Virus record (IMG/VR): IMGVR_UViG_3300037478_000544
Coordinates: 1 to 51,886 of that record
Reading direction: 5' to 3' (one strand)
DNA length: 51,886 nt
Source: a virus
Lineage: Duplodnaviria; Caudoviricetes
In this document: positions 1 through 51,886 of the stretch, piece after piece
How the letters are laid out: every line of letters begins with the position of its first letter
Numbering within the stretch: position 1 is the stretch's first letter
Made by a program: the position numbers and the translations under genes
Notes under the pieces: generated by a model
Seen by the model: the letters and a program-made list of their open reading frames with translations, nothing else
What the model was told of the DNA's origin: nothing
Databases searched by the model: none

Positions 1-2
1 AG

Positions 3-146
3 GTGGCCTACGCGTTGGGGTGGACCGCGATGGCCACCGGTCGGCGTATGGAGCAGGCGCGGCAGCTGGTGGAGGACCTTCCGCAAGTGCTCGACGCGCT
101 GCGGTCCGGGGCGATCGACATGCCCAACGACCGGTCTTGCCAGTAG
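3..146 (+). pseudogene. Truncated fragment of a DUF222 / 13E12-repeat family host gene, apparently cut by prophage 1
   Basis: The frame from nt 3 reads VAYALGWTAMATGRRMEQARQLVEDLPQVLDALRSGAIDMP, matching the DUF222 pattern (A-x-AL...A..L...LP...AL..G.ID). It then runs into NDRSCQ-stop just before the integrase. The 5' end is outside the window. Confidence 0.7.
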
Positions 147-161
147 CGTACACTACCGGGC

Positions 162-1613
162 ATGACCCCCAGCCCCACCACCGGCCGCGAATACCTGCGG
201 GTGTCCAAGGACCCGTCCGGCCGTGCCCGCAGCGTCACCGAACAGCACGCCGACAACCTGCAGGCTGCCACCGGCCACGGGCTCACCCTCGCCGAGCCGT
301 ACGCCGAGAACGGGGCAGTGTCCGCATCCCGCTACGGCCGGGCACCCCGCGGCGGGTTCGGCACCCTCCTGACAGACCTGCGCACCGGCCGGTTCAGTGC
401 GCACGCGCTGATCCTCTGGGAAGCCTCCCGCGGGTCCCGGCGCATGTCTGAATGGGTCGAGCTGCTCGACCTGCTCGCCGAACAGAAGGTCCGGGTGCTG
501 GTGACCACCCACAACCGCCTCTACGACCCGCAGGTTCCCCGGGACCGGCGCTCCCTGCTCGAAGACGGCACCGATTCCGAGTATGAGTCGGCGAAGGCGA
601 GCCTGCGAACCCGCCGGGCGCAGGCCGCGTTGGCCGCCGCCGGCCGGCCTAACGGCGCCGCGCCGTTCGGCTACTGCCGCTCCTACGATCCGACCAGCCG
701 GCAGGGCACCCAGACGATCGTCGCCGACGAGGCCACGGTCGTGCGGGAGATGTTCACCCGGGTCGCCGCCGGTGAGTCGCTACGCGCGATCTCCCGCGGC
801 CTGACTGACCGCGGCATCCGCTCCCGCACCGGCAGGTCGTTCACCGTCCAGTACCTGAGGCGGATGCTGCTGCGGGAGTCGTATGCCGGGTTGCGGGTCC
901 ACCGGCCCGCCGACGGCCAGGTCACCACCGTGGCAGGGACCTGGCCGGCGATCGTTGACCGGGCGCTGTTCGAACGGGTCCAGCGGATCCTGGCCGACCC
1001 GGCGCGCAGGACCCGCCGGCCTGGCCGGGCCGTCCACCTCCTGAGCCTGATCGCCGTCTGCGGCGTGTGCGGCGACGGGCTGATCGCCGTCCGGCACCAC
1101 GACGTGTGGATCTACCGGTGCCGGGGGCGGGGGCATGTCACCTGCCCGGAGGCGGAGCTGGACCACTACGTCGAGCAGGTGATGTTCGCCTACCTGGCCA
1201 GGCCCGACGTGTCCGCGAAGCTGGCCGCCGCCGCCGCCACCGGGGCCGACCTCGATCGGGTACGCGACGAGGTCGCGGCCGTCCGCGCCCAGCTCGACGA
1301 CCTCTACGACCAGGTGGCCACCCGCCGGCTGACCCCCGGCGCGCTGGCCGCGGTCGAACCCCGCCTGGTCGCGCAGGTCGAAGCCCTGCAGCGGCAGGAG
1401 GTGGAGTTGTCCGCGCCGCCGGCACTGGTGGCGTTGATCCGCCCCGGGCGTGACGCGCCACGCCAGTGGAAAACGTTGGCGGTGCCGGCCCGGCGGGAGG
1501 TTGCCCGGATGTTGCTGGCGCCAGATCTACTCGGGCAGGTCCGGGTGGGCCGGTGCCCGGTGCGTGGCCAGCGGTGCCCGGTGGAGCAGAGGACGGAGTT
1601 CAGTCATGGCTGA
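162..1613 (+). CDS. Large serine recombinase (integrase)
   Basis: YLRVS catalytic motif, ASRGSR, APFGY recombinase domain, CGVCG...YRC zinc ribbon and coiled coil. TACACT lies 7 nt before the ATG (leaderless-type start). Confidence 0.95.
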   Translation: MTPSPTTGREYLRVSKDPSGRARSVTEQHADNLQAATGHGLTLAEPYAENGAVSASRYGRAPRGGFGTLLTDLRTGRFSAHALILWEASRGSRRMSEWVELLDLLAEQKVRVLVTTHNRLYDPQVPRDRRSLLEDGTDSEYESAKASLRTRRAQAALAAAGRPNGAAPFGYCRSYDPTSRQGTQTIVADEATVVREMFTRVAAGESLRAISRGLTDRGIRSRTGRSFTVQYLRRMLLRESYAGLRVHRPADGQVTTVAGTWPAIVDRALFERVQRILADPARRTRRPGRAVHLLSLIAVCGVCGDGLIAVRHHDVWIYRCRGRGHVTCPEAELDHYVEQVMFAYLARPDVSAKLAAAAATGADLDRVRDEVAAVRAQLDDLYDQVATRRLTPGALAAVEPRLVAQVEALQRQEVELSAPPALVALIRPGRDAPRQWKTLAVPARREVARMLLAPDLLGQVRVGRCPVRGQRCPVEQRTEFSHG

Positions 1614-1983
1614 TGGGACCGACGCGCTGGCTGACAGCCCGCGTGACATGGAAGCCCTGCGAGCCGCGGTCAAGGCGGTCAAGCTGATCTGCACCGATCG
1701 CGGGCAGCACCCGCGTACCACGTTTGGTGACATGCTCCTCAGCTCCGGCGGTCATGTTGTAATCACACGTAGCTCGGTCGTCGGGTGGGCCTCGGAGACG
1801 ACCCGGCGTCCGATGAGCAAGCATTCAGCGTACATGTGGGACCAGCCCCGGACGTCCAGCGTGCGGGTCCGCTGCTGGCGATGCGGCCGGGACGTCCAAT
1901 GGCGCCGGGAACGGGCCGCTGCCATCGCGGCCCGGGCCATCGCAGCCGGGCTCACGGCCCTCGACATCAGCTACGCGGGCTAG
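1606..1983 (+). CDS. Hypothetical Zn-binding phage protein
   Basis: Overlaps the integrase stop; CTDRGQH...CWRCGR motif. Confidence 0.7.
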   Translation: MADGTDALADSPRDMEALRAAVKAVKLICTDRGQHPRTTFGDMLLSSGGHVVITRSSVVGWASETTRRPMSKHSAYMWDQPRTSSVRVRCWRCGRDVQWRRERAAAIAARAIAAGLTALDISYAG

Positions 1984-2092
1984 CTGCTACACTGCTCGAA
2001 GCTGGCTGTTCGCTGGGTCCGGCAGTCGAAACACCTGATCCAGGCAACCCCGTTCACCGACGGGGGCGGTTCACCGTTGCCTGGAGACCCAA

Positions 2093-2287
2093 ATGCCAGC
2101 CCCCATCACCGGAGTCCTCGACGACCCGGTCTGGCGCCGCGAGCGCGCCCGCAAGGCCGGCCTTGCGCGCACCACCACCGACTATCACGTCGCACAAATC
2201 GTCGAGCGCGCGCCCGAGCTGACCGACGAGCAGGCCGCCTTCTTGGCCGGCATCCTCGCTGGCCGCGGCAAGGCGGGCCGGCGATGA
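2093..2287 (+). CDS. Putative recombination directionality factor (phiRv1 Rv1584c-like)
   Basis: DYHVAQIVERAPELTDEQAAFLAGIL resembles the APPLTDEQ..RLAELL segment recalled for Rv1584c; sits just after the integrase; GGAG RBS. Confidence 0.65.
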   Translation: MPAPITGVLDDPVWRRERARKAGLARTTTDYHVAQIVERAPELTDEQAAFLAGILAGRGKAGRR

Positions 2288-2535
2288 GGGACGCCCCGAA
2301 AGCTGTCCGGCCGGCGGGGCGCCCAAACCAGAGAGTACCGGAGCCACCCCCCGACAGACTGCGGCGATGCCGCTACCTCCGGCGCAGCGGCGAGCAGTGC
2401 ACCGCAGAGGTGGTCGACGACAGCTTGTCCGCGGAGATCCTGCTGTGCCGCAAGCATCTCGGCCGCGCCGTGGTGCTGATCCGCCGGCAGGCAGCCGTGG
2501 TCAAGCTCGCCCGGAAGATCGGCGGCGGGCGATGA
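2284..2535 (+). CDS. Hypothetical protein (C/C/C/H)
   Basis: ATGA coupling at both ends; CRY...C...LCRKH. Confidence 0.65.
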   Translation: MRDAPKAVRPAGRPNQRVPEPPPDRLRRCRYLRRSGEQCTAEVVDDSLSAEILLCRKHLGRAVVLIRRQAAVVKLARKIGGGR

Positions 2536-3128
2536 GCGGCCGCGGGATGTTCGCCAACCTCACCCCGCCCTACGGCACGATCGTCGCCGACCCGCCGTGG
2601 CAGCTGGCGCAAGCCGGGGTCACCAAGGCCGACGCCCGCAAGTTCTACGCGACCATGTCGGTCGCCGACGTGGTCGCCATGCCGGTGGAGTCGCTGGCTG
2701 CCGACGACGCGCACCTGTGGCTGTGGGCGCTGAACTCGATGATGGAGGAGGCCCACCAGGTCGCCAGGGCGTGGGGGTTCCGGCCCGTCACCATCCTTAC
2801 CTGGTGCAAACCGCAGCCCGGGGTGGGGCATTACCTGCGGAACAACACCGAACACGCCATCCTCGCCACCCGCGGCCGGCCGGTCACCCCGGCGCACAAG
2901 CCGATATCCACCTGGTACGAGTGGCCGCGGGGGCGGCACTCCGCCAAACCCGCTCAGTTCATGCGGCTGGTCGAGCAGGTCTCACCCGGGCCGTACGTCG
3001 AGCTGTTCGCCCGCACCCCCGGGTTCGGGTGGGGAGCGTGGGGCGACCAGGTCCCCACCGGGCCCAGGGCCGGGGAGCTGTTCACCTGCGTGGACGGCCG
3101 GTGGGCGTTCGCGGAGTGTGCGCCATGA
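2532..3128 (+). CDS. MT-A70 family N6-adenine methyltransferase
   Basis: TIVADPPW, LWLW, GHYLRNNTEH, HSAKP and VELFAR motifs. Confidence 0.92.
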   Translation: MSGRGMFANLTPPYGTIVADPPWQLAQAGVTKADARKFYATMSVADVVAMPVESLAADDAHLWLWALNSMMEEAHQVARAWGFRPVTILTWCKPQPGVGHYLRNNTEHAILATRGRPVTPAHKPISTWYEWPRGRHSAKPAQFMRLVEQVSPGPYVELFARTPGFGWGAWGDQVPTGPRAGELFTCVDGRWAFAECAP

Positions 3129-3337
3129 GTAGCCGGCGCGAGTACGAATGCGACTGGGGCCGCTGCGTCCCGGCGACCTGGTCGGCGACCCGCGTCCCAG
3201 ACGGGCCACTGGAGAAGGCCCGGCGTTGCGCATGCGCAACGCACCTCGACGCGTTGCTCGACTTCATCGAGACGCAGGCCGGCGTTCACTACGACTTCCA
3301 GCGACTGTGCAGGCCCGACGGACGGAGGCCACGATGA
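3125..3337 (+). CDS. Hypothetical protein
   Basis: ATGA-coupled small Cys-containing ORF. Confidence 0.55.
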   Translation: MSSRREYECDWGRCVPATWSATRVPDGPLEKARRCACATHLDALLDFIETQAGVHYDFQRLCRPDGRRPR

Positions 3338-3942
3338 CCGCGTACGAATACCCCGACAGGGACGAGTGGGCCAAGAGGCAGCGCACGTTCTACGCCGACC
3401 TCGCCGACTCCGCCCGGGACGCGGTGACGACCCGAATCCTGGACTACGCCACCCAGGAGGAGATCGGCACCGCAGTCGCCGAACTCCGTGCACGCTGGAC
3501 GGTGCTAGGCCGCCGGCTGCGGGAGATCAACAAGGCGCTCCAGCCGTACACGGGCCTGCGCGAGTTCGACGGACTCAGCGAGGAGCAGCAGCAACTCCAC
3601 TGCCAGTCCCGCGACCTTCAGGACCAGCGCAAGTCGATCCTCAAGGTCGCCAAAGAGTGGGGGCAGAACCCGAACCCGTACCTCGGCGAGGCGCACTTCG
3701 ACAGCTTCCTGTGTCACTCCGTCGGGCTGAAACAGATGGCCAGCGACGGCGCCTGCCCAACGTACCGGTCGATCATCGGCCGCTGGGCCGCCGCCAAGAA
3801 AGCCGCCGAGGATGCGGCCAGAATCCGCACCGAGAACAAGCCCATCGACGATGCGGCTTGGGCGCGGGAGCTGGAGAGGCGGGCCGACCTGGAGGCGTAC
3901 TTCCGCCGCGGGCCGGTCGTCCGACGGGTCGGTGCGCCATGA
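3334..3942 (+). CDS. Hypothetical protein
   Basis: GGAGG RBS, coupled start, normal high-GC3 codon usage. Confidence 0.7.
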   Translation: MTAYEYPDRDEWAKRQRTFYADLADSARDAVTTRILDYATQEEIGTAVAELRARWTVLGRRLREINKALQPYTGLREFDGLSEEQQQLHCQSRDLQDQRKSILKVAKEWGQNPNPYLGEAHFDSFLCHSVGLKQMASDGACPTYRSIIGRWAAAKKAAEDAARIRTENKPIDDAAWARELERRADLEAYFRRGPVVRRVGAP

Positions 3943-3950
3943 GCGGGGCG

Positions 3951-4397
3951 TCACGAACGATTCGTAACAGGGTTCCGGTGAAGCCGCCGGGCAACGGCAA
4001 GCGCACTGGCCGCCTCGGCGTCGAAGTCGGAGACCAGCGCCCGCAGCAACAGCGCCCGTACCTTCGGGTCGTCGAGCAGGCGTTCGCTGTCCGGCGGCAG
4101 GCTCACCTCACGCAGCAGCCGGTGAAACTCCGCCTCGTTGAGCTGCGCCATCCGCTTGACGCCGCGGGTGAACTCTGCGGCGTGATCCTCGACGCGCTTG
4201 TCACGGTTCCGGGCTCGGCGATCGCGGGCTGTCTGGTCCCGCGCCCAACCGACCGGATCAGCTCGCCTGGCTCGGTGACCAGCCTGCCGGCAGGCGTTGT
4301 CGCAGAACTGCCGGTTGCGACCCGGGTGGTTGATCGCGCCGAAGTCGAGCAGCCGCTTCCCGCAAGATCGGCACTCTCGCCACCGTTGGATTGTCAC
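3951..4397 (-). CDS. Antisense Zn-finger protein, possibly DNA-binding
   Basis: CRSCG...GRNRQFCDNACRQAGHRARR motif; TACGAT 6 nt upstream of the GTG. Confidence 0.7.
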   Translation of the reverse strand: MTIQRWRECRSCGKRLLDFGAINHPGRNRQFCDNACRQAGHRARRADPVGWARDQTARDRRARNRDKRVEDHAAEFTRGVKRMAQLNEAEFHRLLREVSLPPDSERLLDDPKVRALLLRALVSDFDAEAASALAVARRLHRNPVTNRS

Positions 4398-4467
4398 GGT
4401 CCGATCGTAACACGGGTGCGCCATGAACTTCCGGCGGGCAAACCGCCGGGGAACAGAAAGGAAGATC

Positions 4468-4740
4468 ATGGAAAGCACGGCAAGCAAGGTCGACCGGGAG
4501 AAGCTGGCCCGAGAGACCGCAGAGCACGTCGTCACCGACCTGATCCCGCTGGGATCGGCCCTCGGCGGCGTGCTCGGCCGGGAGGGCATGCCCACCACCG
4601 TTGCGGACGTCGCCGCAGCACTGCTGGACGGGCACCTGTGGATTTCGTGGATGGACGACCGTGTTGAGGCCGCCATGCGCCAGCTCCACGGAGAGCCGAC
4701 CGGGTACGTGGCGGATCTGCTGCCGCGGGAAGCCGTCTGA
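4468..4740 (+). CDS. Hypothetical protein
   Basis: GAAAGGAAG RBS before the ATG. Confidence 0.7.
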   Translation: MESTASKVDREKLARETAEHVVTDLIPLGSALGGVLGREGMPTTVADVAAALLDGHLWISWMDDRVEAAMRQLHGEPTGYVADLLPREAV

Positions 4741-4822
4741 GCCGTCCTGACCCACACGCCGGCCGGGCGCTCCCGAACTGCGCCCGGCCCGCAACCAGTA
4801 CAACACAACGAAAGGCACCGAC

Positions 4823-5245
4823 ATGACTAGCACTACCCGGCAGCCGCCGGAGCTCGACCCCCGGTTCCCACCACCCGACCCGGAGAGGGTCGCCCTGCTC
4901 ATGGTTTGCGAGTTGGGGCCGCCCGGCGACCTGCTCGCCAAGGCGAAGATCAACGGCCGGCCGATCACAGCCGCCGAACGTGAAGTGATCGGCAAGGCCG
5001 GCCTCAACGACGTGACGGCGTGCGCGCAGATCGCCTACCAGGACGCGCAGATCGCCAACGAGCGTGCGCAGCTGACCGGACAGCTTGACGCCTTGCTGGG
5101 CAAGTACGGGTTCTTCGCCTCGGAGGACCACACGCTCGGTCAGATCCGGGACGCGATGACCCCGCAGGATGCGGCCGAGCTGGACAGGCTCTGCGAGGTC
5201 CTGTTCCCGGACGGCTACATGTACCTCAAGGGCCTAGGAGACTGA
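4823..5245 (+). CDS. Hypothetical protein
   Basis: GAAAGG RBS; protein-like composition. Confidence 0.7.
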   Translation: MTSTTRQPPELDPRFPPPDPERVALLMVCELGPPGDLLAKAKINGRPITAAEREVIGKAGLNDVTACAQIAYQDAQIANERAQLTGQLDALLGKYGFFASEDHTLGQIRDAMTPQDAAELDRLCEVLFPDGYMYLKGLGD

Positions 5246-5260
5246 CCGACACGCCGAGAG

Positions 5261-5470
5261 GTGAAGACCATGGAGAGCACGACCGAGGGCGCGTTGGGAC
5301 CGAGCAAACAGTGCTCAGACCCGAAGTGCCGGGGCGGATATTGGATCTTCGGCGCCGGGGTGGGACCGCTCAACCTCGACTGCACATGCGGGCAGCCCAA
5401 GCATCACTACGTCGGCGACGGCTGCCCACCCGGAGACCAGGACCACGCCAACCGCCCTGCCCCTGTCTGA
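5261..5470 (+). CDS. Small Cys-rich hypothetical protein
   Basis: Fills the gap between genes; GAGG upstream of the internal ATG. Confidence 0.45.
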   Translation: MKTMESTTEGALGPSKQCSDPKCRGGYWIFGAGVGPLNLDCTCGQPKHHYVGDGCPPGDQDHANRPAPV

Positions 5471-5520
5471 CCCACACACTTCCGCCGGATCGTCCGGCGG
5501 GGAGAAGGAAGGAAGATCAC

Positions 5521-5823
5521 ATGAGTAACGGAGGCGCAGGGCTCGGAAGCGTAACCGGGTTCCTCCAGATCGGCGACGGACCGGGTAGCGCAACCGGGGC
5601 CGAGGTCGAGGTCGGCGTCAGCCAGTGGTGGACCTCTGGCGACAGCGGGGTAGTCATCGACACCCCCGCCGCGTCCATCGGCATGACGGAGGACCAGGCC
5701 GCCGGACTGGCCCGGCTGCTGATCAAGGCCGCCGTGGGCTACGACGGCAAGGATTCGCCCCAGGTGGGGGGAGCCCCCCTCGCCGAGTTCCTGGCGGGCA
5801 TCCAGAGGGACCTCAGGTCCTGA
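5521..5823 (+). CDS. Hypothetical protein
   Basis: GAAGGAAGGAAG RBS. Confidence 0.65.
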   Translation: MSNGGAGLGSVTGFLQIGDGPGSATGAEVEVGVSQWWTSGDSGVVIDTPAASIGMTEDQAAGLARLLIKAAVGYDGKDSPQVGGAPLAEFLAGIQRDLRS

Positions 5824-5830
5824 TCCACAC

Positions 5831-5865
5831 GCTGGCCCGGGCTACCCGTAAGAGCCCGGGCCAGC
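5831..5865. terminator. GC-rich stem-loop
   Basis: Perfect 13-bp arms GCTGGCCCGGGCT / AGCCCGGGCCAGC in an intergenic gap. Confidence 0.6.
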
Positions 5866-5886
5866 ATCCAGCATAAGGAGGAGAAC

Positions 5887-6429
5887 GTGAGTACGACCGA
5901 CGAGACGATGAGCAGGACCGAGCGACTGGAGCTGACGAAGATCGTTCGGCAGCGGGCCAGGCTCGCCAAGGACGACGTTGCGGCCCGGGAGGCGCAGATC
6001 CTCGCCGACGCCGAATCGGCCCTGTCGGCCAGATTCAAGGAGGATGACGACGCATTCCGGGACCTGATGGTCGAGGCCCGGGCGTACATGGCCGAGCTGA
6101 AGTCGAAGCTCGACGCGCGCTGCGTCGAGCTGGGCATCCCGGCCGAGTTCCGACCCTCGGCTGAGTTGTACTGGTTCCGCCGTGGCGAGAACGCATCCAA
6201 GGAGCGGCGAAGCGAGCTTCGGATGGCGGTACGCACCCAGGCCGCGGCCAGCGGGAAGAAGGCCCGACTCCAGGTCGACCGACAGTCGGTGGACATCCAG
6301 GAGCAGCTCATGGCCGGCGGGTTCGAGTCGGTGGAAGCCGCACAGTTCCTCGCCGCATTGCCATCGGCCGAGGACCTCATGCCGGCGATCGAGTTGCCGG
6401 CGATCGAGACCAACAAGGAGAAGCCATGA
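5887..6429 (+). CDS. Coiled-coil hypothetical phage protein
   Basis: AAGGAGG RBS; helical, charged sequence. Confidence 0.8.
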   Translation: MSTTDETMSRTERLELTKIVRQRARLAKDDVAAREAQILADAESALSARFKEDDDAFRDLMVEARAYMAELKSKLDARCVELGIPAEFRPSAELYWFRRGENASKERRSELRMAVRTQAAASGKKARLQVDRQSVDIQEQLMAGGFESVEAAQFLAALPSAEDLMPAIELPAIETNKEKP

Positions 6430-6674
6430 ACACGAACAGGATGAGCACGCTCGCACTGTGCGAACTGCTACTCACCGTGGTCGACGAGCTGGACCACCGA
6501 GGCCGGGCCGACTCCGGCATCGACGGGATTGTCAACGGCTGGGACACCATCACAACCGCGTGGGGCGACCTGCGCCACGACGTCGACGGCTGGAACTTCG
6601 TGTGGGACAGCGAGGGTTCGGCTGAAATCGCGCTGCGCGACCGCGGCTGCGGCTGCACCCCGCAGCCCGTCTGA
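6426..6674 (+). CDS. Hypothetical protein
   Basis: AAGGAG RBS, ATGA coupling. Confidence 0.6.
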   Translation: MNTNRMSTLALCELLLTVVDELDHRGRADSGIDGIVNGWDTITTAWGDLRHDVDGWNFVWDSEGSAEIALRDRGCGCTPQPV

Positions 6675-6763
6675 TCCGCAACCGCCCCGGGACCGGAACC
6701 GGCCGGCACACCCGCGCTCACGTCGCGGGCGGGGCACCAGCAGCACGGCGATAGGAGGCGGGT

Positions 6764-7126
6764 GTGGCACCACGAGCAAAGATTCGGCAGAACCCGCCCG
6801 TTCTGACTGGCGTTACCGGCGGCGAGTTCTGCCCCGACCACGGCCCATACCAGCCGCCGTACGAGGCGCTGGAGACCCGCCGGAAAGCGACCTCGCCCGG
6901 GGTGTCCGCCCCGCGAGCCTGGCGGCTGCTGGAGCACTCCGAGCGGCTACGGCGGACATGCCCACAATGCCGCGATGTCATACCGACGATGGGCCGCTGG
7001 GCCGCCCGAATCCGATGCGCCCTCGCGGAGGCGACAGCCAACGACCCGTTCGCACCACGGTGCCCATTTTGCGAAGTCCTACTGGACACCGACGACCCGT
7101 TCGGCGACCGGCACCGGTGCACCTGA
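6764..7126 (+). CDS. Hypothetical protein with CxxC motifs
   Basis: AGGAGG RBS; TGATG overlap with the primase start. Confidence 0.6.
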   Translation: MAPRAKIRQNPPVLTGVTGGEFCPDHGPYQPPYEALETRRKATSPGVSAPRAWRLLEHSERLRRTCPQCRDVIPTMGRWAARIRCALAEATANDPFAPRCPFCEVLLDTDDPFGDRHRCT

Positions 7127-9720
7127 TGACCGACGACCCGTTCGCACCACGGTGCCCATTTTGCTGCGCGCTACTGCCTGAGGACGACCCCAGCGGCGAC
7201 CAGCACCAGTGCGACTCCACACCCTACCCGGAGCTGGACCTCGGGCAGGTGGAGAGGTGGCTAGACCTGGTCTACCCCGCCGGCGGCCGGGAGGAGCTGC
7301 TGCACGTCGCCTCACCCTTGTCCTGGGCCGGGCGGGCGTTCAACCGTAGTGCCGGCCAGGATGTGGCCGTGGGCGACCAGTTGGCCGCCCATGTCGCCGA
7401 CCTGAACCGGCGCGGCGCGGCCGGTATCTATCTGGCCGCGTGCACCCTCCACCCTGACGCGGTCGGTCACATCGCCGACGGTGGGCGCGGCCGCAACAGC
7501 GATGCCGCCTGGCTCTACGGGGTGTGGTCCGACATCGACATAGCCGGGCCCGGCCACAAACACGACCCCGCCAAGTACGCCGGACGGGACCTGCCGCACG
7601 ACGAGGCCACCGCACGCGCCATCGTGGAAGCGAGCAAACTCCCCCAGCCCACCACCTGGGTCCACTCCGGCGGCGGGCTGTACGCCTGGTGGCTGCTCGA
7701 GCACCCCGCACCCGCCCAGCAACATGCCGAGCTGGTCAAGGCATGGCAGGCTGCGCTCGGCCGGGGAGCCGAACAACTCGGCCTGCACTACGGCACCGGG
7801 GTGTCCGACCTGGCCCGGGTCATGCGACTACCGGGCACCATCAACCGGAAGATCCCGGCCGACCCGCGACCCTGCCGGATCCTCACCGGCGACGGGCCCC
7901 GGTACGACATCGCAGGCCTGCATGCCGCCATCGAAGCCGCCAAGCCGAAGGAGAAGCCCCGGCAGGCCCCGCCTGCGGGCGCAGGAGACCCGTTCACCAG
8001 CCCAGGGCAGCAACGGCACCACCAGGGCGACGACACCCCGCTCAACGCGTTCGAGAAGGCCACCGACTGGGCGGAGATACTCGCCCCCCACGGATGGACC
8101 CTCCACCGCGGCGACGCCGACGGCACCCGCTACTGGATCCGCCCGGGCAAGGACACCGCGGGACACTCCATGACCACCGGCCACGCCGGCGACCGCGACC
8201 GGGCCTACTGCTTCTCCGACGCCGCCGGGCTGCCCGTCAACCAGTCCATGACCAAGGGCTACGTGTACGCGGCGCTGAACTTCGGCGGCGACATGAGCGC
8301 GGCAGCGCAGCACCTGTACGAACGCGGGTTCGGCGCCCGGGCCAACCAGGCCAGCAGCGGCGGGCTGGGGGGAGACTCCAGTCCCCACTCCCCCCCTCCG
8401 CACGACCCCCCGGAGGAAGAACAGCCCCCCGTCGAACACGACCAGTTCTGGAACACCCGCCCCACCCTGGCCGCAATCCGCGACACCGCCCGCGAACGCC
8501 GCGTCGCCCCCTGGGCCGTCCTCGCCTGCGTGCTGGCAACCGTGTCCACCAGGGTCGGCCCGCACGTCGTACTACCCGCCACCGTCGGCAGTGTCGCCAG
8601 CCTGAACACGTTCTGGGCACTCGTCGGCGCCTCCGGCTCCGGCAAGGATGCCGCCCTTGCCGTGGCGCAGGAACTACTCTGGCTCGACGACACCGTACCC
8701 ACCCACGAGGTGGGTACCGGCCAGGGCATCGACTCCGCCTACACCCAGCCGGTCAAGAAAGGGTCACCGGTCCAGTTCTGCGACACCGCGCTGTTCACCA
8801 TCACCGAGATCGACACCCTCGCCGCCCACGCCGCCATGGGCGGCTCCAGCATCATGAGCACCCTCCGGAAGGTGTACACCGGGGCCGCGCTCGGCTCCCG
8901 GTACGCCGACCGGGAGCGCCGCCGGCCAGTCAAGGCCCATCGGTACCGGGCCGCCGTCATCGCCGGAGTGCAACCCGCCAGGTCCGGGGTGCTGCTATCC
9001 GACGCTGATGCCGGCACCCCGCAGCGGTGGCTGTTCATGCCCACCAACGACCCGGGCGAGCACCACCGGCCCGCCAGCAGCGACCAGTTCACCTCACCGT
9101 ACGCAGACCGGATCTGGCAGCCATACCAGTACATCGCCCCCGACGGAGACCTGAGCGAAGACGACCTGCCGGTCACTGTGAAACGTCGCATCGAGATGAA
9201 GATCTGCCGCGCGGCCCGGGACGCGATCATCGCCAACCGGGACGCGCGGCTGCAGGCACCGCTGACCGCCCCCGACGGCGACCTCACCGGGCACAAACTG
9301 CTGACCCGGCTGAAGGTCGCGGCGCTGCTGGCCCTGTTCGACAACGCCCGCACCGAGGTCAACGAACAGGACTGGGAGCTCGCCGGCACCGTCACGGCGG
9401 TATCCGACGCCGCCCGGGAAGTGTGCACCAAGGCGCTGCGGCGCGCGGTTACGAAGGCGAACATCGCCCGGGCGAACATCGAGGCGGATCGGGCCGAGGT
9501 CATCGAAGACCGGACCGTGAAACGGATGGCGAAGGTGCTGCAGCGCGCCCTCGTCACGGCTGGTGGGGGGTGGCTGACACGAACCGAGCTGCGGGGCAAG
9601 TTGAACAGCCGTGACCGGCAGTACTTCGAGGCCGCGATAGCCAGGTTGGTCGATGCCGGGATGGCGGAGGTCGAGCTGACCGAACACCGGGGAGGGGAGT
9701 GCTACCGTGCTGCGCAATGA
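7126..9720 (+). CDS. Primase-helicase: RepB-type primase plus DUF3987/YfjI-like P-loop helicase and probable C-terminal wHTH
   Basis: SDID, HSGGGLYAWW and DLARVMRLPGTINRK primase motifs; GASGSGKD Walker A, TEID Walker B-like. The true start is at the TGATG overlap, not 6529. Confidence 0.85.
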   Translation: MTDDPFAPRCPFCCALLPEDDPSGDQHQCDSTPYPELDLGQVERWLDLVYPAGGREELLHVASPLSWAGRAFNRSAGQDVAVGDQLAAHVADLNRRGAAGIYLAACTLHPDAVGHIADGGRGRNSDAAWLYGVWSDIDIAGPGHKHDPAKYAGRDLPHDEATARAIVEASKLPQPTTWVHSGGGLYAWWLLEHPAPAQQHAELVKAWQAALGRGAEQLGLHYGTGVSDLARVMRLPGTINRKIPADPRPCRILTGDGPRYDIAGLHAAIEAAKPKEKPRQAPPAGAGDPFTSPGQQRHHQGDDTPLNAFEKATDWAEILAPHGWTLHRGDADGTRYWIRPGKDTAGHSMTTGHAGDRDRAYCFSDAAGLPVNQSMTKGYVYAALNFGGDMSAAAQHLYERGFGARANQASSGGLGGDSSPHSPPPHDPPEEEQPPVEHDQFWNTRPTLAAIRDTARERRVAPWAVLACVLATVSTRVGPHVVLPATVGSVASLNTFWALVGASGSGKDAALAVAQELLWLDDTVPTHEVGTGQGIDSAYTQPVKKGSPVQFCDTALFTITEIDTLAAHAAMGGSSIMSTLRKVYTGAALGSRYADRERRRPVKAHRYRAAVIAGVQPARSGVLLSDADAGTPQRWLFMPTNDPGEHHRPASSDQFTSPYADRIWQPYQYIAPDGDLSEDDLPVTVKRRIEMKICRAARDAIIANRDARLQAPLTAPDGDLTGHKLLTRLKVAALLALFDNARTEVNEQDWELAGTVTAVSDAAREVCTKALRRAVTKANIARANIEADRAEVIEDRTVKRMAKVLQRALVTAGGGWLTRTELRGKLNSRDRQYFEAAIARLVDAGMAEVELTEHRGGECYRAAQ

Positions 9721-9728
9721 TCCACTCA

Positions 9729-9911
9729 GGGGTGGACGAAGGGTGGACATGTCCACCCTACCGGGAAAACGTCCACCCCCGAAGATCATTTTCGGCTCTT
9801 GGAGTCACCGTGCCCCACCAGCGAATATATACAGTAATCAATATTATACTACATCCCCCGGGAACGCGCGCGAGACGGGGTGGGGTGGACATGTCCAGGT
9901 ATCGTCCACCC
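9729..9911. repeat. Putative replication origin: GGGTGGAC iterons around an AT-rich core
   Basis: GGGTGGAC at 9730, 9741 and 9883; GTCCACCC at 9751, 9771 and 9904; 20-bp palindrome at 9740-9759; AT-rich stretch ~9822-9853. Confidence 0.75.
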
Positions 9912-9974
9912 CTCCATCAACAGAACGCCACGAAATAGTCACCTGCGATTGTCGATAAAGGAAAGGGCTCGATC

Positions 9975-10202
9975 ATGACCCATAACCTTCCAGCCGGCAC
10001 CTACCCGCCACCACTCACCTGTCCCAACTGCGGCCACGACGCAACCCACGCCAGACCCAACGTCGAGATGTACGACAACAGGCCACCCGAGCAACGGTGG
10101 AGCTTCCGCATCCCGATGTGGTGCGAGGACGGGCACGACTTCACGCTGGTGGTCGAGCAGCACAAGGGCAGCACCCTCATCCTGACCCGACGCAACAAAT
10201 GA
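9975..10202 (+). CDS. Zn-ribbon hypothetical protein
   Basis: CPNCG...WCEDGH...QHKG; GAAAGG RBS. Confidence 0.7.
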   Translation: MTHNLPAGTYPPPLTCPNCGHDATHARPNVEMYDNRPPEQRWSFRIPMWCEDGHDFTLVVEQHKGSTLILTRRNK

Positions 10203-10438
10203 TCATGATCGACCGCGATGCTCTGGCCGCCGAGGTCCAAGCGCGCATCGAGCAGGCCATCGCCGAACGGGAACGCCGCCGGCAGCACACGGCCGCGGTC
10301 CGGGCACAGTTCGCCCAGGCCCGCCGGCACGGGCTTGCCGCCCGCCACCAGCGGCGCATGGCTCGAGCCGAACAGCGGCTACGGCAGGCACGGCACGACG
10401 GGACCGAGGACAGCTGGTGGGAGGAGCAGGAGCCATGA
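10199..10438 (+). CDS. Small basic helical protein (similar to 43491-43712)
   Basis: ARRHGLAARHQRR here versus ARAAGKMARHAQR in element 2. Confidence 0.6.
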   Translation: MIMIDRDALAAEVQARIEQAIAERERRRQHTAAVRAQFAQARRHGLAARHQRRMARAEQRLRQARHDGTEDSWWEEQEP

Positions 10439-10461
10439 GTGTCACAGATCTGTGACACTCA
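10436..10461. promoter_or_regulatory. Perfect 26-bp palindrome, operator-like
   Basis: TGAGTGTCACAGATCTGTGACACTCA directly upstream of the HNH-like gene. Confidence 0.6.
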
Positions 10462-10490
10462 CGGCCAGCACCCAGCATAGGGAGCAGCAC

Positions 10491-10763
10491 ATGAGCCGCA
10501 ACTGGACCAGCGCAGGCCACGCACAACGCTACGGAAACGCGCACCAACGGCTACGTCGCCGCTGGGCACCCCTGGTAGCAGCAGGCGGTGCCAACTGCTC
10601 ACGCTGCGGCCAGCCCATCTACCCTGGCCAAGCATGGGACCTTGGCCACACACCAGGTGACCGGCACACCTACGCAGGACCGCAACACGCCGTGTGCAAC
10701 CGCAACACCACCGACGAGCGAGGCGCAGCAGACCCGGCACCAAAACCGAGAACCAGGTGGTGA
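10491..10763 (+). CDS. Packaging-associated HNH-like endonuclease
   Basis: CSRC...WDLGH...GPQHAVCN; homologue of 44474-44788; adjacent to the terminase region. Confidence 0.8.
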   Translation: MSRNWTSAGHAQRYGNAHQRLRRRWAPLVAAGGANCSRCGQPIYPGQAWDLGHTPGDRHTYAGPQHAVCNRNTTDERGAADPAPKPRTRW

Positions 10764-10772
10764 CCCCCTATC

Positions 10773-11330
10773 ATGGAAGACGTGACCTGCCCGATCTGCC
10801 TCACCGGCCGCCGCTTCCACGGCGGATGTCTGGCCGCGGCGCTCGGCTGGATCGCACACGGCAACTACCAGGCACCCCACGAACCGGAGCTCGCCCGGCA
10901 GTTGGCACCGACCTGCTACCTGTGCGGCACCGCCCGCACCGAGCACGTCGAGCACGTCATACCCAGGAACGGGGGAGGCGGCGACCAGTGGTCCAACATC
11001 GGTGGAGCCTGCGCGCCGTGCAACCAGGCCAAGTCGGACCGGCTGCTGCAGCTGACCAAGCCACAACAGGATCGGCTCAACCAGCACCAAGCCGCATACC
11101 GATCGGCATGGTCTCGAGTCACGCCCGAGGCTGTTGCTAGCGAGGTACTACGCCTGGTCTACGCCAGTACCACGTACACCCCTGGTGACCCGTTGGAGTG
11201 GATAGCCGAAGCGATCGAAGACGAACTTGACTCCTACATCGACCAGCAGGTCACCAGCGTCGTCGCTGAGGCAGAGCAGATCACAGCGCAATTCGCACAA
11301 AATGACGTCCGATTGGCATTTTTTCCCTAA
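10773..11330 (+). CDS. HNH endonuclease
   Basis: CYLC...EHVEHVIP..GGGDQWSN...CAPCNQAKSD. Confidence 0.85.
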   Translation: MEDVTCPICLTGRRFHGGCLAAALGWIAHGNYQAPHEPELARQLAPTCYLCGTARTEHVEHVIPRNGGGGDQWSNIGGACAPCNQAKSDRLLQLTKPQQDRLNQHQAAYRSAWSRVTPEAVASEVLRLVYASTTYTPGDPLEWIAEAIEDELDSYIDQQVTSVVAEAEQITAQFAQNDVRLAFFP

Positions 11331-11376
11331 ATCGGACACCCCTCTTATCCACGTCCCTGTGTTTCTCCCTCCCCCA
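11318..11376 (+). other. Candidate cos (packaging) site of prophage 1
   Basis: T-run, then TATCCACGTCCCT (11346-11358), identical to 44829-44841 at the HNH-terS junction of element 2. Confidence 0.55.
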
Positions 11377-11379
11377 AGA

Positions 11380-13032
11380 TCAGGCACGCTTCCCTCCGGC
11401 GATGACCATGGGGCGGATCTTCGGGGCGTATGGCACGGTGAGGCTGGTGTAGGTCATTCCGGCGAACGCGTAGGCTGCGTCGACGTGGCCGGCGCCGCGG
11501 CGTACGAAGCGCCATCCGTCGCCGGTGTGGTATCGGGTGGCCCCGGCGATGTGCGCGTTGAGGAGTGGGTCGTTGGGGTGGATGACCCGCCGGGCGGCTA
11601 CCAGGTCGGCTAGGCCTTGGCAGGCTTCGTTGACCATCTGGCCCTTCAGCTCGTGGCTTCCGGCTCTCGACCGGAGGATGGGTGCCAGCGAGGCGGCGGG
11701 CCCGGATGGGTACCAGGCTGTGATCCTGGGTTGGATCTGGTTGAGCAGGTCGGGCAGTTGGGCTCTTGCTTCGCGGGTGGTTTTCCATGCTGCGGAGATT
11801 TCGCCGCGGACTCGGCCGTCGTGGAGTTCGGCACCGACGGCTAGTGTCACGTGCTGTCCGTCGACTGCGACGTCGATGCATGCGACGATCCGGTCGCGGA
11901 GGTCGTTGAGGTTGCCGGTGGGGTCGGAGCAGTCTTTCCATGCTGGCAGCGGGATTGCGCCGTCGAGGGTGTCTACCTTCTGGCAGAGGACTTCTGTGCG
12001 GTAGACCTCGGGTGGGTCGGTGGCTTGCGCGGTGCGGATGGCTGCTTGGTTCGGGCCGCCGCAGTTGAGCCCTGGGTTGGCTTGGGCGATGGCGGCCCAG
12101 TCGTCGAGGTCGCATCCTTCCGGCGCGGACCACTCGAACAGGCCGATGGACGGGTCGCGGGCTGGTCCGAGGATGGACACGCCGTCTGGTCCGGTGGTGA
12201 CTCCGGCGGCGGCTCGTAGCTGGTTGAGGACTACGGATTCTTCGTCGCCCATGTTCGACATGACCCATATCTGGCCGTTTGGGCGGGCCATGACCGTTTT
12301 CGACAGTGCTGACCATGCTTTCCAGTCGCGCTGTTCGCGGAGTTCGTCGATGTTTAGTTCGTCGATTGACAGTCCGCGGCCGGCTTTCCGGTTGGTGGCT
12401 CTGATGAGGTAGCGGGGCAGCGCTTCGCGGGGTGTGCCGGGTGGTGCGTTGCTTTGTAGCCAGAACTGTTCGTCGCCGTTGACGCTGCGCTCGCCGCCCC
12501 ACTCCCCTTTGAGGTCGGGGCAGGCGTGGATGGTGGCTTTGCACAGGTTCATCTGTTCGCGGGCAAGGGCGACGTCCTGTGCCGTGCCTAGCACGACCCG
12601 GGCGCCGTCGAGGTACAGCCGCCACAGGCTGAGCTTCCGTTTTGCCGTGGATTTACCGTTTTGCCGGGCAACGATGACCAGGACGATTCGGAATCGGTAG
12701 GTGCCGTCTGGGAGTAGCTCCAGGGCGTGGATGTTGAGCCATTGCTGCCAGGGAAGGTTCGGCTCGCCGATGATGTCGGTGAACTCGTTGGCCTCATATC
12801 CGCGGGTGGTGTCTCGGGTCAGCGGTCGAAACGGAGGCGTCCATAACCGTGGTTCCGTGCGGCCGACGACCTTTGAGGCGTACAGGTGGGCGGCCGGTTC
12901 CTGCGGCGGCGCGTGGCCGGTGCAGAGTTCGCCGCCGCGCGGTGCCAGTTTCCGGCATCCGCCCTCGGCGCAACGTTTACGCCCGGCGAGCTTCCCGGAG
13001 CTGGTCGAGCTTGGTGGTGCCACCGGTGGCAC
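11380..13032 (-). CDS. terL: Terminase large subunit (inverted orientation)
   Basis: PWQ, VARQNGKS Walker A, IDELRE Walker B, ANP, C-terminal HVDAAYA nuclease motif. Confidence 0.93.
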   Translation of the reverse strand: MPPVAPPSSTSSGKLAGRKRCAEGGCRKLAPRGGELCTGHAPPQEPAAHLYASKVVGRTEPRLWTPPFRPLTRDTTRGYEANEFTDIIGEPNLPWQQWLNIHALELLPDGTYRFRIVLVIVARQNGKSTAKRKLSLWRLYLDGARVVLGTAQDVALAREQMNLCKATIHACPDLKGEWGGERSVNGDEQFWLQSNAPPGTPREALPRYLIRATNRKAGRGLSIDELNIDELREQRDWKAWSALSKTVMARPNGQIWVMSNMGDEESVVLNQLRAAAGVTTGPDGVSILGPARDPSIGLFEWSAPEGCDLDDWAAIAQANPGLNCGGPNQAAIRTAQATDPPEVYRTEVLCQKVDTLDGAIPLPAWKDCSDPTGNLNDLRDRIVACIDVAVDGQHVTLAVGAELHDGRVRGEISAAWKTTREARAQLPDLLNQIQPRITAWYPSGPAASLAPILRSRAGSHELKGQMVNEACQGLADLVAARRVIHPNDPLLNAHIAGATRYHTGDGWRFVRRGAGHVDAAYAFAGMTYTSLTVPYAPKIRPMVIAGGKRA

Positions 13033-13258
13033 CTCCCTTGCTTACTGCGGCGCGGGCGTGGGGTGTGGCGCCGAGGGCTTCGAGCGTGGCGAGCAGCCGC
13101 GGGCCGAGGTCTTTCAGCTGTTCGGGGTCGGCGTCGATGCTGGCCGCGTACCGCTCGGCGAGGGTGGCCGCCGCGGAGTCTTCGGGCCGCAGGGTCAGGT
13201 TCGCGATCGTGTGCTGGACGGTGGGTAGCAGCAACTCGTCTGCGCTTCGGAGGCTCAC
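12977..13258 (-). CDS. terS: Terminase small subunit
   Basis: YAASID...LGPRLLATLEALGATPHAR...LDQLR pattern; directly upstream of terL. Confidence 0.85.
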   Translation of the reverse strand: MSLRSADELLLPTVQHTIANLTLRPEDSAAATLAERYAASIDADPEQLKDLGPRLLATLEALGATPHARAAVSKGGATGGTTKLDQLREARRA

Positions 13259-13325
13259 GGCACCACCATCCCTAGTTGTCCTACCTGTCCCATAGGATTA
13301 TAGGGAATTACGGTATGCTCTGGTC
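13259..13325. promoter_or_regulatory. Divergent promoter region between terS and the head gene
   Basis: AT-rich 67 bp with imperfect inverted repeat (TCCCTA..TCCTA / TAGGA..TAGGGA); TATGCT 6 nt before the GTG at 13326. Confidence 0.55.
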
Positions 13326-16300
13326 GTGGCCGGTTTTTGGCGTGGAATCTTCGGCGCTCCCAGGGAGCAGTTGCGGATGGAAGCCGCCCGCCCGCATGCC
13401 CGGTTCTCGCTGGAAGTCCCTCAGGAGATGTTGGAGGCGATGAATGGCGACGGTGCGGTTGCACCGCGGATGCGTCGGCGCGACGCGCTGCAGGTGCCGG
13501 CGGTGCTCCGGTCGCGGAACCTGATTGCCGGCACGCTCGGGTCGCTGCCGCACACGGTCATCGGCCCGGACAAGCTGGAAGTGGACCGCGGGACCTACCT
13601 GCTCGGCGGGAACATCGACCCGGACATTGCCAACTCGGTGGTGCTGGCGCAGACGTACGAGGACCTGCTGTTCGAGGCGATCTCGTGGTGGCGGGTCACC
13701 CGGGTGGGCTGGCACGGGTTCCCGATGGAGGCCCAGCATGTGCCGGTCGAGTCGGTGCATGTCGCCCCGGTCGGGTCGTCGATGCCTTCACAGCAGCAGA
13801 TATCGCCGGACCAGCCGTTCCCGGTCGACGGGCAGGTGTTCATCGACGGAATTCCGGTCGGCGACCGGGAGGTGATCCGGTTCGACTCTCCGAACCCGCC
13901 GCTGCTGGTACATGCCGCCCGGGCCATCCGCACCTGTCTGAAGCTGGACCGGGCGGCCGCCCTGTACTCGGATGACCCGGTCCCGCTGGGCTACTTCGAA
14001 CCGCAGGAGGGCACCGACGGCCTGTCCAGTGAGGCCGGGTCGGCCAACGACGGCACCGACCGGTCCGAGGTTGACGCGCTGCTCGACGAGTGGCAGCTGT
14101 CCCGCAGCCGACGCGCCTGGGGCTACGTGCAAGGGGTGACCGCCAAGTCCTTGCAGTGGAACCCGGAGCAGCTGCAGCTGGCCGCCCAGCGGCAGCATGC
14201 GGTGCTGGAGATCGCCAGGGCTGCGGGGGTGGACCCGGAAGACCTCGGGGTGAGCACCACCTCCCGGACGTATCAGAACGGGGAGCAGCGCCGGCAGGAC
14301 CTGCTCGACTTCAACCTGGGCGCGTACGTGTCGGCGGTGCAGGACCGGCTGTCGATGCGGGATGTGCTGCCCCGCGGCTACATCGCGCGGGTGCGGCTGG
14401 CCGGGTTCCTGCGTTCGGACACGAAGACCCGGATGGAGACGTACAAGATCGGCCTTGAGGTCGGGGCGTACACGCAGGATGAGGTCCGCGAGTTGGAGGA
14501 CCGGCCGGCGCTGACCCCGGCGCAGCGTGCCGCCGCGCAGCAGCGGGCCGCGCCCGCCACCCCGCCGGCGAGCCCGGCCAACGGCCAGAACGGGAGAACC
14601 CCGGCCATGAATCTTCAGCCTGTCAAGTTCAGCCGCACCACCGGAGATGAGGTGGTGCGGGTCCAGTTCGACGACGATGAGGTCGCGGAGACGTTCCAGG
14701 TGGACGCCGAGCGGCGAACGATCACCGGGATGGTCGTGCCCTGGAACAAGGTCGCACGGTCCGGGTTCAGCAAGTGGCGGTTCGCACCCGACAGCCTGCG
14801 CTGGTCGGATGTCAGCCGTGTGAAGCTCAACCTGCACCACGACTTCTCCCAGCTGGTTGGCCGAGCAACCCGACTCCAGTCTGGTAACCGGGGGCTGGTA
14901 GCCACCTTCAAGGTGGGTCGCGGCCCGGAGGGTGACCGGGCATTGTCTGGCGCCGAGGACAGGATCCTCGACGGGTTTTCGATCGAGGTCGACTTCAACG
15001 ACGACCTCGGTGACCAGTGGCAGCCGGACCCGTCCGACGAGAGTGTTCGCCTGGTTCGCCAGGCCAGCCTGCGCGGAACGGCTCTGACAGGCATGCCCGC
15101 ATTCGACGACGCCCGGGTGACCCGGGTGGCCGCAACCAGAGAAGGGAAGGGCGTCATGCCCGAGAAGAAGGAGCCTGCGCCCGACGCACAGTTCGACCTG
15201 GACAACTATGTGACCAAGGTCGGCGAGTCGATGGCCGCCTCACACAAGCAGCTGGTGGAAGGGTTGACCGAGAGCATCGGCGAGTCGGTGTCCACCGGTA
15301 TCAAGGCTGCCCTGGAGAACATCTACGACCCGCAGCGTGACGGCCCGCAGCCGGTGCGCGCGGCCCGGTACACCGTTGGCCGTGAGGCACCGGTGTACAC
15401 CCTCAACGGTGCGGGCCCGTGTCTGGTGCGCGATGCGTGGAACTCCCGGTTCCACGGCGACTCCGACGCCTACGAGCGGCTGAAGAAGTTCCACTTCCAG
15501 ACTGAGGAGATGGCGAAGGTTGCGACGTCGCGGCTTCAGTTCGCGACCAGCCATGCGCTGCAGTTCACCCCGTCGGACACCTCAACCGCGTCGGAGGTCA
15601 TCCCGCCGGGGTACCGCCCGGACCTGTTCGTGCCGCAGATGGTGCAGCAGCGTCCGTTCGTCAACGCCCTGTCGCGGGGAACGATTTCCAACGCAACCCC
15701 GTTCGTGGTCCCGGTCTTCGGTAGCGCCACCGGCGCCACTGCCAACCACGTGGAAGGCACCGGCCCCTCAGATGGCACGCTCGCCTTCGACACGACCACG
15801 GTCACCCCGGGTGCCGTGTCCGGTCTGCTGAAGCTGACCCGCGAGATCGTCGACTCGTCGAACCCGGCGATCGACCAGATCGCGTTGGCTGCGATGCGCG
15901 AGTCGTACGCGCAGCAGACCGAATCCAAGGTGTACACGATGCTGAACACCGCCCAGTCGGGGACGATCACAAGCGGGTTCGCCACCTCGGGTGCGCAGGT
16001 GTCGGACACGACCACCGCGGACGGCGCCGCACTGCTGGCCGCGGTCCGCACACAGCTGGCGCTGTACCCATTCCGCCGGTTCGCCGCGCCGAACCAGGCG
16101 CTGATGTCACAGCGGGCAACCACGTTCTTCGCCACCGCGGTGGACGATGTGAACCGGCCCCTGCTGCCTTCGGTGGGTGCGCAGAACACGTCCGGGCTGG
16201 GCAACGCGGTCACCCAGGGCTGGTTCGTCGACGGGCTGGCGCACGTCCCCGCATGGGCGATCACCGAGGTCGGCGCCGGCGAGGGTGACGTGTTCACCCT

Positions 16301-16463
16301 CAACAGCATGGACGCGTGGGCATGGGAGTCGCCGACCCTCACCTTCCGGTATGAGGAGCGGTCAGGTCCGACGTTCATCGACCTGGCGCTGTTCGGCTAC
16401 TTCGCGACCCACCTGCTGCGCCCGGTGGGGCTCAGCGCGGTCCGTACCACCGCCGGGATCTGA
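13326..16463 (+). CDS. Portal - HK97-type prohead protease - major capsid fusion ORF
   Basis: Portal (ALQVPAV..RNLIAG, QRRQDLLDF, FLRSD...R), Ala/Pro linker, protease (LNLHHD, LDGFSIE, PAFDDARV), capsid (IPPGY.P.L, REIVDSSNPAID). No stop in 1045 codons. Confidence 0.9.
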   Translation: MAGFWRGIFGAPREQLRMEAARPHARFSLEVPQEMLEAMNGDGAVAPRMRRRDALQVPAVLRSRNLIAGTLGSLPHTVIGPDKLEVDRGTYLLGGNIDPDIANSVVLAQTYEDLLFEAISWWRVTRVGWHGFPMEAQHVPVESVHVAPVGSSMPSQQQISPDQPFPVDGQVFIDGIPVGDREVIRFDSPNPPLLVHAARAIRTCLKLDRAAALYSDDPVPLGYFEPQEGTDGLSSEAGSANDGTDRSEVDALLDEWQLSRSRRAWGYVQGVTAKSLQWNPEQLQLAAQRQHAVLEIARAAGVDPEDLGVSTTSRTYQNGEQRRQDLLDFNLGAYVSAVQDRLSMRDVLPRGYIARVRLAGFLRSDTKTRMETYKIGLEVGAYTQDEVRELEDRPALTPAQRAAAQQRAAPATPPASPANGQNGRTPAMNLQPVKFSRTTGDEVVRVQFDDDEVAETFQVDAERRTITGMVVPWNKVARSGFSKWRFAPDSLRWSDVSRVKLNLHHDFSQLVGRATRLQSGNRGLVATFKVGRGPEGDRALSGAEDRILDGFSIEVDFNDDLGDQWQPDPSDESVRLVRQASLRGTALTGMPAFDDARVTRVAATREGKGVMPEKKEPAPDAQFDLDNYVTKVGESMAASHKQLVEGLTESIGESVSTGIKAALENIYDPQRDGPQPVRAARYTVGREAPVYTLNGAGPCLVRDAWNSRFHGDSDAYERLKKFHFQTEEMAKVATSRLQFATSHALQFTPSDTSTASEVIPPGYRPDLFVPQMVQQRPFVNALSRGTISNATPFVVPVFGSATGATANHVEGTGPSDGTLAFDTTTVTPGAVSGLLKLTREIVDSSNPAIDQIALAAMRESYAQQTESKVYTMLNTAQSGTITSGFATSGAQVSDTTTADGAALLAAVRTQLALYPFRRFAAPNQALMSQRATTFFATAVDDVNRPLLPSVGAQNTSGLGNAVTQGWFVDGLAHVPAWAITEVGAGEGDVFTLNSMDAWAWESPTLTFRYEERSGPTFIDLALFGYFATHLLRPVGLSAVRTTAGI

Positions 16464-16465
16464 TC

Positions 16466-16744
16466 ATGATCCGGTGTGGTGGTTGGGTTGACCATGGCGA
16501 CGGGAAGGGCTGGGTGCTCTACGTGCCCGGCCCGCCCGCCGGCGAGTCGACGCCGGCCAGTGTTGAGCAGGAGCCTCCGCCGGATCCTCAGTTGGAGCAG
16601 GCGGCCGACGGGCAGCCGGACAAAGCTTCCTGCCCCGACTGCGGCCGCGAGTTCGCGGTCAACAAGGACGGCAGCCTGCGCAAGCACACCTGTGTGATCG
16701 GCGCCCCGGCGGTGGAGGTCACCTTCGGCGACGGGCCTGGATGA
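16466..16744 (+). CDS. Small Zn-ribbon protein
   Basis: CPDCGREF...LRKHTC; lies between capsid and adaptor genes. Confidence 0.65.
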   Translation: MIRCGGWVDHGDGKGWVLYVPGPPAGESTPASVEQEPPPDPQLEQAADGQPDKASCPDCGREFAVNKDGSLRKHTCVIGAPAVEVTFGDGPG

Positions 16745-17106
16745 TGGACTGGCCACCGGTGTTGGACGAGCTGAAGGAGGATCTGCGCTCCCGCGGCGAA
16801 GACCCGGTCGCGTTGGATGTTGACGACGACCGGCTACAGACCGTGCTCGACGCGTCGGTCAGCTTCGTACGCCGGGTGCGGCCCAGGTTCAACTACGACG
16901 GCGACCTGGGCAGCACGCTGCCGGAGCCGACCGCGGATCTGGTGTTGGGCACGGTGCGGCTGGCATCGCGGTGGCACACCCGCCGCCGCTCCCCGGACGC
17001 GCTGATCGAGATGGGTGAGCTGGGCGCCTCCCGGGTCCCCAGCTTCGACCCGGACATTGACCGGCTGCTGCGAATCGGCCGTCACGCCCTTCCGGTGGTG
17101 GGCTGA
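16741..17106 (+). CDS. Head-tail connector/adaptor (gp6-like)
   Basis: Position; LGTVRLASRWHTRRRSPD...FDPDIDRLL. Confidence 0.8.
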   Translation: MMDWPPVLDELKEDLRSRGEDPVALDVDDDRLQTVLDASVSFVRRVRPRFNYDGDLGSTLPEPTADLVLGTVRLASRWHTRRRSPDALIEMGELGASRVPSFDPDIDRLLRIGRHALPVVG

Positions 17107-17480
17107 TGGCCGGCGAGGTGAAGGCGGCAGCGGAGGCGCTGGAGGCCGCGCTGCGCACGGTCGACGGGCTGCGTGTGTTCCGGGACCCGGGGGCGACCGT
17201 CGACCCGCCGGCGGCGATCCTGGGGGCCCCGGCGTTGGGCTGGCGCGCGTTCTGCCCCGCGCCTACCAGTGCACGGTTCACCGTGTTCGTGGTGGTGGCG
17301 GCCAACGAGCGGGCGATGGAGCAGCTGTGGGATCTGGTTCCGGTGGTCGCCGCGGCCGTGGAGGAGCAGGTGCAGGAGGCGTCGGTGCGCGACGGGGACG
17401 CGGCTGCCCTGCCGACGACGTTCCCCACCGGTGGCAGCAACCTGCCTGCGTACGCCATCGAGATTGATTACGAGCTTTAG
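17106..17480 (+). CDS. Tail terminator/completion protein
   Basis: Position before the major tail gene; 121 of 124 aa identical to 51418-51792. Confidence 0.7.
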   Translation: MAGEVKAAAEALEAALRTVDGLRVFRDPGATVDPPAAILGAPALGWRAFCPAPTSARFTVFVVVAANERAMEQLWDLVPVVAAAVEEQVQEASVRDGDAAALPTTFPTGGSNLPAYAIEIDYEL

Positions 17481-17490
17481 GGAGGGTGCC

Positions 17491-17898
17491 ATGACCGTCC
17501 ACAACCGGCGACACAAGCTGGTCCAGTTGTCCGTCGGCGGCAACCAGTTCGAATGCCAGGTCCGGTCGTGGACCCTGGAAAGCGGCGAGCAGGACGGGGA
17601 ACGCCAGTTCACGTTCTGCCCGGACGGCGAGTTCGTCGAAGAGACCGACCCGGAGCCGTCGCTGGAGCTGGAGTTCTTCGGGGACTGGCGCTCCGGCGGC
17701 ATCTCCGACTACCTGTGGGAGAACCGGGGCCAGGAAGCGGCGTGCACGATCGTGCACCACCCGGGCACCGTCGGCGAGACGGTGCAGTTCTCCGGGACGG
17801 TGCGGCTGAAGGCCCCGCCGGTCGGTGGCGAGGCGCGCACCACCGAGATCCAGACGGTGACCCTGATGGTCACCAACCTTGAGTACGTGCGGATCTAG
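17491..17898 (+). CDS. Major tail (tube) protein
   Basis: GGAGG RBS; FECQV...TFC.DG...G+SDYLW.N.G...FSGTV...PVGG pattern. Confidence 0.8.
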   Translation: MTVHNRRHKLVQLSVGGNQFECQVRSWTLESGEQDGERQFTFCPDGEFVEETDPEPSLELEFFGDWRSGGISDYLWENRGQEAACTIVHHPGTVGETVQFSGTVRLKAPPVGGEARTTEIQTVTLMVTNLEYVRI

Positions 17899-17907
17899 GA
17901 GGTCCTG

Positions 17908-18420
17908 ATGTCTATGGAGTCGAAGTTGCTGGTCTCGGCATCGGGGAAGCTCACCCAGAGCCAGGACCTGGGCAATGCGGTGGCCACCGCGCTGAAGTCG
18001 CTGAACGTCAGCCTGGTCGACGGGGTTGCCGCTGGGCAGGCCGACCTGCTGTTCGCCGACACCCGCACCCTGGCCGCCTCGGCGAACGAGGATCTCGACC
18101 TGGCCGGGACGATGCTGCAGGATCCGCTGGGCGCCGACCTGAGCTTCCTGCGGGTGAAGGCGCTGCTGGTGGTTGCCGCCCCCGCGAACGTGAACAACGT
18201 GGTGGTCGGCAACTCGGCCACCGCCACGTGGATTCCGCTGCTCGGTGCCACCGGCACGGTCACCCTGCGGCCGGGGGCCGCGTTCGCCGCGTTCGCCGGG
18301 GCCGCCGACGCCACCGGCTACGCGGTGGTAGCGACCACCGGGGACCTGCTCCGGGTGACCAACAGCGGCGCCGGTTCCACGGTCAGCTACGACATCCTCG
18401 TAATCGGTGCATCAGCATGA
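17908..18420 (+). CDS. Beta-rich structural/decoration protein
   Basis: AGGAGG RBS; DTRTLAASANEDLDLAG motif; inside the tail operon. Confidence 0.65.
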   Translation: MSMESKLLVSASGKLTQSQDLGNAVATALKSLNVSLVDGVAAGQADLLFADTRTLAASANEDLDLAGTMLQDPLGADLSFLRVKALLVVAAPANVNNVVVGNSATATWIPLLGATGTVTLRPGAAFAAFAGAADATGYAVVATTGDLLRVTNSGAGSTVSYDILVIGASA

Positions 18421-18856
18421 TGACCTTCAAGGTCATCCCTGATGGTGGTGAGCCGTACCAGGTGACCGCCCACTCCAGGGATGTCCTGGTCTGGGAGAAG
18501 AGTGGCAAGGGTCGCACGTTCTCCCAGTTGGCCGACCATCTGAGCATGACCGACATGTACGGGCTGGCGTTCGTCGCGGCCCGCCGGCAGGGCATGTTCT
18601 CCGGCACCCTGCAGGACTTCGAGCAGTCGGCGGACATGATGCCGGTTGACGTCGACGAGGACGACGAAGATCCGGACCCTACCCACGCGGCTCCCTCAGC
18701 CGCACCCTCGTCGAACTCGCAGTCGCCACCGGCATCCCGCCCACCGTCTGGGCGGAAGAGGGCTACCAGTCGATCGTGACCGCGTTGGAGGTGCTGAACA
18801 GGGCGCACAGTGAGGGCCAGCCAACAGGCCAGTTGGGTCGGCAAATGTCCGGATAG
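18417..18856 (+). CDS. Tail assembly chaperone (0 frame ends 18779; predicted -1 frameshift extension to 18856)
   Basis: After DPDP the 0 frame becomes low-complexity, while the -1 frame reads PYPRGSLSRTLVELAVATGIPPTVW...MSG-stop. Confidence 0.7.
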
Positions 18857-18868
18857 GAGGTGCGCGCC

Positions 18869-19324
18869 ATGGCCAAGAAGACCAGCCTCACTATGACGGT
18901 GCGCATCGAAAACTTGGACGCCACGCTGAAAGCGTTCCGCCAGCTGCCGAAGGATGCCAACAACGAGCTGCGGGACCGGGCCAAAAGCCTGGCGCAGACA
19001 CTGGCCGGCAAGGTGAAGGCCGCAGCCGCCTCTGACCAGTCACCACAGGCCGCTCTGCTGGTGCCGACGATCCGGGCCCGGCGGGACCGGGTGCCGGTGA
19101 TCGCCGCCGGCGGGGCCAAGCGGGTCGGTAGCAGGCGGGTGCCGGCGTGGGTTGTGTTGTTCGGCGCAGAGTTCGGGTCCAACAGGTTCCCCCAGTTCGG
19201 CAAGCCACATACCGGTCGCCAGGGTTCGTGGCTGTTCGGCGTGGCAGACCGGGAGCAGGCCACGATCGAGCGGGAGTGGAACGCCGCAGCCGATGAGATC
19301 GCCGCCAAATGGGGTGACCGCTGA
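18869..19324 (+). CDS. HK97 gp10-like virion morphogenesis protein
   Basis: Basic protein with FGAEFG and SWLF motifs; AGGAGG RBS. Confidence 0.65.
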   Translation: MAKKTSLTMTVRIENLDATLKAFRQLPKDANNELRDRAKSLAQTLAGKVKAAAASDQSPQAALLVPTIRARRDRVPVIAAGGAKRVGSRRVPAWVVLFGAEFGSNRFPQFGKPHTGRQGSWLFGVADREQATIEREWNAAADEIAAKWGDR

Positions 19325-20937
19325 TGGCCGCCGGGGTGCGCACTTTGGTCGTGAAATTCGTTGGCGATGCTTCCGGGTTGACGTCGGCGTCGAAGACGGC
19401 TCAAACCCAACTGGAGAAGGGCAAGCAGTCGTTCGGCAAGCTGAACAAGGCCGCTGTGTTCACCTCCGGCTTGGTGGTGGGCGCGTTCGGGCTGTGGGCC
19501 AAGGGCGCTATCGCGGCGGCTGAGGAAGGTGTTGCCGCCGAGAAGAAACTCACGAACGTGTTCGAGCAGATGGGTGGCACGGGAACGGAGACGTTCGCCC
19601 AGCTGGGGGACGCGGCCAAGTCGATCGGTAAGGACATAGCGCAACCGGCAACCGAGATCACTAAGGTACAGACGAAGCTGGGCACGTTCGGCAAAGTCTG
19701 GGAAGACCCGATCAAGGGTGCGGAGAACTTCAACCGGGCCACCGTGCTGGCATTCGACCTGGAAGCGGCCGGGTTCGGGACGGCCGACTCAAACGTCACC
19801 CAACTGGGCAAGGCTTTGCAGGACCCGACCAAGGGCATGACCGCGTTGGCCAGGGCCGGGGTGTCGTTCACCGACGCCGAGAAGGAGAAGATCAAACAAC
19901 TGCAGGAGTCCGGTAACCTGCTCGGCGCGCAGGAGATCGTCTACCAGGCATTGGAGGAACAGGTCGGTGGCACCGCCGCGGCGGGGGTGACCGACTCGGA
20001 GCGGATGCGGGTGGCGATTGGTGAGCTGTCCGAGTCGTTCGGCCGGGTGCTGCTGCCGGCGGTCAAGTCCGTGTCCGAATGGGTGCAGAAGCTGACCGGG
20101 TGGATGGAGGAGAACAAGACCACCGTCGCCATCATCGCCGGTGTGGTGGTCGGCCTGGCTGCCGCGATCCTGGCGGTGAACGTTGCGGTCAAAATCTGGC
20201 GGGCCGCGGTGGTGGTGGCCACGGCCGCGCAGTGGCTGTGGAACATCGCCATGTCGGCCAACCCGATGGGGCTGATCATCATCGTCATCGCCGCGGTTGT
20301 GGCAGCCATCGTCCTGCTGATCATCCACTGGGACACGGTTAAGAAGGTCGCCCTGCTGGTGTGGGACAAGATCTGGGGCGGGATCAAGAAGGTCTGGGAG
20401 TGGATCAAGAAGAACTGGCCGTTGCTGCTGGCGATCATCACCGGGCCGATCGGCCTGGCAGTCCTGTTCGTCGTCCGCAACTTCGACAAGATCAAGGCCG
20501 GTGCTGGGCGGGTCAAGGACTTCATTGCCGGCATCCCCGGCCGGATCAAGTCCGCGTTCTCCCGGTTGGGCGAGATCATCACCGCGCCGTTCCGGGCCGG
20601 GTTCGAAGCTGTCAAACAGATCTGGAACCGAACGATCGGCGGCAAGGGGTTCGACATCCCGAGCTGGGTGCCTCTGGTGGGTGGCAAGAGCTTCCGGTTC
20701 CCCCGGTTCCACTCCGGCGGGGTGGTGCCGGGTCCGCTGGGCCGGGAGGTGCCGATCCTGGCCCGCGCCGGCGAGCGGGTGTTGACCCGGGAGCAGGATC
20801 TGGCCGGCGGCGGCGACACAAACGTGACGGTGATCATCGACGGCCGGGCGATCGACGAGTCGCTGGTACGGGTGGTGCGTAGCCGGGACCGTGGCCTGAA
20901 ACGGCGTGTGCGTGCCGGATCGGGGGCATTCGCATGA
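19324..20937 (+). CDS. Tape measure protein (short, 537 aa)
   Basis: LGKALQDP, W-spaced helical repeats, MSANP.G hydrophobic segment, FHSGGVV...GERVL C-terminus. Confidence 0.9.
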   Translation: MAAGVRTLVVKFVGDASGLTSASKTAQTQLEKGKQSFGKLNKAAVFTSGLVVGAFGLWAKGAIAAAEEGVAAEKKLTNVFEQMGGTGTETFAQLGDAAKSIGKDIAQPATEITKVQTKLGTFGKVWEDPIKGAENFNRATVLAFDLEAAGFGTADSNVTQLGKALQDPTKGMTALARAGVSFTDAEKEKIKQLQESGNLLGAQEIVYQALEEQVGGTAAAGVTDSERMRVAIGELSESFGRVLLPAVKSVSEWVQKLTGWMEENKTTVAIIAGVVVGLAAAILAVNVAVKIWRAAVVVATAAQWLWNIAMSANPMGLIIIVIAAVVAAIVLLIIHWDTVKKVALLVWDKIWGGIKKVWEWIKKNWPLLLAIITGPIGLAVLFVVRNFDKIKAGAGRVKDFIAGIPGRIKSAFSRLGEIITAPFRAGFEAVKQIWNRTIGGKGFDIPSWVPLVGGKSFRFPRFHSGGVVPGPLGREVPILARAGERVLTREQDLAGGGDTNVTVIIDGRAIDESLVRVVRSRDRGLKRRVRAGSGAFA

Positions 20938-21785
20938 TCACATCCGTGTTCTTCGACGACACGTGGCGGGTCAGGCTCACCCTGTCAGGCCTGCCGGCTG
21001 GCACGGTCAACGTGGAGCGGTCCACCAACCAGCTGTTCTGGCAGATGGTTCGGGGCGGGGAAGAACTTCCGATCGTCGGCGGTGCGGCGGTGTTGGACGA
21101 CTGGGACGGGTACGCCGAAGGCGTACCTAACCACTACCGGGTAACACAGACCAGCTTGGAGGACCTTGTGGACGTTTTCACCTCGTCCGGCACCTGGACC
21201 AAACCAGCCGGCCTGGTCGCCGCGAAGGTGACCGTCGCCGCGTCTGGCGCCGGTGGCCAGGGCCTGGCGGCGAACAGCAACGCGGCCGGCGGCGGTGGTG
21301 GTGCCGGGGCCACGACCATCGCGTGGATACCGGCCGCAGACCTGGGGGCGACCGAGACGGTGACCGTGCCTGCTGGCGGTGCCGGTGGGGTTGGTGCCGC
21401 GGCGCCCAGTGGTGGCGCCACGGCAACCTTCACCGTCACCGGAGGCACCGACGTAACTGCTGCCGGCGGCGGGATACCGTCGGTTGGGACCGGCGGCGGG
21501 GGGGCTAGCACCGGGACTGGCGGGACGGTGTTTGCTGGCGGCGCGGGTAACAGTGGTTCGGTCGGGTCATCTGATGCCGCAGGAGGCAACGGCGGCGCCA
21601 GCTACTGGGGTGGTGGAGGATTGGGCGCCCGCGGCCGTGGCGCATCTGGTGCCGCAGCCGGATCCAATGGCGTGGCTCCCGGGTCGGGTGGCGGCGGGGC
21701 GAACGTCGCCGCCTCTGGCACTGAACAGAACGGCGGCAACGGTGCCCCTGCCAGGGTCGTCGTCGAGCACATCTTCGCCGGGTGA
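20934..21785 (+). CDS. Minor tail protein with glycine-rich domain
   Basis: N-terminal beta domain followed by FTSSGTWTKP and GxGG repeats. Confidence 0.8.
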   Translation: MITSVFFDDTWRVRLTLSGLPAGTVNVERSTNQLFWQMVRGGEELPIVGGAAVLDDWDGYAEGVPNHYRVTQTSLEDLVDVFTSSGTWTKPAGLVAAKVTVAASGAGGQGLAANSNAAGGGGGAGATTIAWIPAADLGATETVTVPAGGAGGVGAAAPSGGATATFTVTGGTDVTAAGGGIPSVGTGGGGASTGTGGTVFAGGAGNSGSVGSSDAAGGNGGASYWGGGGLGARGRGASGAAAGSNGVAPGSGGGGANVAASGTEQNGGNGAPARVVVEHIFAG

Positions 21786-21791
21786 TGCGCC

Positions 21792-22346
21792 ATGTCTGAG
21801 ACCACGACGATCACACCCAGCCACGGCGGGAAGATCATCCTCAAGTCGGTGAAGTTCCCGTTCCTCAACCGGCCCGTCGTGGTCACCGACTTCACCGACC
21901 CGGCGCTCGGCGATCGGGGTGGCATGGCCGAGGTGTCCGGCCGGTCCATGCCCATCTCCACCCCCGACCAGCGGGCGTCACACAGCTTCGACGTGGAGCT
22001 GAGCACCGACACCCCGGTCGAGGCCCGCAACATGCAGATCATCTTGATTGCCAACCCGCACCTGTTCATTCACACCCCGAACGGGTGCGTGGTGCCCGGT
22101 GGACACGTCCGCGTCGGCGACGTCGCCCCGAACCGGCGCACCCGATCGGCCGGGTCGCCCCGCCGGTACTGGCGGCTGCCGTGCCGGCTGGTCGCCCCAC
22201 CCGGGGCGGGTGTGACCGGCGGAACCATGACCTTCGCGGCGCTGCTGGACTTGTACGGCAGCTTCGACAACATGCTCGCCGCGAACTCCACGTTCGACGA
22301 CCTGCTCGCGTTGATGGCCACCCCCGAATCGCTGGTAACACTATGA
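21792..22346 (+). CDS. Minor tail protein (distal-tail-like)
   Basis: Position after the TMP; LKSVKFPFLN...RYWRLP. Confidence 0.65.
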   Translation: MSETTTITPSHGGKIILKSVKFPFLNRPVVVTDFTDPALGDRGGMAEVSGRSMPISTPDQRASHSFDVELSTDTPVEARNMQIILIANPHLFIHTPNGCVVPGGHVRVGDVAPNRRTRSAGSPRRYWRLPCRLVAPPGAGVTGGTMTFAALLDLYGSFDNMLAANSTFDDLLALMATPESLVTL

Positions 22347-22366
22347 CCAAGAGGGTGGTGATCTAG

Positions 22367-23041
22367 ATGGGTACGACCGTCCCGTACGGGCTGCGGTTCC
22401 CGGTCGGCACCGACGTGCCGAACGTGCCGGTCCGGATCCGGGACCTGGCCGAGGACGTCAACGACCAGATCCTGCGGGTCGACGACGATGCGGCTACCCT
22501 GAGCGCCGCCGCGGCCGCGGCAACCTTGGCTGCCAGCAACATCAAAGTCCTCGGCACGATCAACTCCGGTGCCGGCACCAACACCACCGAGTTCTCCGGC
22601 ATCGACCAGACCTACCGCGACCTGCTGATCATCTGGCAGGGGATCAGCGACGGCTCCGGTGAGATCGACTCGCTAGCTGTCAGGTTCAACGGCGACAGCG
22701 GCGACAACTACCACAGCCGGCTGACACGTCCCCTGGCTGCCGGCGACTTCATGGCCACCGACGGCGCGCTGGATAACTACACGTTCTCGGTGTTGCGCGC
22801 CGGCTATGTGGGGACGCTGTTGAGCGCCGGGACCATATGCATTCCCAACTATGCCGGCGGCGGTCAGAAGTTGGCCACCGGTGCCAACATCGCCGTCGGG
22901 CAGTCGGGTGCCACCAACATTTTCCCGGTCAACGCCGGCGGCCGATGGACCGGCACCGATGCAATCACCAGCATCCGCATCTGGCCGTCGGGGCAACTGT
23001 GGCAGGGCAACCCTCATCTCACCTTGCTCGGGTTGCGGTAG
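22367..23041 (+). CDS. Minor tail / fibre-like protein
   Basis: YGLRFP..DVPNVP..LAEDV N-terminus; FSGIDQTYRDL...AITSIRI C-terminal domain. Confidence 0.75.
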   Translation: MGTTVPYGLRFPVGTDVPNVPVRIRDLAEDVNDQILRVDDDAATLSAAAAAATLAASNIKVLGTINSGAGTNTTEFSGIDQTYRDLLIIWQGISDGSGEIDSLAVRFNGDSGDNYHSRLTRPLAAGDFMATDGALDNYTFSVLRAGYVGTLLSAGTICIPNYAGGGQKLATGANIAVGQSGATNIFPVNAGGRWTGTDAITSIRIWPSGQLWQGNPHLTLLGLR

Positions 23042-23049
23042 GAGGCGTC

Positions 23050-23274
23050 ATGGCCAAGTGCAGGTGCGGCGCGACCGGAGACGCCGGCGAGCTGCTGGAG
23101 CATGCGATCTCGGCCCTGGCCAACCCGGAGGACCGGCGGGTGCACGGTTGGGACGGTGAGGCGGAGCGGGTCGCACAGGCTCGAGCCAGCCGCCGGCGTG
23201 CCGAGCAGGTGCGCCAGGCCTTGGCCGACGCTGCCGGGGTGAGCGTGGCCGAGCTGCGGGAGGCGTTGCGCTGA
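23050..23274 (+). CDS. Hypothetical protein (possible fibre chaperone)
   Basis: GGAGG RBS; TGATG coupling to the next gene. Confidence 0.6.
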   Translation: MAKCRCGATGDAGELLEHAISALANPEDRRVHGWDGEAERVAQARASRRRAEQVRQALADAAGVSVAELREALR

Positions 23275-25664
23275 TGGCCGTCGTCAACACGATCGTCGGA
23301 GCCCCCACCGAGGTGGGGGCAACGGTCGTGGCCACGGTCGACGGTGGCGGCCCGGTCCGGATCGCCGTGGCCGACAACGCGGCCATGACCAACCCGGTGT
23401 TCTCGGGCTCGCAGGCGGTTGACGCGCAGGGCGTTGCCAAGGTGACTGTCACCGGCCTGGCCGCTGACACCCGCTACTGGTGGCAGGTTGCGGACAACGG
23501 CGCCATCGACACCAGCGTCACCGGCAGAATGTGGACCCTGCCAACGGCCGGCACCCCGGCCAGTTTCCGGCTCACCGTCGCCGGCTGCGCAGGCCTGTCA
23601 CCCACCTCCCCCGGCGTCGCCGGCGGTGAGCTGGACCCGAACAAGGTGTCCAACCATCCGGTCTACGACGACATCCGCGCCCGCGACCCGCGGATGCACG
23701 TCAACCTCGGCGACTGGGGCTACCCCAACTTCGGCACCGACACAACGGACACGTTGACCAACCGGCGCCGCTACTACGACGACAACCTCGCCCAGCCGCG
23801 GCAGGCCCAGTTCTGCCGCGACGTGCAGCAGCTGGTTGAGCTGGACGACCACGACTTCGCCAGCAACGACTCCGACGGTACGTACGCCGATAAGGTGAAC
23901 GCGGCGGCTGCGTACCGGGAACGGGTGCCCCACTACCCGCTGCCCGACGCTGATGCCATGTACCAATCGGTGCAGGTCGGCCGGGTCCTGCTGGTCGCCC
24001 TGGACGTCCGTTACTTCCGGTCTCCGAACAGCGACCCGGACGGGCCGAGCAAGACCATGCTCGGGTCGGTGCAGCGGGAGTGGCTGGCTGGGCTGCTGGC
24101 CGCCAGCAGCGCGGAGGTGCTGGTCGTCCTGTCCCCGTCCCAGTGGCTTGGACCGAGCAGCGACGGGTGGGGCAACTTCGCCACCGAACGGGCGCAGCTG
24201 GCCGCCCTGTTCGCCGCCCACTTCCCCGCCCGGACGGTGCTGGCGCACAGCGACCGGCACGGGCTCGGGTTGACCGGAGGCGGAACCAACACCGCCGGTG
24301 GGTTCCCCGTGCTGCAGGCAGGGTCGATCGACAGCGACTTCGGCCTGGCCGTACCCGACGTGTTCGACGTTGTTCCCGACACCCCCGGCCGCGGCCAGTA
24401 CGGAACCGTCGACGTCACCGACCTCGGCTCGGCAATCGTCATCACCCTCACCTGCTGGCGTGGCAACACCATCATCGGCTCATACCCGCACAGCATCTCG
24501 ATCACCACACCAACCTCGGTCACCTCGGCGCAGGTCCACGAGTTCGCCGCGGTCATCTCCGGCTCCCACCAGCCGGTCTTCGACGCCCGGATCCTGACCG
24601 GGTGGCGCACCGGTCCGGACCCGGCTGGGATCACCATCGCCATCCTCGGCGGGGATGTTGCCTACGACGCCACCGCGCAGGTGTTCGCCAGCCTGTCCCT
24701 GACCACCGCCGGTATCGACGAACACGACGAGCAGTCCCGGTTCCCCCGGTTGCCCAGCGACCTGTTCGCCCCCTACGGAAACGAGCTGTGGGTCCGCCGT
24801 GGTGTCGACGTCGGCTCCGGTGTGCTGTGGGCCAGCCTCGGCTACTTCCGCATCGACGCGGCCGAGCAGGACGAGTCCCCCTACGGCGACATCACCTTGT
24901 CGGGGCAGGACCGGATGGCCCATCTGATCGACGCCCGGCTGGTCGTGGCCCGCACGTTCGCCTCGTCGAACACGGTCGCGTTCGTGTTCGCCAGCCTGGT
25001 CGGGGAGGTGCTGCCGCAGGCGACGATCCTGTTCGACGACAACACCGCCACCGCCCCTCTCGGCCGGCGGCTGACCGCCGAGGAAGACCGGTACGCGGTG
25101 CTGGCCGAGCTTGCCGACTCGTACGGCAAGGTCATGTACTGGGATGGGGACGGGTTCCTGCGGGTCGAATCACCCCCGGACGAGTCGACCCCGGTGTGGG
25201 AGGTCGCCGCCGGGTCCGGCGGGGTGCTGCTCACCTCCGGGCGCAGGGTCACCTCCGAGGGGATGCGCAACGGTTGGGTGGTCACCGGTGAGGGTGGCGA
25301 CCAGCAGGTCCCGGTGCGCGCGGTAGCGGTTGACATCGGCGCGTCCTCGCCCACCCGGTGGGGTGGCCGGTTCGGCAAACGGCCCGGGTTCTACTCGTCG
25401 CCGCTGATCGTCACCGAAGCCCAGGCGGAGACGGTTGCCCGGGCCCGGCTGCTGCGCACCCTCGGCGCGCCCTACTCCGCAGACTTCAGCGACCCGGCCA
25501 ACCCGGCGCTGCGCCCGTGGCATCCGATCCGGGTCGAACAGCGTGACGGGAACCGGGAAATCCACGTGGTCTCCAGCCTGACCGTTCCGCTGACCGCATC
25601 CCAGCACATGTCCGGGTCGACCAGGGAGAAGACGCATGCGGTGATCGGCCGGGTGGTCTCATGA
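23274..25664 (+). CDS. PhoD-like metallophosphoesterase fused to DUF5047-like minor tail (hub) protein
   Basis: N-half: GLAADTRYWW, GDWGY, DDHDF, LDVRYFR, MLG..QREWL, HSDRH. C-half: SGSH..., LFAPYGNEL.VRRG, LGYFRI, G.DRM, YSSPLI. Confidence 0.85.
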   Translation: MAVVNTIVGAPTEVGATVVATVDGGGPVRIAVADNAAMTNPVFSGSQAVDAQGVAKVTVTGLAADTRYWWQVADNGAIDTSVTGRMWTLPTAGTPASFRLTVAGCAGLSPTSPGVAGGELDPNKVSNHPVYDDIRARDPRMHVNLGDWGYPNFGTDTTDTLTNRRRYYDDNLAQPRQAQFCRDVQQLVELDDHDFASNDSDGTYADKVNAAAAYRERVPHYPLPDADAMYQSVQVGRVLLVALDVRYFRSPNSDPDGPSKTMLGSVQREWLAGLLAASSAEVLVVLSPSQWLGPSSDGWGNFATERAQLAALFAAHFPARTVLAHSDRHGLGLTGGGTNTAGGFPVLQAGSIDSDFGLAVPDVFDVVPDTPGRGQYGTVDVTDLGSAIVITLTCWRGNTIIGSYPHSISITTPTSVTSAQVHEFAAVISGSHQPVFDARILTGWRTGPDPAGITIAILGGDVAYDATAQVFASLSLTTAGIDEHDEQSRFPRLPSDLFAPYGNELWVRRGVDVGSGVLWASLGYFRIDAAEQDESPYGDITLSGQDRMAHLIDARLVVARTFASSNTVAFVFASLVGEVLPQATILFDDNTATAPLGRRLTAEEDRYAVLAELADSYGKVMYWDGDGFLRVESPPDESTPVWEVAAGSGGVLLTSGRRVTSEGMRNGWVVTGEGGDQQVPVRAVAVDIGASSPTRWGGRFGKRPGFYSSPLIVTEAQAETVARARLLRTLGAPYSADFSDPANPALRPWHPIRVEQRDGNREIHVVSSLTVPLTASQHMSGSTREKTHAVIGRVVS

Positions 25665-26476
25665 GCGGCTGGAAGACGGACGACCTGGCTTCGGTTCTCG
25701 TCGGCGGGGACATGCAACCGGTGGGCCGCACCCAGGGGATCATCCAAGCCTTCGACCCGGACACGTTCGAGAACACGGTCGCGTTCGGCGGGGCGCAGCA
25801 CCAGGACCTGGTGGTCACCAACCCGGTCGACGCGTTGAGCTACCAGCCGGGTGATGTGGTGATCGTCGAGAAGTGGGCGCCGTCGGGGCGCGGGTTCGCC
25901 TCGTACGCGATCGCCGGCCGGTGGCTGGTGCCGGCCGGTGGGAACGCCGCGGCGGCGGTCGGGTTCCTGCAGACCGGTGTCGCCTCGGCGATCGTCGACG
26001 AGTTGGTCGAGCAGCTGCTGACCTCCCCGGCGGGGGTCGCACTGGCACAGTTCGTCAACTCGCAGGTGTTCCACTTCGCGTCCGACACCGGGGCGGGCAC
26101 GGTGTCCAGTTCGAGCTGGACGGACCTGTCCGGGGCCAGCGTCGGCCCGACCTGTTCGGGTGTGGAGATCAGTTCGGAGCGGCGGGCGTTGGTCATCGTG
26201 TCCGCGCTGATGACCGCCGCGGCCAACGAACGGCCGCACATGTCCTTCGCGGTCACCGGGGCGTCCTCGTTCACCCCGGGCACCGGGTTCTCCGACCAGT
26301 TCGACCTGCGGCTGCGCACGGCCAACCAGGGCTTCGACGCGCGGCTGAGCGCGGTCATCCCGCTCGGCCCGTCCGAGCTGACCTCCGCCGGCACGCACAC
26401 GTTCACGGCGAAGTACCGGGCGACGATCGGCACGCCCAGCTTCTCCGCCCGCACGTTGGCGGTGATCGCATACTGA
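25661..26476 (+). CDS. Minor tail protein
   Basis: ATGA coupling; OB-like N-terminus and beta-rich C-terminus (GTHTFTAKYR). Confidence 0.75.
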   Translation: MSGWKTDDLASVLVGGDMQPVGRTQGIIQAFDPDTFENTVAFGGAQHQDLVVTNPVDALSYQPGDVVIVEKWAPSGRGFASYAIAGRWLVPAGGNAAAAVGFLQTGVASAIVDELVEQLLTSPAGVALAQFVNSQVFHFASDTGAGTVSSSSWTDLSGASVGPTCSGVEISSERRALVIVSALMTAAANERPHMSFAVTGASSFTPGTGFSDQFDLRLRTANQGFDARLSAVIPLGPSELTSAGTHTFTAKYRATIGTPSFSARTLAVIAY

Positions 26477-26497
26477 TGGCAGCCCACCAGACGCAAG

Positions 26498-26568
26498 CAG
26501 CGGAATTTCTGTGCACCGTGGTGCATAGAAACTCCGCTGGGCAGTTTCCTTGCCAGTGGCAAGGAAAC
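26498..26568. repeat. REP-like palindrome cluster 1 (2 hairpins)
   Basis: CAGCGGAATTTCTGTGCACC-GT-GGTGCATAGAAACTCCGCTG and GTTTCCTTGCCA-G-TGGCAAGGAAAC. Confidence 0.75.
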
Positions 26569-26580
26569 CTCGGTCAGGGC

Positions 26581-27000
26581 TTACGGCGTCCCACCGGAGC
26601 GGACGGTCGCCACCCACACCCGGGCCTCCGGGTACAGCCCGTTGCCATACCAGGACTCGCCGAAGCTCGCCGACCAGCTCGACACCCGGCCACACGCCTG
26701 CTCGATCCAGTAAACCGACGGGTAGCCGATCCGCCAATCGCAGGCCAACATCAGGGTCTGGCCGGTGCAGGAAGCGGGGCGGGCAGCCGCTGCCGCCACA
26801 GCCTGCTCGTGGGACAGGAACCGGTCGATCCAGCAGGCTTCCAACACCGGCCAGTTGAACGCGCCGTACGGCGAGGTGGTGACGTTGCTGCGCCAGTCCT
26901 GCTCCTGCGGGGCGGGCTGCGCGGTGGCTGCACCGGCCAGGACGGCGCCGGTGACGAGGATGGTTGCGATGGTGGCGACTACGCGCCTCACGTGTGTCAT
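26581..27000 (-). CDS. Predicted secreted protein (moron)
   Basis: MTHVRRVVATIATILVTGAVLAGAATA-QP signal-peptide pattern; four Cys in the mature part. Confidence 0.75.
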   Translation of the reverse strand: MTHVRRVVATIATILVTGAVLAGAATAQPAPQEQDWRSNVTTSPYGAFNWPVLEACWIDRFLSHEQAVAAAAARPASCTGQTLMLACDWRIGYPSVYWIEQACGRVSSWSASFGESWYGNGLYPEARVWVATVRSGGTP

Positions 27001-27066
27001 GACACCTACGGTAGCATAGGTGTCATGACACATGGAGCTGATCAGTCGGAAATCTGTCATGACACC
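26993..27066. promoter_or_regulatory. Symmetric divergent promoter/operator with three TGTCATGACA palindromes
   Basis: Perfect 16-bp inverted arms at 26993-27008 and 27017-27032; third box at 27055-27064. Confidence 0.8.
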
Positions 27067-27075
27067 TTGGCGGAT

Positions 27076-27270
27076 GTGACGGGCAGAAGCGGACGAGGTA
27101 CCGCACGGCAGACAGTCCGGATCGACCCCGAGCTGTGGGACCGGTTCGGCGTGGCCGCCCGCAGCGCCGGGGTGGACCGGTCGAGCGTGCTGCGCGAGTT
27201 CATCCGGTGGTACGTGCACGAGGCCGGGCTGCCCGAGCGGCCGTCGCCGACTGGAGACGAGGAGGAGTGA
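27076..27270 (+). CDS. Ribbon-helix-helix (CopG/Arc-like) regulator
   Basis: RQTVRIDPELWDRFGVAARSAGVDRSSVLREFIRWYV; an in-frame upstream ATG at 27025 is also possible. Confidence 0.8.
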   Translation: MTGRSGRGTARQTVRIDPELWDRFGVAARSAGVDRSSVLREFIRWYVHEAGLPERPSPTGDEEE

Positions 27271-27273
27271 GCT

Positions 27274-28284
27274 GTGAGCGTCGAAGGCGTGGACTACAGC
27301 TGGGGCCGGCCGGACCTGGCCGAGCTAGCTCGGCTCGGCAAGCGGTTCATCATCCGATACGTCAGCTTCGATCGGACCGGGAAGAACCTCAACAAGTCCG
27401 AGGCCGACAAGGCGATCGCCGCCGGGCTGAGCGTCGTAACGAACTGGGAGTGGGACGCCCGCGACCAGCTCGGCGGTCGCTCCCGCGGGGTGGAGCATGC
27501 CAGGGAGGCTGACCGGCTGCACCGGGCCGCCGGCGGACCAGCCGGCCGGCCGATCTACTTCTCCACCGACTTCGACGCCAGCACAGCGCAGCTGGCCACC
27601 TGCTACGCCTACCTGGAAGGCGCCGCCTCGGTGCTCGGCTGGGGACGGGTCGGGGTGTACGGTTCCCGCCGCACCATCGACTACATGGCCGCCCGTGGGG
27701 TCCGCTGGCTGTGGCAGACGTACGCCTGGTCCGGATTCTCACCGCTGTCCGGTCGGTTCGACCCGGCCAACAGCCGGTGGCATCCCAAGGCGAACCTGCA
27801 CCAGTACAACAACGGGGTGCGCGTGGCCGGGGCGGACTGTGACCTCAACCGGGCGATGACCGTAGACTTCGGACAATGGGGGCAGGCAAGCGGAGGGATC
27901 GAGACCATGTTCTGTGCACACGGCGACCGCGGTAAGAACGTGGAAGCACTGCAGCGGCAGCTGCGCGAGCTCGGCCACGACCCGGGCGCCCTGGATGGCG
28001 TCTACGGGGACAAGACCGCAGCCGCGTTGGCCGCGGCCCGGGGGACCGGCGACGGACGGGAGTACGGCCCGGTGTCCTACGTCCAGCTGCTCAAGCAGCT
28101 GACCCGCCTGGACGCCGGGGTACCGGGACCGCAGGGTCCGAAGGGTGACCCTGGGCCGGCCGGCCCGGCCGGACCCACGGGTCCCGCAGGGCCGACCGGC
28201 CAGGCGGGGCCGGCGGGGCCTGCCGGGAAGACGCCGACCAAGCTGTCCATCCTCGGCACCGGAACGGTCACCGAGGCGCTGTGA
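27274..28284 (+). CDS. Endolysin: DUF1906/GH25-like glycoside hydrolase, peptidoglycan-binding domain and collagen-like tail
   Basis: GVDYS, IRY, PIYFSTDFD, GVYG, WQTYAWS, DCDLN; GDRG..V..LQ..L..LG..PG.LDGVYG.KT; 13 G-X-Y triplets. Confidence 0.88.
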   Translation: MSVEGVDYSWGRPDLAELARLGKRFIIRYVSFDRTGKNLNKSEADKAIAAGLSVVTNWEWDARDQLGGRSRGVEHAREADRLHRAAGGPAGRPIYFSTDFDASTAQLATCYAYLEGAASVLGWGRVGVYGSRRTIDYMAARGVRWLWQTYAWSGFSPLSGRFDPANSRWHPKANLHQYNNGVRVAGADCDLNRAMTVDFGQWGQASGGIETMFCAHGDRGKNVEALQRQLRELGHDPGALDGVYGDKTAAALAAARGTGDGREYGPVSYVQLLKQLTRLDAGVPGPQGPKGDPGPAGPAGPTGPAGPTGQAGPAGPAGKTPTKLSILGTGTVTEAL

Positions 28285-28598
28285 TGACCGTCGGCATCCC
28301 GCACGGCTCGGTGGTCGTCACCCCCACCGAGATGTACCACGAGCTACGCAACGTCTCCGACGAGCTGAAACGGCTGGTGGCCGTGGTCGACCCGGCGATT
28401 GCCGAGGTGCGCGTCGACGTCGCCGAGAACAAGGCGACGATCGCCGCAGCCCGGGCGGAGCTGTGGGCGGAGGTCCGCTCGCTGGACCGCCGGTTGCATG
28501 GGGTGCAGGGCCGGCTGTGGTTCGCCGCTGGTGCGGCGGTGGCGTTGGGTGGCACCGGCGGGTGGTTGGCATCGATCCTCACGGGAGGTATCACATGA
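28281..28598 (+). CDS. Coiled-coil membrane protein (lysis cassette)
   Basis: Coiled coil plus C-terminal TM segment; coupled to the endolysin. Confidence 0.7.
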   Translation: MMTVGIPHGSVVVTPTEMYHELRNVSDELKRLVAVVDPAIAEVRVDVAENKATIAAARAELWAEVRSLDRRLHGVQGRLWFAAGAAVALGGTGGWLASILTGGIT

Positions 28599-28780
28599 GC
28601 AGGGTCAGACGGCTACGCAAGGCGATCGGCGCCGGGTTGGGCGCGGTGACCGGTGCGCTGGTGGTGTGGGGTGCGGCCGCGGCCGGGGTGGACATCGACC
28701 CGGCGGCGGCGGCGAGCCTGGCCGCGGTGCTGGCGGTGCTGGGGACGTACATCACCCCGGCCAACGAGGTCCCGACGTGA
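28595..28780 (+). CDS. Putative holin
   Basis: 61 aa, two hydrophobic segments, RKAI...TY..P.N pattern, GGAGG RBS. Confidence 0.7.
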   Translation: MSRVRRLRKAIGAGLGAVTGALVVWGAAAAGVDIDPAAAASLAAVLAVLGTYITPANEVPT

Positions 28781-29292
28781 GTGACTACGACAGCACGGCC
28801 GACACACTGAGGCACGCTCTGCGCGTTGGCGAGCTGATGGGCCAGCCAATCTCTGAACTGGTCAACCGTTCCGTCCGGCATGATCGCAGCAAGATCGAAG
28901 ACCCAGAGTTGGCCATCTTCAACGAGTTCACGCCGAAGCTGCGTAACACCACCTACGGATCGGCTGAATACAAGGGCTTCCTTGACGGCATGGGTGACGG
29001 CCTGCGCCACCACTACGAACACAACCCTCACCACCCGGAGCATTACTCCGAGGGGATCGCTGGCATGACGCTGGTGGATCTCGTGGAGATGCTGGCGGAC
29101 TGGCGCGTGGCGACCGAGCGTCATGCTGATGGCAGCCTAGTTCGCAGCCTGCTCATCCAGCAGGAACGCTTCGGGATCTCCGAGCAACTCGCCGCGATAC
29201 TTTGGAACACCGCCCGCCACTTCCAATGGCTCGATGACGAACCCGACATGAGCACCGCGGGTGGATCACGACGGGAGGCGGACCAGCCGTGA
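28777..29292 (+). CDS. DUF5662-like HD-type metal-binding protein
   Basis: HDRSK...E, HHYEHNPHHPEHY, VEMLADW. Confidence 0.8.
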   Translation: MSDYDSTADTLRHALRVGELMGQPISELVNRSVRHDRSKIEDPELAIFNEFTPKLRNTTYGSAEYKGFLDGMGDGLRHHYEHNPHHPEHYSEGIAGMTLVDLVEMLADWRVATERHADGSLVRSLLIQQERFGISEQLAAILWNTARHFQWLDDEPDMSTAGGSRREADQP

Positions 29293-29537
29293 GCCCGGCG
29301 ACCCGCTGGCGAACGCTGTTCCTCGGCCTGACCGCAGTGGTGATCGGCATGGAGATCTGGGCCAGCGCCGACGGCGACCCGGACACCGACCCGTGGACGG
29401 ATCTCATAGTCCGTCACATCCCGGGTGAGGTCGCCGCGCTGGCCATCGCCGGACTGTGCGGATGGCTAAGTGTCCATTTCGCAGTCAGGTACATCCGCAA
29501 GGCGAGGGCGCGACGTGCCGACCCGCCGGTAGAATGA
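29289..29537 (+). CDS. Small membrane protein
   Basis: Two TM segments; GGAGG RBS. Confidence 0.7.
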   Translation: MSPATRWRTLFLGLTAVVIGMEIWASADGDPDTDPWTDLIVRHIPGEVAALAIAGLCGWLSVHFAVRYIRKARARRADPPVE

Positions 29538-29596
29538 GGTGGTCCCGGCGTGTGCGAACACCCGGGACCTGATGGAACCCCTTACGGGAGGCGCAC

Positions 29597-30031
29597 ATGG
29601 CCGGGTTCGTTGACAGCGTTGAGCAGGCGCTGCTGGACCACTTCCTGACCGACCCGGCGTACGTGCCGCCGGCCACCATGCACCTTGGCCTGTCGACCAC
29701 CACACCCACCGATGCCGGTGGGAACTTCAGCGAACCTTCCGGTGGCAGCTACGCACGGGTGTCCACCGCCGCAGCCGACTGGGGCGCCGCGGCCGGCACC
29801 GCCCCGGCCACCAAGTCCAACACCGCGGCCAAGACGTTCCCGCAGGCCACCGCCGACTGGTCGGCTGGGGCGAACATGACCCACTTCGGGCTGTTCGACG
29901 CGGCCAGCGCCGGGAACCTGCTCTGCTGGGGTCTGCTGGGCACCGCCAAGCCGGTCCTCAATGGCGACACGCCCAGCTTCGCCATTGGCGCGCTGGTCCT
30001 GAAGCTGGGCGACCCGGACGACACGTTCTAG
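29597..30031 (+). CDS. Fibre-associated structural protein
   Basis: E.ALLDHFL...LGLST..P.D.G...EPSGGSYARV...FP.AT.DW...THFGLFDA...GNLL pattern; GGAGG RBS. Confidence 0.75.
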   Translation: MAGFVDSVEQALLDHFLTDPAYVPPATMHLGLSTTTPTDAGGNFSEPSGGSYARVSTAAADWGAAAGTAPATKSNTAAKTFPQATADWSAGANMTHFGLFDAASAGNLLCWGLLGTAKPVLNGDTPSFAIGALVLKLGDPDDTF

Positions 30032-30040
30032 CCGCGGGCC

Positions 30041-31249
30041 ATGGCGCAGATCCTGGTACCGGCCGCCGACGTAGCGGTCGGGTCCTGGACCCCCGCAATC
30101 AACGCGTGGGCGTCGATCGACGACGACTCGGGCGCCAACCCGACCGGCGACGGGCAGCTGGTCACCTCCGACGCGGTCGGGAACAACACCAACACCACCA
30201 ACCTGGACGTGTCGCTGGCCACCGGCACCGACCCCGCAGTGTCCACCGGGCACATCCTGCGGGTCCGCTGGCACTGCTCCGGCACCCAGTCGCTGGCCGC
30301 GAACTGCGAGCTGTGGCAAGGCGTGCCCGAGCTCGGCAGCCTGGTCGCGGCGGTCACAGTCACCCCGTCGGTCGGGGCAACCGAGATCGAATCCACTCAC
30401 AGCCTGACCGCCGGCGAGGCCGACTCGATCACCGACTACAGCACCCTGCACCTGCGGCTGTGGGGGCGTGGCACCGCCGGCGGGCCCGCGCGCAGCCTCG
30501 TGGTGGAGCTGGCCGAGCTGGAGACCCCCGACGCCGGCACACCGCCGGTAGCACTGGCCGGCACCGCAACCGCTGCGGCCGCAGCCACCGGCACGGCCGA
30601 GCTCACCCGCGCGCTGGCCGGCACCGCAACGGCCGCCATGTCCGCCGCGGCGGCCACGGCCGTAACCCGGCCGGTGGCCGGCGCCGCAACGGCCGCAGCT
30701 ACCGCCGCAGCGGAGCTGAGCATCACCGGCGCCGGTGGAGGGCCGGTGAGCCTCGAGGCGGAAACAGCCACCGCCGCGCAGGCAGCCGCCCAACTGTCCA
30801 CCGTCCGGGCACACTCCGGGTCCACCACCGGCGCCGCCGCCAGCCAGGCCGCGCTCACCGTGACCCGCGGCCTGTCCGGTGCTGCACCGGTGGCCGGTTC
30901 GACGACCGGCGACCTGGACATTCAGGGTTCCGTATCGCTGTCCGGTGCCGTGCCGGCCGGGGTCAGCACCACCGCCGACCTGGCCACCATCCGCCCCCTG
31001 ACCGGTGTCAGTACCACCGCCGGTGGGGTGGCCGCCGACCTGGCCACCACCCGGCCGCTGGATGGGTCGGCTGTTGCCGCCACCGGTGCCGGCGCCGAGC
31101 TGGGTGGCGTCGGGTCGACCCCGGCCGGGCCCACACCGGAAGCCCGGATCTACCGGGTGAGCGCCGAAGGTCGCGGTTACCAGATCCCGGTCGAGGCCCG
31201 GGTCGCCCGCATCCCGGCCGAGGACCGTACCTACCGGATTGTGAGGTGA
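30041..31249 (+). CDS. Ala/Thr-rich repetitive fibre-like protein
   Basis: N-terminal beta domain followed by ~22-aa LxG(T/A)...A.L repeats. Confidence 0.75.
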   Translation: MAQILVPAADVAVGSWTPAINAWASIDDDSGANPTGDGQLVTSDAVGNNTNTTNLDVSLATGTDPAVSTGHILRVRWHCSGTQSLAANCELWQGVPELGSLVAAVTVTPSVGATEIESTHSLTAGEADSITDYSTLHLRLWGRGTAGGPARSLVVELAELETPDAGTPPVALAGTATAAAAATGTAELTRALAGTATAAMSAAAATAVTRPVAGAATAAATAAAELSITGAGGGPVSLEAETATAAQAAAQLSTVRAHSGSTTGAAASQAALTVTRGLSGAAPVAGSTTGDLDIQGSVSLSGAVPAGVSTTADLATIRPLTGVSTTAGGVAADLATTRPLDGSAVAATGAGAELGGVGSTPAGPTPEARIYRVSAEGRGYQIPVEARVARIPAEDRTYRIVR

Positions 31250-31252
31250 CCC

Positions 31253-31528
31253 ATGGGCTCGACGTGGAACAAGGACCCGTCCGCGGTCCTGGACTACCAG
31301 TTCGACTGGGTGTCGTGGCTGGCGGGCGGTGAAACGGTCACCGACTACACGGTCACCGTCTCCGGGGCCGGGGTGGTCAAGGACTCCGACGCGGAAGACG
31401 GCGGGGTGGTGACGGTGTGGCTGTCCGGTGGAACACCTGGCACCCGGTGCACCGTGGCCTGCAAGGTGACCACCAGCGCCGGCCGGACCGATGAGCGGAG
31501 CATCCACTTGCAGGTGCGCGACCGGTGA
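31253..31528 (+). CDS. Fibre-tail adaptor-like protein
   Basis: KDPSAVLDYQFDW..WL...VTVWLSGG...TTSAGRTDERS pattern. Confidence 0.75.
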   Translation: MGSTWNKDPSAVLDYQFDWVSWLAGGETVTDYTVTVSGAGVVKDSDAEDGGVVTVWLSGGTPGTRCTVACKVTTSAGRTDERSIHLQVRDR

Positions 31529-31533
31529 CCACG

Positions 31534-31648
31534 GGAATTTCTCTGACCACGTGGTCATAGAAATTCCATCGGCGGTAGGGGTTCTTTGGCCGCCGGCCAA
31601 GAAACTCGGCGGGCAATTTCTCTCTACCGTGGTGGAGACAAACTCCGC
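31534..31648. repeat. REP-like palindrome cluster 2 (3 hairpins)
   Basis: Hairpins at 31534-31567, 31578-31607 and 31615-31648 with TT(T)C...(G)AAAC/T arms, same family as cluster 1. Confidence 0.75.
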
Positions 31649-31971
31649 GGGTGCAGGGGCCCGTGCTGCGGGGACAGTCTCACCCACAGGCCATGCCATT
31701 CCCGGGAGGTCGCTTCCCGCCCGTAGCACGGTGTCCACCCGGACCCGACGGTGCCGGTCACCATGATGACGTTGGTGGAGACCAGCCGCGCAGGGTCGGA
31801 CATCCGACAGGTCACCACCATCCCGCGGCGCTCCAGTCCCCGCACCGCGGAGCGCGCCTTGGCCATCTCGTTGGCGTCGTCCGGGTCGCCGGCCAGTTGC
31901 CACAGCGGGATCCACTCGTCGTCGAGCCGCGCCAGCAGCTGCCGTTGACGTTCACCGAGGCCTCTACTCAC
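31624..31971 (-). CDS. Putative winged-helix DNA-binding protein
   Basis: GLGERQRQLL...SAVRGLERRGMV. Confidence 0.55.
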   Translation of the reverse strand: MSRGLGERQRQLLARLDDEWIPLWQLAGDPDDANEMAKARSAVRGLERRGMVVTCRMSDPARLVSTNVIMVTGTVGSGWTPCYGREATSREWHGLWVRLSPQHGPLHPRSLSPPR

Positions 31972-32008
31972 CCTCTAAGTTTACCTGCACGCTACGCGGT
32001 AAAGATAG

Positions 32009-32164
32009 CTACCCACCCGGCCGCGGCGGGCCGTGTCTGGCCAGGTACTCCTCCAGCGCGGTGAGCACCAGCGCCGACATTGCCAGCCGCCGCTCCCTGG
32101 CGTACCGCTCCGCGCGCTCCCACAGCGGCACGTCCTGGTCGCGGACGTAGACAGCCTTGGCCAT
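32009..32164 (-). CDS. Small ribbon-helix-helix protein (not in the ORF track)
   Basis: MAKAVYVRDQDVPLWERAERYARERRLAMSALVLTALEEYLARHGPPRPGG, 51 aa, read by hand. Confidence 0.75.
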   Translation of the reverse strand: MAKAVYVRDQDVPLWERAERYARERRLAMSALVLTALEEYLARHGPPRPGG

Positions 32165-32307
32165 ACCCATGATGGCAATCCCAGCTCTGCGGAGCCCTTC
32201 ACAGAGTCTCGCATGCGGCGTAACGTCGCGTGCAGGAAAGACAGCGGCCCCGGGCGGCGCGTTACCGCCAACCCGGGACCTTGGCCCCTAACTGGGAGGG
32301 ACCCGAC

Positions 32308-32529
32308 ATGACCCTACCGACCGGTTGGCATCGTTGCATCCGTTGCACGATCGCCAGCGAGCTTGATCCTCGCGGCATCTGCTGGCGCTGTTCACCAGAC
32401 GTCGGAACGTGCGCAGTCTGTAACGAACCCATGGAGCTGGTCGAAGATCCGGACTCCACCTATTGGGCGCACCTGGGCAACCCGGCCGGTGTTGAGCACG
32501 GCGCGACCGCCGGGCGGATCGGCTCATGA
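32308..32529 (+). CDS. Cys-rich hypothetical protein
   Basis: GGGAGG RBS; three CxxC motifs. Confidence 0.6.
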   Translation: MTLPTGWHRCIRCTIASELDPRGICWRCSPDVGTCAVCNEPMELVEDPDSTYWAHLGNPAGVEHGATAGRIGS

Positions 32530-32762
32530 TCATTCGGGTGGAGATCGTCAACGGCGACGAGGTCGCCCAGCGGATCGCCGAGATCCTGGCCAACAAGCTG
32601 GATAAGATCACAAATGTTGACGACGTCGCGAATACTGATCTTGGCAGCGACGTCTACGAGCGGGAGCTCAAGCCCGACCACGGGCTGCCGTACCAGCGGG
32701 GTGTCCGCCACGGCGGGGTGGTCGACGGCGGCGGGCTGGTCGACGAGACCACCGCCCCGTAG
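32526..32762 (+). CDS. Hypothetical protein
   Basis: ATGA coupling; ends before a terminator. Confidence 0.5.
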   Translation: MIIRVEIVNGDEVAQRIAEILANKLDKITNVDDVANTDLGSDVYERELKPDHGLPYQRGVRHGGVVDGGGLVDETTAP

Positions 32763-32769
32763 CACCCAT

Positions 32770-32810
32770 GCAACCGGCCCTGCTCTCCACGGGGGAGCAG
32801 GGCCGGTTGC
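32770..32810. terminator. Stem-loop between convergent genes
   Basis: Perfect 16-bp arms GCAACCGGCCCTGCTC / GAGCAGGGCCGGTTGC. Confidence 0.75.
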
Positions 32811-32817
32811 TGAGTTC

Positions 32818-33642
32818 TCACTCCTCCAGGCTGGCGGCGGCCGCCTGCAGCCGGGGCAGGTCACGGGCCTCCTGCTCGAGCACCGCTCGGTACGCGGACG
32901 TGTCCCAGTACGCGTCGACCGCGTCGGTGAACAGCTGGTGCAGGTCGTCCGGGTCGAGCGCGTCCAGCTCCACCTGCACCAGCGCGCCGTGGCGGGCGAT
33001 GAACCCGGCTGCCCGCGAGTCGGTGAGCTTGCCCGGGTTGACCGGCAGCCTGTACTCCTGGACCTGCTCGGCGGACAGTGCGACCCGCACCACCTTCGAC
33101 CAGCAGCCGGTGCGGTCCAGGAAGTCCCGGTCGATGTCCTCCCCGGACGGGTCGAAGTCACCGGCGTACAGCAGCACCGCCGGCCGGGCGGCGCCCGACA
33201 CGTCCACGACCACGTCGCCCACGTAGCTCTGGGACGAGTAGCCGCCCAGGGCCAGGATCGGGATGCCGAGGTCGCCGAACCAGTGCTCCAACTGGTCGAC
33301 CATGCCGGCCTTCTCCACCCCCAGGTAGAGGGACACGTCCTGGCCGCGGGTCCGGTCGAGGCGGTACCAGCCGATCAGCCGGGCCATCGCATCCTCCGGG
33401 CTGTCGAACTGCTGGTAGCGGTGGATGGCCCGGCCGCGGTCGATCAGGTCGGGGAACTCGTCGGCGCGGCGGGCTTCGGCGGTGACCCTGGACAGCCCCT
33501 TGTACGCGGTGGTGGTGTTCGGCAGGACCTGCTGGGAGACCAGCCGGTAGAACAGCTGGCGCAGGGTCACCGACGTGTCGTAGGAGCGGACGATGACGGA
33601 GGCCCGGTCGAGGATGGCCGGCCAGTCGATACGGCGGCTCAC
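32818..33642 (-). CDS. Spo11/TopoVI-A/JetD-like wHTH-TOPRIM protein
   Basis: TLRQLFYRL, GVEK, GGYSS, YAGDFDPSG, VELDAL motifs. Confidence 0.8.
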   Translation of the reverse strand: MSRRIDWPAILDRASVIVRSYDTSVTLRQLFYRLVSQQVLPNTTTAYKGLSRVTAEARRADEFPDLIDRGRAIHRYQQFDSPEDAMARLIGWYRLDRTRGQDVSLYLGVEKAGMVDQLEHWFGDLGIPILALGGYSSQSYVGDVVVDVSGAARPAVLLYAGDFDPSGEDIDRDFLDRTGCWSKVVRVALSAEQVQEYRLPVNPGKLTDSRAAGFIARHGALVQVELDALDPDDLHQLFTDAVDAYWDTSAYRAVLEQEARDLPRLQAAAASLEE

Positions 33643-33977
33643 GACGTCACCCCGTTCGACTCCGCCACGTCCGCGGCGACGAGCAGCGCCGCCGCCACCT
33701 CCCGCGCCGTCTGTGCGGTCATCAGCTCGCCACCGTCGGCGGTGACCTCGGCGGGCCCGCGGGTGCCGGCGGTCAGGTCGTCGGTGATCGCCACGGACAC
33801 GGCCACCGTCTTACCCTCACCGCAGGACGGGTTGGGCAGGGTGATGATCGTGCATGCGTGAGTGCGCAGATCGAACACGGTGAATCCGTCGGCGCTGACG
33901 TACCGGTCGAAGCGGTCGTGCCTGGCATGGTCAGTCGTGCACCACGCCGGGCAGGGGAGTGTGGTTGGCTTGGACAT
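33639..33977 (-). CDS. Hypothetical protein (CPAWC...H N-terminus)
   Basis: GGAGG RBS; coupled to the TOPRIM gene. Confidence 0.7.
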   Translation of the reverse strand: MSKPTTLPCPAWCTTDHARHDRFDRYVSADGFTVFDLRTHACTIITLPNPSCGEGKTVAVSVAITDDLTAGTRGPAEVTADGGELMTAQTAREVAAALLVAADVAESNGVTS

Positions 33978-34109
33978 TGGGGACCTCCGTGTGGTCTCCA
34001 GGCCCCGGGACCGGTGCGGAACACACCACCCGGGGCCGTTCTAGTAGATGAGGCCAAGCCTGACCTTTGCACTGGCGAAAGTCAAGCTCGATCGTGTTTA
34101 ATGTTCGAC

Positions 34110-35531
34110 ATGACCACCAAGGCAGCAATCTACTGCAGGATCAGCCGAGACCGTGAGGGCAGGGAGACCGGCGTCGCCCGTCAGGAGGCCGAATGCCGCG
34201 AGCTGGCCGGCCGGATCGGCGCCGAGGTGGTCGAGGTGCTCGTCGACAACGACACGTCCGCGTCCTCGAAGTCCCGCCGGCCGCGCCCGGCGTACGCCGC
34301 GCTGCTCGACGGGGCCCGGGCCGACCGGTGGCAGCTGATCATCGCCTGGTCGTCCAGCAGACTCACCCGCCGGCCGCTCGAGCTGGAAGGACAGATCCAG
34401 CTGGCCGAGCAGCACGGCACCCGCTACGCATACGTGAAGTCGCCCAGCTTCGATCTGAACATCGCACAGGGGCGGATGGTCGCCCGGACGCTGGCCGCGG
34501 TCGACGCGTCCGAGGCTGAGACGACCGCCGAGAGGCTCGAGGCCCAGAAGCGGCAGGCTGCCGCGGCCGGGCAGTGGCGCGGCGGGCGGCGTCCGTATGG
34601 CTACCAGGCCGACGGGGTCACCCTGGAGCCGGTCGAGGCTGCCAACATCGCCTGGGCGACCCGCCAGGTGCTGCTGGGCGCCTCCTTGAGGTCATTGGCG
34701 GCTGAGCTGAACCAGCGTGGCGCCACCACCTCCACCGCCCGGGCCTGGACCGGCACCGAACTCCGGCGGGCGCTGCTGCGCGCGCGGAACTGCGCGTTGG
34801 TCGAGTCGAGAGGTGAGATCATCGGCGAGGCGATCTGGCCGGCGATCGTCGGCAGGCCGGAGTGGGAGGCGGCGCGCCGCGTCCTCACCGACCTGGGCCG
34901 GATGGTCAACAAGGCCGGCAACGCGCGGCGCTGGCTCGGCTCTGGTCTCTACCGGTGTGGGGCGTGCGCGCCAGACGTGGTGACCGTCAGATGCTCCGTG
35001 TCTGGATCCGGCCGGGCCAGCGCGGGCCCTACCTACTTCTGCCGCAAGATCAAGCACCTCACACGTCATGCTGCGCTCACCGACCAGACGGTCCGGAAGG
35101 CCGTGCTCGGCTGGATCGCCCGGCCGGAGGTGGCGCAGCAGCTGGTGGTCAAGGAAGGCGTCAACGTCGAAGCGTTGGATCAGCGGGAGCGGGAGATCAA
35201 CAACGCGCTGGACGAGTCAGCTGAGATGTTCGCCGCCAGGACCTGGACCCGGGCTCGGGTGGAGCGGATCGCGGCGCGGCTCAACGCCGAGCTGGACGGG
35301 ATCCAGGAGCAGCGGGTGCAGGCCGCGGCCGGCCACCCTGCTGCCGTGCTGGTTGGCGTCGACGACATCGAGGCCGCGTTCGAGTCGCTGGACGTGTCGC
35401 GCCAGCAGGCGATCGTCGACTCGCTCTGCACTGTCGTCCTGCTACCGGCGCCGCGGGGCCGGCCTGCCGGCTGGCGACCCGGCGAGCACTACTTCGCCCC
35501 GCAGACGGTCGACATCCAGTGGCGGAATTAG
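34110..35531 (+). CDS. Large serine recombinase (phiRv1-like integrase)
   Basis: AAIYCRISRD...GVARQ...DNDTSAS...RPAY...SRLTRRPLELE...QGRMVAR, RPYGY, zinc ribbon. Confidence 0.95.
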   Translation: MTTKAAIYCRISRDREGRETGVARQEAECRELAGRIGAEVVEVLVDNDTSASSKSRRPRPAYAALLDGARADRWQLIIAWSSSRLTRRPLELEGQIQLAEQHGTRYAYVKSPSFDLNIAQGRMVARTLAAVDASEAETTAERLEAQKRQAAAAGQWRGGRRPYGYQADGVTLEPVEAANIAWATRQVLLGASLRSLAAELNQRGATTSTARAWTGTELRRALLRARNCALVESRGEIIGEAIWPAIVGRPEWEAARRVLTDLGRMVNKAGNARRWLGSGLYRCGACAPDVVTVRCSVSGSGRASAGPTYFCRKIKHLTRHAALTDQTVRKAVLGWIARPEVAQQLVVKEGVNVEALDQREREINNALDESAEMFAARTWTRARVERIAARLNAELDGIQEQRVQAAAGHPAAVLVGVDDIEAAFESLDVSRQQAIVDSLCTVVLLPAPRGRPAGWRPGEHYFAPQTVDIQWRN

Positions 35532-35580
35532 TGTGACGGACGACACATTTCTCGGGCCTGTGTAAGTCATAAGGGTCCAT

Positions 35581-36065
35581 GTGACACGGAGTAACTGTCA
35601 CGCTGAGTGTGACAGTTACCCGCAAAATCCCTACAGAGAGTGACAACCGGCAAAACTCCTCATTGTGGTCGTTATCCCCGACCTCCGGTGCGTTTAATGT
35701 GCCGGCACAGGTAGTTGAGTCGCTTGGCGACTAGCGAACTACACGGATGTCACCATCCGTAACGTACGCAGCATCGAGGCCGGTGAACGGGTTCTGTCCA
35801 CCACCTGTGGACAACCCACCGGACGCCAAGCGGTCACGCAACACGGCGCGCCCGACGGCGGCGCAGGCATGGCATACTGTGCAGCGAAGAACGAGGCCAC
35901 ACTCAGGTGGCCCCGTCCCCGACAAAGCCCGAACCCCCGCTCTCCAGCAGAAGGTGTCAGACCCGAAGATCGTCCAGCGCTCAAACACTGAACGATCCGT
36001 TGTCAATGTCAACGTAGCAAGAAGTTGACACCATGACAATGCCGTTGGCAATGGCAGTTGCCAAC
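35581..36065. promoter_or_regulatory. Probable early control region with several inverted repeats
   Basis: GTAACTGTCAC-N7-GTGACAGTTAC (35591-35619); TGTCAAC-N10-GTTGACA (36007-36030); GTTGGCAA-N6-TTGCCAAC (36044-36065). Confidence 0.6.
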
Positions 36066-36109
36066 AGGTGTCTTTCCCCTGCGAGCGGGTCTACCCCAGG
36101 GGAGGACCC

Positions 36110-36442
36110 GTGGCAGCCCGCGATCCTGAAATCCGGCGCGCCAGCGCGCGCCTGGCCGGCGCCATCCGCGTCGCCGGCCTCGACGCCGACGGCCGCCGGG
36201 CGATGAACGAGCCCGCCCGCGCCGCACTCGCACAGATGTACCGCGACCGCGCCCGCCAGGAGCTCGGCCCCGACGCCGCCACCGCGGACGTCGACCGGCG
36301 GGCAACAGACCTGCGCCGGGTTGACCTGCGCCGCGCCGCACTCGCCTCCGCCCAGGCCCGCCGTGCTCGTCATGAAGCCGAGCTCGCCGTCCAGGAGACC
36401 GCCGAGCTCGACCAGCTGCTCGCCGCCGAGACGCAGCCGTGA
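36110..36442 (+). CDS. Arg/Ala-rich helical protein typical of actinobacterial integrative elements
   Basis: GGAGG RBS before the GTG; precedes the RDF-like gene. Confidence 0.7.
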   Translation: MAARDPEIRRASARLAGAIRVAGLDADGRRAMNEPARAALAQMYRDRARQELGPDAATADVDRRATDLRRVDLRRAALASAQARRARHEAELAVQETAELDQLLAAETQP

Positions 36443-36591
36443 CCGCGATCGACGCCTACGTGCGCCGGCTGGTCGATGCCGCACCTCCACCGACACCGGA
36501 GCAGCTCGCCCTCCTGCGCGGCCTGCTTGGCCCCGCCCTGGCCGCGGCCCGACCTGCTCCCCGATGCCGCCCGCGGCCCGCCCGACCCTGA
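36439..36591 (+). CDS. Putative RDF (Rv1584c-like), 50 aa, not in the ORF track
   Basis: DAYVRRLVDAAPPPTPEQLALLRGLL; GTGA coupling; similar to 2093-2287. Confidence 0.65.
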   Translation: MTAIDAYVRRLVDAAPPPTPEQLALLRGLLGPALAAARPAPRCRPRPARP

Positions 36592-36650
36592 ATGACACGG
36601 GCCCGGGCCGTTGACGCGACCCGGGCAGCTCCCTCGAAAGGACGCTTTGG

Positions 36651-36962
36651 ATGATACAGGAAACCTGCAGCGGGGGGCTATCCACGCTGTGCACCGACTG
36701 CGGCATCGACACCCTCCCCGTGGACGCCCCGCGGGCCGAGTACTACATGATCCGGCGCGACCTGTGGCGACGCCACTGCTCCGACGCACGGTTCCTTTGC
36801 GTCGGCTGCCTGGAGTCCCGGATCGGACGCGAGCTGACCGGCTGGGACTTCATCGACGCCCCGGTCAACGACCTTCGCCTTTGCGAAGGTCGCTACGCCT
36901 GGTCGTGGCGCACACCGCGGCTGGTCGACCGGCTCAGCCGGTGGGGTGGTGGGTCGCAATGA
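36651..36962 (+). CDS. Zn-binding hypothetical phage protein
   Basis: CTDC...EYYM...W...LCVGCLE.RIGR.L...DF. Confidence 0.7.
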   Translation: MIQETCSGGLSTLCTDCGIDTLPVDAPRAEYYMIRRDLWRRHCSDARFLCVGCLESRIGRELTGWDFIDAPVNDLRLCEGRYAWSWRTPRLVDRLSRWGGGSQ

Positions 36963-38278
36963 CGATCACCCCGACCGCCCAACAGGCCCAGGCCCTGGGC
37001 AAGATCACGAGTTGGTTCGCAGACCCGAATCGGCAAGTCTTCCGGCTGTTCGGCTACGCCGGCACCGGGAAAACCTCGCTGGCGCAGCACCTGGTCAACG
37101 AGCTCGGCGTCACGAACGTCTGCTACGGCGCGTTCACCGGCAAAGCCGCGTTCGTGATGGCGCAGAAGGGCTGCGTCGGCGCCTCCACCCTGCACCGGCT
37201 GATCTACATCCCGCAGGAGAAGGCCCAGGCCAAGCTACGGGCGCTGCTCACCGAACTGGACACCGAAACCGACCCGGACAAGCAGGCGATCCTCGACAAG
37301 CAGATCAAGATCGAGAAGCAGCGGCTCGAGACCCCGGACTGGATTCTGCGGGAACCAGACGAAACCGAGCTGTCCACCACCGACCTGCTCGTCGTCGACG
37401 AGGTGTCGATGGTCGCCACCGCCATGGCCGCAGACCTCCTGTCCTTCGGAACCAAGGTGTTGGTGCTGGGCGACCCGGCGCAGCTGCCACCGGTCGACGG
37501 CGGCGGCTACTTCATCCACGCCCAGCCGGATCACCTGTTGACGGAGATCCACCGGTCGGCGCTGGACAGCCCGGTCACCCGGCTGGCCACCGCAGTCCGC
37601 GGATCGGCCACCGGGGACCGCAGCTACGGCATCGCCGGCCTCGACGGCGATAGCGGCCGCACCGACCGGATCACCATCGCCGAACTGCTCCAATTCGATC
37701 AGGTTCTGGTGGGGACCAACAAGTCCCGTTGGCAGACCATCCACCTGTTGCGGGCGTTGCGTGGCCGCGTCGGAGAGGAGCCGACCCCCGGCGACCGGAT
37801 CATCATCTTGTCCAACTCCGGCGACGCCGAGGTGTTCAACGGCCAGCAGTTCAACGTCCTCGGGTGTGTGCCGCACACCCGGCGTGACGACCAGCTGAAC
37901 CTGCACGTGGCCGACGACGAAGGCGCCACCCGGCACCTGACCGCGTGGCGTGCTGGTTTCACCAACCTTGAGGGGGAGAGGCAGGCGAAGCGGGACGGCC
38001 GCGGGTCGGTCGTGGCCGCGACCTTCGGGCAGGCGATCACCGTGCACAAGGCGCAGGGCTCGCAGTGGGACAGGGTGCTCGTCGTCGACGAGTCGGCCGT
38101 GTTCGCCGGCATGGAAGCCAGGGAGAAGGCCCGGGCGCGGGCCGGCGCCGGACTGCCCGACAACGGCGAGGCAGCCGCAGTTGGACACGTCGCCGGCCGC
38201 CGGTGGCTGTACACCGCGGTCACCCGGGCCGCCCAGCAGGTGGTCATCGCTCCGGGAATTCGGGGGCTACTGCGATGA
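36959..38278 (+). CDS. SF1B (Dda/RecD2-like) DNA helicase
   Basis: GYAGTGKT, VDEVSM, GDPAQLPPV, TVHKAQGSQW, YTAVTRA. Confidence 0.93.
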   Translation: MTITPTAQQAQALGKITSWFADPNRQVFRLFGYAGTGKTSLAQHLVNELGVTNVCYGAFTGKAAFVMAQKGCVGASTLHRLIYIPQEKAQAKLRALLTELDTETDPDKQAILDKQIKIEKQRLETPDWILREPDETELSTTDLLVVDEVSMVATAMAADLLSFGTKVLVLGDPAQLPPVDGGGYFIHAQPDHLLTEIHRSALDSPVTRLATAVRGSATGDRSYGIAGLDGDSGRTDRITIAELLQFDQVLVGTNKSRWQTIHLLRALRGRVGEEPTPGDRIIILSNSGDAEVFNGQQFNVLGCVPHTRRDDQLNLHVADDEGATRHLTAWRAGFTNLEGERQAKRDGRGSVVAATFGQAITVHKAQGSQWDRVLVVDESAVFAGMEAREKARARAGAGLPDNGEAAAVGHVAGRRWLYTAVTRAAQQVVIAPGIRGLLR

Positions 38279-38472
38279 ACAGCCACAACGACCTGGCCGC
38301 GCTGATCGCCACCCTGCACACGACCAGCACGGTGGCGCAGCCTGCGCCACGGCTGATGCTGTGCTGCGGCGAAAGGCCGGTCGGACGCAAAGATCAACCG
38401 CTGGTGCTGTCATGCCAACTATGTCCCCGGTCGTCCACCTACTGGCGGCGTGGGGAGGTTCGACCGTTATGA
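38275..38472 (+). CDS. Small Cys-containing protein
   Basis: ATGA coupling at both ends; CC...CQLC. Confidence 0.65.
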   Translation: MNSHNDLAALIATLHTTSTVAQPAPRLMLCCGERPVGRKDQPLVLSCQLCPRSSTYWRRGEVRPL

Positions 38473-39329
38473 ACAGCTCAACCGACCTCGCCGCGCTGGT
38501 GGCCAGTGTCACCACCACGCCCACGCCAGCATCGCAAGCTCCACCACCATCCACGGTGGAAGAAATGCGCGAGGTGCTCACCTCACTGGATGCCGCTCGC
38601 CCCCGCAGCCAGCAGACCACCCTCGGCCCCTCCGAGCTGGGCACCCCCTGCCAGCGGCAACTCGCCATGAAACTCGCTGACCTCCCCCGCCAGCTGCCCG
38701 ACCAACGGCCGCCGTGGGGATCGATGCAGGGCACCGCCATGCACGTGTTGATGGAGCACGCGCTGCGGCACCACAACGCGCAGCTGGGCCGGGAACGGTG
38801 GCTGGTCGAGCAGCGGGTGCAGGTTGATACCGAGATCGCCGGCGCTGGCGACGCCTACGACCTCGACAACCAGATGGTCGTCGACTGGAAGTACGTCGGC
38901 ATCACCGCCCGCCGAAAAGCCAGCCGGGTACGGGTACCCCACGACCAGCTCGTGACGCCCGACTACCGGGTGCAGGCTCACCTGTACGGCTACGGGCATG
39001 CCCGTGCCGGTCGTGACGTCCGTTGGGTTCGTCTCGTGCTGCTGGCCCGTAGCCACAACTACGACGACAGTACGGAATGGACTGAGGCGTACCAGCCGGA
39101 GATCGCCATACAAGCGTTGGACCGCTACTACGCCACACAAGACCTGATCAGCCCCACCGGGCTCGACCTGGCCACCAACCCGGTCCTGTGGGCTGCGGTA
39201 CCAGCCGCACCCGGCGACTCTTGCGACTGGTGTCCCTTCAGGAGGGCGGGAGGGTCGGCGGACAACACCGGCTGCCCCGGCAACACACAAACCCGAATTG
39301 ACAAGCAAACCGCAGGCATCATCGCCTGA
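38469..39329 (+). CDS. Cas4-like PD-(D/E)XK exonuclease
   Basis: GPSELG..C.RQL, GTAMH, VVDWK, Q.HLYG, CDWCPF...C. Confidence 0.85.
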   Translation: MNSSTDLAALVASVTTTPTPASQAPPPSTVEEMREVLTSLDAARPRSQQTTLGPSELGTPCQRQLAMKLADLPRQLPDQRPPWGSMQGTAMHVLMEHALRHHNAQLGRERWLVEQRVQVDTEIAGAGDAYDLDNQMVVDWKYVGITARRKASRVRVPHDQLVTPDYRVQAHLYGYGHARAGRDVRWVRLVLLARSHNYDDSTEWTEAYQPEIAIQALDRYYATQDLISPTGLDLATNPVLWAAVPAAPGDSCDWCPFRRAGGSADNTGCPGNTQTRIDKQTAGIIA

Positions 39330-39346
39330 ACGAGAAAGGAAACACA

Positions 39347-39973
39347 ATGTCCGACGGCAACGACCTGTTGATGGGTAGCGGGGGCAAAGGCGCCAAGTTC
39401 GAAACGATGGGGGACACGGTGGTGGGTACCGTCGCCGACACCCCGAAGAAGCAGCAGATGAAGAAGTGGAAGTCGACCGAACTGGACTTCTGGCCCAGCG
39501 GCGACCCGAAAATGCAGGTGATAGTCACACTGCAGACCGACCAGCGTGACCCTGGCAACCCGCAGGACGACGGCAAGCGGGTCCTGTTCATCCCGCCACG
39601 GATGCAGGCGCCGGTACGCGAGGCCGTCCAGCGTGCCAACGCAAAGGGCCTGCAAATCGGTGGACGGCTCGCCGTCCGCTGGGTCTCCGGCGCAGGCCAG
39701 GTCGAAGGCGACCCGAAGGTGTACGCAGCCGAATATGCGCCACCCACGGTCGAAGTAGGCGGACTGATCAACGGTGGCCAGACGGCCACCACCACACCGG
39801 CACCGGAACCTGCCCCGGCGGCAGCACCGGCGGCCGGGTCGATGCTGTCGGCCCCGCCGGTAAGCCAGCAGGACCCGCCAGCCGGGGTCGACCCCGCCCT
39901 GTGGGCCGGGCTTCCCGACGCCCAGCGGCAGGCCATCCTGGCCGCCGTCGGGCAGCAGCAGTACGCCTTCTAA
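39347..39973 (+). CDS. Putative single-stranded DNA-binding protein
   Basis: AKF...GDTV.G, W.SGDPKMQ..VTLQT...DDG.R.L; Pro/Ala tail; lies between exonuclease and primase. Confidence 0.65.
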   Translation: MSDGNDLLMGSGGKGAKFETMGDTVVGTVADTPKKQQMKKWKSTELDFWPSGDPKMQVIVTLQTDQRDPGNPQDDGKRVLFIPPRMQAPVREAVQRANAKGLQIGGRLAVRWVSGAGQVEGDPKVYAAEYAPPTVEVGGLINGGQTATTTPAPEPAPAAAPAAGSMLSAPPVSQQDPPAGVDPALWAGLPDAQRQAILAAVGQQQYAF

Positions 39974-39982
39974 CCAACCCCC

Positions 39983-40017
39983 GGGCCCGACGCCACCCAC
40001 CAGGTGGCGTCGGGCCC
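39983..40017. terminator. GC-rich stem-loop
   Basis: Perfect 15-bp arms GGGCCCGACGCCACC / GGTGGCGTCGGGCCC. Confidence 0.65.
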
Positions 40018-40059
40018 CGCAACCCGCAACCGTCAAGTCCACACCGGGAGAGGCCCCAC

Positions 40060-42693
40060 ATGCACGACACCTTCAACCCGGAGACAGTCCGCCAATGGCT
40101 CGGCGCCCTCCACGCTGATGCCCCAGGCCTCACCCACGTCTGCGCCACCGACGACTGGACCGGCAAGGTGTTCACCGACCTGGACGCCGCCACCAACTAC
40201 GCGGCCCACCTCGACTCGCAGATGCGGCAAGGCATCTACGCCCGGATCACCACCCTCAAAACCCAGCCACCACCCGGGCACCGCGGCGGTGCGACAGACA
40301 CCGTGGCCCTACCCGCGCTGTGGGCCGACCTCGACCTCGCCGGACCCGGACACGAACACGACCCCGGCAAACACCAAGGCCGCCAACTACCCGCAGACGA
40401 ACCAGCCGGGCGTAAGGTGATCGCCGCATCCGGGCTTCCCGAGCCGACGATCTGGGTCCACTCCGGCGGCGGAATGTACCCGATCTGGCTGCTCGACCGT
40501 CCCCACCTCATCGACGGCGACCTGGCCGACATCAAAGACCTGGCCGCCGGCTGGCAGCAGGTGATCGCCCACTCCGCGGCAGAACTCGGCTGGCACTACG
40601 GCGCCGGAGTCGGCGACCTGGCCCGGGTCCTACGCATCCCAGGCACCATCAACCGGAAGTCGGGGCTGACCCGCCCATGCCGAATCCTGTCCGCCACCGG
40701 AGCGCGGTACCAGCTTCAGGAGCTGCAGTCCACCCTCGACCAGATCCAAACCAAACTGGCCGCCGCCATGGCCGCATCCGCAACCAAACCCACCTGGAGC
40801 GGCAGCCCCAGCAGCAGCAGCAGCCGGGTCGACGGTGGGATCTCCCCCGGCGACGACTGGTCCAACCAGACCAGTTGGGCGCAGATCCTCGAACCCGCCG
40901 GATGGTCCCTCGCCTACGAACGTGACGGGGTGCAGTACTGGACCCGGGCCGGCAAACGCAGCGGTGTGTCCGCCACCGTCAACGCCTGCGGCACCGACCG
41001 GCTGCACGTGTTCACCACCTCCACCGCCTTCGAAGCCGACAACAGCTACCACAAGTTCGCGGCCTGGACCGTCCTCTACCACGGTGGCGACTTCAAAACG
41101 GCCGCCAAGGCGCTGAAAGACCAGGGCTACGGGCAGCGTTCCCCACTGTCCGGCGACCCATCCACCTACCACAAGTCGATGATCGACGACATTCTCGGCC
41201 AGCCCAGCGCGCAGGCCACCGACCCACCCCGCGGCCAGCAGACCACCAGGCCAGCAGCCGCAACAGTCACAGGTGAACCCCCACCACCCCCCGGGGCGTT
41301 CGGACCCACCGAAGACGGGCTCGCCCTGGCCCTGGTCGCCCACCACGGCCACGAACTGCGGTACTGCCCACAACGTGGCCAATGGCTGCGGTGGAGCGGC
41401 CACCGCTGGCTGTGGGACGTCGCCGAAACCCACCGGGAGCTGATCCGTGCACTGGCCCGCCAATGCCCCGACGGGCCTGACACCGACCTGCGCAAGTTCA
41501 AGGCCCGGGCCATGTCCGCGCCCGGCACCACCGGAATCGCCCGGCTCGCCCAATCCGACCACCGGCTGGCCGTCCCGATCGACCACCTCGACGCCAACCC
41601 CGCCGACCTGAACACCCCCGGCGGGATCATCGACCTGCGCACCGGGCAGATCCGGCCACCAGACCCCGCCGCCATGCACACCCGGTCCACCACCACCACA
41701 CCCGACCCGTCCGCCGACCGGACCACCTGGGCCGGGTTCCTGGTCGACACCTTCGGCGAAGACCAGGACCTGATCGCCTACCTGCAGCGGCTCGTCGGCT
41801 ACAGCGCCGTCGGCATGGTCGGATCACACATTCTGCCATTCGCGCACGGCTCAGGTGGAAACGGCAAAGGCGTGTTCCTGGAAGCGATCGCCGGGGTGCT
41901 CGGCGACTACGCCACCACCACCCCGGTCGGATTCCTCATGGCCAAGCCCTACCAGCAGCACGAAACCGAGATCGCCAGGCTCGCCGGCGCTCGTATGGTC
42001 ATCTGCTCAGAAGTCAACCAGGACGACCGGTTCGACGAATCCCGTGTAAAGCAACTCACCGGCGGCGACAGCCTCACCGCACGATTCATGCGTAAAGACC
42101 ATTTCACGTTCACCCCCACCCACCAACTGTGGCTCATGGGCAATCACAAACCGGCCGTGCGCACCGGTGGACGCGCATTCTGGCGACGACTACGACTGAT
42201 CCCATTCACCCGGGAAGTCCCCGAAAACAAAATCATCGAAGACCTGCAGGGCATCCTTATCCGTGATCACGGGCCAGCGTTGCTGACATGGATCGCGGCC
42301 GGCGCAGCCGACTACCACCGGGCCGGGCTCCGCGAGCCGAACACGGTGAAGACCGCCACCCACGCCTACGAACATGACCAGGACACCGTGGCCAGGTTCG
42401 TGGAGGAGTGCTGCCGCATCGGCGGTGGAGAGCATGTCAAGACCCGCGTCAGCAAGGTCCGGGAGGCCTACGAGAAGTGGTGCCTCACCGAAGGCGAGGT
42501 CTCGATCTCCGCCAAGGCGTTCAGCCAAACCCTCATCAAAGAGTTCAGTGTCGATCGCTCGAAGGGTGGTAAGGGGGTCCGGTGCTACCTCGGGCTGGCC
42601 CTGATCGACACCGGCGATCTGCCGCCCCCCGGTGAGGATCTGCCACCTTGGGACGGCGATCCACCCGGGGACGATCAGGGACAGCACCGATGA
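40060..42693 (+). CDS. Primase-helicase: RepB-type primase plus P4/D5-type SF3 helicase
   Basis: ADLD, HSGGGMYP, RVLRIPGTINRK; LNTPGG.IDL.TG, GSGGNGKG, KQLTGGD, GNHKP, FWRRLRLIPF. Confidence 0.92.
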   Translation: MHDTFNPETVRQWLGALHADAPGLTHVCATDDWTGKVFTDLDAATNYAAHLDSQMRQGIYARITTLKTQPPPGHRGGATDTVALPALWADLDLAGPGHEHDPGKHQGRQLPADEPAGRKVIAASGLPEPTIWVHSGGGMYPIWLLDRPHLIDGDLADIKDLAAGWQQVIAHSAAELGWHYGAGVGDLARVLRIPGTINRKSGLTRPCRILSATGARYQLQELQSTLDQIQTKLAAAMAASATKPTWSGSPSSSSSRVDGGISPGDDWSNQTSWAQILEPAGWSLAYERDGVQYWTRAGKRSGVSATVNACGTDRLHVFTTSTAFEADNSYHKFAAWTVLYHGGDFKTAAKALKDQGYGQRSPLSGDPSTYHKSMIDDILGQPSAQATDPPRGQQTTRPAAATVTGEPPPPPGAFGPTEDGLALALVAHHGHELRYCPQRGQWLRWSGHRWLWDVAETHRELIRALARQCPDGPDTDLRKFKARAMSAPGTTGIARLAQSDHRLAVPIDHLDANPADLNTPGGIIDLRTGQIRPPDPAAMHTRSTTTTPDPSADRTTWAGFLVDTFGEDQDLIAYLQRLVGYSAVGMVGSHILPFAHGSGGNGKGVFLEAIAGVLGDYATTTPVGFLMAKPYQQHETEIARLAGARMVICSEVNQDDRFDESRVKQLTGGDSLTARFMRKDHFTFTPTHQLWLMGNHKPAVRTGGRAFWRRLRLIPFTREVPENKIIEDLQGILIRDHGPALLTWIAAGAADYHRAGLREPNTVKTATHAYEHDQDTVARFVEECCRIGGGEHVKTRVSKVREAYEKWCLTEGEVSISAKAFSQTLIKEFSVDRSKGGKGVRCYLGLALIDTGDLPPPGEDLPPWDGDPPGDDQGQHR

Positions 42694-42992
42694 CTACTCA
42701 GGGTAACCAATGGGGGACAAATGGGCCGCTGGGGGTGGCAGATGGGGTGGCAGATGTAGTGTCCAGTGTGGATCGCAACAAAACGGACAGGTGGCAGATG
42801 TTGCAACACATCTGCCACCTCACAAAACCGCAGGTCAAGGCACGATTTTGGCCCCCCAGGTGGCAGATTGTCAAACCATCACTGTCAGTAATAGGTGGCA
42901 GATGCGGGAAAACCCCCCTGGTGTTCCACCCTTACACACGACGTGAATAAGGACATAACCGGGATTTCGAAAAATCTGCCACATCTGCCACC
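42617..42992. repeat. Putative replication origin: GGTGGCAGAT iterons
   Basis: Forward copies at 42734, 42746, 42790, 42859 and 42894; reverse copies at 42638, 42810 and 42983; near-matches at 42617 and 42974. Confidence 0.82.
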
Positions 42993-43006
42993 CCGAGGAG
43001 CCAACC

Positions 43007-43222
43007 ATGATCATTCCGGACCCGAAGAAGTGGCTCAGCATCGCCTGGAACCACTTCCTGTTCACCACCAAGAACCACGGCCGCCCACCAGTCAGCGGCA
43101 CCGTCGGCAACCCCCAAGCCGAAGCCGACCACCAACGGCGCATCACCCAACGCGACGCCGCCTACCAGGCCGCAGCCGAACACCTGCTCCAACTCGCCCA
43201 ACAACTTCGGGACTCATGGTGA
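43007..43222 (+). CDS. Hypothetical protein
   Basis: GAGGAG RBS. Confidence 0.65.
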   Translation: MIIPDPKKWLSIAWNHFLFTTKNHGRPPVSGTVGNPQAEADHQRRITQRDAAYQAAAEHLLQLAQQLRDSW

Positions 43223-43494
43223 GCCAGCACATGATCTCCACCCTCACCAAACCCGGAACCTGCCCCCGCTGCCACAGCCAACTCCTGGTCGCCCTCGACG
43301 CCGGCCTACCAGCCCAAGTCGACGCCACGCCGATCACCACCAGCCAAGAAATCGCCGCACTTATCGAAGGCCGGTGGACCTACCTCCACATCCACCAACA
43401 ACTCATCCATCGCACCGCAGCAATCATCACCGGCGGTCGAACTGGAAACATCCACGCCGAACACCGCTGCCATCCCGACAGGAGCCGACTATGA
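43219..43494 (+). CDS. Zn-binding hypothetical protein
   Basis: CPRC...HAEHRC; coupled at both ends. Confidence 0.65.
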   Translation: MSQHMISTLTKPGTCPRCHSQLLVALDAGLPAQVDATPITTSQEIAALIEGRWTYLHIHQQLIHRTAAIITGGRTGNIHAEHRCHPDRSRL

Positions 43495-43712
43495 CCAGCC
43501 TCGCCGCAATCGTCACCGAACTCGACCAGCGAGCCGAACAACACGCCAAAGAACACGCCCAGCGGAAAGCTCGCACCGCCAAACTCCGTGTCGAACTCGC
43601 AGCAGCACGAGCCGCCGGCAAAATGGCTCGCCACGCACAACGACTTCGCTGCGAAGCCATTACCGCAGCGGCACTTGGCAGATTGCCTGGAAAAGAAAGG
43701 ATGAACTCGTGA
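43491..43712 (+). CDS. Small basic helical protein
   Basis: AGGAG RBS; similar to 10199-10438. Confidence 0.6.
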   Translation: MTSLAAIVTELDQRAEQHAKEHAQRKARTAKLRVELAAARAAGKMARHAQRLRCEAITAAALGRLPGKERMNS

Positions 43713-44191
43713 ACAGCACCACCGACGTGAAGATCGTCAACGTCGACTATTACGCGATACCCGACCCGCACGACCCGGGCCGGATGACCTACTGGTACCG
43801 GACCAAGCGAGGGCGGATCATGCCCCACCCGCCGAAGGCCCGGTACGGCCCGATGCTGTACCGCAAGGACGTCCCAGCCGACCTCGACCCCGAGGCTCGG
43901 GAGGCGTGGGTCTCGGACTGGTTCGTGAACGTCAGCAGGCCGTGGCATGCCGCGGTCAGGGAAGCGCTCAAGGGAGACCTGTTCGAAGCCGGGCTGCGGT
44001 TCGCCCAGCTGCGCAGCCGCTGCTGCTGCTGCGGCAGGTCGCTCACCGACCCGGACAGCAAGGCGTACGGGATCGGGCCTGAGTGCCGCATCGGGGTGGC
44101 GGCTGAGGTGCTGGCACGGATGAACGAGACGGTCGGCCGGATGCACGCCACCATCACTGATGGAAAGGAAAAGGATCATGACATTGGGTGA
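43709..44191 (+). CDS. DUF6011-like Zn-finger protein
   Basis: C..CGRSLTDPDSKAYGIGPEC motif. Confidence 0.75.
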   Translation: MNSTTDVKIVNVDYYAIPDPHDPGRMTYWYRTKRGRIMPHPPKARYGPMLYRKDVPADLDPEAREAWVSDWFVNVSRPWHAAVREALKGDLFEAGLRFAQLRSRCCCCGRSLTDPDSKAYGIGPECRIGVAAEVLARMNETVGRMHATITDGKEKDHDIG

Positions 44192-44462
44192 AGACCGTGG
44201 CCTCACCGCCGCAGACCTCATCGAAGCGCTCAGCAGCATGCCCGGCGACGCCCTGGTAGTGATCGAGGCCGAAGGCGCCACCGAGCACCTGATGATCGTC
44301 ACCAGCGCTGAGGACGGCCACACCTACGAAGAACTCGACCAGCAAGGTGACACCATCGTCGTCCCCGACGGCCGCCGCTGCCTGGTCCTATCCGCCATCG
44401 AGGCGACCTACCTCGTAGAAGACGAGCTGGGCGAGTTCGCTGCCGACCTGGCCGACCTCTGA
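44178..44462 (+). CDS. Acidic hypothetical protein
   Basis: GAAAGGAAAAGG RBS. Confidence 0.65.
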   Translation: MTLGEDRGLTAADLIEALSSMPGDALVVIEAEGATEHLMIVTSAEDGHTYEELDQQGDTIVVPDGRRCLVLSAIEATYLVEDELGEFAADLADL

Positions 44463-44473
44463 GGGGCACAGCC

Positions 44474-44788
44474 ATGGCCATCCGACCCTGCCCCACCTGC
44501 GGCCAGCTCAACCCAGGGCCCTGCCCCCGACACGGCGCCCTGGCCACCGACCGGGCACGATCCCGGCGTAGAGGCCGGCCCTACCCCGCCACCCACGACC
44601 GCATCCGCGTAGCCCTCGCCCCCGTGGTAGCCGCAGGTGGAGTCAACTGCTGGCGCTGCACCCAACCCATCCGAGCCGGCCAGGCATGGGACCTCGGACA
44701 TGACGACGACGACCCCACCATCTACCGCGGCCCCGAACACGCACAATGCAACCGGGCCACCGCGACCAGACGAAACACAGCACCATGA
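44474..44788 (+). CDS. Packaging-associated HNH-like endonuclease
   Basis: RPCPTCG...C..H; CWRC...WDLGH...GPEHAQCN; directly before terS. Confidence 0.82.
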   Translation: MAIRPCPTCGQLNPGPCPRHGALATDRARSRRRGRPYPATHDRIRVALAPVVAAGGVNCWRCTQPIRAGQAWDLGHDDDDPTIYRGPEHAQCNRATATRRNTAP

Positions 44789-44799
44789 CCACGATGTCC

Positions 44800-44860
44800 G
44801 TTTCTTCCCAATCGAGCGGTCCGTCCAGTATCCACGTCCCTCCGAGGGAAATATGTGTAC
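44800..44860 (+). other. Candidate cos site of prophage 2
   Basis: In the HNH-terS gap; TTTCTTCCC then TATCCACGTCCCT (44829-44841). Confidence 0.6.
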
Positions 44861-44918
44861 GTTTGTCCGGATATACCGTGTTGGTCTATCATGGACCTAA
44901 AGCGAGGTTGGTTGAGCC

Positions 44919-45383
44919 ATGCCGCGTGACGCGAAACGACCCGAGAACCGGCAGCGCCGGAACCTTCCAGCAGTTCTGGACGGAACCGGGGCGTCTCCGG
45001 TCGGTTCTGGTGCCATCCGGCGACCTTCCGGGCTTTCTGCGGCGAACCGGCGGGCTTGGGACGGCCTGTGGGCCTCGCCGGTGGCGCAGCTGCTCGACCC
45101 GGTGTCGGATCTGCCGGCGGTGACCCGGTTGTTCCGGCTGTACGAGCTGGGCGATGAGATGGACCGCCGGCTGGCCAACCCGCCGGTCGACGACGAGGGT
45201 AACGGGCCGTCGGTGGAGTCGATGGTGACTACCCGGGTGCGGGTCGCCGGTGAGTGCCGCATCCTCGAGGGCCAGTTGGGCCTGTCGCCACGGTCCCGGC
45301 TGGCGCTGGGGCTGGCGTTGCTGGCTGGGAAGAAGGCCGGCGGCGGCTCGCTCGATGACCTCACGGAGGACGCCAATGGCTGA
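44919..45383 (+). CDS. terS: Terminase small subunit
   Basis: K.PENRQRRN, W..LW.SP.A, LE.QLGLSPRSR..LG. Confidence 0.85.
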   Translation: MPRDAKRPENRQRRNLPAVLDGTGASPVGSGAIRRPSGLSAANRRAWDGLWASPVAQLLDPVSDLPAVTRLFRLYELGDEMDRRLANPPVDDEGNGPSVESMVTTRVRVAGECRILEGQLGLSPRSRLALGLALLAGKKAGGGSLDDLTEDANG

Positions 45384-47016
45384 GTTCGGGCCGACCCCGT
45401 GGCCGGCGTACTACGACCGGCCGGGTATGGCGTGGGTGCGGGAGTTGGACCCGCGGTTCCTGCAGGCGTTGACCGCGCCGCGGGGCGACTACCGGCCGGG
45501 GCCGGTTCCGCCACCGGAGCAGACGCTGGGCCCGCAGTGGGTTCGGTGGGTCGAGGCGAACGTCCGGCTCGGTGAGGGTGACCGGTACGGCCAGGCGCCG
45601 GAGGTGGTGCCGTTCCAGCAGGCGCTGATCTGGAAGCTGGCCGAGCTGAACGCGGACCTGTTGCGCCGGTTTCGGTTCGCACTGCTGTCGTTCGGCAAAG
45701 GCTCGGGCAAGTCACCGTTCGGCGGTTGGGTGGGGTCGGTGGACCTGGCCGGGCCGGCGGTGTGCTGCCGCGGCTGCCAGAAGTGTGACGCCGGCCGGTT
45801 GCCGTCCGGGCTGCCGCACGCGGTGCGGCGGACCTCGCCGGATGTGTTGAACATGGCCAGCTCGTACGAGCAGGCGGATCTGGTGCTGGACGAGATCCGG
45901 GTGACGTTCTCCGAGGGGCCGCTGGCCGAGTATGCGGTGGCGATGAAGGGGCTTGTGGAGCTGAAGGGCGCCCGGGGCTCGGCGCGCCGCCGGCCGGCCA
46001 CCGTCAAGCAGGTTGACGGCAGCAAGGCGACCACGCTGCTGGTCGACGAGGTTCACGAGCTGACCAGTGAACGGCAGGAGAACGCCTACGACGTTGCCGC
46101 CGGTGGCACGGCGAAGCGGGCCGACAGCCTGGTGCTGATGATGTCGACGGCCGGGTTCGACCTGTCCACGCTGTTTGGCCGGCAGGTGGCGCGCGGGTTG
46201 CGGGGCGAGTTCGGCGACGACGAGCTGTTTGTGTACGTGCACGCGGATGAGGCGTTGGCGAAGGCGCCGCAGTTGACCGACGAGCAGATCGCGCAGGGGA
46301 TTCGGCAGGCTAATCCGCTGGCGGCGGCCGGGCTGGCATCGGTGTCCAGGTTGGTGGCGCAGTTCCGGGCGATGCCGCTGTTCCGGGCGCTGCGGTACTT
46401 CTTCAACCTGTGGACGCCTACTGGCGAGTCGTGGCTGCCGACCGGCGCGTGGGACGCGTGCAAAGGCGCTCTGGTCGTCGACCCGTCGCTGCCGACGTGG
46501 GTGGGTGTGGACATGGCGTTGACCCGCGACTCTGCGGCGATCGTCACGGTGCAGAAGCGTGCGGATGGGAAGCTGCAGGCGGCGGCGAAGGTTTGGTATC
46601 CGGATGGTGGGCTGATCGACCAGGCCGAGGCGGATGACTACCTGCGAGCGGTGTGCCAGACCATGAACACGCAGTGGGTGGCGGCGGATGAGGCGTGGTG
46701 GCCGACGCTGGGCGAGCTGGAGCGGGAGGGGCTGCCGATCTTCCGCATGCCACAGCAGGGCCGGAACATGATCGTGGCCTACACGTTGACGTACCGGGCG
46801 ATTGTCGAGCAGCTGCTGGTGCACGACGGGTCGCCGGATTTCGCCGACCAGATCGCTTCGGCGGTGCCGAACAGCACGGACCGCGGGTGGACGTTGCGTA
46901 AGGGGAAGCACAAGAAGCGGATCGACTGTGCTCCGGCGCTGGCCGGGGCGATGTTCGCGGCGACGCAGCCGACGCCGGAGAAGGACAAGCCGCTGCCACG
47001 TCCGATGGTCGTTTAG
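45376..47016 (+). CDS. terL: Terminase large subunit
   Basis: PFQ, GKGSGKS, VDEVHE, STAG, ANP, GVDMA..RD, KRID. Confidence 0.93.
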   Translation: MAEFGPTPWPAYYDRPGMAWVRELDPRFLQALTAPRGDYRPGPVPPPEQTLGPQWVRWVEANVRLGEGDRYGQAPEVVPFQQALIWKLAELNADLLRRFRFALLSFGKGSGKSPFGGWVGSVDLAGPAVCCRGCQKCDAGRLPSGLPHAVRRTSPDVLNMASSYEQADLVLDEIRVTFSEGPLAEYAVAMKGLVELKGARGSARRRPATVKQVDGSKATTLLVDEVHELTSERQENAYDVAAGGTAKRADSLVLMMSTAGFDLSTLFGRQVARGLRGEFGDDELFVYVHADEALAKAPQLTDEQIAQGIRQANPLAAAGLASVSRLVAQFRAMPLFRALRYFFNLWTPTGESWLPTGAWDACKGALVVDPSLPTWVGVDMALTRDSAAIVTVQKRADGKLQAAAKVWYPDGGLIDQAEADDYLRAVCQTMNTQWVAADEAWWPTLGELEREGLPIFRMPQQGRNMIVAYTLTYRAIVEQLLVHDGSPDFADQIASAVPNSTDRGWTLRKGKHKKRIDCAPALAGAMFAATQPTPEKDKPLPRPMVV

Positions 47017-47061
47017 AACGTGAACGTGCGATTATGTTCAGTGTGAGTTGAGAGGAACTCG

Positions 47062-47310
47062 ATGACGACGACAGAGCTACGACCGGAGCTCGGAGCGTGG
47101 GCGGGCGGGAATCACACTCTGCCGGCGCGCCGCCGGCTGCGGGGGTTGCGGATGCCGGCGCTGCCCTCCGGGCAGTGGCTGGCCCAGGTTGGTGGTGGGG
47201 CGGCCGCGTTGGTGGGGGTGCTGATGCAGTTCGGCGGCCCGGTGGCGCTGATGGTCGGCGGTGCCGCGGCGGTGGTGCTGGGGATGCTCCGTGAGGCCGG
47301 CAAGGTTTGA
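47062..47310 (+). CDS. Small membrane protein
   Basis: Two hydrophobic segments; lies between terL and portal. Confidence 0.65.
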   Translation: MTTTELRPELGAWAGGNHTLPARRRLRGLRMPALPSGQWLAQVGGGAAALVGVLMQFGGPVALMVGGAAAVVLGMLREAGKV

Positions 47311-47311
47311 C

Positions 47312-48514
47312 ATGGGCCTCGGGCAGCTGTTCCGGTCGACCGAGTACACGGTGAAGGACACGGTTACCAACCAGGTCCAGATGTTCACCGTGGTCGACAA
47401 CTTGGCGCCGGATTTCGGCGGCCCGTTCTACCGGGGTGGGATGTCGATTCCCGGGGCGTGGCGTGCCGCGGTGCTGCTTTCGGATCTGCTCGGTGGGGTG
47501 CCGTGGCATGCGTTCCGGCAGTTCGCCGACCGGCCGGAGGAACGGTTGAGCCCGACGCCGCCGCTGTTGGACCAGCCGCAGTACCCGGATACCCGGATGA
47601 CCACGTTCTCCTCATGGGGGCTGGACCTGATCTGGCACGGCAACGCCATCGGGGTGATCGCCGCCCGTAACACCAGCAACTGGCCGACCGCGGCGCTGGC
47701 GGTCTCCGCGGCGAACGTGAGCGTCCGGCGGGTCACACCGTTCGTCAGCTCACCGCTGCCGGTCGGCGAGCTGGAGTATTCGATCGGGTCGCTGCGGCTC
47801 GGCTCGCAGGACATCATCCACATCAAGGGACCCTGCGAGCCCGGTGCGGTACGCGGTATGGGTGTGCTCGAGGCCCACCTTGCCACGCTCGATCTGAGCC
47901 GTGAGCAGATCAGGCAGGCCCGGTCGCTGTCTCAGCACGGGGTGCCGACTGGTGTGCTGAAGGTGTCGAACCCGGATGCGACGATCAAGGATCTGCAGGA
48001 TGCGAAGGCCGGGTGGATGGCCGCGCAGGCCACCCGCACGGTTGCCGCGTTGAACGCGTCCACCGAGTTCCAGCCGTTGTCGTGGAACCCGGAGGAGATG
48101 CAGCTGGTGGAGGCCCGCCGGTTCACCCTCACCGACCTGGAGCTGATGTTCGGCCTGCCGGTGGGCTGGCTGGGCGGCATGAACAGTGCCCGGCAGTATT
48201 CCAACATCGAGCAGGATGCGGTGAACCTGCTCAAGTTCTCCCTGGGCGGTCACCTGGCCCGGTTCGAGCAGACTCTGACACTGCACATGCCCCGTGGCAC
48301 GCAGGCCCGGGCCAACCTGGACGCGTTCCTTCGCCCGGACACGCTGTCCCGCTACCAGGCCTATGCGATCGCGTTGGACAAGCAGTTCCTCGACGTGGAT
48401 GAGGTGCGGGAGCTGGAGCACCGGGCGCCGCTGCCGGAGAAGCCTGTCGAGCCGAACCCGTTCGCCAGCGACGATATCGACGACGAGGAGGACCCCGATG
48501 GTGGCCAAGGCTAG
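47312..48514 (+). CDS. Portal protein (HK97 family)
   Basis: WHGNA, IIHI, PTGVL, QLVEARRF...MFGLP, YSNIEQ, FLRPD..SRY, EVRELE...P. Confidence 0.93.
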   Translation: MGLGQLFRSTEYTVKDTVTNQVQMFTVVDNLAPDFGGPFYRGGMSIPGAWRAAVLLSDLLGGVPWHAFRQFADRPEERLSPTPPLLDQPQYPDTRMTTFSSWGLDLIWHGNAIGVIAARNTSNWPTAALAVSAANVSVRRVTPFVSSPLPVGELEYSIGSLRLGSQDIIHIKGPCEPGAVRGMGVLEAHLATLDLSREQIRQARSLSQHGVPTGVLKVSNPDATIKDLQDAKAGWMAAQATRTVAALNASTEFQPLSWNPEEMQLVEARRFTLTDLELMFGLPVGWLGGMNSARQYSNIEQDAVNLLKFSLGGHLARFEQTLTLHMPRGTQARANLDAFLRPDTLSRYQAYAIALDKQFLDVDEVRELEHRAPLPEKPVEPNPFASDDIDDEEDPDGGQG

Positions 48515-48716
48515 GGAGAAGGCAACTGTGCAGCCCCTGCAGGAGCAGGTGCTGGCGCAGGAGGCGCAGCCACAGCAGCCGCAGCCGCGGAGAAGGCTGC
48601 GGCGTGCCGGCGTGTGCCTGGTCGACGACGCCAACTGTGTTGGTGGGGCAGTCAACGGGAAAGTGTGCTCATACCACGCCATGAGCTACCGGCCAGACGG
48701 GACCAGACGGCCATGA
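48498..48716 (+). CDS. Small Cys/His protein
   Basis: GAGGAGG RBS; C...C...CSYH; coupled to the protease. Confidence 0.6.
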   Translation: MVAKAREKATVQPLQEQVLAQEAQPQQPQPRRRLRRAGVCLVDDANCVGGAVNGKVCSYHAMSYRPDGTRRP

Positions 48717-49327
48717 ACCAGAGCCACTACCGGAGCTTCGCACCGGACTTGCAGGTCCGCTCCGCCGGCGACGGGCGGACGATCTACGGAATCGCCGTGC
48801 CCTACCGGGCACCTGTCCGCATCGACCCCGACCTGGTGGAGCAGTTCGCCCGGGGCGCGTTCAACCACCAGCTGTCCCACCCGTCGCGGGTGCGGCTGTC
48901 CCGCGAACATGTGCTGCTCGGTGGGACGCTGATCGGCGCGGCGACAACCCTGCGCGACGACGCCGCCGGGTTGTACGTGGAGCTGCGGGCATCGCGAACC
49001 CCCACCGGCGACGAGACGATCGAGCTGGTGAAGGACGGCGCGATGGACCAGCTGTCGATCCACTTCGAGGAGCGTCAGAACCGGCGGCTGCCCGGCGGCA
49101 TCACCGAGCGGGTCAAGGCCAACTTGCGGGAGGTGGCCGTGGTCATGGAAGGCGCCTACGGTGAGCTGGCCGCGGCCGGCGGAGTCCGCAGCAGCTTCGT
49201 CGACAACAGCGGTGAGGCGATCGACGCCGAGCTGCGCGCCAAGGCGGAAGAGTACCTGCTGGGCATGCCCGGCCTGCCGGACCACGACCTGCAGGTGCGG
49301 GCGATCCGGTTGGGCATCCCAGTCTGA
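48713..49327 (+). CDS. HK97-family prohead protease
   Basis: GRTIYGIAVPY, EQFARGAF, REH, LSIHF, LREVAVV..GAY. Confidence 0.9.
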   Translation: MNQSHYRSFAPDLQVRSAGDGRTIYGIAVPYRAPVRIDPDLVEQFARGAFNHQLSHPSRVRLSREHVLLGGTLIGAATTLRDDAAGLYVELRASRTPTGDETIELVKDGAMDQLSIHFEERQNRRLPGGITERVKANLREVAVVMEGAYGELAAAGGVRSSFVDNSGEAIDAELRAKAEEYLLGMPGLPDHDLQVRAIRLGIPV

Positions 49328-49354
49328 TATCGTCGAGTTTGACATAGCTGGACA

Positions 49355-49442
49355 CCGACACCCCCGCCTCTGGGACGCGGACACCCCGGCCACTCGCTGA
49401 GCCGACACCCCCGCCTCTACACGCGGACACCCCGGTCACTCG
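49355..49442 (+). repeat. Tandem ~42-bp duplication rich in GACACCCC in the capsid gene leader
   Basis: CCGACACCCCCGCCTCT-(GGG/AC)-ACGCGGACACCCCGG(C/T)CACTCG at 49355 and 49402. Confidence 0.8.
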
Positions 49443-49476
49443 GAGCACCGAATCCTGGTGACCCGTGGAGGTCAAG

Positions 49477-50826
49477 GTGTCCGAGAACGTCTACCTCAAG
49501 TCGCTACGCGACCAGTACGACGGTCTGAAGAAGTCCATCGAAGGTTTCCAGTCCCGCGCGGCCGAGGCGAAGCGTGAGCTGACAAACGAGGAACTGCGGT
49601 CGGTGACCGAGCAGGGTGAGAAGGCGAAGGCCCTGTTCACGCAGATCGAGGACCTGTCCGAGATCGAGCTTCGCAACGCCAAGGTCGCGGCGATGGCCGC
49701 GAAGGTGTACGGGGCGATCGCCGACGGCAGCAACAAGCCCGACGACGAGCACGACACCAGCAAGGGTGATGACGGCACCCGCGGTGTGAAGCTGGGCGGT
49801 GCCACAACCCAGGACCGGGACCCGGGGCACTACGTCCGCGGCGGCCGGCACTCGTTCGTGGGCGACCAGTTCCGCGCCGCGAAGATGGGCGACGAGCAGG
49901 CCCGCGAGCGGCTGACCAAGCACACCAACGCGCTGCGCGACAACGAGCACCTGCGTGACGTGCTCGGCACCGGCGGAGGTGCTGGGCTGGTCCCCCCGGT
50001 GTGGCTGGCCGAGCAGTTCGCCCCGGTGCTGCACCGGCGGCTTCGGGTCGCCAGCGTCCTGCGGCAGGTGCCGTGGGCCGGTCCGTACCCGTGGTCGATC
50101 CCGATCTCCGGCACCGCGGCGGACGGCGCCGTAGTCGCCGAGGGTGTCAACCCGACCGAGTCGGACCCCACCTACACCGTGCTGACGGTCACCCCGAAGA
50201 CGATCTCCGGGTTCTCCGAGGTGTCCCGGCAGATGCTGGAGGCGTCGAACCCGGCCGTCGACGCGGTGATCTGGGGTGACCTGCTCGGCGACTTCTACGA
50301 CGACGCCGAGACCGAAGTGATCTCCGCGTTGGAGGCGCAGGCGTCGGTGAACACCGTGACCATCGCCGACGGTGCGGTGCTGCCGGGCGCCCGCAACGGC
50401 ATCCTGGACGCGATCGCCGCGGTGTCAGACAACGCTGCCGGCGACGCTGACGTGTTCGTGGGTCGCACCGCCCGGTGGACCGCGTACCTGAAGCTGGCCG
50501 ACACGACCAACCGGCCGCTGATCCTGGCGCAGTCGTACAACCCGCGGAACGCCATCGGCGAGGGTGGTGCCACGCAGGGCTTCCGGTCTCCGATCCAGGG
50601 CAACCTGGAGTCGCTGGTGGTGGTCACGTCGCCGACAGCGGCTGCGAACCGGGGGTTCGTCATCAACAGCCAGGAGCTGCTGTTCTCGGCGTCGCCGCCG
50701 ATGCAGTTCCGGTTCGAGGAGCCGGCCGGTCCGGCGCTGATCCGGGTCGGCGTGTGGGGCTACATGGCGGTGGCGACCGGCCGCCGCCCGAAGGCCATCA
50801 CGAAGATCACCTACACGGCGAACTGA
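49477..50826 (+). CDS. Major capsid protein (HK97 fold, N-terminal delta domain)
   Basis: Coiled-coil N-terminus, GLVPP.WL, VAEG...E, VSRQMLE.SNP; GGAGG RBS. Confidence 0.93.
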   Translation: MSENVYLKSLRDQYDGLKKSIEGFQSRAAEAKRELTNEELRSVTEQGEKAKALFTQIEDLSEIELRNAKVAAMAAKVYGAIADGSNKPDDEHDTSKGDDGTRGVKLGGATTQDRDPGHYVRGGRHSFVGDQFRAAKMGDEQARERLTKHTNALRDNEHLRDVLGTGGGAGLVPPVWLAEQFAPVLHRRLRVASVLRQVPWAGPYPWSIPISGTAADGAVVAEGVNPTESDPTYTVLTVTPKTISGFSEVSRQMLEASNPAVDAVIWGDLLGDFYDDAETEVISALEAQASVNTVTIADGAVLPGARNGILDAIAAVSDNAAGDADVFVGRTARWTAYLKLADTTNRPLILAQSYNPRNAIGEGGATQGFRSPIQGNLESLVVVTSPTAAANRGFVINSQELLFSASPPMQFRFEEPAGPALIRVGVWGYMAVATGRRPKAITKITYTAN

Positions 50827-50828
50827 TC

Positions 50829-51191
50829 ATGTGGCCCCCGGACCTGGACGCGTTCAAGCTGGAGCTGCGCTCCCGCGGTGAGGACCCGCTGGCGCTGGAC
50901 GTCGACGACGACCAGCTCGCCACCGCTCTCGCCGCGGCGATCAGCTTCGTTGAGCGCGTCCGGGCCGGGGCCTACAACTTTGCCGGCGACCTCGACAGCA
51001 CGCTGCCAGACCCGAGCGCCGACCTGGTTCTGGGCACGCTGCGGCTGGCATCCAGGTGGCACACCCGCCGCCGTTCCCCGGACGCGCTGATCGAGATGGG
51101 TGAGCTGGGCGCCTCCCGGGTGCCTAGCTTCGACCCGGACATTGACCGGCTGCTCGGGATCGGGCGCTACCGGGGGGCGGTGTTCGCCTGA
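50829..51191 (+). CDS. Head-tail connector/adaptor
   Basis: Clear homologue of 16741-17106. Confidence 0.8.
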   Translation: MWPPDLDAFKLELRSRGEDPLALDVDDDQLATALAAAISFVERVRAGAYNFAGDLDSTLPDPSADLVLGTLRLASRWHTRRRSPDALIEMGELGASRVPSFDPDIDRLLGIGRYRGAVFA

Positions 51192-51418
51192 TGGCCGACT
51201 ACGGCGAGGTGGATGTCCGCCGTGAGGATGATGGCAGCCTCACAGTGGTGCGCGCCGACCAGCGGATCGGCATAACAGCTGGGCTGCTCGTCGAGGCGGC
51301 TGGTGCAGGCCTGGCCACTGATGCTGCCGGCCGCCTGGTCGTCGCCGGGCAGGTGCGGTACACGCCCGTCGGGTTCGACCTGAACGGCCGTGTCGTTATC
51401 TGCGAGAAGGTGGGCTGA
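51191..51418 (+). CDS. Hypothetical protein absent from prophage 1
   Basis: TGATG-coupled on both sides. Confidence 0.65.
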   Translation: MADYGEVDVRREDDGSLTVVRADQRIGITAGLLVEAAGAGLATDAAGRLVVAGQVRYTPVGFDLNGRVVICEKVG

Positions 51419-51792
51419 TGGCCGGCGAGGTGAAGGCGGCGGCGGAGGCGCTGGAGACGGCGCTGCGCACGGTCGACGGGCTGCGCGTGTTCCGGGACCC
51501 TGGGGCCAGCGCGGACCCGCCAGCGGCGATCCTGGGTGCCCCGGCGTTGGGCTGGCGCGCGTTCTGCCCCGCGCCGACCAGTGCACGGTTCACCGTGTTC
51601 GTGGTGGTGGCGGCCAACGAGCGGGCGATGGAGCAGCTGTGGGACCTGGTTCCGGTGGTCGCCGCGGCCGTGGAGGAGCAGGTGCAGGAGGCGTCGGTGC
51701 GCGACGGGGACGCGGCTGCCCTGCCGACGACGTTCCCCACCGGTGGCAGCAACCTGCCGGCGTACGCCATCGAGATTGATTACGAGCTTTAG
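51418..51792 (+). CDS. Tail terminator/completion protein
   Basis: Near-identical to 17106-17480. Confidence 0.7.
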   Translation: MAGEVKAAAEALETALRTVDGLRVFRDPGASADPPAAILGAPALGWRAFCPAPTSARFTVFVVVAANERAMEQLWDLVPVVAAAVEEQVQEASVRDGDAAALPTTFPTGGSNLPAYAIEIDYEL

Positions 51793-51802
51793 GGAGGGTG
51801 CC

Positions 51803-51886
51803 ATGACCGTCCACAACCGGCGACACAAGCTGGTCCAGTTGTCCGTCGGCGGCAACCAGTTCGAATGCCAGGTCCGGTCGTGGACC
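51803..51886 (+). CDS. Major tail protein (partial)
   Basis: Identical to the start of 17491-17898. Confidence 0.8.
   Translation, partial: MTVHNRRHKLVQLSVGGNQFECQVRSWT

Follow-up and report, generated by a model that had tools for sequence, protein, structure and literature searches.

A single open reading frame (ORF) in the Caudoviricetes record analysed here (the window, 51,886 nucleotides in full) joins a phage portal, a prohead protease, a scaffold-like region, and a major capsid protein (positions 13326..16463, + strand; 1045 codons from its GTG, 1028 from an alternative ATG at 13377). Comparison with related sequences makes it probable that a temperate actinobacterial siphophage expresses this one late gene as three nested products with a common C-terminus. 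In the scheme that we infer, the 5′ GTG would yield the full portal-protease-scaffold-capsid chain (~1045 aa), probably from a leaderless mRNA and probably at low output, an SD-led ATG at 14607 would yield protease-scaffold-capsid (618 aa), and a strongly SD-led ATG at 15156 would yield scaffold-capsid (435 aa). Since these products are nested, capsid copies would equal or exceed protease copies, and protease copies those of the portal, which is the order that a head needs: a head takes about 12 portals, with proteases numbering in the tens and shell subunits in the hundreds. Before cleavage, flexible tethers would attach protease, scaffold, and shell subunits to the portal ring within the forming shell, where the tether may help to nucleate assembly. 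At maturation, the S78 protease would then remove itself, the scaffold, and the linkers.

The ORF is unbroken, with a GTG start and zero internal stops over 1045 aa; both this reading and contigs from two sequencing runs agree with the earlier note that no stop separates the portal, protease, and capsid domains. All of its parts lie on the + strand. An HK97-type portal domain (13497..14501, residues 58-392) is assigned by Pfam PF04860 (Phage_portal; 90 bits against a cut-off of 39.1, with profile positions 1-321 of 321 covered) and by its fold, for which Foldseek returned 3kdr (E 2.4e-16, target TM 0.72) and the in situ structure of the HK97 portal (8cez, E 3.8e-14). Linker 1 (14511..14690, about residues 396-455) is poorly conserved and has low pLDDT at ORF residues 409-441; the translation is Ala/Pro-rich here, as had been noticed from the letters. 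It is followed by a Peptidase S78 prohead protease domain (14700..15128, residues 459-601; PF04586, 34.3 bits against 21) in which a His and a Ser, 47 residues apart, are invariant in 36 aligned relatives. These residues (H488 and S535 of the database protein P0002, ORF residues 505 and 552) we regard as a candidate catalytic pair, in view of HK97 gp4 data. A sequence search of the protease segment against the PDB gave no match at E up to 1. The scaffold-like (delta-domain-like) region (15198..15542, about ORF residues 625-739) is helical in the AlphaFold2 model, with helices of low to moderate pLDDT at P0002 residues 608-647 and 683-722. The HK97-fold major capsid protein domain (15621..16400, residues 766-1025) is identified by PF05065 (Phage_capsid, 30.2 against 24.2) and PF25209 (Phage_capsid_4, 34.7 against 27), and Foldseek matched it to the HK97 gp5 entries 2fs3 and 1ohg (E about 1e-11 to 2e-11). 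PHROG 2263 additionally spans residues 450-1042 (profile positions 25-544 of 551, E 3.1e-51). Scores fall below the curated NCBIfam cut-offs for TIGR01537 portal_HK97 (51.5 against 112.05), TIGR01543 proheadase_HK97 (33.2 against 59), and TIGR01554 major_cap_HK97 (22.5 against 27.5), so that the protein is a distant relative of these families rather than an equivalog. In the AlphaFold2 model of the chain, three domains are confident and both internal ATGs lie within low-confidence linkers; with a full-chain pTM of only 0.37, we draw nothing from it about domain-domain packing. The chain thus consists of a portal, an S78 protease, a scaffold-like helical region, and a capsid protein of HK97 fold, with two disordered linkers between its parts.

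This fusion is widespread among relatives. In the search for full-length homologues, 118 of the 120 matches listed are 950-1130 aa long, at 47-100% identity (100% being the window's own protein), and they include proteins from isolate genomes of Micromonospora, Saccharomonospora, Amycolatopsis, Actinophytocola, and Jiangella. Isolates with a fused relative include Actinoplanes subtropicus and Saccharomonospora amisosensis. The close homologues therefore do not all share a stop after the portal, and because the fusion is conserved among relatives it is not a private readthrough. Other arrangements exist as well: the best 150 representatives of 50%-identity clusters comprise 65 triple fusions (912-1103 aa), 24 protease-capsid fusions, 8 portal-protease fusions, 23 portals alone, and 9 capsids alone. 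At the level of loci, 65 of 76 read through junction 1 without a break and 61 of 69 do so at junction 2, i.e., 84-88% of loci are fused at each junction. The 19 frame breaks (11 at junction 1, 8 at junction 2) all fall inside linkers and none within domains, and only two loci, L070 and L076, carry an in-frame stop. At most breaks, the downstream gene has an SD and an ATG or GTG, often in an ATGA or GTGA overlap with the upstream stop. The exceptions are L079 and L076, the latter with an ATG beside the in-frame stop that is out of frame with the downstream domain. The downstream starts of split loci align with the window's ATG 14607 (11 loci) and ATG 15156 (8 loci).

Both of these ATGs, reported in the earlier note as in-frame starts with ribosome-binding-like motifs, are present at the domain borders. 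At the first (14592..14609, +), GGGAG at 14592-14596 precedes by 10 nt the ATG at 14607-14609, which is codon 428 and in frame. At the second (15141..15158, +), GAAGGGAAGGG at 15141-15151 precedes by 4 nt the ATG at 15156-15158, codon 611 and also in frame. SD duplex energies were calculated with an anti-SD string that we assumed from general knowledge, and the window's site and control values were taken from the IMG/VR contig L026, which has the same sequence as the window in both linkers. At 15156 the site is strong (−12.8 kcal/mol, matched by no control window) and at 14607 modest (−7.4 kcal/mol at a 10-nt spacing, equalled by 13% of control windows). Across 42 non-redundant fused loci, starts whose duplex reaches −8 kcal/mol or better are found in linker 1 of 29 and in linker 2 of 40, against a background of 32 among 1998 interior in-frame ATG or GTG codons of the same loci. 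Similarly, in 27 of 42 loci at junction 1 and 34 of 42 at junction 2, the linker start outdoes 90% or more of the interior windows of equal size. A junction-1 start of this strength is absent from 13 of the 42, and the signal at this junction is faint in the distant relatives L009, L011, L024, and L029-L031. Border SDs with start codons nonetheless exceed chance and are conserved at both borders, and the comparison supports ATG 14607 and ATG 15156 as real starts. With an SD and a start kept at each border, one gene could supply both a few portals and hundreds of shell subunits. The proposal that nested translation sets head stoichiometry is thus well supported by sequence comparison as far as the starts are concerned, which are conserved and coincide with those of split genes; the products and their ratios would follow from these starts.

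On the trees, the stretch that leads from the upstream domain to the internal start underwent at least 36 length changes and 4 frame changes at junction 1, and at least 26-29 length changes and 5 frame changes at junction 2. With many length changes and few frame changes, read-through seems to be selected, that is, selection seems to keep the reading frame of the linkers open. One possible reason is that the full chain acts as a covalent head-assembly initiator in which 12 portals each bear a tethered protease, scaffold, and shell subunit, the frame being kept for this purpose, a proposal we hold tentatively. The match of the portal domain to HK97 portal structures makes such tethering topologically feasible; the C-terminal crown of a portal faces the capsid interior. 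In-frame indels could also be favoured merely because a frameshift would leave a long junk tail on the upstream protein.

Alternatively, the fusion may be tolerated and without function: three translationally coupled head genes would have lost their stops, the internal starts would do the useful work, and the full chain would be a by-product that is trimmed, its tether having no role in assembly. The fusion is not indispensable, since it was lost at least 7 times on the tree among 62 relatives; the interconversion of fused and split forms, with junction-2 splits arising at least 5 times, and the coexistence of all architectures among the best 150 representatives are what this explanation would predict. 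The window's nearest non-identical capsids, those of L034 and L035, are encoded by separate genes, so that together with the repeated losses they indicate a read-through product that is dispensable in some backgrounds. The linkers are also points at which modules recombine, with L034 and L035 sharing 87-88% identity with the window in the capsid and only 63-67% in the portal-protease, and with L028 differing from the window by a dS of 0.12 in the portal and 0.91 in the protease. However, neutral drift should disrupt the frame far more often than the 4-5 changes seen against at least 26-36 changes in length, fused loci make up 84-88% at each junction, and in-frame stops are confined to L070 and L076 in linkers otherwise free to vary. 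We therefore regard a functionless fusion as rather unlikely.

We consider it improbable that the gene encodes a pure polyprotein, translated from the 5′ start only, with its parts made 1:1:1 and surplus portal and protease degraded or left unassembled. An uninterrupted frame under selection and the presence of a self-cleaving protease domain would both suit such a scheme. The SDs and starts at the borders, however, are conserved far above background, and the 19 broken loci must translate their downstream parts separately from the same places; making hundreds of portals for each head would presumably also be wasteful. Nested translation remains our preferred reading.

The window derives from a metagenome assembly, per the records of the runs that hold it, and a search for sequencing runs containing its DNA listed four DNA-type sediment runs and no RNA run. 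A contig from run X1, which may be the source sample, covers 13200-15500 without a single difference, and one from run X2, another sample of another study, covers 14390-15341 with neither differences nor gaps, so that both domain borders are base-for-base equal in two runs; X3 and X4 held relatives or partial matches only. The same ORF occurs in the IMG/VR contigs L026 (100% identity) and L027 (99%). Comparisons of the window with L028, L036, and L032 indicate purifying selection on all parts (dN/dS 0.12-0.47 in the domains and 0.29-0.62 in linker 1). The two-run contigs, the two IMG/VR contigs, more than 100 full-length relatives, some from isolate genomes, dN/dS below 1 throughout, and the integrase, replication, terminase, tail, and lysis genes of the element make it hardly credible that the ORF is an artefact of sequencing or assembly, or a pseudogene decaying in a dead prophage; sequencing error and private readthrough were rejected on the same relatives and contigs.

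The gene most likely starts at GTG 13326-13328 (+), which has no SD (duplex −3.0) and opens a conserved peptide, (V/M)xxFWRxxFG. A −10-like TANNNT box, TATGCT (13314..13319, +), is located at −12..−7 from this GTG and is a candidate promoter for a leaderless head mRNA. Leaderless mRNAs of Actinobacteria open directly with the start codon, and their −10 TANNNT box lies about 7 nt before it. The window resembles these in the position of its box and in the lack of an SD; in 35 of 61 non-redundant loci, TANNNT occurs at −13..−11 relative to the homologous start, compared with 6 of 3095 in-frame start codons in the interior and 0.23% of interior positions overall. The leaderless status of GTG 13326 is a prediction from the sequence. 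The box is missing in 26 of the 61 loci, and an SD-led portal start is found instead in some box-less loci and in the clade split at junction 1. A rival start is ATG 13377-13379 (+; codon 18), with a GGGAG 9 nt upstream (duplex −7.2), which the database gene caller picked as the start of P0002; the peptide N-terminal to codon 18 is conserved in relatives. GTG with its TANNNT box fits a leaderless mRNA, and the conserved peptide, the box, and the missing SD together bear out the impression that the first GTG looks leaderless. A generic sigma-70 consensus scan of 12900-16800 gave 0 promoter-like sites, and terminator-like hairpins in the same interval numbered 2, with 1.5 expected. A hairpin at 13320-13333 overlapping the GTG was taken as chance. 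An inverted-repeat operator search of the spacer between the large terminase (TerL) and the portal found the −35 region empty and only a short palindrome at 13196-13211. In the non-subscription literature, we found no account of leaderless late genes in actinophages, and we know of no description of a nested head gene whose low-output tier has a leaderless start.

The surrounding element is a prophage of roughly 30 kb or more; a tRNA scan found none. The TerL gene (11380..13032, − strand; PHROG 9, E 2e-58) is divergent from the head gene, an inversion common to a subclade; in most relatives, TerL is co-directional and upstream. The window also holds an unfused HK97-type head module (portal 47261-48514, PHROG 12; protease 48614-49327, PHROG 80/2263; capsid 49465-50826, PHROG 2263) with the same gene order and families, its portal 28% and its capsid 25% identical to the fused ORF. 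In this module, the three parts are separate genes with 99- and 137-nt spacers, the conventional layout.

Among 50,697 deposited phage records, the best matches to the fused protein are small actinophages of the Maggie/Decurro type, at ~30% identity, and none of the 339 matching records spans at least 80% of the query within a single region. These phages (Arthrobacter cluster AN) encode a "major capsid and protease fusion protein" (PHROG 2263), which likewise holds protease, scaffold-like region, and HK97-fold capsid in one chain. According to their annotations, however, the portal is a separate gene just upstream, whereas here it is fused in front; they are also 15-kb lytic phages, and the element in the window is an integrase-bearing prophage of ~30 kb or larger. 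Nested in-frame head genes are known from lambda C/Nu3 and herpesvirus UL26/UL26.5. As in those, a shorter and more abundant scaffold product would start inside a protease-containing ORF and share its C-terminus; unlike in those, there would be three tiers, with portal and shell protein included. The head-assembly initiator of lambda comprises portal B, protease C, and scaffold Nu3, according to PMC3224144. The lambda parts merely associate, whereas those considered here are covalently joined, with internal starts whose use is predicted. No published description of a natural portal-protease-capsid fusion was found in the non-subscription literature, and the portal fusions reported there are, by titles and abstracts, engineered ones of T4 and phi29 only.

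For annotation, these results imply that pipelines naming such proteins only "portal", "protease", or "capsid" overlook the nested products, and gene callers probably mis-call the 5′ start of fused proteins. More broadly, how tailed phages obtain a single portal per capsid, and portal, protease, and shell in the correct proportions, is still open. This family holds all of these head parts in one frame with a built-in hierarchy of starts, and its natural fused and split variants, side by side, offer a compact system in which to test portal-nucleated assembly and translational control of stoichiometry. If the full chain does act as a covalent initiator, each portal ring would give rise to one shell and no more, and would supply the protease for its maturation, with the bulk of the shell protein supplied from internal starts on the same leaderless mRNA.

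The stretch at 13326–16463 (+) is one unbroken ORF of 1045 codons with a GTG start, and no stop separates its portal, protease, and capsid domains, as the earlier note had read it. Pfam matches above gathering score cover Phage_portal (residues 58–392), Peptidase_S78 (459–601), and Phage_capsid/Phage_capsid_4 (766–1025), and PHROG 2263, a protease-plus-major-head-protein family, spans residues 450–1042 (E 3e-51). Both proposed internal starts were found in frame on the + strand with the motifs described for them, GGGAG (14592–14596) lying 10 nt before ATG 14607 and GAAGGGAAGGG (15141–15151) lying 4 nt before ATG 15156. The fused-gene sequence is sound: near both borders, a contig from sequencing run X1 (possibly the source sample) covers 13200–15500 with 0 differences, and one from run X2 (another sample and another study) covers 14390–15341 with 0 differences and 0 gaps, while IMG/VR contigs L026 (100% identity) and L027 (99%) carry the same ORF. 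An AlphaFold2 model of the corresponding database protein P0002 (P0002 numbering + 17 = ORF numbering from the GTG), built with 36 aligned sequences, had a mean pLDDT of 71 and a pTM of 0.37, with three confident domains and two low-confidence stretches (392–424 and 574–608, P0002 numbering) that contain the internal ATGs. A scaffold-like region is predicted from helices 608–647 and 683–722 (P0002 numbering), and in Foldseek, HK97-family portals 3kdr and 8cez matched the portal domain, while HK97 gp5 entries 2fs3 and 1ohg matched the capsid domain.

Homologue searches indicate that the portal–protease–capsid fusion is a conserved family and not a private accident. In a word-indexed protein search, 118 of the 120 matches listed were 950–1130 aa long (47–100% identity, the 100% match being the window's own protein) and thus about full size, which dismisses a private readthrough. 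The portal Pfam family was present in all 120 matches listed, and capsid and/or protease families in most; these matches include isolate genomes of Micromonospora, Saccharomonospora, Jiangella, Amycolatopsis, and Actinophytocola. An exhaustive HMMER search returned 3310 proteins at E ≤ 0.001. When these were clustered at 50% identity, the best 150 representatives, some of whose short proteins may be contig-end fragments, comprised 65 triple fusions (912–1103 aa), 24 protease–capsid, 23 portal-alone, 9 capsid-alone, 8 portal–protease, and 5 protease-alone proteins, the remainder being partial. A comparison with 50,697 deposited phage records gave 339 matching records, none covering ≥80% of the query; in the best matches, Arthrobacter cluster AN phages, the portal gene stands apart from the one for a "major capsid and protease fusion protein". 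For one fused relative, L015, the contig comes from a bin with the label Candidatus Deferrimicrobiaceae, a group not in Actinomycetota, which may reflect a binning error or a broader host range.

In the window, the fused gene belongs to an integrase-bearing prophage-like element encoding, on the + strand, a serine integrase (162–1613), a DNA methyltransferase (2367–3128), a primase/polymerase (6529–9720), two HNH genes (10218–11330), a head–tail connector (16741–17106), a tape measure (19324–20937), a tail fibre and tail proteins (20934–25664), and an endolysin (27274–28284). The large terminase (11380–13032, −) is divergent from the head gene, an inversion that the window shares with one subclade of relatives (L005, L026–L028, L032–L036, L042, L044, L063, L075); in most relatives this gene is co-directional with the head gene and immediately upstream. 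A second prophage-like element follows downstream (33858–51886), with a serine integrase (33858–35531), a Dda-like helicase, an exonuclease, a primase (39901–42693), TerL (45250–47016), portal (47261–48514), protease (48614–49327), and capsid (49465–50826). Its head module is conventional, unfused, and distant from the fused gene (25–28% identity), and the two look like tandem elements, each with a serine integrase.

Natural split variants indicate that the linker borders are gene borders. We mapped the frame on either side of each linker in 25 genome and 54 IMG/VR loci. Junction 1 (portal–protease) was continuous in 65/76 loci and broken in 11/76, junction 2 (protease–scaffold-capsid) was continuous in 61/69 and broken in 8/69, and no break fell inside a domain among the mapped loci. 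Junction 1 is frameshifted in L008, L020, L067, L068, L071, L072, L074, and L078, interrupted by an in-frame stop in L070 and L076 only, and occupied in L079 by an extra 332-codon ORF between the portal gene and the protease–capsid gene; the breaks at junction 2 (L003, L006, L034, L035, L039, L040, L058, L060) are all +1 shifts. Most breaks leave the downstream gene with a strong SD and an ATG/GTG of its own, frequently overlapping the upstream stop (ATGA or GTGA), with the exception of L076, where the ATG near the break lies in a different frame from the downstream domain. These downstream starts align with ATG 14607 and ATG 15156 of the window, the junction-2 products opening with MAPK.., MPKG.., or MAQK.. 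in split loci and MPEKK.. in the window. The ~1.7 kb insert of L079 (2454–4145) sits exactly at junction 1, its ORF without a Pfam match. An extra small domain of ~45–110 aa (MPWHVEERDGEYCVIKDADD... is an example), likewise without a Pfam match, forms the N-terminus of the protease part in L070 (3292–3495), L076, and database proteins P0048, P0051, P0080, and P0087. In L043, L066, L007, and L073, a Cys-rich motif (MKCSKCG.., MDKCATCG..) opens the second-internal-start product, suggesting that the scaffold part begins with a small zinc-ribbon-like insert.

Comparison of start signals strongly supports nested initiation at the two borders, more so at 15156 than at 14607. For 42 non-redundant loci in which both junctions are fused, we scored SD strength as the duplex of the 15 nt upstream with a 16S 3′-tail string. 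Duplexes of −8 kcal/mol or better preceded a start at linker 1 in 29/42 loci and at linker 2 in 40/42, against 32/1998 interior in-frame ATG/GTG codons, and the linker start was better than ≥90% of same-size interior windows in 27/42 (junction 1) and 34/42 (junction 2) loci. With controls taken from L026, which has the same linker sequences as the window, site 15156 scored −12.8, equalled by 0 control windows, and site 14607 scored −7.4, equalled by 13%. Because this latter score is modest, support for 14607 comes mainly from homology with stronger sites (L032, L033, and others). Of the nested translation put forward in the earlier note, the internal-start signals are thus kept in relatives, the three products being its predicted outcome.

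The suggestion of a leaderless GTG also gained support. P0002 is called from ATG 13377, and the 17 codons upstream encode a (V/M)xxFWRxxFG-type peptide that is conserved in many loci and opens with an SD-less GTG/ATG. A TANNNT box lies at −13..−11 from this start codon in 35/61 non-redundant loci and is absent in 26/61, the control frequencies being 6/3095 for in-frame start codons in the interior and 0.23% for interior positions overall; in-frame TAA or TAG begins about one third of boxes, and TAC or TAT the others. A TANNNT box just before an SD-less start codon is the arrangement of leaderless mRNAs in Actinobacteria, and with TATGCT at −12..−7 from GTG 13326, a leaderless mRNA is plausible in the window. 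The clade split at junction 1 has an SD-led portal start instead, as do a few other loci. Short inverted repeats ~15–35 nt upstream of the portal start, just upstream of the box, occur in L032 (CAGGAA..TTCCTG), L033, L014, L042, L044, and L075, and might serve as operators; the window yielded no palindrome of this kind.

On a capsid-domain tree (FastTree, 62 loci, 55 distinct rows), the fused/split state changed at least 7 times, with at least 5 origins of junction-2 splits and at least 2 of junction-1 splits; fusion can therefore be lost, and the nearest non-identical capsids to the window's (L034, L035) come from a separate gene. We then counted changes in the free segment between the upstream domain end and the internal start, in loci with a start of −7 or better (54 and 59 of 62 loci for junctions 1 and 2). 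At junction 1 there were at least 36 length changes against only 4 frame changes, and at junction 2 at least 26–29 against only 5. Since frame-neutral indels are expected to break the frame ~2 times in 3, the open frame seems to be maintained across the linkers. A frameshift also adds a junk tail to the upstream protein, and selection against such tails may be an alternative cause of the maintained frame. Compared to L028, L036, and L032, dN/dS was <1 throughout (domains 0.12–0.47, linker 1 0.29–0.62). Linkers are recombination joints as well: L028 has the portal in common with the window (dS 0.12) but not the protease (dS 0.91) or capsid (dS 0.68), and L034 and L035 have capsids 87–88% identical to the window's, with only 63–67% identity in portal–protease. 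Relative to 13326–16463, the two linkers are where head modules have been swapped among these three loci.

The fused ORF is thus confirmed and its proposed interpretation partly supported; we infer the production of three products, linker cleavage, and any nucleating role of the tether. Protease–capsid fusions and nested C/Nu3-type genes are already known in kind, while the extension of the fusion to the portal and the three-tier layout are new, and we found no published description of a portal–protease–capsid fusion in the searchable non-subscription literature. In HK97-like heads, the portal C-terminal crown, protease, and scaffold all point to the capsid interior, so that a portal–protease–scaffold–shell tether is topologically possible. 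In lambda, the head-assembly initiator is formed by portal, protease, and scaffold (PMC3224144), parts that are covalently joined in the fused gene. That the open frame seems to be selected suggests that the full-length chain matters.
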